DNA of 64,000 bases from contig OZ025648.1 of assembly GCA_964019335.1 (NCBI GenBank), positions 124,001-188,000 on the forward strand, written 5' to 3'. Position numbers and translations under genes: made by a program. The DNA comes from Diplonema japonicum (Eukaryota > Protista > Euglenozoa: Diplonemea). Below are positions 1 through 64,000 of the stretch, piece after piece (the stretch's first letter is position 1; each line of letters starts with the position of its first letter). The notes beneath the pieces were generated by a model. It was not told the DNA's origin, did not search any database, and worked only from the letters and a program-made list of their open reading frames with translations.

Positions 1-3000
1 CTAGCCACGTGTTGAACGCACTCGAACACGGCAGCCACTCAAAGATCTTCTTCATAACACCGAACTCCAGCTTCCGCATCTTTTTCAAAGGGACAGTCCA
101 CTCCGGAGGGTACACCACACACCCACACCTTTTGATGCAGCCTTCCGTCTCCTCTGCATGCGAGCGCTCATGGAACAGTTCTGTTGCGGTGTCCATTGCC
201 TTTTGGACGGCAGCCACCTGGCATTCAATCCACTCGACGTCCTTGGCGTTCAGTGACTCTCGACCTGCTTGCAGACAGGCTGCTATGTCTCCCAAAGCAA
301 GATGGCAGTACAGTAGCCCTAGGTGGCAGGTGTCCCTGTTGGGGTACTGCATGAGCAACGCGAAGAAGGCTTCGCTTGCCTCTTTGTAGTCGCCGTCCTC
401 GTAAATGTCCCACGCCTCTTGCACCTGCTGCGAGATGTTGTACTCGTTGGAGCGCTCCTCAAGGAACATTGTGATGTCATGCGCCACGTCCTCATTATCA
501 GGGAGGTAGTCCATCGGAAGCATAGAGTTCTGGTCTCTCCTATACCGCGCACCTGCGCCGATCAGGGTGCACGCCACGTCGGGCTGCGCATAGGCACATG
601 CCACGTGCAAGGGCGTGATCCCGCACCCTCCTTCGGGCAGATTGTTCATCTCGTTGGCCCTCTTCTTGAAGAAGGCCAACCAGTTAACATTGGCACCCGC
701 CTCGATCATCACCTTCACATCATCGTCCTCGCCCTCCACCACTGCAGAGAAGAAGACACCAACCTTTCTGCGGAGGTCCCACGAGCTGTACTTGTCTCTG
801 AGGTATTCTCGCCGCTCTTTTTGTGTTTTTCGGTATGCCATGTAGCACTTTGAGCAGACAGCCTCGAACCTGTGGTGAGTAGATATCAAACTGGGTGGCA
901 TACTTTCTGCATGCAGAGCATTTGTTTGAGATGGGTACTTCTTTCTTAGGTTTGAACTTCCTGCGTCTTTGGAAGGACGCGTACTGCAGTTCCTCTTCGG
1001 TGAGCTCTGCGCACACCCTGCCCACCACCACGTGGCCGCCCATCACACGGTCGCCAGCAGCCTCGTCATGCGGCGTGACTGAGATATTCCTGTCGACCTC
1101 GTCGTCCCCGTTGAGCCAGTCGCCCGACCTGTGCGGTAGGCGCCCTTCGTGCGCTTGTGTGTTGAAGTACCCGTCGCCTGTTTTGAAGTCGTCCTTTGAG
1201 TCTGTCACCCGCCAGATCCCGTCGGGTGTCGAGAACAGCCACGCCTCTTCCTCCTCTTCCTTCCCTTCCCGCTTCCATACAGGATGCTCGTTCGCTGTCT
1301 CCTCTTGCAGCACGTACTGCCCCGAGTACTCAGAGGCGTAGTCCGTCGATCTTATCACATATTTCTGCACAACCTCTTCTTCTTCCTCTTCTTCTTCCTC
1401 GCTTTTCGTGTCTTCGCCTTCGCTCTTCACACTTGCTGCTTTCTCCTCGCACGGGTCGGTGTGCGAGGAAGGCTTCACAAACGAACCTTTAGGAGAGAGA
1501 GAAGCTAGGGACCCGTTTTCGCTGTGCAGCAACGAGAAGGACCCGTTGGTCTTGGTGTCGGGGGAGGTGAGGCTGCCCAGGCTCGCAAGGGAGTCGCGTT
1601 TTTGCTGCAAAAGGAGTTCAAAAATGTTACAAAGAAAAAGAAAGACAGCATACCTCTCCTCCTACGGACCCCCTGCGCTCTTCGAGGATGACGATGGAGC
1701 CTTTTGGGAACCACGCACCCCTCCTGTCGCCGAACATGAGACCCACGATGTTGTCTTCCTTGCGCTCCTTGATCATGTGGCCTGTCATGCCCACCCACTT
1801 TTCATAGTCAGCGTCCCACTGGGGCAGCTTAGGGTTGCTCTCTATCATCGCCTTCACCTGTGCTGCGTCGTCGATGACCTTGACCTTCACCCTCTTCGGC
1901 CTTTTGGGGGATGCGGAGGAGCGTATTTCCGGTGACGAGACGGAGCCCAGTCTGATAAGGGACTTTCTTGGCGACGACGACGCCAGGCACGCGAAGTAGT
2001 CCCCACGCGTGTCTTCGTCCACTTTCATCGCTTTGTCTGTGTCCTCAGGTTCGGGGCCGTACTTTGCTACAAGCTTCTGGAACAACAGTGCCTCCTTGCC
2101 CTTATAGACATTGAGGAACTTGTCGACCTCTTCGACCTTGCCGGGGTTGTAGAGCATGTAAAACCTTGTCAACCGCTTCTTGAGCGGCGAGTGGTCCAAT
2201 GCCACGAAGCTCGATGTGGGCGCAGGAAGAGACGCCCTCCAGCTGAACGGGCTCTCCACTGCCGGGGACCTCCCGACCTTCGCAGAGCCAGCACGGTCTC
2301 TTGTGTTCATGCGGGACACGGACCGTGGTCTGATGACTTCGTCCTCGGCGGGCTCGGGGCCGTACTTTTCGACAAGTTTGTCGAAAAGAGACTGCGTGCC
2401 GCAAGGGTGCTCTGAGAAAGACCTCAGCATGTCGTCCACCATCGGCACCTTGGAGGGGTTGTACTTCTCGTAGAAGCGAGTGAGCCTCCGCTGCTGGGTG
2501 GAGTCGAGGGGCGCGGGCTGCTTGGGGGTGTCGTTGACAACAGGCTCAGGCCCGTGCATGCCGACAAGCATCGAGAGGAGCTCCTCTTCCTTGCCGGCGT
2601 AGTCCTCCAGCTGGACGGAAAGCTGCGTTTCGGGTAAGTGGTAGCATCTAAAGTACCGCCTCAGCCTCTCCTCGTAAGGAGAAGGCGTGACGGGCGGTTC
2701 AATGCCGTATTGAGAGATGAGTTGTTGTAGGAGCTGCTCCTCGGTGCCGAAGTTGTCCTCGAGGAGGCTGTCGACGGCGGTGAGCCTCGACTGGTCGTAG
2801 TGGCGGAAGAGGCGCACGAGGCGGGCACGGGAATGCCGCGTGTTGTCCGCCTGTGATGGTGTCGGGAAGTTGAGTGAAGCCTCCAACGGCGAAGGCTGTG
2901 CAGGCGACATCAGCTCCTGCGGGTCGCAGAACAGGCTATCCAGCCCGCTTACAGGACTCACTAGGGGTGGTTTGCTGTTGCTCCCACTCCCGCTCCTCAC

Positions 3001-3195
3001 CCTGCTCACCACGTCCTGCAGCCCACTGCCCTTCCTCCTCATGTTCCCCCTCACACCAAGACTTGCGCTGCCTGCTGCGTTCGCATCTGCCATCCTCGCC
3101 ACGCCCTCATCCACCTTCATGGGGAACCCGTCGATGTAGGTGATCTTCCCGCTGGCTGCGTCAGGAGGCGCTTTGCCCTTCTCCTCCCCTGACAT
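1..3195 (-). CDS. Large multi-exon protein with repeated 'RLxRFY..YNPxKV...LVxKYGPEP' modules, then ankyrin and TPR-like repeats; runs off the left edge
   Basis: Joins ORFs 1627..3216 and 720..1610 and a third frame via GT-AG introns 1605-1653 (49 nt) and 870-903 (34 nt). The third exon encodes 'MIEAGANVN..GITPLHVACAYAQPDVACTLIGAGA' (ankyrin) and 'YEDGDYKEASEAF..' (TPR-like). The frame is still open at position 1. Confidence 0.8.
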
Positions 3196-3592
3196 GGCAA
3201 CCTGTGAGGTGTTCAAGGAGGAAAATAAAATAAAGAGTTTAATTATTGTTTCATCTCGCTTTTTTTTTTCCTTTTCTTTTCTTTCATTCGTTTTCTTTTT
3301 TTCTTTTTGTATTGAACCCCCCCCCCCCCCCCCCCGGCGTTACACATTTTTTTTCTTCTTCTTTTCCTTCAGCAATCCCTTCGACTCTACAAGAGAAAAG
3401 AAGGTGAGGGAGGGGGGTTGAGCTTTTTTTTTTATTTTCTTCTTTTTCACAGCAAAAAGAAAAAAAAACGCCTAACAATACCAATAGAAAGAAGAATGGA
3501 AAGCTATGTGTAGGGGGGGGGAGGGGGGGGGGATGCTACTAATCTCACTCTTATGAGTTTTAAAAAATAAAAAATTAAAAGAATTTATCATT

Positions 3593-4027
3593 CTACCGGT
3601 GGTACGGAGACGAGGAGGCGGGGATGTCGGAGAAGAGGCAGGGGTGGGTATGTGCGCCGTTAGCATATTTCTCGCACCACTGGCAATACGATCGGTTGAG
3701 GTGGGCCTGCCTTGCCTCTGTGATCCAGGCCTCCCGTTGACGAAGCCGGTGGTTTTCTTCTTCCAGTTCCACTATGCGGCTTCTGAGGTAAACCACATCC
3801 TCCCTAGGATACCTGTGCCCAGGGCTGCTGTAAAGAGGACTTTGGCTTCTTATCCTCCCAGTGCTCGCACGCCGTGGTCCCCTGTCAAGGCTCATGTCCC
3901 TCAGCCTCTCCGACGATTTCTCTCCTCTGCACGCATGACATTTGAAGCCACTTTTTCTAAACGTTCCTTCCCTGTCACTCCTACCACACACCACACACAA
4001 CGGGCCCATTACTACATTACTTGTCAT
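3593..4027 (-). CDS. Hypothetical protein (CxxC...CxxC zinc-binding motif plus coiled coil)
   Basis: 144-aa ORF in a GC-rich island between homopolymer spacers; CVVC/CHAC motifs and 'LRSRIVELEEENHRLRQ'. Confidence 0.6.
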   Translation of the reverse strand: MTSNVVMGPLCVVCGRSDREGTFRKSGFKCHACRGEKSSERLRDMSLDRGPRRASTGRIRSQSPLYSSPGHRYPREDVVYLRSRIVELEEENHRLRQREAWITEARQAHLNRSYCQWCEKYANGAHTHPCLFSDIPASSSPYHR

Positions 4028-4734
4028 TAGCTGGAAAAGAGATGGAAAGATTTAAAATGCGTGGGGTAAAAAAAAAAAAAAAAGGAAAAAAAAAGTAGGG
4101 GAGGGAGGGAAGGGGAAGTCGGAGAGGAAGAGCGAGGGAGAGAGAGAAAAAAAATCGCAGCGAGCGTCCACGCCAAAAGAGGAAAAATAGTTTGGTGTTA
4201 TAAAATAAAAAAAAGGGGGGGTTTTTTTTTGTTATGTCTCTCTCTTTTGAAGCAAAAAAAAAATTCTTTTAAAAAAAAAATCTGCAGTTAGGAAATTGAA
4301 GAAAGAAGAATAAAAGCAAAAAAAAAAAAAAATCTTCGGATCTCTATATGCTAGTCTTTTTTTTTTCTTTTTCTTCTTTTTTCTTAAAACTTCCCTTCCC
4401 CCCTCATTCTTCCATCCCTCTTTCTCCATTCTTAAGCCATCACCCCCGTTCAAATAACTGTTGTACGCATCCTCCCAATCACACACACTTTATTGTTTTT
4501 CTTTTTTTTTCCTTCTTTTCTTTTTTTATACTTATCACAAAAAAGAAATGAATAAATAAAAGTCTTTCTTTTTCCTTTTTTTTTTTTTTTTTTTTTTTTC
4601 CAAGTCCACACGCATGCGAAGCGTGAGAAAGAAAAAAAAAGAGGGAAAAAAAAAAGAAATTCTTCAATTATTCTTTCTTTTTTTTTTGTTCCCCCCCCCC
4701 ACGTTTTTTTTGTTTCCCCACCTCGTCCCGCTCA

Positions 4735-5914
<1,180 letters not shown>

Positions 5915-6477
5915 TTATTTAGCAACGAGAAACTGAACAGTCTGGTGATAAGCACAGAGGGGGCAGGTGTTCCGAGTGAAGACTTCATCAGTCGCGTCAC
6001 GAGACGGTTTCATGATATGCCGACAAGCAGACGGCATGTGAACCTTACTGAGGCTGAGTTTCTGGAGGAGTAGCACAAACGTTCAGGCAGAAAAAAAAAA
6101 GTGTTCACAGTGTGGCCGAGAGGCCCAATTAACGTTCACCCCTATTTTTTATTTTCTTTTTTTGAAAAAGGGGTCAAATAATCGGCCAAAATATATCCCA
6201 GGTCCATCGGGAAAAAACTCATTTTGAACCGGGGGGGCCTGATGATACCGTTTTTTTTTTCTTTTTTTTTTCTTTTAACGTCTTTTGTTTTTCAAATAAA
6301 AAAAAATAAGGAACAAAACGGGAAGAGGAGAGGGTGGAAATTTAGAAGAAAAAAAAAGAAGAATAAAAAAAAAAAACTCTTGTCATTTTTTTTTCTTTTT
6401 CCTTCTTTTTTTTTTTTTTTTTTTTCTCCCTTGCTCGTTTAGCGTGACAAGGGAATTCAGAAACTATCTGATGCCCG

Positions 6478-6509
<32 letters not shown>

Positions 6510-6851
6510 CTTTCCCTTCTTCTTTTTCCTTTTTTTTTTTTTCTTCTCGTGTCGCGAAATGTTGGGTAAGAAGAGTGGTCCCCCGCCACTTGTGCTGTGC
6601 ATGCGACCAAAGATATACTCCCTGCCGGCCCCTCTCGTGATTGCCTGTTAGCAGGCCAGACCAATAGAGTGCAGGGTCTGTTCACAGCCGTAATAGGAGT
6701 GAAGGAGAAAAAAAACTGGGAGAAAATAGAACTTGTGTTTTGTGCCAGTGATGTGATAAAAAACCAAAGGTGGCACACACACACTTTGGGGATAAACAGC
6801 TTAGACACGGGAAAAGCCACGAGAGGGAAGTGGGGGGAAAAAAAGATCATT

Positions 6852-6885
<34 letters not shown>

Positions 6886-7438
6886 GGATCATTGGATAAA
6901 ATAGATGGTGCTCTTCCCCCCAGGTAAGAAGGGTGGAATTTTCTTATTTTTTTTTCTTTTTTTTTTCTTCTTTTTCTTTTTAAAAAAAAGTCATTGGCAC
7001 ATAGCGGCAATGGGGGGGGGGGGGGGGGGGGACCTGAGAAATGAGAATAACAGTAACGAACCAGAAGCAGGGGGAAGGGGGGTAAAAAAAATGAAAAAGG
7101 GTGAGAACTAAGAATTAAGAGAGAACAGTTAAAAAAAATAAGAATCGCAAAGATGGTGCAGTGATCACTGGTTTCCTACTGCACCCATTGAACTATTCCC
7201 TTCTCCTTACTCTTTGACTCTTCCACTAAGAACCAGTGAGCAAGGATAATGAGAAACGAGTGTTGCTAGTCGTCCTTAGGGTGTGACTGCAAAAGTGACA
7301 ATAAAATAGATAAAAAAGAACCCCCCCCACCAAAAAACCAGGAAAACCTGAAAGCAACAACAGTGGCATAGGGGAAAAATAAGAAGATGGGGAACCCCTG
7401 AAGACGTGGGTCTTTTGGGAAAGAATAAACCTAAATTA

Positions 7439-7483
<45 letters not shown>

Positions 7484-7580
7484 AAAAAAAAAAACCTACT
7501 TTTTTCCAGTAACTAATGTTTCCGGTTAGCCCTCAAAAAAAACTAGTTTGGCGCTCCATTTGTTTGTGCGCACGAGCGGA

Positions 7581-7657
7581 ATTTTACCTAATAAAATAGC
7601 TCATTACGCTGCCATCAACTAGTTTTTAGTCTCGACAATAATATTGTTAAAACAAAA
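7581..7657. repeat. Short dispersed repeat, copy 1
   Basis: 'acgctgccatcaactagtttttagtctcgacaataatattgttaaaacaaa' is nearly identical to 31591-31641. Confidence 0.7.
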
Positions 7658-8404
7658 AAAAAAAAAAAAAAAAAAAACTCTGGGAAAAGGCCGCCTGGTC
7701 TTTGTACTGGCGGCTAAAATCAGATTTCTTTTTTTTTTTTTTTGCCCCTATCTTCTTTTTATTTTCTTCATTTTTTTTTTTCCCCTCGTTTTTTTTTTTT
7801 TTTTTTTTTTTTTATACTCCCTGTCTGTTTTCGTTGATTAGAAGGGCTAGGAAGAAAAAGAAAAAAAAGAAGAAGAAAATTTCCAGGGTGGAAGAGTGTC
7901 TCTTCCGACCCCATTCTTGCTCTACAGTATTATAAGACACCTAAAGAGAGAGGTCTACTTTAAACAAAAAATAAATAATTTTACTGCAAAACAAACTTCC
8001 GCTAGGGAGGGAGCTTTTAAGAGAAAAGAAAACTATCAAAACACAGCATACAACTAAAAGTTTTTTTTTTTTTTTTCCCCGCTTATTTTCTTTCTTTGCT
8101 GCGTAAGATTTAGCAATGTTTGGCAAAAAGAGATGAGGTGAAAATATAGTAAATTCGGGGGGGGGGGGGGGAGAAAAGTCGAAGCCTGACCGTCGATTGC
8201 ATGTGGTAGTGAAACCCCTTTGAGAAGGAAAAAGAAAATTAACTACCAGGAAAACACTTACCTAAACGGTCCTTTTCTGCTCCTTTTCTATTTCTTATTA
8301 TTTCCCCCTTTGTTTCTTTCTTTTTTATGGCCTTGTTCTTCCTCGTTCTAGTTGCCAAACACCAGTTCAAAAAAAGGGGGGGGGGGAGGGGGGGGAAATT
8401 CTTT

Positions 8405-8510
8405 ATGACTATATGTCGTTGTTGTTCGCACGAGCAAAAAAGAAAAGTTTTTAAAAAGCTGCGAAAGTCTTTTTTGCTCGGCACAAGTTGCATATAGTTA
8501 TAAAAATTCT
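8405..8510. repeat. Short dispersed repeat, also at ~63520-63620
   Basis: Shared 'tatgactata..cgagcaaaaaa..aagctgcgaaa.gtcttttt.gctcggcacaagtt..atatag.tataaaa'. Confidence 0.65.
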
Positions 8511-10803
8511 GTACTTTTGAACAAAAAAAAAACAAAAAAAAAGGGGGTGAGTGACATATTGTCTACAATATTCCTTCTTACATGCTTTTAAATGTTGTTT
8601 CTCAAGATATTCTTTTTGAATTCCCCCCTTTTTTTTTGATTGAGAATCCTAGAAAACTACTAGCTTAGACCTTTTTTTAGAAGGGAACTGGCCGTTGTTT
8701 GTAGACACCGGGTTTGTTTTAGACCAAGTCAAAGTCTCGTTTCTCTTGCACAAGTAGAAAAAATAAATGCTTGCACACGGTATGCATCCAGGGATACACA
8801 CTGCATGCTACTCTTTTTTTTTGCTCTTACAAGAAACTGACCAGTACTTGAAGTTTTATACAAATAAAACAAAAACAAAAAAAAGTATAAATATATAAAT
8901 CATATATGAGTGGTGGACTATCCAACCGGGTAAAAACCCTAGAAAGTAATTTTTTTCTTTTTCTTCATTTTTTTTTTTTTTTTTTTTTTTCTTTTTTTTC
9001 CCCGATGCGATGGCACGACAGTAAAACCTGGAGAAGTCTGTCAACCCGAAACACGTTTGCCAATGTTCCCCTTTTGTGGGGAAAAAAAAAAAAAGCAACA
9101 TGTCAAGATATGAAGAATTCTGCCGATTTGTACTCAAATATGGTAGTTATTTGCTTCTGCCATATATCTTTATATATATAATGCACGTGGATGTAGCCGG
9201 GGGGAATGAGGAAAAAGGAGAGTTCGGCCTTTGGAACTGCCTTACGTGCCAAACCAGTTCCGCCGCTCAAGCAAAGTAGATATAAATATAAAATATCACT
9301 ACTGATTTGAAGGAAGCAAAAAAAAAAAAAAAAAATAAGTATATACTGTAAAGCGAAAAACCTGAGAGAAAAATCAGATCGTTAACCGTTTGGTACTACA
9401 CAATTAAAGGCCGCTTTTACTGTAAGCTTTATAGCTTTATAATTATGATCATATCGTTCGGGCGCTTGGTGCCTTATCCCTTTTTGCCTCACAGCAGGGG
9501 AGGGGGCATTTTTCCTGGTTTTAAACAGCCTACACGCTACACCCAGCATCACATTCACAAGCGGGGGGTGTCGCCACGCACCCTAGCTGCTAACAATCAC
9601 CAACGGGCCTACCCGGTCCGGTGCTATCTTTCGATACAAGTGGGGGGTTACCCGTTGGGCCAACGTGCTGCCCGCCTTTGGCACCTGGGTCTTCATTCAA
9701 CCCTGCTGCCCGGTAAAATCCCAGCCGAAATAAGCTCTGTAAGGACATACTTGATGCCCGAGGTCTTGAGCTGATGACCTCATCCTGCTGCCCCTCAGCT
9801 AAAAATGCTTGTTGCCCCCCTCCGGATATCTTTTCTCTTCCGGGAATTCTTTTTTTTCGTTTTACAGTATATATAAGAGTTCCCAAACCACCTGCGGTTC
9901 GGGTCTTCTCGCGAGCACTCGAAAGCGAAGAAGTGAAAACAGTATTAAGTGTTAGAACTAGTAAAGTGCAGAACTGCTTTTCTTTTTCGATTTAAAAAAA
10001 AAAACACGGTTCACGGTAAGCAAAAAGAAAAAAGAAAAAAAAAAAGCCCGTTTAATTCATTTTGTTGTCATACCATATCGGCAGGTGAAGCGTGCCACCT
10101 TGCGAGGCACAAAAAAACACAAGCGCAACCCCCCCCCCAAAAAAAAAAGAAAGATTATTTAAAAAAAAAAGCTCGTTAAAAACTTGTGCTTTTCTTTTCT
10201 TTTCCTTTCTTTTCCTCCTCCCTTGCTCGCGCAAGAGGGGGGGGAGAGAAGAAGAGAACTGGAAGAAGAAGAAAAAAAAACAACTTGTGGACACGTATGT
10301 AACATAAAGGCCAGTTTCTTCTTTTTTCTTTTTTCTCGAGCCGAGATAACACGTCTAAAGCTCCCCTGTGCATATATATACCTTTAACCTACTTGTGCAG
10401 AAGAAGAAGAATATAATGCCTTATCCTTTTCTTAGACAAGTCTTTCTAAAAGATGCAATTTTTACACAGTGGGAGCTTCTCAACAAATAAAAAGGATCAA
10501 AGGGGATAGGAAAATCATATTCAGCAAAAGACATAAAGCTCTTCCCCCCCCTCCCGTAGTCCTTTCTGACTATCAATGATGTTTCCTTCCCCCCTCTTTT
10601 TTTTCGGTACAAAAGACAACAGTGAGAAAATAAGTTTAAAAAAAAAAGAAGAAGAAACGGGGGGTGAAAAAGAGTAGACTAGGTTTAGGTAAAGAAGAGA
10701 GGCTCACTGGAATAGGCAAGTTATTCAATATTTGTACACAAGCAGGCGGCACCAAGGGGGGGATCTTTTTTTTTTTGACAGCGCATGAAGCTCTTTTTTT
10801 TTC

Positions 10804-11003
10804 NNNNNNNNNNNNNNNNNNNNNNNNNNNNNNNNNNNNNNNNNNNNNNNNNNNNNNNNNNNNNNNNNNNNNNNNNNNNNNNNNNNNNNNNNNNNNNNNN
10901 NNNNNNNNNNNNNNNNNNNNNNNNNNNNNNNNNNNNNNNNNNNNNNNNNNNNNNNNNNNNNNNNNNNNNNNNNNNNNNNNNNNNNNNNNNNNNNNNNNNN
11001 NNN
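10804..11003. other. Assembly gap (200 N)
   Basis: Run of n. Confidence 1.
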
Positions 11004-11080
11004 TCGAGACCCATGCGTACATCCCACGTTGTTCGCGCCCCTTGTCACCTGGTGGTACCTGGAGTGGGCCTCCCTCTCGC

Positions 11081-11305
11081 TCATGGGCTTGAGACGCTCT
11101 TTTCTGTCTCCTTGACTACCTGCAAGTGCCAGTTCCCATCTACTTCCTCCACTTCCACCTTCTGTTTGAACCTCAGTGAAACGGCATCTTCCTTCCCCAC
11201 TTCCGCAACAACCTTCTCCCCTCCTACCTCCACTATGGGTTTGTTGTGAGCATTGAAACCCACCACTACCCCCCGTACAAGCCGCGTGGTGCACCTTCTC
11301 AGCAT
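11081..11305 (-). CDS. Small hypothetical protein with mitochondrial-presequence-like N-terminus
   Basis: 74-aa ORF 'MLRRCTTRLVRG...' with coding-like composition. Confidence 0.5.
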   Translation of the reverse strand: MLRRCTTRLVRGVVVGFNAHNKPIVEVGGEKVVAEVGKEDAVSLRFKQKVEVEEVDGNWHLQVVKETEKSVSSP

Positions 11306-11521
11306 GGCTTAAAGATTGGGCCCCCTTTTTTTTCCTTTCCCCTTCGTTCCTTGATGGGTAGAAGAGAACAAGACAAAAAAGAAAAAAAGGGGGATGGGGG
11401 GACTGATTTTTTTTTTTTTTTCCTTTTTCTTCTTTTTGCCTTCTTCTTTGATGTAAGTTAAATGTAAAAAAAAAAAAAAAATCCACCTCGTTTTCTTTTT
11501 TTTTTCCCTCTGACATCCGCA

Positions 11522-12344
11522 TCATCGTTTGCGCTTTTTGCTCTTGGTGCGTTGCCTTGTGGGCTTGGCGTTCCTGGTGGAACCCATTTGATCGAAAGAG
11601 CCACTGTTGAGCTTTTTCGGGTCCTGCGCGATTTTTTTTTTTTTTTTTTTTTTTTATTTTTCCCCGACATACGTTGTATCTGTTGATGTCGTACTTGTCG
11701 TCCCACATTGAGCCTCGAGATTGTTTCCTGCCCCCGATCGCGCCTTCGGCCCGGCGCTTCAAGCCGCGGATTTCCATTTGTTTCAGTCGCTTCTTGTCGA
11801 GGGTGATCTCGCCGCGCTTGTCCCGTCCGAGGACGGTCCTGTGGATGTAGCCCTCCTTGGCAGCCATCTTCTTCTTGTTAACAGTCAGTTCCACGCTCTT
11901 CAGGATGTTTTGTCGCCTTCTTTCCTTCACCTTCGAGCCTTCCACCAGGTCATACATCCCTGTCTCCTCCTCGAGGGAGATCTTCTCTGCGGTTTCTTGT
12001 TTCTTTGTCTGCACTCTCTCTAGATATTTGTTGAAGGAGCACTTGTTGGGTTTCAAAGGGATTCCGCCCAGCCTCACAAACTCAGCTTCCATTCGGTCTT
12101 TCTTTTGCTTTTTTGTCCAGTTTTCCTCGTCCAGCTTCTCCACTCTCTTATAAACGTCAGTCATCTGCAAGTCCAGCTTTGCGTTCAGCCCTTCGCTTGA
12201 CAGCTGCTCCTCGTCCCTTTTCCGCTTCTCGCTCCTCCTTGTCGTGCCCTTCTTCCAATCCCCGAGTGACTTCTCGTTGTGGTCCCATCTGTCATGCTTT
12301 CCCTTCTTTTGTTTCGCGGTTAGGATTCTCTGTATTTTCGGCAT
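11522..12344 (-). CDS. Lys/Arg-rich protein, probably DUF4602 (C1orf131/Faf1-like) ribosome biogenesis factor
   Basis: 'FVRLGGIPLKPNKCSFNKYLE' resembles the DUF4602 core; intron 11624-11672 (GTATG...A-rich...GCAG); stop TGA at 11522-11524. Confidence 0.65.
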
Positions 12345-12478
12345 TTTCTTCTCTTTTTTTTTCTTTTTCCTCCCCCCTCCCCACTTTCTTTCTTTTTTTT
12401 TTTCCCCGCAGTTTCATGCGAAAAATTTAAAAAAAAAAAGGAGGAAGAAGAAGGGGGGGGGGGGGGGGGGAAGTCTAT

Positions 12479-13132
12479 TCAATAAGGCTGTGTTTTGTCA
12501 TCCTCGTCGTCACCGTTGTGCCCGCCCCACAGGACGTGGTCTCGGTGTGTCGTGTAATGCGATGCCACAGTGGTGGCTATGAGACAGAAGACAAGCAAGC
12601 TTCCTGATAAAAAAACGAAATAGCCTTCCCGCAGAGCACCGGAATAGGTGGACACAGCACGGGCAGTGTAGAGAACCAGCGTAGCAAGGAGAAAGAGGAA
12701 CGTGAGGATGACCGCAAGCATGCAGGTAGGGCAGGGTGGGGGCACGTACATAAGCGGGTTTTGTGCATCCCCAGACGCGGCGCAGGCTCTGTTTAAAGTT
12801 ATGAAACCCCCGAAGATCACAGAAAGGACTGAGAAGGCTTTGCACGCCTTTACTATATTGTGGTCATCATCATCACCCCACAGCCCTACGCTGAGTGCTT
12901 GATACCTGATGCCTTCTTGTAGGGCTTCTTCGCACTGGGTCCCGGTTGTCACGCACATGTTCCAATATCCACATGCTGTTTCAGTATAAGCACACTCTGA
13001 AAGGCTCAACCAGTCTTCAGCCTCCCACACACACCATTCTTTCAATGACATGCCTGTCACTAACAGTGCGATTCCTATTGCTCCCAGTACCGCGCCTCCG
13101 CGGCCGAGTACAAATTGTTCGCTTATAAGCAT
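12479..13132 (-). CDS. Four-TM claudin/PMP22/amastin-like membrane protein
   Basis: 217 aa, four hydrophobic segments, W..G-x-W..C extracellular loop signature ('KEW...GYWNMC'). Confidence 0.65.
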   Translation of the reverse strand: MLISEQFVLGRGGAVLGAIGIALLVTGMSLKEWCVWEAEDWLSLSECAYTETACGYWNMCVTTGTQCEEALQEGIRYQALSVGLWGDDDDHNIVKACKAFSVLSVIFGGFITLNRACAASGDAQNPLMYVPPPCPTCMLAVILTFLFLLATLVLYTARAVSTYSGALREGYFVFLSGSLLVFCLIATTVASHYTTHRDHVLWGGHNGDDEDDKTQPY

Positions 13133-13241
13133 CTTTTTTTTTTTTTTTTTTTTTTTTCTTTTTTTTTTCCCTTCACATTCCTGAGGAATTCTTTTTTTAA
13201 AAAAAAAAGTGTTTTATAGGTGACGAATAAAATCTTAGGGG

Positions 13242-13275
<34 letters not shown>

Positions 13276-15034
13276 ACACTTCTTTTTCTTTTTTTTTTTC
13301 TCTCATTTTTTTCTTTTTGTGAAACAAGGAGAGAAGGAAGCAAAAAAAGAAGAAAAAAAATCAGCGAAACAAGAAAACAAGTAAGCAAAGAAAGAAAAAA
13401 AAGGATATATATGGGGAGGGGGGGGACCAAATATCGCGAAACAATTTTTTTCGATAGCACTTCCTCCCACTCTCACCCCTCCTTTTGGATTGTGGCGGTG
13501 CAAAAAAAAGGGGGCGGGGCAAAAAGAAAAGGAAGAAAACAGGACACTCTTGGAGTAAACGGTGTTTCTTTTTTTTTTTTCTCTTGTCTTGCGTTTTTTT
13601 TTTATTTTTTTTTTTTTTCGGACTGGGCAGCTCAAAAAAAAAGAGGAAAGGGGTGGGGGGTGGAAGAAGAAAGAGAAAAAAAAAGCCCTTTTTTTCGCCT
13701 CCACAGCCCAGCCCTTTCTCCGTTTTTTTTTTTTTTTTTTTTTTTCCTGAGCTTTGTATTTCAGTGTCTCTTTTCCTTGCTTTTATTCCTAAAAAGTATA
13801 ATAAAGGGAAATGTCTAGAAGATGAGAAGAAACGCCTTCTTAAAAAAACGGAAATAGAAACAACCCCTTTTTATTTTCATCATCACTTTTTCTTTTTTTC
13901 TTTTTTTTTTTCCCCTTAGGCTTCGTCTGGCACAGTCTGCTAAGTAGGGAAAGGTGGTGTTCGTGACAAAATCTGGCCAGCCTTCTTCACAAGCAGGAAA
14001 AAAAAAGGGGGGGGGGGAGTGTAGAAGAAAACAGCAAGGTGGGTGCGCACAACGAAGAGCGAAAAGGGAAAAAAAAGGGGGAGGAAAACAAAAAATGGTA
14101 CAAAGATTGAAAGAAGGGAGTCTTTCAATACTTGCGTCTTGAGTACAAGAAAAAGAATGGACGGATTTATTCTTTGTTGGTGTACGTATTCTTCCCAAAT
14201 AAAGAGATTATTTTGTAATGCATGACATCGCCAAACATTCTTTTTTTGATAACTGCAATAACAAGTCCTTTCTGTTCACTATCCCCCCCCCCCCCCCCCC
14301 CCCCCTCTGTCTCAGCAAGAAAAAATACAATAAAAATATAAAAATATAAAAATATAAAAATTGCTTTTTTTTTTTCCTTTTTCTTTTCTTCTTCCCCCTT
14401 CCTAAAGAAAGGTGTTGTGTGTCATTCCAAAAATTAAAACCTTATGGCGGGCAGGCTTTTTTCGGGATTTCTTTTTTATTTTTTCCCTATCATCGTTCTT
14501 CTAACAGACATCAGAGCTCTTCCAGAAAGGCTGAGCGGCGGCTGTGCACCAAAAAAAAAAAAAAAAAGAGACAATGGAGAACAGCTAGAATGGGAGTAAG
14601 AGCAGTATTGAGAGAAACCCTAGATAGAAACAAAAAAAAATGGGGGGGAAGATGAGAGAGGAAAAAAAAAGAAAGAAATAAGGAAATATTTCATATCTTC
14701 CTCTCCCACATTTCTTTTTCGACCATTCTGATTAAGTACATTCTCACTTTGAAAAACACAATATGGCAATCTGCAAAAAAAAATTCAGTGAGCACACAAT
14801 AAGAAAAGAACCCACAAGGGGGAAAAAAGGAAAAAAAAGGGCCGGCTTGCTCAGCACGGTTGTAACTTCGTCCTCTTTTGTTTGTAAATTTTTTTTTTTG
14901 TTTTTGTCGAAGAGGAAGAAGAAAGGGGGAAGTGGGGAAATTTCAGAGAACACAAAAGTGAAAAGAGATGTTATATATAAAGAAAGGAAAAGGAGAAGAA
15001 GGGGAGAAAAAAAAAAGGACTATTCTTGTCTTTT

Positions 15035-15250
15035 TTACAGACCCCCCTCAGTGGGTAAGAAACTGAACTCCTTGCTATAACTAAATCCCTGAGTTATTTT
15101 TTTCTTTTTTTTTCCCCCTTTCCAACACACCAAGAACATTGCTTGCTGGTCCTTCGTCAAAGGAGTCCCTGACATGGGGGAGTTGACAGCGCAGCCCTTC
15201 ATATCAGAAGCTTGAGATTCTGTAACCATGTTCACGGGCTTAGACCAGCT

Positions 15251-15281
<31 letters not shown>

Positions 15282-15892
15282 TTTCACTCTTCAGAAATTA
15301 CTTCACGCACTGGGGGCCCATTACTTCACGCTAAATCTCATTACTTCACGGTGAAATAATGGCCGTGAAGTAATAGGGGGTTTCCGTTAAATAATATGCC
15401 TCGGTAGGCCAATTTTTGCCTCGGTTCGGTTCCCAGTGACTTTTTCCTCTCAGTTTGCTATTTCCCCCCCAGTTCAGCTCAATTGGCCAACTTTTGCCTC
15501 GGCTCAGTTCCAAGTTGGACTACTTTTTCCTCCCAATTTGCCACTTTTGGCTAGGCCTTGTTCCCAGTTTCTGTGGGCAAGGGTAACTTAGTCAGCTTAC
15601 CCAAGCTCCCCAAAAGACTTCAAAATACCGCGCTAGGTATGGGAAGGCCTGATTAGAGATGGTGACAGTGGCAATGCCAGCGACAGCGGCAGCTCTTAGT
15701 CAACAAAAGGAGGAAAAACAACTTGTATTGTAACCTTTGTAACCCCTCTCTTGTTGTACCCCTTGTCACCCTGTTGTGCCCCTCGTGGTGAAGTAATTTC
15801 AGAGTGTCGTGAAATAAAACCACTTACCTACCGCCAAGTAATGCTTTACCGACCTCGAGGTAACGGTAAAGTCATTACTTGCTGGCAGTAAA

Positions 15893-15927
<35 letters not shown>

Positions 15928-18095
15928 CCCCACTCTTCGTCATTTTCTTCACTCACTAGGGGCCTCATAATTTAACGCGAAACGGTCATAATTTAACGCG
16001 AAATCGCCATAATTTAACTAGTTAAATTATGAGATTTTGGAGTTAAATTATGGGGCTTCAGAGTGAAAAAATGGGTCTTGTCGTGGAAAAAAATGTACCC
16101 AACCCCTTGAAAAGTTTTTTTGGGGTGGGGGTATTTTGACTATTTTTGGCCATCTGAGGCCATTCCAGCCCTTAAAAGTGGGAATAAGTGCTTTACTTCC
16201 CCTCTAAATGCCACGGCGAAATAGCAACCCCATATTACCTTAGGAAAATCCCCAAAAAGGCTGACCTGCGTGAAAAAAAACAGCAGTGAAAGCAGTGAAG
16301 AGTGAGTGACTCAAATGACGAAGAGTGAAATAAAACGACTTACTTGTCGCCAAATGAGCCATTATTTAACTCTCGTTACCCGTTTTTTTTAAATTCGGGG
16401 AACTCGAGTTAAATAATGACTCATAATTTGTTGGCAATAAATAGTTATTTTTTTGTATGCACACCACGGGGGCATCGACTCCCCAGACTCAATAGCTGCC
16501 CAGTCAAGGTCCTTCAGCCATGTCTGCCTCCTGATCACATCACCCTCCAACCGCAGGTTGGGATCCTTCTCAAGCAGTGAGCTAATGAAGGTAATAGCCT
16601 CCTTGGTGATGCTGTACGAGGGGTTGAAGTAAGGCTGCGTCTCAAGGATGCTCTTCCAGACTTGGTCAGGGACATCGCTGCCCTGCCCAAAGGCGTGCTC
16701 TCCTGTAAGGAGGTTGAAGCAGACCACACCGTAGGCCCACCAGTCAACTGCGTAGGAGTAAGGCTGCCCGTTGATCATCTCAGGCGCCATGTACTCGGGA
16801 GTCCCGATGAACGTGGTAGCCCTGTCGCCCCACGCCAATGGTCGTGACAGCCCGAAGTCCGCTAGCTTTGCGTTGCCCTTGACGTCAAGCAGGATGTTCT
16901 CAGGCTTCAGGTCCCGGTACACGATGCCGAACTGGTGCAATGTGCGCAGCGCGGTGAACACCTGCGCCGCGTAGTACCTTGCCAGATCCTCCGGCAGCAT
17001 GCCCCCCTCCATGCTGCCCATGTACTCGTACAGGTCACCTCCTGCGCAGTAGTCCAGAACGAAGAACAAGTGCGACGACGACTGGAACGTGTTGTGCAGC
17101 TTCACCAATCCCTGCCCCGCCCACTGTGTGTGCTTCATCATGTCCCTCTCCCGCATGATGAGGTCGCGCCGCCACGTTGGCCGCTCGTTGGTCCCCACCG
17201 ACAGGATCGCACGCTTGTCGAGCGTCTTTAGTGCGAACAACGTCTTCTGCGTCTTGTGCCTCACAAGGAACACCTCCGAGAAGGCTCCTTTCCCGAGAAG
17301 GCGCAGCTTCTCAAAGTCGTCACGTCCGACATGCCCCTCACGGGCCTTGGGGAACAGACGCTCGAAAGTAGTGGGTGGCATGTCGCCGCCTTTAGGCTTC
17401 ACAGTTGCCACGAAGTCGGCCGCCTCATGGATGGCCTTCATGAAGTCCTCCTGCGTGCGGATGGGTGTCGTGTTGATGCGGATGATCACCATGCCAGGCT
17501 CGAACCCAGAAGAGGCACCCACGCTTCCTGTTACGACTTCCGTTATGGTAACAGTGCCTTCTGCCTCGGAGAGAACAAAACCTAGCTTCACGTCTGTGGA
17601 AGACCGTTTCACTTCTAGCTCCAGCAACACACAGGGCTCCTCCTCAGGCTGCACACCCTCCATCGTGGCCTGGACCTGTGCTATCTGTCGCAAAAGCTTC
17701 CGCCTGTGCACCACCTTCGACATCCCTGCCCTCTTCAGCACGTCGTCGTCCAGCTTCACAAGGTCTGCGTGCCCGTGGATGCCATGCGCCGACAGCACCT
17801 CGAAGTACTCCGACATCCCCACCACCAACAGAAAGGGCTTAAGCTCCTTCTCCTCGAGCACCTTCGGTGGAATGGCCTGCTGGTTGTCCCCGGCGTGTTC
17901 CTTTTGTAAGGCCTTGGCCTTTGAAAGATGCGCATAGTAGCATGTTTTATGGAAATTCGAGGTGCACTCGCTGCATCCCCTGTTCCAGCAGGCACTCCCA
18001 CACCAAGCACACCTTGCCTTATTTCCTATGGGCAAGGCAGGGCCCCTGTCTTTGTAATGCCCATTGGCACATGCTATCGATAGTGAGCCCGTCAT
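15035..18095 (-). CDS. AGC-family Ser/Thr kinase with N-terminal Cys-rich finger, SAM and PDZ domains; 3 exons
   Basis: Kinase motifs GKGAFSEV, YRDLKPEN, DFG and GTPEYMAPE. Exons 18095-16468, 15248-15131 and 15088-15035 restore the AGC hydrophobic motif 'QAMFLGFSY'. Introns are 15249-16467 and 15089-15130. Confidence 0.85.
15281..15896 (+). mobile_element. Non-autonomous DNA element with asymmetric inverted repeats and terminal hairpin (family unresolved)
   Basis: Starts ATTTCACTCTTC, has repeated ATTACTTCACG subterminal motifs, and ends GTGAAATAAAAC..hairpin..CAGTAAATAGC; sits in a poly-T tract. Confidence 0.6.
15931..16445 (+). mobile_element. Non-autonomous DNA element (empty-site copy of 58596-60422)
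   Basis: Near-identical to 58599-58668 + 59992-60422; inverted repeat CACTCTTCGTCATTT / AAATGACGAAGAGTG. Confidence 0.8.
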
Positions 18096-18191
18096 CTTGT
18101 CCTGCGCTGCAGTTTGGAAGAACAAAGGAACAAAGGCAAAAAGTTAAAATCTAACTAAAATTTCTATTGAACCTTTCAAAAAAGGTTACTG

Positions 18192-19952
18192 CTACGCCGT
18201 GAGACTTGCACCCAGCCGCAAGGAACCTACATGTGCTGAGTGGGCGTGCCTGCCAAACGCGGTCACCCGTGCGACAGGGACGTTGTGGTGAGGCTCGTGC
18301 CTGACTGGCGATCTGGAGTGTACTTTCTTGCGCGACGACTCTGTGGGGGCTAGCAGCGTGGTTGTAGCCATTCTATAAGGAACTCTGTGGGACTTCGACT
18401 TTGGCAGTTTTTTCCTTTTAGGTGATATAGATGAAGGCCTAAAAGGCGGGCGGGCGTCCACCGCCACAGGCGGCCATGTTTCTTCATGTATGTGTCTTTT
18501 TGCGTCAGAACTCGCAGTCTGCACATTCGCACATCTTGGCGCACCCCGCAGCCTGACCCGCCCACCGCTCTTACTGCCCCCGCTACTCCCCCTGCTCCCT
18601 CTGCTCCCCCTACTGCTCATGCTGGCTTTACTCTCTTTGCTGCTTCCAACTGTGTTGTGCCTGATGTTGCTCACATCGCTCAGGGGCATCTTGCTCCTCC
18701 CTCGATTTTCTCTAACACTTACTTGTTGTTCTTCTATTTCCACGCCAACAGGGACAACCACTCTCTCTATTTTCTCATGAGGTGCTTCCACAACAACCCT
18801 GCCAGTCTGAGTCGTCTGCTCGGTGAGCATTGCAGTGGACTTGGACACCTCCGGTTCGACTTTGCGTGTAGGAAGCACAAGGGGTGCCGTGTTGTGTGTA
18901 CGTTGCACAGGATCTTCCAGCCCGTCATCGTACTTAGTGGTAACAACCACTTGGTCGACACGGCACCCTTTCACTTGCTTCTGCAACGTGTCGCAGAGCT
19001 CAGGCTGCGGGTCGCTGAACACATTGTGGCGTGCCTGTTGTTCTGGGTAAGTGCTCGGAAGTGCCATTACGGGCTGCGCTACTTGCTGCGGAGGGCAGTA
19101 AGTGGGAACGGGTGGGGGCATTGGATGCTGGGACTGCATTGGGTGCTGGGGTAGCACGAGCACACGCTTCCGCTGTGTGGGCCTGATGGGAGGAGGGGGC
19201 GATGACCTGCGAACGCGGGGCATGGGCTCCTCGAAGTTGTAGTGGCACACACCAGAAGAAGCAGCCAATAGCGATACGCAATCACTCATCTCGCTCAAGG
19301 CTGCTTGCAGCGGATCGAGAGGCTTGGAGTCGGGAAGGAACGCAACGGGACGTTCCTGTGATGTCTGCTGCAGACGTTCATCAATCTCTCTGACACCCCG
19401 CTCTTTTTGCGCAACGAAAGCGGGAGCAGGAGGAAGGGGCGGCATGGATGGCATTTCCATCACTTGCTGCTGCGTCAGCTCTACTCTGTAGCGCTCTTCT
19501 TCAAGTTCAAGCAACTGACGCTGCAGGGACATGCGCTGGGTGGCCTCCGCCATCAGGCTTTCCTCTATTGCTTTAAATCCCATTCCAGACGAGGGTGAGG
19601 GCGATGCTAGTAGTACTGTTGAGTCCTCGGGAACAGAAGTGATGCTGGAGGGGTCGATGGGGGCATCGACGGGGAGGAGGTCCTCGTTATCAGACTTTGG
19701 GAGGCCGAACTCGATCGCTGCAATGCACTGCTCTGCACTGAGGTCGAGAGAGCCAGAGACAGACACTGTTGAGACGGACACAGGAGTGACCCGCCCGTGA
19801 TGCACAGACGACCAGACGCTCCCTACTTCATTCAACCATCCCAGATCCCCGGACTTTAAAAGATCTATGTCAAAGTCGTCAAGCGCAGACGACTTCAGCT
19901 CGCACATCGCCTTGTACGTGGCGGGCGGTGAGTCTCCTGATGACACCGACAT
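18192..19952 (-). CDS. Hypothetical low-complexity Pro/Ser-rich protein with coiled coil
   Basis: 586-aa uninterrupted ORF. Confidence 0.75.
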   Translation of the reverse strand: MSVSSGDSPPATYKAMCELKSSALDDFDIDLLKSGDLGWLNEVGSVWSSVHHGRVTPVSVSTVSVSGSLDLSAEQCIAAIEFGLPKSDNEDLLPVDAPIDPSSITSVPEDSTVLLASPSPSSGMGFKAIEESLMAEATQRMSLQRQLLELEEERYRVELTQQQVMEMPSMPPLPPAPAFVAQKERGVREIDERLQQTSQERPVAFLPDSKPLDPLQAALSEMSDCVSLLAASSGVCHYNFEEPMPRVRRSSPPPPIRPTQRKRVLVLPQHPMQSQHPMPPPVPTYCPPQQVAQPVMALPSTYPEQQARHNVFSDPQPELCDTLQKQVKGCRVDQVVVTTKYDDGLEDPVQRTHNTAPLVLPTRKVEPEVSKSTAMLTEQTTQTGRVVVEAPHEKIERVVVPVGVEIEEQQVSVRENRGRSKMPLSDVSNIRHNTVGSSKESKASMSSRGSRGSRGSSGGSKSGGRVRLRGAPRCANVQTASSDAKRHIHEETWPPVAVDARPPFRPSSISPKRKKLPKSKSHRVPYRMATTTLLAPTESSRKKVHSRSPVRHEPHHNVPVARVTAFGRHAHSAHVGSLRLGASLTA

Positions 19953-20022
19953 TTTTTTATAGCATGTTTATCTGTGGGATTATTGATGTGGTAATCAAAA
20001 TACAACAAACACTCTATGGCAA

Positions 20023-22983
20023 TCAATTTGCAGTTGACTCCTCTAGCTCCTGCGCGATCTCAGAAAGCTCGACGGTGTACGACTCGCTAGGTCCCTTGCT
20101 CGCCCGAGCGTACAAGTACCAGACCACAAGTGCCAGGATATGCAAAAGGACGATGTAAATGGAGATAAATACGAGCTGGATGGAGTTCTGATCGATGTTC
20201 GTCGTGACCTGCGGGGCGGGGTGCAGTGCACTTATCAGGACATGGAAGACCTCTGTGTTTTCCTGTCCAGGTCGCAGCAGCTGAGACCCCTTCCCGTTGG
20301 CGTAGACCATGACATCTGATGCAGTGTGCACAGATGATTTGAGTGCCTCGTGGTGTGTGCTGTCTCCAATGTTGTCCTGTAGCTTGATTCCTTTTAGCGT
20401 CGCGAGGTCGTCGTCCCTTCCTAGCCACCCGGGGTTAAGGTCCTTTGCCTTAAAGTCCTCCTTGTAACTGGGGTGGTTGGTATTAACACCTGCGAAGGTC
20501 CACTGTGCGCTGTCCCAGTTGTGCACGTGTAGATTGTTGTCAGCCTCCCAGTCAGGCCATCCAGCTTTCCCGTACATCTTGATGCCCTCTCTGAGGTTGT
20601 CCATTGGCTCGTCAGTGTCCACAGTGCCGTAAACGTCATAGCCACCTGTGGCGTGATCACTCGTTACCACTATTAAAGTGTCTTCGCTCAGACCACGCTT
20701 CTCTAGCCATTCCTGCACTTTGATAATGGTTTCCTGCATCTCAAGCGTGTCTCCTATCATCCTAGTGTAGTCACACGCATGCGCCATCTTGTCAATACTG
20801 GCTGCTTCTACCATCAGGTAGAAGCTGTCCCCTTCTTTCTTGTGAAGAACATCCAAAGCTGCCGTTGCCATTTCGGGCAGCCCCGGCTGTGTGTTCTCAG
20901 GGTCTGCCTGCCTGTCCTTTGATGTCGCCAGGTGCTTCTCTGCGAAGACTCCTAACACCTTATTGTCTTCCTTTGCTACAGACAACTCTTCAGAAGTGTT
21001 GCACACAGTATACCCTAAGGTCTCAAACTGCGGCAAGTGCCGTCCGAGCACTTCAAGGCCGCCACCTAAAAGCACGTCGGCTTGGAACTCCAAAGCCTGC
21101 TGCGCGAGGATCTCAGACTCAGAACGGGACGAGCAGTGACCCCACACGCCAGCAGGCGTTGCGTCCAACAACGAAGCAGTCGTCACAACACCTATCTTCA
21201 TGTTGAACACGCGCCTGACGTACTCTGCTGTTGTCTCGACTGCTGGGTTGTCAGTGAAGTCAGGGGTCGAATCAGGGTACACACCAGTCGCCCCATTGAC
21301 AGTCTTGTGCCCCGTGTTTAGTGCGCTGGCAGAAGCAGCACTGTCCGTGACAATCGATTCGATGGACTTCGTGAAGCAAGTACCTGCATGGTCGAACTTG
21401 TCAGTAGCTAGCTCCCTCCGTGCCACTATCCTTGTCGCCGTCAGCATGGGGAGGGACATCCCATCACCAATCATGAGGATGATATTCTTAGCCCCGTGTC
21501 CCTTTACCTTGTGCACCGTCAGGACTGACGTTGCGCTGCGCATTCCAGACACAGCCGCCAGCGTGGTGTTTGCCTTGATGCTACAGTTTCGCCAAATGTA
21601 ATGAAGGTACTCTTCTGAAGACGTGGTCGCCTTCCCTTTGCAGATGCTTGCAACGTCGGCACCGTTTGCAGTGACTGCAACTTCCGTCAACGCAGCACCC
21701 GGCAGGCCCCTTGGCACAGTCACCCCAACGTCGAACAGCACGCCAGGGAAAATTTTTCCTGTTGCTGGGTATAGCGTCACAGACGACCTAGCCGGCTGCC
21801 ACACGGTCCCGACCCATTGCGCCTTGTCTCCGGAGCGCTTCAAAACAGGCTTGAAGACATCTACTGTGCCGTTGTTAGGAGCAGGCTTCAGATCGAGCAG
21901 CTTACACATCAACGGGTAAAGGTTTACACCAACGAACGGCTCCTTAATGACACCACCGCTTCTGAAGTCGGGCCCCTGTGCAAAAAAAATGGCACGCTGC
22001 GAGATGTCAGTCGAGTTGTACCCGTGCTGGCCGCAACAGACAGAGATTTGATCGCTAGAAGTTTTGATGGACCAGCCTTCCTTTGCGATAATGAGGACGT
22101 CACCGACTCTAGGGGAGTTGGCGATGTGCCAGGATGCAGGTATGTCGGACTTTTTATAAACATCGAGGTGTGGGTGCTGGGCAAGGGCGGTGTAGATGGC
22201 TTCAGTGTTGTTGGTGAAGAGTTGCATGAAGGGACTGTGCCCGCTGATGACCACAGAGGAGGTATCGATGAGTTCGTAGAGGGGGACAACCATGGCTTCG
22301 CTGGTGGTGCTCATACCGTGGTCCGACACGATGAGGAGGTTGGCGTTGTACCTTGTGGCAATTCCGACAAGGCTCTCGATGGTGGCATCCATGCTCTTCA
22401 CGATGGCGGCCACCTGTGTGGAGTTGGGCCCGAACCCGTGCCCCGTGGAGTCGGGCTCCTTGAAGTACGCCATCACAAGCTCAGCGGGCATGTCCTGCCC
22501 CAGCTTGCCTTCAATATATGCAAGTTGTGACGCTTGCGTTGCGCTGTGGTTGTAAGGTAGCACATATGTCGGCTCATGGGCAAAGGACGCCTCGCTCCCT
22601 GGCCAGTAGCTTACAGCAGTAAGCATGCCTTGCTTCTCTGCTGTCTCCCATATTGGCTCCCCTTTAAACCACCCTGTCGATCCTGGCGTTTTCAGGATAC
22701 CAAAATCTTCATTCGTCTCTGAATCATGCATGTGGTTCCCCACAATCCCGTTGTTCTCCGGCCACAGCCCCGTAGCCATGAGGTAGTGGCTCGGAAACGT
22801 CTTCGGGGGAATCGGGGGGAACATCCCTTGGCTTGCCCACCCACCTTGTTTCTTCATCACATCAAAGCCCCTCCCTTCCTCTCTGTCCCAGTCCACATAC
22901 TCCCTTCTGTATCCATCGAAAGACACCACAATGAGAGGTGATCTACTCACTGCGCCCGATAACAGTACAACAAGGACGAGCAT
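20023..22983 (-). CDS. Type I membrane ecto-enzyme: nucleotide pyrophosphatase/phosphodiesterase (NPP) fused to alkaline phosphatase
   Basis: Signal peptide MLVLVVLLSG. NPP motifs VSFDG, KTFPSHY, EPDSTGH, SDHGM, QHGY. AP motifs MIGDGM, TDSAASA, DATPA, IDKMAH, SDHATG, HTASDV. C-terminal TM helix. Confidence 0.9.
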   Translation of the reverse strand: MLVLVVLLSGAVSRSPLIVVSFDGYRREYVDWDREEGRGFDVMKKQGGWASQGMFPPIPPKTFPSHYLMATGLWPENNGIVGNHMHDSETNEDFGILKTPGSTGWFKGEPIWETAEKQGMLTAVSYWPGSEASFAHEPTYVLPYNHSATQASQLAYIEGKLGQDMPAELVMAYFKEPDSTGHGFGPNSTQVAAIVKSMDATIESLVGIATRYNANLLIVSDHGMSTTSEAMVVPLYELIDTSSVVISGHSPFMQLFTNNTEAIYTALAQHPHLDVYKKSDIPASWHIANSPRVGDVLIIAKEGWSIKTSSDQISVCCGQHGYNSTDISQRAIFFAQGPDFRSGGVIKEPFVGVNLYPLMCKLLDLKPAPNNGTVDVFKPVLKRSGDKAQWVGTVWQPARSSVTLYPATGKIFPGVLFDVGVTVPRGLPGAALTEVAVTANGADVASICKGKATTSSEEYLHYIWRNCSIKANTTLAAVSGMRSATSVLTVHKVKGHGAKNIILMIGDGMSLPMLTATRIVARRELATDKFDHAGTCFTKSIESIVTDSAASASALNTGHKTVNGATGVYPDSTPDFTDNPAVETTAEYVRRVFNMKIGVVTTASLLDATPAGVWGHCSSRSESEILAQQALEFQADVLLGGGLEVLGRHLPQFETLGYTVCNTSEELSVAKEDNKVLGVFAEKHLATSKDRQADPENTQPGLPEMATAALDVLHKKEGDSFYLMVEAASIDKMAHACDYTRMIGDTLEMQETIIKVQEWLEKRGLSEDTLIVVTSDHATGGYDVYGTVDTDEPMDNLREGIKMYGKAGWPDWEADNNLHVHNWDSAQWTFAGVNTNHPSYKEDFKAKDLNPGWLGRDDDLATLKGIKLQDNIGDSTHHEALKSSVHTASDVMVYANGKGSQLLRPGQENTEVFHVLISALHPAPQVTTNIDQNSIQLVFISIYIVLLHILALVVWYLYARASKGPSESYTVELSEIAQELEESTAN

Positions 22984-23228
22984 TGTTCCCTGGGAAGCGA
23001 GGGGTGATTTTATTTGTACGAGGGATGTTGGAAGGGAAAAAAAACGAGGGAAGACCCATATTTCTGTAAGAAACCCTGTTTTTTCTTTTCTTTTCTTTTT
23101 CTTTCTTTCTTTCTCTTTTCTCCCCCCCCCCCCCCCCTTTTTCATTCTTTTTCCATTACCCTTCTAACAGACGTCATTATCTACCTCGGTGGTTGTACAG
23201 TTTTTTTTTTTTTCTTTTTTCTTTTCGT

Positions 23229-23260
<32 letters not shown>

Positions 23261-23272
23261 CCTGTCTCTTTT

Positions 23273-23967
23273 CTAGGATCCGGCAAGAAGTGCTTGCAGG
23301 GCGACCTCTTCGCTCCCTTCGCACGCCTCGACTGCTCTTACTATGTTGTCCATGTCAAAGCCCATTCCTTTAAAGCGCTCGATGAGGATCTCAGGAGAAG
23401 CCTTTTGGTTGTCGGGGTTCACAAGAGATTCAGCGGCTTCTGTGAGGCTCATGCCTTTGACAATAATCTGCATATTTTATTAGCAAAGTCAAAGGGGTGT
23501 CAACATACCGCTTCCCGCACAGACTCCTCACCAAAGCCCATCCCGATCAATTCCTGGATAATGTCCTCTTGACTCATGTTGCTTTCGTCCGCGAATTTTG
23601 CCTTGGGTGGTGTTCAAAAAAAAAAATCTGGCCATACCGATGCAACAATAGTCTCCGGCTTTAACTTAAAAACCCCTTTCCCAGCACTGTTCTTGAACCT
23701 CCCGATTAGATCTGCACTTTGCTTAAACCCGTTATAAGTAGTCCCCGCGCGGGTCAGTTTGAAGTCGTAAGGAGGACTGGGGTTAAATGTACCGGTGATG
23801 TCAATACACCCGGAGTCATGGTCCTCCAGCGACCCCGTGACTGTTTTGTCCTCCGGGTTAAAATTCAGCACAGCGAGCAGAGGCACCGTCTCCTTGTCAG
23901 TATTCGTCACTGTCCCCCGGTACGTCCCCGACGCGAAATGCTTGTTGTCATAGTTTAGTTCGTTCAT
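23273..23967 (-). CDS. Protein with two C-terminal UBA domains, 3 exons
   Basis: 'ELIGMGF' and 'RFKGMGF...ALQALL' UBA motifs; two short GTATG introns (~23602-23636, ~23468-23507). Confidence 0.75.
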
Positions 23968-24119
23968 TGTGCCCTTTTCTTTTTTAATAAAAAACGGGGG
24001 TTCTTGGAGGAGAAGAAAAAAGAAGAATCGTTTGCGTCTTCACTACAGAAAAGATGATAACCAGATGAAGAAAGATTTTTTTATGTGGTACGGGGTAAGG
24101 GGGGAGGGAAATGATCCAA

Positions 24120-24726
24120 TCACCATTGCCTCTGCCTCTTTGCATCGTAGTACCCAGAGCCCGACGACCCTGTCTTTGAATAACGCGGGGAATACTTCAT
24201 AGCCTCCCGACCTCGTTTGTTGCACTCACGAGCGAAGTGGCCGTTCTTGCCACACCAACCACACTTACCATCGGGGATCTGTGAGGATGCGTGGGTTTGA
24301 AAGAAAAAAAAAAGAAGAAGAAGGAAAGCCACATACTCCATCATCGTGGTACTGCACGAATAGGTCGTCCCCTCTGTTGACCTTCTTCCCCTTCTCTGAA
24401 GTAGCCCCCATCACGTCAAATCCGACCATTGTTTTCGCCCATTTTTTATCCGTGAATTCAATCCACCCGAACCCCGCAAACTTAAGTTCTTCCTTATGCA
24501 CTGCCCATGTGATCCCATCTTCCGCCACTGCCGCCCACCCTTCCTCCCCCAGCAGCTCCCTCACGCTCAGATCATTGAACTCCTCGTTACAATTCGACAC
24601 CTTCACCAACAGCCCTTCTTCTTTTTGCTCCACCTCGTATTCCTCCTCTTCCTCCTCGGGTACGTACCTCGGCTTCTGACCCGTTGCCTTCTTCTGCTCT
24701 TCCCCTGTGCTCTTCACCTTCTTCAT
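24120..24726 (-). CDS. RRM plus CCHC zinc-knuckle RNA-binding protein, 2 exons
   Basis: RNP1-like 'GFGWIEF'; 'CGWCGKNGHFAREC'; GTATG...CAG intron near 24279-24336. Confidence 0.75.
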
Positions 24727-24816
24727 TTTCTTTTCTTCCCTTCTGGATTGAATTTGCAATATTGAAATCAAAAGAAAAGAAAAGGAATATTCTATAATAA
24801 GCAAGTCTAAAGGTTT

Positions 24817-26585
24817 CTACGAGGGGAGGGGTGGAGGGGTTAAGAAAGAACGTACTTCATTGAACGGCGTGGGGAGAGATGCTGGTCTTGGAGACCTTGC
24901 TTGCTGTGAGATGCTGCTTGATTGAACATAAACATACTTGTGCCTTATGGGTGTGAGGGAGTGCGAGAGTCGTTGAGGGGAACCACCGCGGCGACTTTGG
25001 GTGGAGAGTAAAGGCTGCGAGAACTTCCCTTTGGACAGGCCTGCTGCTGCTGCTCGGCAACTGAAGGCTGATGTCATTACTCCTTCTGCGAGGCTCTTCA
25101 GCTTGATGAGGCGGTACTGCTTGGATGATGCAGGATAGAGACACATACCTCGTTGTCAATAAGCCGCACCGCCTCCTCGTCAACAGGAGGCACACGAGGC
25201 TTGCTGTGCTGCCTGAGTTTAGGCTTTACTTTCGGCTGGTGTAATGGTGTGGGTGTAGATGTCTGAACAGGCTCAGCAACCTCACGTGCTGGAGTAGAAG
25301 CGAGAGGCGCAGGGGGTACAGGCGTTACGCTAATACTCCGCATTGCTGCTTCCTTTGCTTGTATCACAAAGGATGATGTCCCCAGCGTGAAGTGCGCCGC
25401 AAGGGCTGAAAGTTCTGTGTGCTCGTCAGCCACAATACATTGCCGGTCAAAGGTCTCGATTTTCAGTAGATGGGCAGCCTTTCCAGGGTGAAGCACACTA
25501 TCGTAAAGTGCTGAAGCATCCATCGCTTGGTCCCGCCAGGTTTCGCGCTCGTCTGTGACCACACGCAGCCTGGCCCTTGCGTCTTCGATCTGCTTCTCGA
25601 GGTTCCGTATCTTCTCTTCAGCTTCTTCTCTCTCTTCTCTGTTTCTCTCAGTTTCTTCTTGCAACCCCTTCACAACCACTTCAGGAGCGCACGGGCTCAC
25701 TTCGTTGCACTCCATGAGGTCTTTTAATACGGGCGATTGAGCTATCTCCGTCTCGGGGCTGAACCTTCCCGAGGGGCCTATGATGTCCCCTCTCTTCCAC
25801 ACCACTCTGGGACTGCCCTTTGTTGGTGATGGGCTCGACATGATGGTGGTGTTACCATCTGAGCGGCATTCACCGATCAACACAGGGAGGGGCTTCATGC
25901 AGCACTCCCAGTAGAGAGAGAAGAGAGTAGTGTGCAGGTGGTGGCGGTGGTCAAGGGACTGGCAGGTCACGATGAGCGGGTCGATGAGGGACAAGCCGTG
26001 GAGGAGGAAAGTGAGCCCGTTTGGGTCCCATAGGATGGATTCAACTTCTTGGATGAGGACGTTGTGCAGGGAGAGGCCATCGTGGGAGAAGAAGAGCAGG
26101 GAGAGGGAGGTGAGAACAGCGATGGCAGGAGTATCATGCAGGGTGCACTCCGCTGACCACTCGACGGTGCTTTGGCCTGACGAAAGGAGCTGGTTTTTCA
26201 GAACGTGAGCAGCGTTGGCATGGTCGTAGTCTTTGCAGGATACGAGACCGACAGCAGTGGACCGCTGCAGATCACCGAGAGTTGTTATGCTTGGAACAAT
26301 GCGGGGGTCACCCAGGGTAGGGTTGTACAGCTTGCACATTTTAAGGAGGCCTTCGGCCAACTCTTCCGCCATTTCTGTATCTTGTGCCTGCAGCATGATC
26401 AACTCGTTGTCCTCAAGACGCAGTCCAAGAACGTCCCCCGCAAGCACCATGACCTCTATTGTACCTATCTTTATCATTTTAATACCAGCATCTAACCAAC
26501 CATTTCCGTACACCGCCCACACCTCTGTGCTTGTGCCCTCCTTTACAGTCGCATCACCCTTGGCTGCCGCGACAACGTCGTTCAT
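24817..26585 (-). CDS. Hypothetical protein (possible PH-like region plus coiled coil); 3' end uncertain
   Basis: 495-aa ORF extended by a ~29-nt intron (25120-25148) into the 24817..25146 frame. Confidence 0.65.
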
Positions 26586-27011
26586 CTCCTAGATAACGAA
26601 TTTTTGTTTTTTTTCTAAAAGAAAAAGAAAGAATCAGAAGTGAAATAGGAGAGAAAATAAAAAAAAAGAGAGGGGTGGGAAGAAAGTAGGAAGAGGGGGG
26701 AGAAAAAGGAAAAACTAAAGAAAACTGTTTTAAAAGTAGTCCTTTTTTTTTGAGCAACGAGTTTCGCCTTTCTTTCCCCCCCTCTCACCTGCGGCCATGG
26801 CTCTCGATAAGACAGGTAGCTAGATCCTCTTTCTTCGTTTTTTACTTGTCTTTTTCTCCTCTACATCTTACGCTACCCTTTCTAGAAAAAAAAAATTGCT
26901 CCTTGTTCTTGTACTCTAGAATAAAAGAAACAGAAAAAGAGAAAAAAGAAGAAAAAACAGGGGGAAACTTTGTGACACTTAAAATTTTTATTCCATTCGA
27001 AGAGAGAATGG

Positions 27012-27048
<37 letters not shown>

Positions 27049-28031
27049 GAACTCCTCTTTCCACGAAGAGGGGAACGGTAACTCCTGCTTTTGTTGAAGC
27101 TTCACTCTTCTCTTTTTCTTTTTATTTGTCTTTTGCTCTTTTTTTTTTTCTTGCTCCCTGTCCTCCCTGATTTGAAAACTTCTCAAGATGGTGGGCATGA
27201 TATGAGTCAAACGAAAAAAAGGGGTAAAGTAAAGTTCATTGAAAGGAAATAAAAACCTAATGGGGGGGAGTTGTGTGGTGGAGGGCAATCTTTCGCTAAT
27301 ATCCTGTAGGAAGGATATGGGGGAAAAAATCTAAGAGAGGTGGATTAATAAAGTACTGGAAACTGAAACTTGAAACAAGGGGAGATATTGCCGGGCCATC
27401 TCAGACCTCCAAGGTGCCGGGGAAAGCCCCTCCGTGCCCTTTTGCTGTTAAATAAAATAACTCTTGTTCCGTCGTGTTTCATCGAATCTCGGTTTGCAGC
27501 TATCAAAAATAAAAGAAAAATTGAGGGACTAGCAATGGGGTTGGGGCCTTACACCTTCCTTCATCTCTTTGGAACAATTTCCTTCGCCCGACGAAAAATA
27601 TGTCCGCATGAAAGAAAAGGGTAAAAGAGAAAGCCACCAGGGGAGGGGCAATAAGTGGGGTACCTTATAAACAATAGTCGCCGTTTTCTACTACAGAAAG
27701 GAAGGAAAGCTTTCTATTCTATCTATGGTCAATGCCGAGGGCAGTGATGTTGGGACGGTCGCTTAAATAGAGTGTGCTCTCGCCGGTGCGGAATCGTATT
27801 CATCATCGGCATCCTGTAAGTTGAAGTTCAAAATGTTTAAAAAAGAAAATGGCTGCTGGGCTATTCCTGTTCACGAGCCACAACACGCCAGTTTCTGTAG
27901 TCTCCGGCAGTGGTTGTAAGAAAAGAAAAGATACAGTGGTGCCCAAAATGTCAATAAATGACGCTCCTGAAGGAAATCAAACCACCAAGTAATGAGGTAC
28001 TACTTTATAATAGATCGGAAAATATTTTCGT

Positions 28032-28550
28032 CCTGCCAATTGAAGGGGTCCCGCTGGGGGGCGGCAGATCGACGACCACGCCCCCTCTCCTGGTCTCCCG
28101 CGCATACAGCCGAGGAGACACCTTCCACATCACTTGTACGGCGTCCTCCCTTCCTTGATCCCTTCCTTACTTGAACGGATGTCGGCCAGGGACCTGCTGG
28201 GGCTGCTTGGGCTGGTTGAGACGAACCCCGGTCCACCTAAGAAGCTCCCACCCCCGAAGCCGAAGGGACTCAGGGTCCTGTCCGGTCACCAGAGGTCCCA
28301 GTTGAGAAAAACGACGAACTGGGGTCAAGGTCCCCGTCCGAGCCACGTAGGTCTACGCGGCTTGGAATTAAAGTAATTCAGCCCTCTTCGGCTGTTCCAA
28401 ACAGGTGCACGGGTTGGCGGAGTCCACAGCTCCATCTGATTGCAGAAGAACTGGTCTTCGCCCTCCCTGTAATATTTCCATGCTTCCCTTCGCCTTTCCC
28501 CTTCCCAGGTGTTGCTCCCCCATGGTGGCACCTATTGGTATTTTGAAGGG
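28032..28550 (+). mobile_element. Diverged, internally deleted copy of retroelement family A (ORF1 end + linker + 2A-like motif + 3' UTR)
   Basis: Encodes 'RDLLGLLGLVETNPGPPKKLPPP'; 3' part homologous to the 33530-33710 3' UTR ('cagccctcttcggctg', 'attggtattttga'); flanked by AAAATATT(T/C)TCG at 28019 and 28552. Confidence 0.85.
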
Positions 28551-28563
28551 AAAAATATTCTCG

Positions 28564-28721
28564 GTACGTATGGATAGTTTAGCGGAAGTTTCAAGGTTAT
28601 CACATTCCTTTCCTTTCCCCCTTTCGTTAGATACAGGGAGACCCTTGGTCCACCTGTTCTGTCCCCCCCCCAGCCTTTGCTTCGCACGTCAGTGGTTCAT
28701 TTATTATTATTTATTATTTGA
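28564..28721 (+). mobile_element. Short (ATT)n-tailed retroelement remnant abutting tRNA-Val
   Basis: Ends 'cagtggttcatttattattatttattattt'; lies between two copies of the tRNA 5'-flank TSD (28552, 28722). Confidence 0.55.
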
Positions 28722-28735
28722 AAAATATTTTCGTA

Positions 28736-28808
28736 GCTCGTGTCGTCTAGTGGTTAGGACGCTCGCCTTACACGCGAGAGATCGTCGGTTCAATCCCGGC
28801 CATGAGTA
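28736..28808 (+). tRNA. tRNA-Val(TAC)
   Basis: Cloverleaf; anticodon arm CTCGC-CT-TAC-AC-GCGAG; T-loop TTCAATC; followed by a T7 terminator. Confidence 0.93.
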
Positions 28809-28829
28809 CTTTTTTTCTTCCCCACAAAC

Positions 28830-30509
28830 CGAAGAGTCAGAGTCCCCACTGCTGTATGTTTCCTCATCTTCTTCGTCGCTCTGTGAATGGTGTTCTGAAA
28901 TTCTTTTGAGTCTTTCATACCAATTCCTCAGGACCTTGAAACCCAAAGGAAGCACGCGTGGGTGCCTCGTCTCCCTCTTTGTATTCAAACCAGTCAGCAT
29001 AGTTCACGAGCATTTCCTGTGATTGTTGTATTTTTTGTTTGTTTGAATTTTTGTTGTTAAGCACCTGCGCCGTGGCACGTTGGTACGGGTCAGGGTGGAG
29101 CATGGGGAGAAGGAAGTTTGCAATTTCGTCGGCCTTTGTCCTCGTGAATTTGTATTTTTCGTGAAGCACCGATGACAGGCCCCAGTATTTCAAGCTGTTT
29201 TGTTTTTGTTTTATTTTATTTTGTTTTTGCAAGCGGTATACTTGGTGATGTGTCGCAACTCCCCGTGTCTTGTGAGGTACTTCTCCCTGAACTTACCGTT
29301 CCCGCGGGACATTCTTGGGGGAAGTGGGCCCAGGAGTTCAATCATAAGCGCAAGGTGGTCTTCGTCTCTGTCGAAGTTGTCACCGGTACGGGGGTCGAAG
29401 AGGAACTCGCCAGTGAGCAGCTCGAAAATAACACAAGCACATGACCAAATGTCAATGGGCGTGCTGTAGCCCTCTCCCAAGATTACCTCAGGCGACCTGT
29501 ATTGCCTGGTTTGCACCTCGTCTGTGAACTGCTTGTATACCCAGCACCCGTTGCCAAAGTCAGCCAGCACCACCTCTTTTCTACGCTGCTCTTCGTACTC
29601 CGGGTCCTCATCAGAGATCTCGTCGTCGTCGACAGGTACGGGCTTCACCGACTGTTCAGGCTGCACCACTTCTTCTTCTTCATCGTCATTCTTTGCTTTG
29701 CTCAGTTTCTTCTTCAGTCTCTTCTTCTGCGCTTTGCTCAACATTGAGGGGTCTTTTTCTGTCAGCAACAGCTGTTTCTCCAAAGGCGGAGGTGTGTACT
29801 TCTCGCATATGCGGCGTATCTTCTTCACAGGATTTGCAAGCAGCACGTTCTCTGGCTTCAGGTCGGTGTGGATAATCTGCAATTCTCTATGCAGGTAATC
29901 AAGACCTATCAGCATCTGCTTTGCAATAGGCTTAATAAGCCTGATTGGGATGCCCTTGTAGCTGTACTTTGTGATGAGCGAGAGCAAGTTCTCGCCGAGG
30001 ACTTTGAAGATCATGACTACGTGCTTGCCGTTAGGGCCCTTGTGCTCGAAGTAGTCGGTCATAGAACAGCAGCATTTTTCGGACAGTGGGTCGCCTTTCA
30101 TAATCTGATCGAGAAGCTTGATTTCGTCGAAGGCAGCCTCGCGGTAGTGCTCTGCGCCCTTCTGGACTTTCATCGCCTTGAAATCTTTGTCCACGTAGTC
30201 CCACACCAGCCACACGGTACTGAAGTAGCCCCACCCAAGTTTGTGTGCTGTTCTGTATCTCTGGTTGTAAATCTCCCCTTCGGCGACAGGGTGGTATCCA
30301 CCCTTCCTGTACTCCTCCTTCCGCTCTTCTTGCGTATCAGAGTAGTCCTCGTCAGTCCGTGAGTCGACGTCGTCGCTGTCATCGTCCTTCTTCTGCTGCT
30401 TCTTTCTCGTTTTCTCCCACGGTTTCGTGTTCCGTCCTTTGTTCTTCCTCGGCTTCCTTCTCCTCAAGGCCGCCGCGACACCCGACGACGCATCCTTCGG
30501 GATAGGCAT
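28830..30509 (-). CDS. SRPK: SR protein kinase (SRPK/Sky1 family), multi-exon; 3' end uncertain
   Basis: 'GGYHPV', 'KLGWGYFSTVWL', 'HTDLKPEN', 'ADFGNGCW', 'QTRQYRSPEV' and 'DEDHLALMIELLG'; short introns near 29190-29240, 29018-29064 and 28881-28920. Confidence 0.92.
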
Positions 30510-30599
30510 CTCTTGCTTTTCCTGGTTAATTGTTTTATTACGGCGAGGTTGCAAGAAGTGAAGGGGGGGGGAAAAGCGTAAATGAAAACTCTTTTTTTT

Positions 30600-31372
30600 T
30601 TAAGAGAACTGTTCGTCATCGTATGTAAGATCTTCGGGTTGATCCCGAGGCCAAGCGAGGATTGGTGTCTTGTCAGTAGGGCGTTGGTTGGGGCTGTTCT
30701 TGATAAATCTAGAAAAGAATGGGTCGTGTAGAAATAAAACCGAACATACTTGGTACACGCACGTACGGTCGCATTGTTCATCTGCAGGACGTTTATCTCG
30801 CAGCGGAGGGCACAGGACCCGAACCTGCGAGCGGAGCAGCAGTCAGGTGAGCCAGCTGATGCAAGGCATAAGAGTTGGTGGGCGTTGATGTCCGGCATGT
30901 TGTGTATGTATTTTTGAAGGATTTTGCGATCTCGCAGCCATCGAACGGTTGGGTTCATTTGGGGTTTCGGGAACATTTCCCTTTCCCAGTCCTCTTCAAA
31001 TTCATGTTCAAGAAGATCTGCCCATATTACAAGAATTTTGCTGACAGTGTTGCCCCAAGGGCAATGCCCGTTGTAGGTTCGACAATTTTGCCACACCTTG
31101 GCCACATCCTCCTTCACCTCTTCTACTGCGCGATATTCATCACAGTCTATGTACGTAAGCACACTCCCGAGGTCCATCGGCTGCTTGATAATCTGATAGT
31201 AGTTGAGCGCCCCATCGCTCATCTCGTCTACAGGCTTCAAAAAAAATATCGCCCTCGGGTCATCATGTATCCTCTTCACCACCTTTCGCGCTGATTGGAA
31301 TAGCTTTGTCAGGTTCTTCCTCTTCCTGCTTCCACTGGGTGGGTACACTCTCCTTATACTTCCATTCTCCAT
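30600..31372 (-). CDS. Bromodomain + ET-like domain protein (BET/GTE-like), 2 exons
   Basis: 'FLKPVD...YYQIIKQPMDL...NCRTYN'; GTATG intron ~30709-30750 gives a C-terminus ending TAA at 30600. Confidence 0.8.
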
Positions 31373-31570
31373 TTCTGCAAAAAAAGAAGAAAAAAAACAC
31401 CACACCCCCAAGTGATGATCCTGAGAGCACACCTTCAAGCCGTCCGGGAAATAAAGAAGAAGAAGAAAAAAAAAAATCAAATTGTTGTGCAAAGCACCGC
31501 GTAAGCACCATAGATGAATCAATAATAATAAGCAAAATTCTAAATTCTGTTCGTGCGCAGCGAGCGGTAT

Positions 31571-31641
31571 TTTTTACCTTAAGCGCATCTACGCTGTCAT
31601 CGACTAGTTTTTAGTCTCGACAATTATATTGTTAAAACAAA
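31571..31641. repeat. Short dispersed repeat, copy 2
   Basis: Matches 7581-7657; followed by (TAA)n. Confidence 0.7.
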
Positions 31642-31757
31642 TAATAATAATAATAATAATAATAATATAAATGAAGAATAAAACGGTTCCATGTTGAAGA
31701 TATTTTCCCTCCCCCTTTTCTTCATTCCCCTCTTTCTATTTCTCTTCTGTTCCTTCG

Positions 31758-32903
31758 TTAAGTAAAATGCAAGCGGAAGCGTCTGTAAAATTTGGTAGCC
31801 AAGAGTGCGTGTGTGTGTGTGGTTACATACGATTTTTGCCGAAATGAGTACCGTGGCTCAGGTTCTTGTTCGATGGGAATCTCATGTTCATTGATGATGT
31901 CTTCTGAGGACTCTCCGTACCAAGTGAGGAGTTCTTTTCCAGGAGGGATGTCACGAATGGCTCGGAGGAAAATCCGGTGGTCGATCTGGATGAACTTACA
32001 ATTCATGACGCCAGGGACCGCGTCGTTTCTCTTAGCCGGGCCCAAGTAGAAATCTGCTGCGTTGATATATCGGAGCCAGCTGGACTCTGAAGCGTCCTCT
32101 GCATCCATGAGAAAACACACTGTGTCATCAGTTCGAGCCATATGCGTGAAATCATTGTCATCCATGATCTGAACGCTGAACAGGTACTGCCCCACCTTCC
32201 CGTTCTTTTTCTCGTGAAGCAATTTGTAGCTTGTGCAAACTTTTCCTCTGTACTCTCCAACCCACTCCCCGCATTTCACTTTTTTCTTTGCGAACATCCC
32301 CTTGAATTCATCCAACCCTTTGAGATCGACAATCTCGCTTCGTTTATATTCAAACCGTTTTTTGTCATATTCTGCAGCGGGTATTTTAGCAGGATTTGCG
32401 AGGATATCGCGTAGGCTCGAGCTTTGTTTCGCCAGTTTTTCGAGTTTTCTCTGTCGCCATTTCAATTGTTCTGGGTACGCTTTGCACGTTACTTGAAGCT
32501 GTTCCTTTGCCTCCCGGTTCAGCTCCCATTCACCATCGCTTGTTTCGGTCATGTTCACAACCATGATGCAGTCTTTGCGCAGAATCTCGCTTCCGTGGGC
32601 TTTTTCAAACAACATATTAAGGCCTCTCCCTACATGACGGCCTTTCAACCACGAAACATCAATCTCGTTGACATGGGGTGGAACCTTCTTTTCGGTCACA
32701 CAGAGCCTGTAAGCACCTGCATCTTCTAAGTGAACTGCAAGTACCAACCCTTCCGTCAATTCATTGTTCCTAAGCATTGCTGTGTGGTACAGCTGGCTAG
32801 GAAACGGGTGTCCCTCGGGAAGCAGTTCCTTGCACCATTCGTCCCAACGTTCCAGTTTCGAAATTTCGTCTTGTTCTTGTCCGTCGTCTCGCTTCCGTTT
32901 CAT
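31758..32903 (-). CDS. SET-domain (PR/SET-like) protein
   Basis: 'GMFAKK..GEWVGEYRG', 'WLRYIN', 'AIRDIPPGKELLTWYG'. Confidence 0.85.
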   Translation of the reverse strand: MKRKRDDGQEQDEISKLERWDEWCKELLPEGHPFPSQLYHTAMLRNNELTEGLVLAVHLEDAGAYRLCVTEKKVPPHVNEIDVSWLKGRHVGRGLNMLFEKAHGSEILRKDCIMVVNMTETSDGEWELNREAKEQLQVTCKAYPEQLKWRQRKLEKLAKQSSSLRDILANPAKIPAAEYDKKRFEYKRSEIVDLKGLDEFKGMFAKKKVKCGEWVGEYRGKVCTSYKLLHEKKNGKVGQYLFSVQIMDDNDFTHMARTDDTVCFLMDAEDASESSWLRYINAADFYLGPAKRNDAVPGVMNCKFIQIDHRIFLRAIRDIPPGKELLTWYGESSEDIINEHEIPIEQEPEPRYSFRQKSYVTTHTHALLATKFYRRFRLHFT

Positions 32904-33226
32904 TTCAAACCCCACCTTTCTTCTGCATTGTTTCTACTTTTTTTCTTTTTTTTTTTCTTTTTTTTTTGTGTCGAACTGTGTTAGCACAATGTACAAAAAA
33001 ACAGCGATGGTTAGCATTGCAGGAGAGGTCGACACATCAATTTGCTCCAATCTCTCTCTCAGAAAGCATGGTTCAAGTAAATAAGTAAAGCAATAAGAAT
33101 AGAAAACAGCCTATTCAATCGGTTTAAACTGCGGTCGAATGTTTGCCTCACCACTCGCCATAATCACATCCATCGCATCGTCGCGATGCAACTCGGCCTG
33201 TCGGGTTTTAATGCAATTTCAAAAAA

Positions 33227-33300
33227 AGGCACCTGAGGGATTTGAACCCTCGACCTCACGCTTACTAGGCGTGCGCTCTAACCAACTGAGCTAAGGCGCC
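33227..33300 (-). tRNA. tRNA-Thr(AGT), copy 1
   Basis: GGCGCCTTAGCTCAGTTGG...CACGC-CT-AGT-AA-GCGTG...GTTCAAATCC; T-run terminator. Confidence 0.95.
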
Positions 33301-33429
33301 ACACGATCGCCGACCGTGTCCCCAACAAATATTATACGAGACTGAGCGACGATTATTAAAGATCAACTGATGATTCTGAAATTCTTTCATCTGTCCCCAA
33401 GATTTACGCCTTCTACGTAGATTAAAAAG

Positions 33430-33501
33430 TTCCGCCACCGGGGTTCGAACCCGGGTCGCCTGGGTGAAGGCCAGGTATACTAACCACTGTACTATAGCGG
33501 A
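33430..33501 (-). tRNA. tRNA-Glu(TTC)
   Basis: TCCGCTATAGTACAGTGG...CCTGG-CC-TTC-AC-CCAGG...GTTCGAACCC. Confidence 0.95.
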
Positions 33502-33954
33502 TACGACGGGCAATTTTTTTTTTTTTTTTCAAAATACCAATGCAGGGCCGCCATGGAGAGCAACACCTGAGAAAAGGGAAAAAAAAGGTGAAGGGAAACC
33601 ATGGGGAAATAGGGAGGGCAATGGACCAGGCTTCTGCAAGCAGGAGGAGCCCTGGTCCCCCACCAACCCGTGCTCTGCTTTGGGACAGCCGAAGAGGGCT
33701 GAATTACATTATTCCCTCAGTCAAGTGAGAGAAAACGGGGGCCTACCTTCCAGCTGGATGTCCTTCTTTGGCTGGAACCTCCGGCGGAAAGCCCCCCAGG
33801 GAGGTATTGCTCCTATTGAGCGAATCATTGGTGAGTGTGAAAATATAAAAAAAGGGGAAATGGGAAACAGTGAGAGGAAGGTGAAGGAAGGGAAAGGAAG
33901 GGAAAGGAAAGTGGAAAACACAACATTTCACTTTACACACACGCGGGCGATCCC

Positions 33955-36900
33955 TTAGCGCAGCACGGGGGCCGCGGGACCGGCGTCAAGAGAGACCGGA
34001 GGAGGGGGCGGCACGTTTGAAGGTGCAGTGACGTCTGTAGACGCCAGGGATGATGGCGAGGTGAACAGTCCGGAGCGTGACCAGGCGAGCAGGCCAGACT
34101 CAACAATGAGGTCGTAGATCTGGGTCACGCGTCTCGACAGGGAGAAGGCTAGGGAGGGAGTACCAGCAGGAGTGTCGATCGCCCCCCTCCCGATCACAGG
34201 GCACCCACCGACAACATGCTCCCTGGACATCGGTGCTGCGTGGCAGGCTGGGCACCGGAGCACACCCTTGTGCTTCCTGTTCGGGCCAGCAGTCTGCAGG
34301 AAGCCGAAGAAGAGAGCCGAGTGACCAATCCGCAGCCGCGAGATGACCGTTTCAGCTTGTCTGGGGAAGCCAAGGGGGAAGTGCGCAGACCGAAGCTCGG
34401 TCGCCACCGCGTAGTTGTGGGCGAGGGATGTTATGAGCTCCGCGGACCTCCGCACCACCCACCGTCGCACCAGGGCTCTCACTGATCGGTAGTCAAGGGA
34501 GGGCCTGTCCTGCTTCCGCTTCGTTCCCTCCCCGGCCAGAGCGTCAGCCTTCTCGTTCCCGTCCACCCCACAGTGGGAGGGCACAAACTGGAGGACCACC
34601 GGTGTCCCCTGCGTGCGCGCCGCGGACACCAGCCGGCTCCACGTCTGGTGGTCGAGCTTCTCCCTCTGTCGCGTTGGGCCAGCTCGCAGCTGCTCGACGA
34701 GGGAGAGGGAGTCGGTGCAGATCGACAGCGGGGACTTCGCCAGCGAAGGGTGTGTTTTTCGGAGGGTAGCCACCATATCCAGCGCCGTTTTCACAGCCAT
34801 GCCCTCTGCCCGAAAAGATGAACAGAAGTCGTTGACGCCATGGCACACAGACACAGGGGTCAGGGGGGGAGGCAGCTGCAGATAAACCCCAGAGCCACCT
34901 TTCGCCTTCTGTCCGACCTGTACAACCGAGCCATCCGTGTAGGCATGGATGCCCGGGGGGAGAGCCGCAAGAGCAGCCTCGGCCGCCTTCCGCCTGTCCG
35001 CGTCTGGCGACGATCGCGTGACCCCGCCGGGGAGGTCAGTCCTGAAGTCGACCATGCCTGTCTGCCACGGGGCCGCCAGGGGCGTAGCCGACAGGTACTC
35101 GAAGTGCACCTTTGGTTCCAACCCGCATCGACGCAGTGCTTGGTAGCCAGAGCGCAGCCACCCACACCCCAGCCTGTTCGCCTGCTTCAGCTTGACCGTC
35201 TCCCTGTGAACCGGGGAAGACTGCCAGCAGAAGGCCTTCGCCGTCATCGTCGCCGCAGCACCCTCCGCCATTCTTTCGAGGGGAAGCAGTCCTGCCTCTG
35301 CTAGGAGCTTGTACCCTCCGGAGCCACTCCAGCAGCCCGTGATCAGCACCGCCGCCTCCTGGTGAAGCCCAGCCAGGTCCTTCCTCCCGACATCATCGAG
35401 CCTGCTGTAGTAGACCCCCATGCAGTAGCGCAGCAGCGGGAGGATGTACGTAACGTAGAGAGACCGCAGAGTGTCCCTCTTGCTGCCCCAGGACGTGCCG
35501 GACAAGAGCTTCAGCACCCTCAGCCTTTTGCTGGCCCGCCGTAGGATGTCCTGTGCGTGTTCACCGAACGTGAGCCCAGAGTCCACCGTAACCCCAAGGT
35601 ACCTCGCGTGTTCAGACAGAGGCAGGGGACGGGCCGCAACGTAATCCACGTCGGGCCGTCGCACGGCTGCATGCATGTCCCGCACGCAGCGGATCCGCAC
35701 ACCACCCGCCTCCACAACCTGAAGGCCCGCCAGCTCCTGGTCCCCGGAGATCGTGCCATCGGCGTTCACCCCCAGGCCGAAGAGTGGGTTCTGGAAGGCA
35801 CCTGGCTGAAGGGGGACTCGTGACGAAGTGAAGTAGACCCCGAGACGTTTCTGGGGGGGGACGCAGACTGCCTGCGTCTTGGACGTGCTCAGCAGCATGT
35901 CACGCTCCCTGCACCAGTCCTCAACCGCATCCACCACTGCCTGCGCCTTCCGCTCCAGCCCAGCCACGTCCCCTTGTCCAGAGGAGATCACAACCGCCAC
36001 GTCGTCGGCGTAGAGCACCGAGACGTCCGCCAGTCCCTCCATCTCCTGGCGAGTTCGTCGACGTAGATGGTGTACAGGATGGGACCCAAGACAGAGCCCT
36101 GGGGGACACCCCGTCGCACCTTCGTCGTCGACCCCCTCGACCGTCCAATCGTGACCGCAGCAGTACGGCCGCATAGAAAGGACCGCGTCCACTCCACGAA
36201 GGGTTCGGGGAGACCCTTCCCTCGCATCTTGTCCAGCAGGGCACCATGGGGCACCAGGTCGAAGGCAGAAGAGAAGTCGAACAGCAGAGCGGCCGAGAGA
36301 CGTCGATCGTCTTTGTTCCTCGACATGCACTCAGTGAGGGTTGCCACCTGCTCCTCCGTGGAGCGGCCGCGTCTGAAACCAGCCTGGCTGTCGTGGAGTC
36401 CCTCGACTCCCGTCCCGTCCGCGTCAAGAAGAAACGTGAGCCTCTCCTCGATCATCCTCTCCAGCAGCTTGCAGAGGCAGCTGGTCAGGCAGATCGGCCG
36501 GTAGGAAGCCAAGAGAGTCGCATCTTTTCCAGGTTTCGGTACCGGGACGATCACTCCCTTCTTCCAGGCACCGGGGACGACACCCATCAGCCAGGAGCGA
36601 TTGAGGAGTAGAAGGAGGACACCGAGGGAGTCCGAGTTCAGGTGTAGGAGCATCTCCGAGAAGATTCCGTCTTCCCCGGCCGCGCTGCGCGTCTTCATCC
36701 TTCTCAGGCCGCGGGTGAGGTCGTCCACGGTGAACGCTTGACACCCGAGTCTGCTTGCAGAAGGAGCGGCGTCCTTCGAGTTCCCGTCACCACGCCTGCC
36801 GTAGAGCTTAGCGAAGTGCGCCCCCAGCCGGTCGGCCTTCGCCTTGTCCGACACAAATCTTCCCTCGAGTACAGGAAGGTGTGTCTTTCGGTGCCTGCCG

Positions 36901-38105
36901 TCCAGCTTCTTCACCGCTCTGAACGCAGCCCCGAGGTCCTTGCTCCGGCTGAGGTCGGCCGCCATCCTTCCCCATGCCTCACGCTTCGTCTCGTCAAGGA
37001 GTCGGTTGACTTCCTTCACCTTCGCCCTGTACTCCTCCACCACCACGTCCGCCTCTTGAAGCAGGAGTTCGCGCAGGGTGTTCCGCTCTTCGAAGGCGTC
37101 CTCGAGCTCAGCAGTCCACCAGGGGGTCGGGCCACGTCGCATCCCACAGAGGGGAATGTGGTCGTTCGCCGCAGTCAAAAGGGCTTGTGTAAACCCCTTC
37201 GTGACAGAGTCAATCGGAGCCGCCGTGTCAACACCAGCAAGCAGGCGGGCAACAGCAGCAGTGTAGTCATCCCATCTGGCTTTTTCGAAATTCCAGGTGG
37301 GGAAGGGGCGCTCCGAACGGTAGACGTCCTCAAGAGGCAGGTGAAAGGATACGGGACTATGATCGGAGCCCCACGTGCCCAGCGTCTTCGGCTCAAGCTT
37401 CGCGCAGCGCCCCACAACCAGGTCCAGAACGTGTCGTGACGAGTCCCTCGTCGGTTCGTTGCGGTCGTTGTAGACGGAGTACCCGTGGGTGTCCAGCCAG
37501 TCCCTGACCACGTTCCCCCTCTCGTTCGGCGTCGTCACCGTGGCGTCCCAGGAGCTGTGGTGAGCATTGAAGTCACCCGCTATGACTGTGTTCTTCCCCA
37601 TGGGAAGGCTGCCAGGCCGCAGGTACTCAGGGTCCCTCGTGCCTCTGCTCGCGCTTACCGGTGTAAGGTAAACGTTGGAGAGAGTGATCGGCTCACGCTT
37701 CTCGCAGGAGATCCTCACATCCAGTCTCTCAGTGACACAGTCCCCAGCCGGGAGTACGTGCGGAACCTCCTCCGAGGCAAGATCGTCGCGGACATACGTG
37801 ACAATACCACCACCCCTCGTCGCAGTGCCGTCAGTCACCGGTGTCAACCGATCCCTCCTGTATGACCTGTACCCAGGCAGGTGTGGCGTGTCGTGCCCTC
37901 CCCTCAGGTGCGTCTCCTGTATCATGATGATGTCCAGCGACAAGAAGTCAGCATGGCGAGATACGACGGTCCATTTCGCAACGAGGCCGTTGCAGTTCCA
38001 CGAGACAACCTTGAGACCCTTAGGCGACGGGGGCGGCAGCTTCTTGGGTGGGCCAGGGTTTGTTTCGACCAGCCCAAGCAGCCCCAGCAGGTCCCTGACG
38101 GACAT
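33955..38105 (-). CDS. Retrotransposon ORF2: 2A-like peptide, APE endonuclease, reverse transcriptase, RNase H, CCHC finger; one frameshift near 36047
   Basis: APE motifs SWNCNG, IQETH, GDFNAH, SDH; RT motifs YRPICL, GVPQGSVLGP, YADD; RNase H motifs YTDGS, CTDS, PSHCGVDGNEKAD; 'CPAC..H....C'. Confidence 0.92.
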
Positions 38106-38246
38106 CCTCCCGAGTAGGGTGGGGATCAGTGCAGAAAAGTCGGTGAAGAAACAGAGAGGTAGGAGTCTCCTGGGGAGGATGCGAGGGAGACTAGGAGAGG
38201 GAGCATGGTCGTAGATCTGCTGCTCCCCCTGTTCTGCGGGGCCCCT

Positions 38247-41000
38247 TCAATTGGATGGACCCATGGAGGCAGAGCGCCCCTTGACCCCATTGGTGAAGAG
38301 ATCTTTGGTCTCCGCGAACGACCTGGCCCGCCCCCTCGTACCCAGGTTCGTCACCGCAGCCTCAGAGGTCGTAGCGAGAGGAGGAGCCCCCTTCTTCCCC
38401 TTCCCCTTCCCTTTCCAGACACTGTCGTGTGTCGTCGTCGCCCCCGGTGTAGGGTCCCGCGGCTCTGCCGTTCCCGTCGTCAGCGTGGCCGCCTGCGGCA
38501 GGAGGAGGCGGAGCGTCGTCCGCAGATCGGAGATCATCTCCTGCTGAGAGTCGATCGTCCTCTGCAGCCCGACGATCGACTCCTTCAGCGTGGCGACGAG
38601 CTCAGTGAGAGCGGCGACCTCAGGCGACCCGGAAGGGACTCCCTCCTTGTTTCCCGCAGACACGTTGCGGGGCGGTGTAGGGGACGTCACAGTGTCGAGC
38701 TGGGGGGGAGCCACCGAGCTCGGTATGGACGCCCACGGGCTGGTGGGAGGAAGCCCAGTTGCTTTCACCGCAGGGCCAGTCTCCGAGGGTGTCGACGCCG
38801 ATACAGGTGCCGGGTCAGGTACAGGTGTAGTAGGCGCAGGTGCAGGTACATGAGAAGATGTGGGTGCCGGGGTCGAGGACGTTGCAAGCGCAGGTGCAGA
38901 TGCAGGTGTCGTCCTGTTGATGAGAGGGGGCGGCTTGACGGTCGGGTGGTCGTCCGCATCACGGAGGCAGACAAGGCGCCCCCCAAGGAGCCACGTCCTG
39001 GACTTCGGGGGCGGGCTGTCGACGACGATGAAGAACACGAGTTGCCTCGTGCCCTGGAACATCGTCTGCGTGCGTCGCAGGACGGAGGATGGTTTCCAAC
39101 CGATGTGGTCCATCACTTCGTCGAAGGCCGCCCTGGTGATGGACGGCGGGGCCCCGGTGAGCAAAAACTTGCGCTTCGTACGCAGTTTTGCGAGGGTTTC
39201 CCGGAGCCGCTGTTCCGTCTCCGGTAGGCACCGCACAGTCCATCCCTTACGGTGCGCCACCCCGAGAGACAACCCACCCAGCGTCCCCGCAATCCGAAAG
39301 GCATCCGCCCTCCCTTCCGCCACGATGGGTACATAAGCGTACCCCCCGCGTCTCTCCGTCGTCCGCATTAAGCACCCGTCCCCGGACCGGCGCAGGACGG
39401 CGTGGACGTGTGCTGCTTGCAGGCGCAGTCCCACCTCGTGGGTCCAGTGCCTCGCCCGCGGTTCCTCCTCACCGAACTTCCTTGGGCGGAAGACCGCACG
39501 ATCCTCCATCACCGCGCCCTGAGCCTTGGCGAGCTCCAGGGCCCTGGCCTTCGCCTCCTTCAGGCTGTCTGCACTGACACAGACGTAGACGACCTCCGAT
39601 CCGCTGTTGAAGGTGGAAGGCGGGGTGTAGGTGGGGGGGTCCAGCCCGAACGTGGAGACGTGGACCCTCCTGTTCACTGCGCGCGACCCAGAGACCATGA
39701 CAATCTCGCTGGGGGTGGTGACACCGGGGACCTCTGTCATAAGGACAAAGGTGATGGATGCCGTAGGTAACGCGGAGCACACGACCCCCATTCCGGAGGG
39801 ATCGTCGAGCGCAATGACAGCGCGGGATGTTTCCGTCGGGGGGGACACGTTGGTGTAGATCGGGGCGTCCCATGTGTCTGGCACCAGGTCCCATCGCGGG
39901 GTTGTGGAAGGGGCAGGGGCAGGGTCGTCCTCCATCTCCTCAGGGCCAGAGCTGGTGTCAGAGTCTGAGCTGAGGAGGAGCGTGCCTTGGTCTGTTGACG
40001 CGTCGGCGGAAGCGTTCGCGACTGCTTCGTCCTCGACCTTCTGGGCATCTGCCTTCTTGGCGGCCGCCAACCTCAAAGCTTCCTCCTTTTTGGCAGCGGC
40101 TGCGGCGGCTTCCTTTTCGGCGGCGGCGGTGGCTGCGACCTTCTTCTTCTCCTCGGCGGCGGCGGCTGCGGCTGCGGTCTCCTTCTCGGCGGCGGCGGCT
40201 GCAGCTTGCTTCCTGGCGGCGTCGGCTGCGGCCTTCCTCTCGGCGGCGGCGGCGGCAGCGGCTTTCTTCTCGGCGGCGGCCTTCTCCTCGGCGGCGGCGG
40301 CGGCTGCTGCTTTCTTCTCGGCGGCGGCGGCGGCTGCGGCTTTCTTCTTCTCGGCTGCAGCGGCTGCGGCTGTAGCCTTCTTCTCCTCGGCTGCTTTCAT
40401 CTCGGCCGCAGCACGCGCAGCCTCCTTCTCCTCTGCCGCAAGTCGTGCAGTAGACCGCTCGCGCAGAGCCTTCTCCTCAGCCTCGACTGCTCTGCGAGCA
40501 GCCTCCACACCAGCCACGCGTGCAGCTTCCGTCTCGGCTGCCATTTTGATAACAGCAGCATCAGCCACCTCCTGCGCAGCCTTCATCTTAGCAGCTATTT
40601 CTGCAGCTACCACGTCGGCCGACTCGCGTGCAGCTTCCAAATCAGCAGCGATTCCCGCGAGTTCGACGTCGGCCGCAGTGCGTGCGGCTTCGAGGGGGTG
40701 TGTGGCGTCAGCTATGTGTGCGGCTTCGGCGGCAGCGTCAGCGCGCGCGGCTCTGGCGGCCTTCCTCCTAGCTTTTTTGCTGGAGGTCGGGGTGGCGACG
40801 CTGGCGTCAGGCGAAACCGGCCTTTTGACGGAGCCGGTCGGGGTGGAGGCGACAGGTGTCGCTGGGCCGGCTGTAGCGGCGGCGGCGGCGGCGTCGGGCG
40901 TGAGGAGGTCAATTACGGTGACCACCCCCGTCATCTTCTCCCGGTGCTCCGGCGTCAGGAGCTGCCCCAGCTCCCCGGCTGCTCCAGCGCTGCGGAGCAT
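38247..41000 (-). CDS. Retrotransposon ORF1 (Ala/Lys/Glu-rich coiled coil, central globular region, Pro-rich linker, C-terminal coiled coil)
   Basis: Long open frame inside the TSD-bounded element. The first in-frame ATG is at 41000; an ATG at 41107 is one base out of frame. Confidence 0.8.
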   Translation of the reverse strand: MLRSAGAAGELGQLLTPEHREKMTGVVTVIDLLTPDAAAAAATAGPATPVASTPTGSVKRPVSPDASVATPTSSKKARRKAARAARADAAAEAAHIADATHPLEAARTAADVELAGIAADLEAARESADVVAAEIAAKMKAAQEVADAAVIKMAAETEAARVAGVEAARRAVEAEEKALRERSTARLAAEEKEAARAAAEMKAAEEKKATAAAAAAEKKKAAAAAAAEKKAAAAAAAEEKAAAEKKAAAAAAAERKAAADAARKQAAAAAAEKETAAAAAAAEEKKKVAATAAAEKEAAAAAAKKEEALRLAAAKKADAQKVEDEAVANASADASTDQGTLLLSSDSDTSSGPEEMEDDPAPAPSTTPRWDLVPDTWDAPIYTNVSPPTETSRAVIALDDPSGMGVVCSALPTASITFVLMTEVPGVTTPSEIVMVSGSRAVNRRVHVSTFGLDPPTYTPPSTFNSGSEVVYVCVSADSLKEAKARALELAKAQGAVMEDRAVFRPRKFGEEEPRARHWTHEVGLRLQAAHVHAVLRRSGDGCLMRTTERRGGYAYVPIVAEGRADAFRIAGTLGGLSLGVAHRKGWTVRCLPETEQRLRETLAKLRTKRKFLLTGAPPSITRAAFDEVMDHIGWKPSSVLRRTQTMFQGTRQLVFFIVVDSPPPKSRTWLLGGRLVCLRDADDHPTVKPPPLINRTTPASAPALATSSTPAPTSSHVPAPAPTTPVPDPAPVSASTPSETGPAVKATGLPPTSPWASIPSSVAPPQLDTVTSPTPPRNVSAGNKEGVPSGSPEVAALTELVATLKESIVGLQRTIDSQQEMISDLRTTLRLLLPQAATLTTGTAEPRDPTPGATTTHDSVWKGKGKGKKGAPPLATTSEAAVTNLGTRGRARSFAETKDLFTNGVKGRSASMGPSN

Positions 41001-41162
41001 CCTCTCCACCCGCCGCTCCTCCCTGGCCTTGGACTGGGCCAGCTGCGTGCTGGCCCCGTTCCCTTCCGGCTTTGCCTTCTCCTTGTGCTTGTCTTTCTTC
41101 TGCCCATTTTTCTTTTCTTTTCTTTTCTTTTCTTTTCTTTTCTTTACCCTACGACGGGCAAT

Positions 41163-41246
41163 TTTCTTTTTTTTTTCTTTTTCAAAATACCAATGCAGGG
41201 CCGCCATGGAGAGCAACACCTGAGAAAAGGGGAAAAAAGGTGAAGG
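41163..41246 (-). mobile_element. Severely 5'-truncated family A copy (3' end only)
   Basis: Nearly identical to 33515-33596; bounded by the tRNA-Glu flank TSD at 41150 and 41247. Confidence 0.85.
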
Positions 41247-41256
41247 GACGGGCAAT

Positions 41257-42022
41257 AATAATAATAATAATATTTGTTCCACTGCCAGTGGGGGAGACAA
41301 AAGGTGGAGAGAAGATAAAGAGGTTTGAAACATCAAAAGTCTGTGTTGCACAGGGTGACATAATTGTGCCTGGCAAATCACAGGGTGAAGCAAGACGGTA
41401 TTCAGTAAGGGGAGTGTGTGTATACTTCCTTTCAGATATTCCATTGTTCCATTCTTTCCTGGTCAAAATCTTCTCCTTTTGTATCGCCTATGGCGCAGTC
41501 AGTCTGCCTCTTGGCCCCCTAGTACATTCCTTCGACTGTCCTGCCCATGGCCACCTTTTTTCCTTTCCCCTGGTAGCGCATCCCCCTCAATAGGAAGGAT
41601 CGTCTTAAGGATTTCGGGGCGACTCTTGCCTTCGACCGGCCCCGAGCCGTCCCCATGCCGGTTTTTGTTTGTCGTTGGGGCTTGAATAGTTTTTCTTGCT
41701 TTCTGTTGTTTATTTATATAGTTTTTTTTCTTTTTTTTTTATTTTTTTTTTCTTTTCAATACACTGTACCGTCTTAAAAGGAGGGAGGGGTTTTTTGGCA
41801 GGGAACGAAAATACACTAGGGGAGGGGAGTGAAGGGAGGATTGTTCGAAGCACTATTTATTCCTTTTTTTTCTTTTTTCTTTTTTTTTTCTTTTTTTTTT
41901 TTTTCTTTTTTTCTTTTTTTTCTCTCATTCATTTCATTTCTTTTCTTTTTTCCCTACTCAACACCTTACTTGTCTCGCTCATGAGCCTAATGCTTTTAAT
42001 AGAGGAAACTCTACCATCCCAA
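41257..42022 (-). mobile_element. (ATT)n-tailed retroelement remnant (family B)
   Basis: 3' end CTGGCAGTGGAACAAATATTATTATT; bounded by TSD copies at 41247-41256 and 42023-42034. Confidence 0.65.
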
Positions 42023-42034
42023 ACGACGGGCAAT

Positions 42035-42560
42035 AATAATAATAATTATTCCACTACCAGGCGGGGGGGGATGGGGGGCGGAGAAAGTTGAAACCATAAA
42101 AATTGGGAAGGGAAGGTTAAAACAGTCTCTCTTACTGAGCCATATCGGGGGGGACCTCTTGCTCGTTTGCTCGACCTCTTGTATATTTTCCTGGGCCCCC
42201 GACATCCACCTTTCTTATTTTTTCCCCATTCCCCCGCCACGCAGCTCTTGGGCCTCGAAGGCTTCGGCTGTCACCAAATAAAGACAACCCCAAATATTAA
42301 AGGACGGCGATGAGATCCCTAATTTTGATTTATCCAGCCACAGGGACCCCACCATCTGCTGGTTTTGTTGGGCTGTGGGAGCCTAAAATATAAATTTGAA
42401 AAGGAAATGTAAAAGGAAAAGTCAAGTTCAGAACTCAACTTCCACAAAGAAGGGAGGAATGCATAACTAGAAAAGGAGCCTGGTAGGGAAAATAAAAAGA
42501 AAGGGAAACCAATGGGGGAGGGGGAAAAAAGAATTACTGGTTACTATTTCTAAAAAAAAA
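42035..42560 (-). mobile_element. Second family B remnant (5' boundary uncertain)
   Basis: 3' end CTGGTAGTGGAATAATTATTATT, nearly the same as 46768-46796. Confidence 0.5.
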
Positions 42561-43858
42561 AACCCCCCTTCTCAGCTGCGAAAGATGTTTTTCCAACGAG
42601 ACTCCCTATCGCGTAATGACGCGGGCGCACCAGGTAGGCCGGCGAGTGCTGTGGAGTCAATCGTCAGCGGGGAGGAAGAGGTTGTGAGAGGCGAAGTAGA
42701 GGAGGGGGACACGTTGGCAGATAACCCACCGGCCTTGGGCTTTCCCCGTGTGCGACAGGTCACACAATGGTGTTCCTTACACCCCTATGCGGTTCTGCCT
42801 GCCTACCCACCAGAAGTCGGACCTTCACCGAGAGACTGTGTCACACAATGGACTTACATCCCTTGAGGTGGTCCACCGTACTTGACGCCTCCGCTCCGAT
42901 TCTCTCTCCGCGGGAACCCAGCCTACAACTCTGGTGGCTGGAGGACCCACTTTGAAATCGAACCCCTCACGTGGAAAACACTGTTGCGCACTCTGGACAT
43001 TTTGCATTAATCTTGTTTTCTGTCGGCAAACAGTGCTCCCCACGCTCAGGCCACTTCGCTCGGGCGTTCAGGTCAGCTTCCCCAGGAAAACCATCAAACG
43101 GCGTCTCCGGATCCGGTCCTCGTTCTGGCGTGCAGGAGGCTTCCCCAGGGGATGCCATCCAACACGGCGCTCCGGCTCCGGCCCTCGGCCGCCCAACGCA
43201 ACACCGTTCCCCTGCTCCTCCTCTCGAGCTGCCTCTCAGCCGCGCAACCTTCACCACCTGCGCGTTGCCCAGGGACCACCACCGTGGAGGTGGGCAGCCA
43301 CCACACACACCGCGTTCGTCTACATGTTCATGTGTGTGTGTAATCGGACCCCTGACGGGCAGATAGAGTTCCACTACCAGGCGGAAGGAGGGGGGATAAT
43401 AATAATAACGGGTGGGTGTCGATTATGGACCTGAATTCCGGTGAAACAGCTTCCCGAGGTGGCTTGCGGCTTTTGCCTTTCCCCCGAAGGATGCTAAATC
43501 CCGTATTGGGCGATACGCTGCTATCACGGCGTCGCGGCGGCCAGGGTGTGGTGAGGTGGAATAGCAACGTCCAGTATTTTGGTCTGGAAGAAACCGGGGG
43601 CTCTGTTGAACCTGTTGCTGCCGGCGGTACTTGAGCTCATAGTTTCTTCCCCGAACGGTCGTTTCGATTCAAAAAAAAACAGCGGAATCTGAATCTTTCC
43701 ATCCCAGAGTACAAAATTTGGCTTGGGTTGGTCCTTAATGGGTTTACACTCGGCACCGAACATGAAGAGCTAGCTACTGGACAACAAATTCTATTTTAAC
43801 CATCCCGGCATTTGACCCCTGACCGGCAAGACCAGCTCCAGGGGACGAGTTCGGCATA

Positions 43859-44377
43859 TTGAAAACCCGGAAGTGGACCATGGTCGTTTTTTATTGGGTC
43901 CTGGAGAGCTGTGTTGCCAACTCCTCCATAATCTGGAAGAAGAGCAGAGAATGTGGCAAAAATTATGGCTTCCCGAGCTTCAAAGAAGAACTTGTTGGAA
44001 AGCTTCTCACCCATGCCCCAAAAACCGATCACACACACCCCCCGACAACACCGTCACCGACCCCCAAGCGCAAACACGCTAGCAATGAGGATTCCCTCAC
44101 TCAGAAATACCCAAAACGTCTCGATTTGACCCTAAATCACACCTCCGAGACCATGATGAACGGAACGAAGGTGAGGAGGGTGCTCTGTGCTGTTCCTGGG
44201 TGCGGGAAGAAGGTGCAAACGTGGTGCCCCTGTTGCAAAACCCCCTTATGCAAAACGTGTTTTTTACTCTTGCATGCTACCCCAGCTGAAAAAAAAACTC
44301 ACAGTTTGCTTTTTCATCCCACAGCCCCAAAAAGTCCCCAGACTGACCTCAATCCTAGAATTCAGGGCACCAAATAG
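43859..44377 (+). pseudogene. piggyBac-like transposase C-terminal fragment
   Basis: 'KWTMVVFYWVLESCVANSSIIW' and Cys-rich tail 'CAVPGC..TWCPCCKTPLCKTCFLLLH'; TTAA at 43796 and 44463. Confidence 0.7.
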
Positions 44378-44567
44378 GGCTGAATGCTGCCCTTTTAGCC
44401 CAGCAGACCCCCCAAAATCGGACATAAAAAGTACACCCTCAACCCCCCTCTTACACACAAAGTTAAGTGTTCTCATCTGAATCTGGCACACGGTGTTCTT
44501 GCTTCACTGTTTCGCCACTCACTTTGACAGCAGCGACCCTCACAGCTCATCAGAGAGTAAGGGAAAA

Positions 44568-44641
44568 AGGCACCTGAGGGATTTGAACCCTCGACCTCAC
44601 GCTTACTAGGCGTGCGCTCTAACCAACTGAGCTAAGGCGCC
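44568..44641 (-). tRNA. tRNA-Thr(AGT), copy 2
   Basis: Identical to 33227-33300. Confidence 0.95.
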
Positions 44642-44675
44642 ACACGATCGCCGGCCGTGTCCCCAACAAATATTA

Positions 44676-45560
44676 TACGAGACTGAGCGACGATTATTAA
44701 AGATCAACTGATGATTCTGAAATTCTTTCACTTGTCCCCACGATTGTGTCTGAGGGTGGACGCGGCGGTCTCGGTCGTGGGTTCGGCTTTCTTGTTGGCC
44801 CTGGGGGCGTGTTTGGCCACAGTGGCAGTGTTGCTGGCCACGGTAGCGGCGTTGGTGGTGTTGGTGGCCTCGTGGGCGCGTTTGGCCGCAGTGGCGGCAT
44901 TAGGTGCCGCGGAGTCGTTGTTAGCCGCAGGGGCTTGGTTGGCTGCAGAGGCAGCATTGGAAGCCACGGTGGCTCTGTTGGCCGCATTGGCGGCGCTGGA
45001 AGCGTTGGGGGCCACAGAGGCATGTTTGGCCGTTGAGGCGGCGTTGGGGGCCACGGAGGCATGAATGGCCGTGGCGGCGGCGTTGATGGTGGCGGTGTTA
45101 TTGGCCACTGGGGCGGCGGTGTTCGTTTCGGTGTCAGGGAGTGGGACCCTCGATGCCATGAGAGATGCATCGTAGGCTGACATGAGGTTCTTAGCCTCAC
45201 CCTTCACCTGCGCTCCGCTTTTCTTTTCCCTCTTCTCTGGGGAGGGGGTGCCGGCTGCCTTGCACTCAGCGCAAAAGAATGCTCCGCACTCCAGGCAGGT
45301 CCACCTCTTCCCGACTCCTGACGTCTCCTGCCCGCAGCCCAGGCATGACCCCGAGGTCTGCCTCTTCTTGGACAGCTGCTTGTGTTCGCAGCTCATCACC
45401 TTACCAGAGGTCTCCCTCGGATGGGCGGTCATCATCCCGCTTCCGTCCTTGTCTTCCATCCTCTCTCTCTCTCTCCCTGTCCTTCGCCTTGTCTTTACCC
45501 CTCCCCCTGTCCCTTTCTCCGTCTTTCGACATGATTGAAGTGTTGTTTTGGTTTTTTTTT
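44676..45560 (-). mobile_element. Insertion upstream of tRNA-Thr carrying a zinc-finger + Ala-rich repeat ORF (gag/ORF1-like)
   Basis: 25-bp direct repeats CCG(G/A)CCGT(G/T)TCCCCAACAAATATTA at 44651-44675 and 45561-45585; ORF 44728.. with 'CLGC..CLECGAFFCAEC'. Confidence 0.65.
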
Positions 45561-45649
45561 CCGACCGTTTCCCCAACAAATATTAAATGAAAAAAAAACA
45601 CCACACAGTAACCAAAGTTGAGGTAACCACTGGGGTAATTAATAAAAAA

Positions 45650-45722
45650 TGGTCGTGACAGGGCTCGAACCTGGGACCGTTGGCTTATTAGACCAATGCT
45701 CTACCGACTGAGCTACACGACC
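45650..45722 (-). tRNA. tRNA-Ile(AAT)
   Basis: GGTCGTGTAGCTCAGTCGG...TTGGT-CT-AAT-AA-GCCAA...GTTCGAGCCC. Confidence 0.95.
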
Positions 45723-45727
45723 GATGC

Positions 45728-45884
45728 TTTTTTTTGCAATAATAAAAACTGGGGGGAAACTGGGGGTGGGGGGAGGGGTGTGGGGTGTGTCCAGTCTGGG
45801 TGTGGAGACCATGCCGGCCCCGTGAGAGGTGGTAAGGGTGAGGTCCATGTCGGGGACTCTGAGGGCAAAGTCCGTGTACACTAC
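45728..45884 (-). mobile_element. Short poly(A)-tailed retroposon abutting tRNA-Ile
   Basis: T-run (poly-A on the minus strand) at 45728; TSD CGACCGATGC at 45718-45727 and 45885-45894. Confidence 0.7.
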
Positions 45885-45902
45885 CGACCGATGCGAAATA
45901 TT

Positions 45903-46745
45903 TTTTTTTTCAAAATACCAATGCAGGGCCGCTATGGAGAGCAACACCTGAGAAAAGGGAAAAAAAGGTGAAGGGAAACCATGGGGAAATAGGGAGGGCA
46001 AAGGACCAGGCTTCTGCAAGCAGGAGGAGCCCTGGTCCCCCACCAACCCGTGCTCTGCTTTGGGACAGCCGAAGAGGGCTGAATTACATTATTCCCTCAG
46101 TCAAGTGAGAGAAAAACGGGGGCCTACCTTCCAGCTGGATGTCCTTCTTTGGCTGGAACCTCCGACGGAAAGCCCCCCAGGGAGGTATTGCTCCTATTGA
46201 GCGAATCATTGGTGAGTGTGAAAAAAAAAAGGGGAAATGGGAAACAGTGAGAGGAAGGGGAAGGAAGGGAAAGGAAAGTGGGAAACACAACATTCCATTT
46301 AACACACACACACGGGGCGATCCCTTAGCGCAGCACGGGGGCCGCGGGACCGGCGTCAAGAGAGACCGGAGGAGGGGGCGGCACGTTTGAAGGTGCAGTG
46401 ACGTCTGTAGACGCCAGGGATGATGGCGAGGTGAACAGTCCGGAGCGTGACCAGGCGAGCAGGCCAGACTCAACAATGAGGTCGTAGATCTGGGTCACGC
46501 GTCTCGACAGGGAGAACGCTAGGGAGGGAGTACCAGCAGGAGTGTCGATCGCCCCCCTCCCGATCACAGGGCACCCACCGACAACATGCTCCCTGGACAT
46601 CGGTGCTGCGTGGCAGGCTGGGCACCGGAGCACACCCTTGTGCTTCCTGTTCGGGCCAGCAGTCTGCAGGAAGCCGAAGAAGAGAGCCGAGTGACCAATC
46701 CGCAGCCGCGAGATGACCGTTTCAGCTTGTCTGGGGAAGCCAATG
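45903..46745 (-). mobile_element. 5'-truncated family A copy (~840 bp)
   Basis: Near-identical to 33515-34372; TSD CCGATGCGAAATATT at 45888-45902 and 46750-46764. Confidence 0.93.
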
Positions 46746-46767
46746 CGACCCGATGCGAAATATTGGG

Positions 46768-49060
46768 CATAATAATAATAAATATTCCACTACCAGGCAG
46801 GAGGATCGAAGGGGAGTAGAGAAAACAATTCAAGGGGAAGGGAAAGGGATATCACTTCAAACCAAGAGAAGTGATTCGAAAGTGATCAGATTTTAAGAAC
46901 TTTGGAAGAGTTTCAATGTGAAAAATAAACAAGCTGACTGTGAAACTCCACCATCTGCTGGACTTGTTGGGCTTTCGGGAGCCAAAATTGAATTCAATTA
47001 AGTTTCGTTCTTCAATTTTTTTTTTTTTTCTTCTCAAAATAAAGGATTTCAAATCAAGCTCGATCGTGTACACCAAAGTTTGATTTAACTGTCCTTTTTT
47101 TTTTTTTTTTTTTTTTTTTTCCTTTTTTTTTTTCTTTCTATATGAAAGGTGAGTGAAAATTTGAATAACACTGGGGGCGGGGGCAGGGGCCTGGTAATGG
47201 AAAATAAGGGAAGACACTGGGGAAAGAGAGGAAAAGAAAGGATAGGAGTGAAGCCATAGTCGAGAGATTGATTCAGAAACAATTGCTGTCTGAAGTCGTA
47301 TAACAACTTCAGACCTCAATGTTTGGAGAATATAATATAATATAATCTATAAGCTTTTTTCACAGTGATCCCTGCCGCTCCAAGAGCTGGGCGGTCTTAC
47401 AGGCGTCGGTCGACAGGAGGACTTTGAGGGAAGGAAGAGAGCTACCGAAGATCTGACTCCTTTGGTCGATCCTCTTTTCGTCTTGGCATTCCCGTAGGAG
47501 GTGGCTTAGAGTCTGAGGTTGCGAACATAGATGGCACGGGACCTCCTCGACTGGGGGTATGAGTAGGTATCCGCAAGTGAGTGGGCTCTTCCCCACCCTC
47601 AGCCTCATGATCGCCACTTCCTTCTTTCTGTCCAGCTCCTCGAACTTCTCGAAGCTTCCGGCAAACAGCTCCCTGTACGTCTTTGTGACGCCAGTATCCT
47701 TCCATAGGCGGAGGTGGCTTCTGATGACATGCTTCCTCACCAGAGTTTTAACCACCTCAATGTCTGTCTCACGGGTGTGGGCCAGTCCTTTGCTCGCCTC
47801 TTTCGCCTTTTGGTCCGCCATCTCGTTCCACTTGTACCCGCAGTGACTCGGGACGTACTGAACGATTAGCTTGTGGCCTCTGCCTATCAAGCCCGCGACC
47901 TCCTGCCAGAGCTCGTAGTCATCTTTGGAGGCTGCTGACATGTGTCCACATCGTGGCACATCTTCCGTATCACTGACTGCGAATCTGTGCATACCAGAAC
48001 CATCCTTGGCTTGCAAGCTTCCTCTCTGAGAGTCTTGTCGCCAGTCGGATCCCTAGCCTCAGGGCCCTGAGTTCGCATTTGTAGGATGACGCCACTCACC
48101 TTGACGGCAGCGACCCTCTGGTCTAGGAAAGCGGCCACCCAGTCCGTAATTCTTTGCGGGTAGCCATTACTCCTCAATTTCGCATTTAGACCCTTGTGCC
48201 ACACTGTGTCGAAGGCGCCTTTCAGGTCGAAGAGCAATAGTCCGCCGCAGAACTCATCGTCTCTGATGCGGTTCAGTTTCGTGGTCACTTGCAGGACGTT
48301 CTCTTCTGTGGAGCGCCCTTTCCTGAAACCGGACTGCATCTTGTGCACCCTCTTCACATCTCCCACGTCTTGGTGGTAGTCGACCCTTATCTTTACTATC
48401 CTCTCCATTGTCTTTGAAATGTTGGAGGTAGCGATATCGGTCTGTACGATGCCGGATCACTTCTTGATTTGCCCTTTCCTTTGAAAAGTGGGATTATGTG
48501 CGTGAACCTCCAGTCTGATGGTACCACTCCCTTCTCCCATGACATATTGAACAGATGGAGTAATGTGTCCATGGCCGTCCCCCAGGTGTTTCAGCATCTC
48601 GTTGTACACTCCGTCTGGGCTCGGGGATTTCCCCTTCTTCAACTGCCTCAGCGCGTGCTTCAGTTCCTCCACTCAAGTCCTTGATCACTTTGGACTTCCT
48701 GTTTTCACCGTCCAGCATCTTCTTTGTGTCCTTGTTAAGGTGGGGTGCAAAAGCCTTTGCGTAGTGCCCCACAAGGACGTCTGCTTTTTGCTTCGCCGAT
48801 GTGTGTAGCTTGCCGCCTGCCATTAGTGGTGCTACTGGATCTTTGTCCTTCCTGCCATCGAGCGTTTTTATCGTCCTGAAAGCGTGTCCCTTTTTCTGAG
48901 ACAGCTCCTTCATGTAGTCGGCCCACGCTCTTTTCTTCCCTTCATCGATCTGTTTCTGCACTTGCCTGCTGATTTCACCAAGCCTCTCGCATTGATCTAT
49001 CGATGGGATGCCGATGTCCGACATAATCTCCTTCTTCAGAGCGTTTCTTTGCGCATCTTT
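46768..49060 (-). mobile_element. Degenerate RT-RNaseH LINE (family B, ATT tail), with frameshifts and deletions
   Basis: ORF fragments 'QSGFRKGRSTEE', 'FDLKGAFDTVWH', 'VCTDSQS', 'QYVPSHCG..WNEMAD' and 'CHLC..HLLREC'; 3' end CTGGTAGTGGAATATTTATTATTATT. Confidence 0.85.
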
Positions 49061-49948
49061 CTCGGTGTGGTCGAGGGTCGTTTCAGCATGTATGTCACTC
49101 TGCCTTTGTGGTCACCCCTACCTCCAGGTCTTCGAAAGCAGGGTTGTACGACTTGGGGGGGCCCGGCCCTAACAGACCTTACGTCGCCACCACTAACGCC
49201 TTGTCCCGTTTGGACACCCCTATACGTGCGGGGCCGGCCAGGATTTAGCCGCGAGTTGTAGCCACGTCGTACGAGCTTCCTTCGCGCAGAGAGATGACAT
49301 TGCTGTGACCCGTCGTCGTCGTCGTGTATTATTTTTTTTTAATATTTTTTTTTTATTTTTATCCCCTAAACGCCCGCGCGGACGTTTTTGTCCTTATTTC
49401 AAAATTTGCTTTTCGCTAAGTACTTTTTTTTGAACACGGCCCCTGGACTTCAAAATATGGCATTGTTGCGCGGTTTATTTTGTCTTGGAACTACATTTTG
49501 CGTTAAAAGTTTTGTTTTAATTGAAACCGGCAGGGTTCCTTGCACTTTCCTATGGTTACATGCTGCCCTTTTTTTGAGTATTCAAAGCAACAACAAAAAT
49601 GGGGGGAGTACCGTAGATAGGCTCCGGGCGTTTAGGGGTTATCTTTTTTTTTGTTGTTTTTTTTTTTTTTTTTCTCTTGTTCTTTTATGTTCTTTATGTT
49701 TTTTTTTTTTTTTTTTTGTTTTTGTTTTATTATTATTATTATTATTTTTTTTTTTTTGTAGACGAATTGGGGGGTTGGGGTTCTTTTTTCTTTTTTTTTT
49801 CTTTCTCATCTATTGGGATCGGTTTAGACAAAAACGAAATTTATAATTCACACCTTCACATGCACCCACTCCTTTTCTGTTGATGTCTCCTTGAGGATTG
49901 CTTTTGGAATTTGTCGATCCAACTCTGACTCAAACTTAAACACTTCGT

Positions 49949-50608
49949 TCAGCTAGTGGAGGTAAAAAGAAATTGTGACAAGCAACATACCAATGCTTCG
50001 CTGCAAGTCCAAATGAGACAATTGTGGTCGCTGGAGTAGCAGTGCCAGCGGGAAAGGGTGTCTGTCTTTGGGTGGAGCTTAACCAGCTCGAAGTGTTTCC
50101 CTCTTGCCTCAACTTGATAAAATTGGATGAGGGGAGTGGAGAGGAGGGAAAAGGTTTCTTTCGGTGTCACAGGCGGACCGTAGTTGTCCGCGCAGCACTG
50201 AGCTGCCATAAAAATATCACGCTCTGAGGTAAGATCCGCAGCAGATGTGATGCGACGCGTAACAACTTTGACAAGAGGCAAGCTGTCCAACCGTTTGGCA
50301 GCCTTTTCAGTGACCTCATGTATGCTGACACCCTTAGTCTCATACATTGCCCTCTTTAAGGACCTTTTCACCATCATCAACCGATTCTTCAGAAACAGGG
50401 CATCTCGCAAATCATCATCGTTCTCTACCTTCGTCCCCATCTCCCCCACAGCTTCCTCTCTCCCCACGACCATGTTCTCCGCAAAGTCAGTTGGTTTCAT
50501 CCCCAGCTTCCTGCTTGTCCTCGCTGCTTCGAATAAACTCTCCATGGTGGGGTCGACCTCCAACTTGTCTGTCTTCCCATTGTACGTCACCACCACTGTC
50601 GCAGACAT
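49949..50608 (-). CDS. Hypothetical protein (3' end may be spliced)
   Basis: ~220-aa ORF with coding-like composition. Confidence 0.55.
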   Translation of the reverse strand: MSATVVVTYNGKTDKLEVDPTMESLFEAARTSRKLGMKPTDFAENMVVGREEAVGEMGTKVENDDDLRDALFLKNRLMMVKRSLKRAMYETKGVSIHEVTEKAAKRLDSLPLVKVVTRRITSAADLTSERDIFMAAQCCADNYGPPVTPKETFSLLSTPLIQFYQVEARGKHFELVKLHPKTDTLSRWHCYSSDHNCLIWTCSEALVCCLSQFLFTSTS

Positions 50609-50724
50609 GATACCTGTTGGAAGGAGTGTTGGAGAGGAGTGCAAACGAACAAAGGCCGGTACGTTTCGGTAGCAAAAAAAAAAGGGGGTTTTTTAAAAGG
50701 GGAAAGGGTTATGGACGGGGCCTA

Positions 50725-51312
50725 TCACAGCTCCTCCTCAAAGATGGTGGCGGTCTTGATGAAGCTGAGCTCCGGGAAAGCCTCCTTGAGGTACTCATTT
50801 CCACGCTTTTGGATTTGCCCCTGGTTGGGCTTCTGCCCGGCCCCTGCGTAGATGCTTGTTACAACATCCATGCCCTCGATAACCTTACCAAAAGGGGGGA
50901 ATCCCATGCCATCCAGGTTTGCGTTGTTCCCGTAGTTGATGAACACCTGCGTGGTGCGTGTGTCCGGACCTGCCTTCGCGAACGAGATGTACCCCTTCTC
51001 GTTGGACACTTCTGCGATGCGCGGGTCGTCCTTAATTTTCTTCGCCTGCCACTCCGTAGCAGCTTCAGCGTCACCGGGGATCCCCCACTGCACAACAAAC
51101 CCAGGAACCACCCTGAAAAACCTTGCTTCGTCCCACACCTTCTGCTCCACGATCTCCTTAAACCTAGCCGCACCCAAAGGGGCCCAATCGGGATGCACTT
51201 CTACCACGAACGACGCATCTTTGTCGGCATCCAGCTGCACATCAAACTTCACCTTGTAGACATTGTCGGCAGCAATGCCCAGGCACAGGGCGGCAAGCAG
51301 GAGCGTTCTCAT
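50725..51312 (-). CDS. Secreted cyclophilin-type peptidyl-prolyl isomerase
   Basis: Signal peptide; 'FFRVVPGFVVQWG', 'ISFAKAGPDTRTTQVFIN', 'FGKVIEGMDVV'; C-terminal EEL (possible ER-retention signal). Confidence 0.92.
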   Translation of the reverse strand: MRTLLLAALCLGIAADNVYKVKFDVQLDADKDASFVVEVHPDWAPLGAARFKEIVEQKVWDEARFFRVVPGFVVQWGIPGDAEAATEWQAKKIKDDPRIAEVSNEKGYISFAKAGPDTRTTQVFINYGNNANLDGMGFPPFGKVIEGMDVVTSIYAGAGQKPNQGQIQKRGNEYLKEAFPELSFIKTATIFEEEL

Positions 51313-51387
51313 TTTGTAGGCTGAGCCGAGGACTATGCTTAAGCAAATGACAAAAAAGGTGAATACAACCAAAGTAATACAAATGTG

Positions 51388-52587
51388 CTACTCACTGTAA
51401 GGCGTGTCACAGACCTGACAAATGGCATCCCCTGCAAGATTTGCGTATAAACAGACAGAGCACTCCCACTCTGGTGCTGGTGGTGCGGCTTCATTAGGAA
51501 GGGGTGTGGGGACCGCTTCCGTAACTGGTGCTGGTGGTTCTATTGGCGGTGTTTCTACTTCAGGTTCTGGTACAAATTCAGGTGTTTTCGGTTCTGGCGC
51601 AACTTCGGGTTCTCTAGATTCTGGTGGTGGGTTAGCTGCCGCTGTTGGAGAGTCGGTGGCTGGGAGGGGCGTCTCATCCTTTTGTTGAGGTCGTTCAGGT
51701 TCAGGTATATCTGCTTCTTTCGTCTGCTCAGTTTTTTCAACATTACTGTTGGGGCTTCCTTCCCGCGAACTCTGCACATCGCTTACTTCCACCTCACCCT
51801 CGCTGATGTCTTCCCTTGCCTCGTGCCCTTCTTTCGCAGCCTGCGTGTCTTGATGCACTGATATCGAAGGGACCATGTCTGGCACGTCACCAACATCGAG
51901 GCCGGGGATGATAGAGGGGAGCAGATCTTCGGCTCCGACTGGTCCATGGAGACCCCCCGACCGCTCGCAGATGGACGACAGGGGCTTCAACAGCTTTTGA
52001 AGGAACGCATGCTGCGCACGGACATCGTCCCATGTGGCGTCGTTGCCGAGCGTTGTGGCAAACCACTTCCCTACTTTCTTTGCGAACTTGAGGTCTGCGG
52101 TGGGCTGCAGGGAAGGTGAAGGCGAACCTGCCCTGCGTGGGGATGCCCTCCGTGTTTCCGCTGCTTTCTTCAGGTAGTCGTAGATTTTGTTGTGCTTCTG
52201 GGTGCGTGCCAGTGCTTGCGGTGTGGCATTTGCTTGGTTCCTGGCACGTAGCCTCGTTTTGGTGTTTTTGACAAGCCACTTCACCACATGGAGATGGTTC
52301 GAAAAGGCCGCTTCATGGAGAGGTGTGTTGTTCCTCTCGCAACGTGCGTGCACACATGCCCCAGCCTCGACAAGGGTCTTCACAACGTTAAGGTGTCCCC
52401 TTGCACAGGCCACGTGTAGTCCTGTTTCGTCGAAGACACCACCTTGGTGCTCCACACGGGCACCTTCCTCTATTGCAGATGTCACGTCCTCCTCGTTCCC
52501 CTCCTTGCAGGCTTGGAACAGTTTGTCGTCTACACGCAGCTCCTGCTTCCGCGTCAACCTGCCTGGCGACCTTGCAGGCGAAGACAT
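51388..52587 (-). CDS. Ankyrin-repeat protein with C-terminal RanBP2-type zinc finger
   Basis: 'TGLHVAC..GH', 'TPLHEAA'; 'WECSVCLYAN....CQVC'. Confidence 0.88.
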   Translation of the reverse strand: MSSPARSPGRLTRKQELRVDDKLFQACKEGNEEDVTSAIEEGARVEHQGGVFDETGLHVACARGHLNVVKTLVEAGACVHARCERNNTPLHEAAFSNHLHVVKWLVKNTKTRLRARNQANATPQALARTQKHNKIYDYLKKAAETRRASPRRAGSPSPSLQPTADLKFAKKVGKWFATTLGNDATWDDVRAQHAFLQKLLKPLSSICERSGGLHGPVGAEDLLPSIIPGLDVGDVPDMVPSISVHQDTQAAKEGHEAREDISEGEVEVSDVQSSREGSPNSNVEKTEQTKEADIPEPERPQQKDETPLPATDSPTAAANPPPESREPEVAPEPKTPEFVPEPEVETPPIEPPAPVTEAVPTPLPNEAAPPAPEWECSVCLYANLAGDAICQVCDTPYSE

Positions 52588-52733
52588 GGATGGGTCTGTG
52601 TTTCTCCCCCTTCGTTTATATTAAAAAAAAAAAAGACAAATGTCATCAATCAAAAAAAAATTTATGAGTTAAAGGAGGCCGGTGTTGGCGGCGCCCTTGT
52701 TTAAAAAAAAAAAAAAATAACAACCGTGTAACA

Positions 52734-53195
52734 TTAATAAGAGTCCCTTGGGACCTTCAGCAGCACGTTCATGTACTCGTAGAAGGACAGGCGGTCCTTC
52801 CCAGAGAGGCCTGTGGCGTACATAATGTGGTCGAACTCCCTCTCGCGAAGGGAGCTTCCTGCCAGAAGACAGGCTTGCTTGAGCTCGTCCACGTATATGT
52901 ACCCGGTGTCGTACTCATCTAGTATTTTAAACAGGTTGATGAGCTCCGTTCGCTCGTTTTCAGGTTCAGGAGGTGCTTGTATCCGGGCCATCATGTCAAG
53001 TATGCTTGGGAAGTTGATATACCCGTCGATGTTGTACTCAGGCACCAGATCGTCCAGCACATCCGGCACAATGCTCAACCCCGTCAGCCTGATGTAGTCA
53101 CCCAGACTGTCAACCGACAGCAGGTCCTTCTTGTTCCCCAGCTTCGAGAATGCGTCCTCGTACTTCCTCATCTGTTTGCTTGTTATACCCAACAT
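52734..53195 (-). CDS. Calmodulin/centrin-like EF-hand protein
   Basis: 153 aa; 'FKILDEYDTGYIYVDEL'. Confidence 0.8.
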   Translation of the reverse strand: MLGITSKQMRKYEDAFSKLGNKKDLLSVDSLGDYIRLTGLSIVPDVLDDLVPEYNIDGYINFPSILDMMARIQAPPEPENERTELINLFKILDEYDTGYIYVDELKQACLLAGSSLREREFDHIMYATGLSGKDRLSFYEYMNVLLKVPRDSY

Positions 53196-53396
53196 TGCTC
53201 CTCTTCCACCCTCCTTTTTTCTTTTTTTTTTAAACCGTCCAAGAGCGGGAAAAAGAAAAAAAAAGAAAAAAGAAAAAAAAAAAATAAAGGAAGGACAACA
53301 AACTCCGGAAGGAACAACACCCGTGCGATCTAGCGACCCCGGACGTTTTCTTTTTCGCTTTCCGAGTCTTTTTTTCTTCTTCGTTTTCGTTTTTTT

Positions 53397-54497
53397 TCAT
53401 TCGATAAGGTCGAAGGTAGTCTCCCCTTTTTCGGTTCCGTTGACGATGATGGCGACCTTGTGCTCGCCTGTGTAGTGCTTCCGCGTGCTAAGGTCAGCGA
53501 AGGTGTGCCGTTTGGTGACCTTGCCGCTGACCCCAGCACGTCTTTCGCTAAGCTTGAAGACCTTCCTGCTGAGACGGCCGTTCTTCTTCCTGTAATAAAC
53601 ACCGTACTCAAGACGGACAGGTGCTGATGACTCGTCAGAGCTGTCGGGAAGCTTCATGTTGAACGTGATTTCCCCAGCTTCACCAATCTCAATCTTTTTA
53701 GGGTGCATGGCCAGCTTCGTGATCTTGATATCTGTGGAGTCGGCGAACCCGAAGAGGGACATCGCCTCAGGGTTACCACTTTTGAGAAGCGTGCGCAGGC
53801 CGTGTTTTATAACCCATGTGGTGTGTTGTGAAGATGTGCTTTCTTTCCATTCCTTTGCCAGCTGTAAAGCCAATTCGGGGTGGTCTTTGGAAATGTCATT
53901 TAAGTTGTTCGCTACTGATCTCCTTACAGTTTCTTCCGTGTCGTCTTTCAACAGAGTCAGGATCGGTATCACTTGTGAGGCGTCTTGTTGCAGTTCTGGG
54001 AGCCCTGCAGCCCATGGCAGGCGAGGGCGGCAGCCTTCTGAAGCAAGCCTGCGAACGTGGACATTATCACTTTCCGCCCATTTCATCATTTGAAGCATCA
54101 TCTTGTCCTTGTTTTTTAAGATGAAGGGTCGTACGGCAAATTCCGAGCTGGAGTTTTTTGTGAAGCTTTCAAGACCGTCCATTGCAACGGCCCAGTTTTC
54201 CAGCCCGTCGGGGTGCCTTCCTATAAACTCTGGGAAACACATTCCTTGCAGCCCTGTGAATTGTTTCGACACCGGTTTTAATATTTTAATGGATTCTGCA
54301 AAGTCTTTTGGTAGTACCTCTCGTAGTGAATCGGCTACGTGTGCTACCCTGCTCTTCAGTTCCCTGTCGTCCCATGTGTCGTCAAGAATAGTTTTGACAA
54401 GATGTTGTTTAGAGAGGTTGTTGTAACTCTCACCGACTGCTTTCGCAACGCTTGCGACAAACTTTCCATTCAAAACATGCTTTAAAGCCTCAGGCAT
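53397..54497 (-). CDS. DNA alkylation repair protein (HEAT-like, bacterial COG4335/AlkC-AlkD-like)
   Basis: 'SSEFAVRPF', 'HVRRLASEGCRPRLPW', 'VRRSVANNLNDISKDHP' and 'STRKHYTGEH..IIVNG'; intronless. Confidence 0.88.
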   Translation of the reverse strand: MPEALKHVLNGKFVASVAKAVGESYNNLSKQHLVKTILDDTWDDRELKSRVAHVADSLREVLPKDFAESIKILKPVSKQFTGLQGMCFPEFIGRHPDGLENWAVAMDGLESFTKNSSSEFAVRPFILKNKDKMMLQMMKWAESDNVHVRRLASEGCRPRLPWAAGLPELQQDASQVIPILTLLKDDTEETVRRSVANNLNDISKDHPELALQLAKEWKESTSSQHTTWVIKHGLRTLLKSGNPEAMSLFGFADSTDIKITKLAMHPKKIEIGEAGEITFNMKLPDSSDESSAPVRLEYGVYYRKKNGRLSRKVFKLSERRAGVSGKVTKRHTFADLSTRKHYTGEHKVAIIVNGTEKGETTFDLIE

Positions 54498-55157
54498 TGT
54501 TAGCTAGTGTGTCCTGGTGGAAATAAAAGGGTTTTGTGAAGTCGGAAAAGGAGAAGAACAACAAAGACCAAAAAAAAAGGGGGGGGGAATCATACACAGC
54601 ACAGCTCACCGAAAGAGGGACATCCCCCTCGGCTTTTGCGAAACTTATCACCCCTTGATATGCTGCGTATGAATTATAGCTAGCAAGGGAATAAAGAAGA
54701 AGAAGAAAAAGGAGAGAAAAAGAAAATTGGAATGAATGAAAGGAGAGGGCTCGCCTACGTTTTATTTATAACTGTAACTGTTCTTTTGCCCCCCCTGCAA
54801 TCTTTCGATTTCCCGCCCTTATTTTCTTCTTCTTCTTCTTCTTTTTCTTTTCAGGGAAGGGAGGGGTTTCCCCCCCCCTCATTTTGAGTATAATAACAAC
54901 AAAGAAAAGAAGACATAAAGCTTCTGCGACAAAACACTTTCTTTTTTGTTTTCTTTTTTTTTTTTTAATTACTGGTTTAGTTTTCTTCTTAGAACAGAAC
55001 CTTTTTCAGCTTCTAATGTTTTCTTTTCTTTTTTTTCAAATTGTTTTGATTGTATTTCTAGGGGAGGAATAAAGGGAAAAAAAAAAAAAAGAAAAAAAAA
55101 AGAAAAAGAAAAAAGAAGAAAACACACACACACACACACAAGGAACCATAAAATACT

Positions 55158-55197
<40 letters not shown>

Positions 55198-55482
55198 ACA
55201 AACATATTCTCTTTCGAGACAAATCAGTTACAGCATAGTCAGGAATTCCTCGCTATTGGAAAAGAAGTAATATTGAGTCTGTAGGAGTGAGTCTAGTCAG
55301 GCGAACACTAGAGGTCTTCCCCATGCCTGACTACGTTCGATAGGCAAACTGTGGAAAATCTCGACCTAGAGAGGTAAGCCAACTAAAAGAAGAATACACA
55401 AAAAAAAAAAGTCGGGGACCTAACATTTGTTTGTGCACACGGCAATTATGAGAAAACTGCATTGCTACAAATGAAGGGAATG

Positions 55483-55514
<32 letters not shown>

Positions 55515-55581
55515 AGTTTTGCAACTCTGAAGAGAACAGATATAGCGTGCACTGTTGTAATAACGCCTTTTCTTCACCAGT

Positions 55582-55617
<36 letters not shown>

Positions 55618-56193
55618 CACCCAGGTGAAGAATGGAGATCTGGGAAGCGGCTTTACAATGAGTAGGGGGGGGGGAAGAAAAAAAAGGGGGAAATAGGACG
55701 GCTTTGTTAGTTGCTTCATAAGCCACCCGGCATATGAGCAACTAGCAAATGGAATCTTCCCTCTTCTGCACTGAAGGATCGCGATGCTCTGTCACTCTTT
55801 TCTCCGCGTTGCCTTTCAAGTACACTCCTTGGATTAGTTTTCATGCACTTGAAGGACAGTTAAAAAAAAAAAAAAAAAGAAGAAAAAAAAAGATTGCGGG
55901 CACCGACTAAGTCGTTCCTTTGTCCCGATGACGTTTCGTTTTTAACACAAAGGTTAACAAAAAAAAAAAGAGTCGGTTTGTTGTCGTTTGTGCACAGCCG
56001 GGATTAACCTGTAGAAAGATAAGCCCAGCAATGCCACACTACCCCTTTTAGCACTAACAATTCATTATCTATATATTGCTTTTTCTTATTCATGCAAAAA
56101 TAAAATAAAATAAAATAAATAAACAGGCGAGATTCTCTTTTGATAACTACAATAACAGGTGCCTTCTGTTATATATCATAAAAAAAAAAAAAG

Positions 56194-56840
56194 GCTATTT
56201 ATTAAGTGAAAATAAGATAGCATTATTTCACGCGTGGTGGCAGGGGGTTTAACGAGTAAAAAGCTACGAGTTAAACCTGCCACCACAAGTGGAATAATGC
56301 TCTTATTTTCACTCATACGTTGTTTTATTTAACAAGAGCCGGGTTTGAAAGGGTGGGAGGTTACAGGGTTACAACAAGTGAAAAGTGGGATTGGGTTACA
56401 GGGTGTGGGAGTTACACCGTCGCTAAATTTCAGTTTGTGCGACAGTTTGTCCAAACATGCAAGCTGCATATGCCTGACGCACTATGTTGTTGCTGAATTT
56501 CATTGCCAGATACTCTTTCATTTGTTCCTGACTAAACACCGAAGCTTTTTTCACCTCATGGGCTTCTTCAAAAGAAGTGCAACCCTGGGAAAGCTCTGCA
56601 TTCTTTTACCGAAGTTTCGTTGGATGATGGCGTTTATCTTGCTGTAACTTGCCCTAAACCTAGGTGGAATAGGTGAAATTAGGCCCAGGAGTGAAATAAT
56701 GTTACATTATTTCACGCTCGAACATTATTTCACTCCTGGGCCTAATTCAAGGTAAACTGGGAGTGAAAATAAAGCTGGGAGTGACATAAAGTAAAATCTT
56801 ATTTTCATTCCCACCCTTGAAAACCCGGCTCGAGTTATAT
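56194..56840 (-). mobile_element. Related non-autonomous DNA element with long hairpins
   Basis: Terminus GCTATTTAT (reverse complement of ATAAATAGC); hairpin 56206-56312; inverted repeats 56681-56743 and 56335-56358/56808-56833. Confidence 0.6.
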
Positions 56841-57389
56841 AAAAAAAAAAAAAAAAATAAATAAAAATGGGGCATTGATTGCAACAGGAAGAGAGAGAAA
56901 AAAAAAAAAAAAGAAAGAAAGTAAATGGAAACAAAGGTTTTTCTTTTTTTTTTTTTTTTTTTCTTTTTTTTTTTCCTGTTCTTTTCTTGAATTCAAACAT
57001 TTAACCATCAACCAACGAACGGGCTTAAACGGCACTGGGCACCCTAGAAGAGTCCATGCTTTTGGTCAGTGTTGCCCCTCCAGGGTAAAAAATAAAATAA
57101 TAAAAAAATAAAAAATACCCGTTTTGGTATGTGGTTACATGTATACATAGGAGGACTTACCGGAATAGGGGTGGGACTGATGTATGTTGACAACAAAGGG
57201 TAGCATAACCCATCAAAGTTGCTGTGTTTTTGTATCAGTATATGGATAAATTGGGGGGGGGGGGGGGGGGGGAGAGAGTTCGGGTCGGGGGGCAGGGGAG
57301 AGTAGCTACAGTGAAAAGTGGGTGAGCAATATATGCTCAGTACCTCCATCCACCCGTATTCACCCCCTGATAACCCCCTTCTGTTTCTT

Positions 57390-57425
<36 letters not shown>

Positions 57426-57427
<2 letters not shown>

Positions 57428-57713
57428 ATAGTTGGTCGATGAAGAAGGTAACCCTCCTTCCTGTACCCTTCCGGGGAAGCCTCTTTTTCCTGCAGATTTT
57501 TGTTTTCAAGATGCTCTTCGGTGGTGTGTCCTCGTAGCTCTCCCCTTCGCTGCTGTAGAGCCATTCCCTCTCAGACGAGTTCAGCGACGATACCTCGTTT
57601 GCAGGGCTCTCGGACCTGACCGCCTGCCGGGTGCTGCTCACCCTCTTTTCCTGCATAGCCCCCAGCCTGTTCAGGAGCATACCCATCATTTCCACACACT
57701 CCTTGCGCGACAT
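57426..57713 (-). CDS. Small hypothetical protein ending in SILK...RVxF (PP1-docking-like)
   Basis: 95-aa ORF with 'KSILK' and 'RRVTF'; paralog at the right edge of the window. Confidence 0.6.
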
Positions 57714-58595
57714 GTTTTCTGGTTAGAAACGACCTGAGAGTGAAGAGGTTAATCAGGGAGAGAACTTAATAAGAAGCTTTGAACATAAAGGGAGGAAGAA
57801 TAAGAAAGGAGAGAGATGGGCAAAGCAGGGAGGGGTGTCTTTGGAAAGAATGAAAAAAGGAAAAAAAAAAAAAAAAAAAAAGAAAGGCCAACACGTGTCA
57901 CCTCATATGGTTTGTCTGGAATAGAATAAATAAATAAAATAAAAAAAAAAACCATAATTCTGCTGTGGGGGGAACACAGTACCCCATAGGTGTGGTGGAT
58001 AAGGCTATAGTAGTGGTAGCTTACTATGACCGGTGGGGGGGTATTTTTTTTTTTTTTAGCAGCAACCTCCTTAGGTTGGCTGCAGATATTGTGTGAACCA
58101 CGAGAATATAAGCATAAGGAAATAACTAACAAAATAGAAAAAAAGAAAAAAAAAACCCAGACGTCTTTTAGTTGATTCGTTTCTACACCACCTTTTAAGT
58201 AATCAAGGAAAGGAGAAAATTCAAAAGAAGAAAGTGAACTAGGGGGGGAGGGGGGGGATCAGGACCGCAAAAAAAAAAATTATTTCTCATTTTTTTTTTT
58301 TTTTTTTTTTTTGTATTCTACACAACGGGATAATTCGTGTTTTTTCCCATAAATAAAATCTTAAACCGCTTGGCTCCACCATGTGTCTATTTAAGACCTC
58401 TGAGCTTGTTTTGTTGGGTGCATCCTGTCAAAACCCTGTTATTAATCGCAGCGTGCGCCAAAGGGGTGGTATCACGTTTTCTTCTTTCATGGTCTACAAC
58501 ACCACAGGTGCTCTTATCCCTCAGAGACAAAAAGACGCCTTTTACGAGATTTTATTTTTGGGATTAATAAAAAAAAAAAAAAAAAAAAAATCTTA

Positions 58596-60422
58596 TTTCA
58601 CTCTTCGTCATTTTCTTCACTCACTAGGGGCCTCATTATTTAACGCGAAATGGCCATTATTTTAACTACCGGATTTGTCTGATATTGTTCAGTTTAATAA
58701 TGGTCTGGGGATTTAGTGTACTGTATAAATTATGTACCTTTTTCGGATTTTGGACCCAACTTGGGACTTTTTACAGAACAATACAAAAAACTATTTTAAT
58801 TATTTTTGGCCTGACCCCCCTCCCCCCCAGGACAGGCCCCACTAAAATCAAAGCCACGTTTGTGGTGTACAAGATCTACTTTTTGGTTTCCATTTTCAAA
58901 ACAAGGTACGCGGACGCCCTGAAGGCCCAGATAAAGAAAGAGCGGAAAAGACACAGAAGAGAAGCCCTTCTTACTGCTGTTGGTCCGGCTTCTGTTCCCG
59001 TTAGTCCTGTTGCCGCGCCTGGTGCTTCTGTTGTTGCCGGTCCTGTGGTTTCTGTTGTCGGTCCCGTTGCTTCTGTTGCCAACCCCGTGCCTCCCCTGCT
59101 GCCCCGACACCTTCACAGATTGCAAAATCAGCAATGCTAGAGGTTGACAAAAGGACAAAGATTATGCGTCCTTTTGTTCTTGCCTGGGGTGTCGAGGCTT
59201 ACCGCAAGCTAACAATCCGGGCAGGGTTCGCTTACCTTTTTAACGATCTCCCACCCGGGTCTGCATCCGTGACCCCGCCCACTGAGGACGTTCCTGCGCC
59301 CTCGCCTGGCCCTCCGCCCCCGCCTTCCGAGGTCGAGCTGGTTCGAGAAGCTGGGTGCAGATGCAGGAATTGACCCGATGGAGATTGATCCATTGGAGCC
59401 ATTGGGACTGTCGGTCGACCCGGAACCAGCACCCGAAGACCCGGACATTGAGATCACTGAGATGTTCAGCAGGCTGGGCACCTCGACATAGAGGCCATTT
59501 CTGATGCGCCTTCTTCTGACGAAGAAGCAGAAGAAGAAGAAATGCCTGACCAAGAAGCCTCAGCCCCAAGCCAAGCAGCGGCACCAAGCCAAGTGACCCC
59601 AAGCCAGCGAACGAACAACGTGACGAGGGTGCCCTGCAGCGCAACCCTCAAGCAGGTTAGAAAGGAGACCAGTGTGGGAGTGCACGGAATGCTCTGGTGA
59701 GCATGACATGAGCCCCCGCGGGAGGGTCTGCCCGTCCTGCGACTATGTGGTGTGCTTTACGTGCAGGACTGGGCAATAGTGAACTAGAATTGCGGTAATA
59801 CCACCCCCCCTCCCCGGCTGGGTATTTTGTTTTTGTCTTGGGATTTTTATTTTTAGGGATATTTTCTGGGATTTGTTTTATTTTTGTAATTTTTATGTTC
59901 TGTTTTAATGGTTCTGTAAATATTATGTACCTTTTTCGAATTTTTTGCCCAATTTGGGACTTTTCACATAACAAAAAAAGTACAAATCCGGTAGTTAAAT
60001 AATGAGATTTTGCAGTTAGATTGATGGGGCTTCAGAGTGAAAAAAATAGGTTTTGTCGTGGAAAAAAATGTACCCAACCCCTTAAAAAATCCTTTTGGGG
60101 TGGGGGTATTTTGACTATCTTTGGCCATCTGAGGCCATTCCAGTCCTTAAAAGTGGGAATAAGTGCTTTGCTTCCGCTTAAAATGCCACGGCGAAATAGC
60201 TACCCATATTACCTTAGGAAAACCCCCAAAAAGGCTGACCTGCGTGAAAAAAAAAAAACAGCAGTGCAAGCAGTGAAGAGTGAGTGACTCAAATGACGAA
60301 GAGTGAAATAAAACGACTTACTGCCGCCAAATGAGCCATTATTTAACACTCGTTACCGTTTTTTTTTAAATTCGGGGAACTCGAGTTAAATAATGACTCA
60401 TAATTTGTTGGCAATAAATAGC
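58596..60422 (+). mobile_element. Non-autonomous DNA element (same family as 15931-16445) interrupted by a nested transposon
   Basis: ATTTCACTCTTCGTCATTT / AAATGACGAAGAGTGAAAT inverted repeat; ends CAATAAATAGC. Confidence 0.8.
58669..59991 (+). mobile_element. Nested TIR transposon with TA TSD (Tc1/mariner/pogo-like termini), degenerate internal ORF
   Basis: TA-CCGGATTTGT ... ACAAATCCGG-TA; empty site TTAAC-TA-GTTAA at 16014-16025; internal fragment 'WECTEC..CPSCDYVVCFTC'. Confidence 0.8.
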
Positions 60423-60464
60423 TATTATTAAATATCCCAGGTCTACAACGAGAAAGTTCACAAA

Positions 60465-60496
<32 letters not shown>

Positions 60497-60714
60497 AGAA
60501 AAGACGGACTGACCCCATATAAATAAGACAAGGGCCTGGTCAGCCCACTGTGCAATAGTATACGAGAGCCACGCTCACCGTGTTTTTTTCTTTTTTTTTT
60601 TCTTTCTTCTTCTCCCCGTTTTTCACATTTCTTTCTTCTTTCTTTCTCTTCTTTTTTTTCTTTCTTCTCCCATTTATTTTTTCTGTTTTCTTTTTCGTGG
60701 CACAACCGCATTTC

Positions 60715-60758
<44 letters not shown>

Positions 60759-60988
60759 ATTTTCTTTTTTTTTTTTACATTGTATTGTTAACCCTTCGAA
60801 AAAAGAGCTAAAAAAAAAGCTGGTAACTTACCAGAAGGTTATTTCTTGTCCCACAACAACCTGCAAACCCGGGGTTGTGTGTAACGGTGTTTTACTGTTT
60901 TTTTTTTTTTTTAAAGCTATTTTCTTTGGGGTCTAACCTAGAATCAAGCAGCTTTTAAAATACGGTATAATATTCATTTGCGCACGGG

Positions 60989-61022
<34 letters not shown>

Positions 61023-61124
61023 AGAAGCTTTAGGCGGGGAATAATATCTTTTTTTTTTTTCTTTCATTCTTTCTTTCTTTTTCTTTTTTCTTTTTTTTTT
61101 TTTTTGAACGATAACAGAAGAAGG

Positions 61125-61183
<59 letters not shown>

Positions 61184-62072
61184 AACTTACAAGTTAACTC
61201 TTTTTTCCATTTTCTTTTTCCTTATAGGATGAACTTCGGTTGCAACTCACAGTTATAAGTGCAACAAGTAGATTGAAGAGGGGAGGGGAAAAGGAGGGAG
61301 AGTGGGGTGGGGGGATAACCACTGTATTCAGCTATATATATCTATTAAAAGTCAGATGCTCTGGCGTCACTTGCGTTCCGTGGATTAAATCGTTTTGTGT
61401 GTTTTCTTTCTTTCTTTTTTTTGCATCACTAGCCACCCTACTCATTAAGCCACCACTGTATGTGCGACCATAGCTTCTGACATTCAAAGAGATACTATCT
61501 TATATTTAATAAAAGATCACTCAAAAGGTAAAAAAAAACAAAAAAAATGAGGGATGCGGCAGGAAATTTCATGTTGTTTCCCCCCCCTCCCCTTTCCTTA
61601 ACTTCTCACTAGCAAAGAAAGAAAATATTTTTCTTTCTTTCTTTTTAAGCTGAAGAACCCATTTTTTATTTTACCTTGAGAATGATATCCTGGAATTAAA
61701 AAAAAAGGGGGGAGGGGGGAGAAACCGAGAAAGGGGGGAAATAAAGTGAAAGGAGAGCTCCGCACAAAGCGGGTTCCCCTTTCACCTCCTTCCCCATTCC
61801 TTGTTTTTCACGTTGGGTGCCCTCTCCATCTGTTGAGGGGTCATAGGTGTGATAAAAGCAGGGGTAGAATTTAAGAAAAAAAAAAAGTGGGAGGTGATTT
61901 TTTTTTTCCCCCTCGAAAGGAATTAACATGGCACAGAATCACACACGAGGGACAACCGCGATGGACCGCAACCCCTTTGTGATTCTTTTCCCCAGTGTGT
62001 GAAAGAAAAAAAAAAAAGGCGATGTTTAAGGGCAAATCCCACTCGAGGACCACCCTTAGGGGGGGTGGGGGT

Positions 62073-62955
62073 CTATCTCTTGATGCTTCCTTTTTGGAGC
62101 CTCGCTTTCGTTCCGATGGCGGATACCAGTGTCTTTCGCAGACGGTTGATGCGGTCCTTCTTCAGGTTGGTCTTCAGCTCTCTTAGCCTGTCCTGGGTTT
62201 CTCGTGAGGCGAAGATCGGTCTCCTTGCAAAGCCTATCGCCGCCTTCCCTCCTATTGCCATGAGGGACTTCACTCTCGTTTTGTTCTTCGCCGGGAAAGG
62301 CCTTTTCCTTCCTTGTAATGCGCACCTGTCGTTCACCTTTTGGATCAGTTTCTTGATCCTTCGCGCCTTTTCATCCTGCGTCATTCCCAGCGATCTTCGT
62401 GTCGTCGCTTCGAAGTCTAGGGCTAACTCCACCGCCGTCACCTCCGACGTCGTGTCTTCTTTAACCCATCTTAGCTCCGACATCCATTTCAACAGCGACT
62501 CCGCGTACATCCGCAGTATCCCACTTGTCGTCCCGAGCTGTTCCAACGTCGGCGTCAAGTGCTTTACTCCTACCACTTTCCGTTCCCACGGCAGTTCTCC
62601 TCCAAAATCCTCCACTTGGATCAGTTCTTCATCACGTTTTGCTACTATCATCGCCAGGTACCTCTGCAACCTCTCCAGGTGTGCAAATCCGTGCCCCCTC
62701 GGCAAGATCCCGTGCAGTTCCAGGCAGAGAGGCCAGCCCGACCTGTCGCGTAGCGGTTCCAACCCGTCCCTCGCCAGCTCTTCCAGCGCAAGTGGGCATT
62801 CGTACAGCTGGTGCCGTAGCAGCGTCACTGTGTTCTGGTGTACTGCTGTGCATATGTCGCATCTATAATTCTGAGGAAGCATTGTCTCTCCGGGTGGTCT
62901 CCCGTCCTCTCTTTTCAAGTCATCATTGTCCGGTTCCTCTTCCTCACTTGCCGGG
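62073..62955 (-). pseudogene. Probable non-LTR retrotransposon C-terminal fragment
   Basis: 'CDIC...HQLYEC' zinc finger, 'WPLCLELHGILP' and 'ELALDFEA'; embedded in A-tracts, no RT retained. Confidence 0.5.
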
Positions 62956-63902
62956 TCGAAAAAAAAAAAGAAAAAAAAAGAAAAAAAAATAAAATTAAAC
63001 ACTGTCCCCTCCCTCACCTAAAGTTGTGATGACAAACTTCGGACAACATAAAAAAAAAAAAAAAAAAAACCTTGCAACACTCACAGACGGGAGTCCTGAG
63101 CGGTCTAAAATGTGTAGCCGTGTCAGGAGCCCAAAGTGTAGTGTGGCAAATTCTCTCTTTTTTTTTTATTTATTTCTTTTTCTTTTTATATTAATTGTCA
63201 GTTATCATCACTAGGTGTTAACAGGGCTCGGGCAGAGTGGTTTTTTTTCTTCTTCTCCCTTTTTTTTTTTTTAAAGCTGTATTTAACAAGTACTGCTCAG
63301 TTACTCATGCGAGAAAAAAGAGTAGTAGTAGCTCAAAAACCGACTCGCTTTCTTTTTGTGTTCAAAAAGGGTGAGAATGGGAACCCAAAAAAAAAAAGAA
63401 AGAAAAAAAAAACCCCAAAAGAATTTCCTCATTTTTTCCTTTTTTTTTAAGTTTCAACGTGCGAAAGAAAAAGGTTTCTATCACAGCAAATCAAAACCGA
63501 GAAAAAAAAATAATTCAATATGACTATATATCTTTGTTACGAGCAAAAAAAAAAAAAAGAAAAAAAAAAAAAAGCTGCGAAACGTCTTTTTGCTCGGCAC
63601 AAGTTATATAGCTATAAAATCATTTTTTTTTCTTTTACTTTTTTTTCTTTTGAAAAGTTAAATATTTGTAACAGAAAGAATTATTAAAATTCTACTTTTT
63701 TTTTTTTTTTTCTTCTTCTTCTTCTTTTTCTTCCACACAGGAAAGCGTTTCCCTGTTAACTGTATATTCTTCTTCTTCTTCTTTCTTTTCTTTCATCCTG
63801 CAAACCAACCGACCCAACCCAGAGAGACTCCTGGACCGCTTACTTTCCTGAATCAAGGACAAGGACAGTTTTATTTAAAAAAAAAAAAAAAGCCGAGAGA
63901 TG

Positions 63903-64000
63903 TCATAAATCTTCGCTGAAGGACACCCTCCTTCCTGTACCCTTCCGGGGAAGCCTCTTTTTCCTGCAGATTTTTGTTTTCAAGATGCTCTTCGGTGGTG
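63903..64000 (-). CDS. 3' end of a paralog of the 57426-57713 gene (partial)
   Basis: 63926-64000 is identical to 57452-57526; ends RRVSFSEDL*. Confidence 0.6.
   Translation of the reverse strand, partial: PPKSILKTKICRKKRLPRKGTGRRVSFSEDL

Follow-up and report, generated by a model that had tools for sequence, protein, structure and literature searches.

Likely position-specific insertion of a LINE family upstream of tRNA genes in the diplonemid Diplonema japonicum

What brings copies of one LINE family to the same position upstream of several different tRNA genes? The question is raised by a 64-kb stretch of DNA, here called the window, from Diplonema japonicum, a marine flagellate. Both ARAGORN and Rfam call five tRNA genes in it (Val 28736+, Thr 33300-, Glu 33501-, Thr 44641- and Ile 45722-), and LINEs occupy three of the five: tRNA-Val(TAC) (28736..28809, +), tRNA-Glu(TTC) (33429..33501, -) and tRNA-Ile(AAT) (45650..45722, -). 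The sole plus-strand tRNA gene, tRNA-Val, is set among minus-strand protein genes, and Rfam found neither snRNA nor ribozyme over 26000-50000. Judging from the sequence, we consider it likely that a two-ORF diplonemid LINE (APE, RT, RNase H) inserts tail-first upstream of various tRNA genes and is positioned there by the Pol III initiation machinery. The evidence for positional targeting comes from three loci in this one window.

The family concerned, family A, is recognised by the 14-mer at its 3' end, ATTGGTATTTTGAA. With at most one mismatch allowed and both strands searched, the window contains four occurrences of it, whose ends are at 28547(+), 33528(-), 41181(-) and 45909(-). Each of the four belongs to a stack on the 5' side of tRNA-Glu, -Ile or -Val, oriented like the tRNA and with the tail toward it, and self-BLASTN and TBLASTN of the 64-kb window revealed no fifth copy. 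A first-pass annotation had claimed precisely this: four copies 5' of those genes, co-oriented with them even at plus-strand tRNA-Val, and none elsewhere in 64 kb. Its further statement that the copies lie just 5' of the tRNA holds for the 7.6-kb copy at tRNA-Glu, the only one of the four in direct contact with its own tRNA, whereas the other three sit behind further inserts. This long copy runs on the minus strand from its 3' UTR and poly(A) tail (33515..33954) to an (AGAAA)n 5' end of ~43 nt (41106..41149), which is possibly slightly truncated. Behind it in the same stack lies a 5'-truncated 84-bp copy (41163..41246, -; self-BLASTN), and a second 5'-truncated copy, 96.6% identical to the long one, is found at tRNA-Ile (45903..46743, -). 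The four also proved less uniform than the single family first proposed, for they share the 3' 14-mer, but the copy at tRNA-Val (28032..28547, +) is an internally deleted member of a sister subfamily, A2. In this copy the ORF1 stop, linker and ORF2 start are joined to the 3' UTR, with 75% identity to 38260-38008, 76-77% to the family A 3' UTR and ~76% overall. As expected of an APE-type non-LTR retrotransposon, family A has a 3' tail, variable TSDs and 5'-truncated copies, the exception being the Val copy, which is without poly(A).

Beyond the window, metagenome contigs gave no exact match to the family A 3' motif, and the sequencing runs listed include no RNA data set with a match. The family A end is also absent from all six other tRNA 5' flanks listed from public contigs, two of tRNA-Thr and four of tRNA-Glu, each 30 letters long. 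These contigs seem to end at poly(T), so that the 3' flanks of other family A copies are unreadable there. A scan for related loci (1/64 parts) returned 80 distant LINE loci at 21-35% identity; ARAGORN found a tRNA in none of the 80, which are mostly short and uninformative on targeting. Separately, the consensus of two contigs may show an (AAT)n tail ~16 nt ahead of another tRNA-Glu; this reading depends on a guessed tie resolution, and we give it no weight.

The insertion position is read from the TSDs, which, as had been claimed, copy each tRNA gene's own 5' flank at all three loci. At tRNA-Glu, the inner TSD TACGACGGGCAAT (33502-33514, -) covers -13..-1 and abuts the tRNA, and the outer TSD (41150-41162, -) closes the long copy. 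Outer and inner target copies of AAAATATTTTCGT (28019-28031 and 28722-28734, +) correspond to -14..-2 of tRNA-Val, with a degenerate middle copy at 28551..28565 (+). At tRNA-Ile, CCGATGCGAAATATT forms the inner (45888-45902, -) and outer (46750-46764, -) TSDs, spanning -13..+2 of the reconstructed site. These TSDs place the 3' junction at the same position at all three targets, ~13-14 nt upstream of the mature tRNA, again as first proposed; since A stands at this point in the tail as well as in the target, the position carries an uncertainty of 1-3 nt, and the distance is direct for one family A copy and reconstructed for three. With 4/4 copies at 3 loci, we find what PMC5006619 takes as its criterion for elements targeted to tRNA genes, namely multiple copies inserted at comparable distances from them. 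In a random control, with a rule looser than the exact junction, a non-simple exact match of at least 13 nt occurred in 4/5000 random position pairs. The rough chance of the same position at three loci is 5e-10 for the window and 1e-8 for a 21-kb island, uncorrected for the window having been picked.

Could the endonuclease itself read a short host motif (AATATTT..TCG(T/C)A) before many tRNA genes, like R1/Tx1, with no tether involved? The targets share more sequence than the first-pass annotation allowed: AATATTT(T)CG is common to those of Val and Ile, and TCG(T/C)A terminates all three. Both tRNA-Thr genes of the window (33300-, 44641-) lack the motif there and carry no LINE tail at -13, as motif recognition would have it. 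The Glu target ATTGCCCGTCGTA, in contrast, matches over its last 5 nt only; it is without AATATTT(T)CG, yet has been hit repeatedly, and its duplicated copies all begin at -13 to -11. A single conserved target sequence for all insertions, as in the R1/Tx1 criterion, is thus not what the three loci present. The motif also precedes another tRNA-Glu in public contigs, with AAAAATATTTCGTA before +1, but that gene appears to be empty. Two families with different tails at the same position argue further against motif reading, which we consider rather unlikely.

This second family, B, and a set of short elements occur in the same stacks as family A. At tRNA-Ile, a short poly(A)-tailed insert of 157 nt (45728..45884, -) sits at -5, flanked by a 10-nt duplication of -5..+5 (45718-45727 and 45885-45894, -). 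The Val stack holds a short non-coding insert of 155 nt with a (TTA)n tail (28566..28720, +), the end of which resembles that of the insert at 41257 (29-nt local alignment). Inserts of ~155 nt hence separate the Ile and Val family A copies from their tRNA genes. Further (TTA)n-tailed inserts with family B-type ends are stacked at tRNA-Glu (41247..43420, -), separated by partial Glu-target copies (41247-41256, 42023-42034 and 43354-43361, -), and a family B LINE remnant with a (TTA)n tail, 3' UTR and broken RT and RNase H occupies 46770..49110 (-). Near-intact family A sits inside decayed family B at both Glu and Ile; the two families differ in tail and share the insertion position. Judged by the Ile and Val TSDs, family A may have landed earlier or later than the short inner insert; a later landing would put the landing site ~160 nt from the tRNA. 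The region also contains unrelated mobile debris (43823-44377, 44728-45582).

A different account dispenses with active targeting: open A/T-rich DNA at tRNA starts would be an easy nick site, with inserts elsewhere purged or lying in repeat regions outside the window. The neighbouring mobile debris fits this account, and a loose T-rich nick preference is compatible with every junction. Accessibility alone nevertheless hardly explains a precision of 1-3 nt, a strict orientation and a site hit again and again, and no family A end occurs in the window's many A/T-rich intergenic tracts, making this an improbable explanation. It is very improbable indeed that the stacks are artefacts of assembly or tandem duplication. 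Comparison with intact database proteins does reveal two frame breaks in the long copy (in RT and at the ORF1 start), and none of the listed contigs spans a whole insert, but the inserts are not alike and are truncated at different points, run X3 contigs cover Thr-Glu and Glu-TSD (one spans tRNA-Glu into the TSD and continues for 24 nt), and X3 and X8 contigs carry the second Thr flank, although these runs may include the assembly source.

The long copy has the coding capacity of a two-ORF LINE. ORF2 (33955..38105, -) has a 2A-like N-terminus followed by APE, RT, RNase H and a C-terminal Cys motif; domain search placed APE (PF03372/PF14529) and RT (PF00078) within one ORF, in the order APE-RT-RNase H, upholding that part of the original description. 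Its intact form is P0001 (1383 aa), and residues 1-688 are 99.6% identical to an intact D. japonicum EukProt transcript product, in agreement with the diplonemid host first suspected. The putative 2A motif at the N-terminus, GLVETNPGP, lacks the D of the Ingi motif GD(V/I)ExNPGP, and D. ambulator relatives carry GDVHxNPGP. ORF1 (38250..41105, -; ~951 aa) has Ala/Lys/Glu-rich repeats and a central domain of no known family. Its stop is a UGA in the reading frame of ORF2, followed by an in-frame linker with a predicted hairpin (38106..38249, -) that is open in both subfamilies. No relative of ORF1 was found beyond itself, so nothing ties it to the ORF1 of TRE5-A; a single-sequence structure model of its centre has a pLDDT of 33.5, and the Atlas gave only RRM-like leads below 0.9. 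An Ingi/I-group affinity, initially suggested, is not established. The Ingi clade has a single ORF and no ORF1 (PMC3708506), whereas family A has a 951-aa ORF1, and no Pr77-type or HDV-like ribozyme 5' end or Rfam ribozyme match was seen in this possibly truncated copy. ORF2 groups with diplonemid elements in RT trees with unresolved deep nodes, and no labelled Ingi/L1Tc is among the listed matches. Family B falls outside the diplonemid group in one quick RT tree and inside it (support 81) in another.

If family A is indeed positioned by the Pol III machinery, insertion might proceed as follows. The endonuclease would first nick the tRNA template strand ~13-14 nt ahead of the mature tRNA, near the transcription start point of yeast tRNA genes. 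This would free a 3' end bearing 1-4 T, to which the poly(A) tail could anneal so that reverse transcription is primed, and a second nick would fall between -4 and +2. Having its promoter inside, the tRNA gene would survive each insertion and take further hits, which would push older inserts outward into a stack. By analogy to TRE5-A, ORF1 may contact TFIIIB. More tentatively, we can envisage a diplonemid-specific RNase H-LINE clade, with an orphan ORF1 joined to ORF2 via a leaky UGA and a 2A-like peptide, in which tethering to the Pol III initiation complex arose independently. Its template-strand nick would lie at the transcription start (the Ty3 position), and over a large part of the host's tRNA gene set several sister families and short passenger elements would use this same slot. 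Both Pol III tethering and independent origin are inferred.

Positional targeting of tRNA genes is documented in yeasts and dictyostelids, and a case in Discoba, if true, would be the third deep lineage for this convergence, in a setting where Pol II transcribes polycistronically and the general transcription factors are divergent. In agreement with the first-pass annotation, literature searches found no report of tRNA targeting in Euglenozoa; the available portions of the D. papillatum supplementary texts mention neither tRNA genes nor Ingi, Brf1, Bdp1 or TFIIIC. With an intact, transcribed ORF2 on record, host-factor versus sequence positioning of a LINE endonuclease is directly testable. 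The family A element is also a candidate tool for safe-site gene insertion.

Among known systems, the closest architecture is that of Dp_NLTR-A from Dictyostelium purpureum, which the earlier choice of precedents missed together with Pp_NLTR-B from Polysphondylium pallidum. As far as the available text of PMC5006619 and PMC5911963 describes them, both carry APE, RT and RNase H, insert at fixed distances upstream of tRNA genes and, like family A, stack at one tRNA gene. Neither element is among the sequence matches listed for family A. Their hosts are Amoebozoa rather than Discoba, and NLTR-A inserts 2-6 bp and NLTR-B 39-64 bp upstream, against ~13-14 for family A (-5 for the short Ile insert). 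Dp_NLTR-A has two ORFs in 7438 bp that overlap by 13 bp, whereas those of family A are in frame across a UGA. Ingi/L1Tc of trypanosomatids are, like family A, euglenozoan with the order APE-RT-RNase H, and are described, in the accessible part of the source, as having a poly(A) tail, TSDs, an N-terminal 2A-like peptide and short deleted derivatives; they differ in their single ORF and Pr77 promoter/ribozyme, and no tRNA targeting was found for them in the available text of PMC5814959, where the word 'tRNA' is absent. Dewa, NeSL-1_TV, LIN15_SM and LIN25_SM are non-LTR elements each tied to one tRNA type or spacer (PMC3706591, PMC4640811), in contrast to the family A group at three types.

TRE5-A of D. 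discoideum is a LINE that inserts 40-54 bp upstream of tRNA genes, requires an intact B box and has an ORF1 that binds TFIIIB subunits in vitro; it carries a zinc finger in place of the RNase H found in family A. The 5' end of TRE5-A faces the tRNA, whereas in family A the tail does. Nicking at the Ty3 position by a LINE whose tail points to the tRNA would be a geometry absent from the 2018 review table, in the part of it available to us. Closest in position to family A are Ty3 of S. cerevisiae, whose integrase binds TFIIIB, and DGLT-A of dictyostelids, both of which insert 1-4 bp upstream of the Pol III start, at ~15 bp from the mature tRNA. These, however, are LTR elements with an integrase, whereas family A would rely on target-primed reverse transcription and has a single orientation in all four copies.

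Position-specific stacks of LINEs upstream of tRNA genes are a real feature of the window. ARAGORN and Rfam agree on five tRNA genes, three of which are occupied; neither of the two tRNA-Thr genes has a tail at -13. The long family-A element (33515-41149, -), which encodes APE, RT and RNase H, ends in a 14-mer that occurs at exactly four sites in the 64 kb (both strands, at most one mismatch), and all four ends face a tRNA gene of their own strand. The first-pass annotation had described the copies as co-oriented with their tRNA genes and absent elsewhere, and both descriptions hold, self-BLASTN and TBLASTN having returned no further family-A copy in the 64-kb window. The three target-site duplications that it named are present at their positions; of 5000 random position pairs, 4 gave a 13-nt non-simple match under a looser rule. 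Its placement of the copies just 5′ of tRNA genes is right in that all lie in tRNA-upstream stacks, with direct contact in one case out of four.

The stacks consist of alternating inserts and target copies. Reading outward from tRNA-Glu, a 13-nt target is followed by the long family-A copy, a full target copy, an 84-bp family-A copy and a 10-nt target copy, then by a (TTA)n-tailed insert, a 12-nt target copy, a family-B insert, an 8-nt target copy and a further B-type end. At tRNA-Ile, the innermost element is a poly(A)-tailed 157-nt insert at -5 (duplication -5..+5), beyond which lie the target, an 841-nt family-A copy (96.6% identical to the long copy over its 841 nt), a target copy spanning -13..+2, and a family-B remnant in which both RT and RNase H are broken. 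The tRNA-Val stack comprises an inner target, a 155-nt (TTA)n-tailed insert, a degenerate target, an internally deleted copy from a sister subfamily (28032-28547, +; 75-77% identical to family A) and an outer target. Because either insertion order yields identical sequence, the distance at which the Ile and Val copies inserted is inferred. At Glu and Ile alike, decayed family B encloses near-intact family A, which is consistent with new inserts landing beside the tRNA.

The window holds further repeats and frames. A 182-nt duplication (98%; 33223-33404 and 44564-44745) comprises tRNA-Thr and 104 nt of upstream flank, and 25 nt of this flank (-34..-10) are repeated at 45561-45585, with an ORF bracketed by the repeat; run contigs contain both arrangements. 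Upstream of the second tRNA-Thr, 44728-45582 (-) holds a frame of 284 aa, with Ala/Asn-rich repeats and a Cys-rich finger (weak FYVE match), that may represent the beginning of ORF1 in another LINE. Downstream, 44513-44541 matches 48090-48118 in the family-B RT remnant (29 nt, 93%). The frame at 43823-44377 (+) ends in a Cys cluster, for which Pfam gives a weak B-box match only, and which we take to resemble a piggyBac transposase C-terminus. Further dispersed repeats, away from any tRNA gene, occur at 16019-16452/59992-60429, 7561-7677/31548-31662 and 57444-57526/63918-64000. A reading at 62073-63017 (-) resembles a retroelement C-terminal remnant, with no Pfam match; an SRPK-like kinase gene has, by eye, an apparent short GT-AG intron (29193-29240); and an assembly gap (10804-11003, 200 nt of N) lies away from the tRNA stacks.

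The duplicated targets begin at -13 (Glu, Ile) and -14 (Val), starts that are uncertain by 1-3 nt since tail and target share A, and end at -1, -4, +2 and -2 across the four copies. The earlier statement that targets share little sequence is half right: AATATTT(T)CG is common to Val and Ile, and TCG(T/C)A forms the end of each of the three, but the window Glu target lacks the longer motif. Direct recognition of a host motif would account for the shared letters, and the motif does belong to the host, as AAAAATATTTCGTA precedes another tRNA-Glu in public-run contigs with no tail within the 35 nt readable. The window Glu target, however, was hit repeatedly without it, which favours position as the main determinant, and we regard motif recognition as unlikely. 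A secondary determinant is likely to be a local preference for primers ending in T. The family-B tails at Glu and Ile are both followed by TGCCC; should TGCCC be the terminus of family B itself, family A at Glu would have cut inside the tail of another element, at the usual distance. Short TCG(T/C)A-like motifs, often preceded by AATATT, stand directly upstream of +1 in several tRNA genes (window and contig loose ends) and may be a host element of the Pol III start site.

Among the rows listed, the 5′ flanks of six further tRNA genes can be read (two Thr, four Glu; 30 letters each). Both Thr flanks and one Glu flank are tail-less; of the remaining three Glu flanks, one carries an A10 run (about -6..-15) and then unrelated sequence, a second consists of A from about -7 up to the contig end (19 A), and the third is an unresolved mixture. 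A family-A end appears in none of the six, a length of 30 letters revealing one only if its tail is short. An accessible hotspot combined with selection would also gather inserts here; we think this improbable. An artefact is very improbable. Part of the stretch is present in 20 of the 24 runs listed (none recorded as RNA), and a 65-nt contig of run X3, possibly the origin of the assembly, spans 33477-33517 plus 24 further letters at depth 75, against ~99 for neighbouring unique contigs. Family-A contigs in X3 reach depths of 7948-9600, which hints at ~80-100 copies if X3 is genomic DNA, although depth is no copy number.

An intact ORF2 protein (P0001, 1383 aa), labelled Diplonema japonicum in EukProt from a transcriptome-derived record, is 99.6% identical to the window over residues 1-688; two of four window host proteins looked up are matched exactly there. 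In the long window copy, the frame is broken where ORF1 begins and again within RT. The closest RT relatives, from D. ambulator (53-55%) and Flectonema neradi (41-46%), form a single group with family A (SH-aLRT 98; quick tree, 68 rows), with deeper nodes unsettled. Family B falls within the diplonemid group at support 81 in a 27-row tree with most long branches left out, a placement neither established nor rejected. The next-scoring relatives have a single ORF, in many cases with a 2A motif and in some with a PHD finger, a layout that the available part of PMC3708506 gives for Ingi-type elements and others carrying 2A. A 951-aa protein on record (P0281, 99%) corresponds to ORF1, which has no further relatives among 1.84 billion representatives. 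The UGA stop of ORF1 is in frame with ORF2, and the linker (38106-38249, -; 28032-28200, +) is open in family A and the sister subfamily, leading into GLVETNPGP, a non-standard 2A-like peptide. A predicted hairpin begins directly after the UGA (two compensatory pairs, two-sequence fold) and faintly suggests readthrough.

For the targeting mechanism of family A, we infer, by analogy with Ty3 and TRE5-A, that the Pol III initiation complex probably positions the ribonucleoprotein. The tRNA template strand would then be nicked near -13, priming would occur on the element's tail, and a second nick would fall close to the first tRNA base. With its promoter inside, the gene would stay active and open to re-targeting. 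In the accessible portions of PMC5006619 and PMC5911963, Ty3 integrase binds TFIIIB and insertion occurs ~15 bp before the mature tRNA, while TRE5-A requires the B box and binds TFIIIB via ORF1 in vitro.

Targeting upstream of tRNA genes is already known; what appears to be new is the diplonemid lineage. No report of such elements in Euglenozoa was found in the searchable literature, which excludes subscription journals and Repbase. The available portions of the literature on the D. papillatum genome, a 57-genome trypanosomatid mobilome, L1Tc (review), the Phytomonas genome, Leishmania Bdp1 and diplonemid introns make no mention of a tRNA-targeted element. Dewa, NeSL-1_TV and LIN15/25_SM are sequence-specific, each for one tRNA type, in the parts available of PMC3706591 and PMC4640811. 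Dp_NLTR-A is closest in build, with two ORFs, RNase H and 7438 bp, and sits 2-6 bp upstream in the 16 copies measured (PMC5006619, PMC5911963, in part); Ty3 and DGLT-A are nearest to family A in position.
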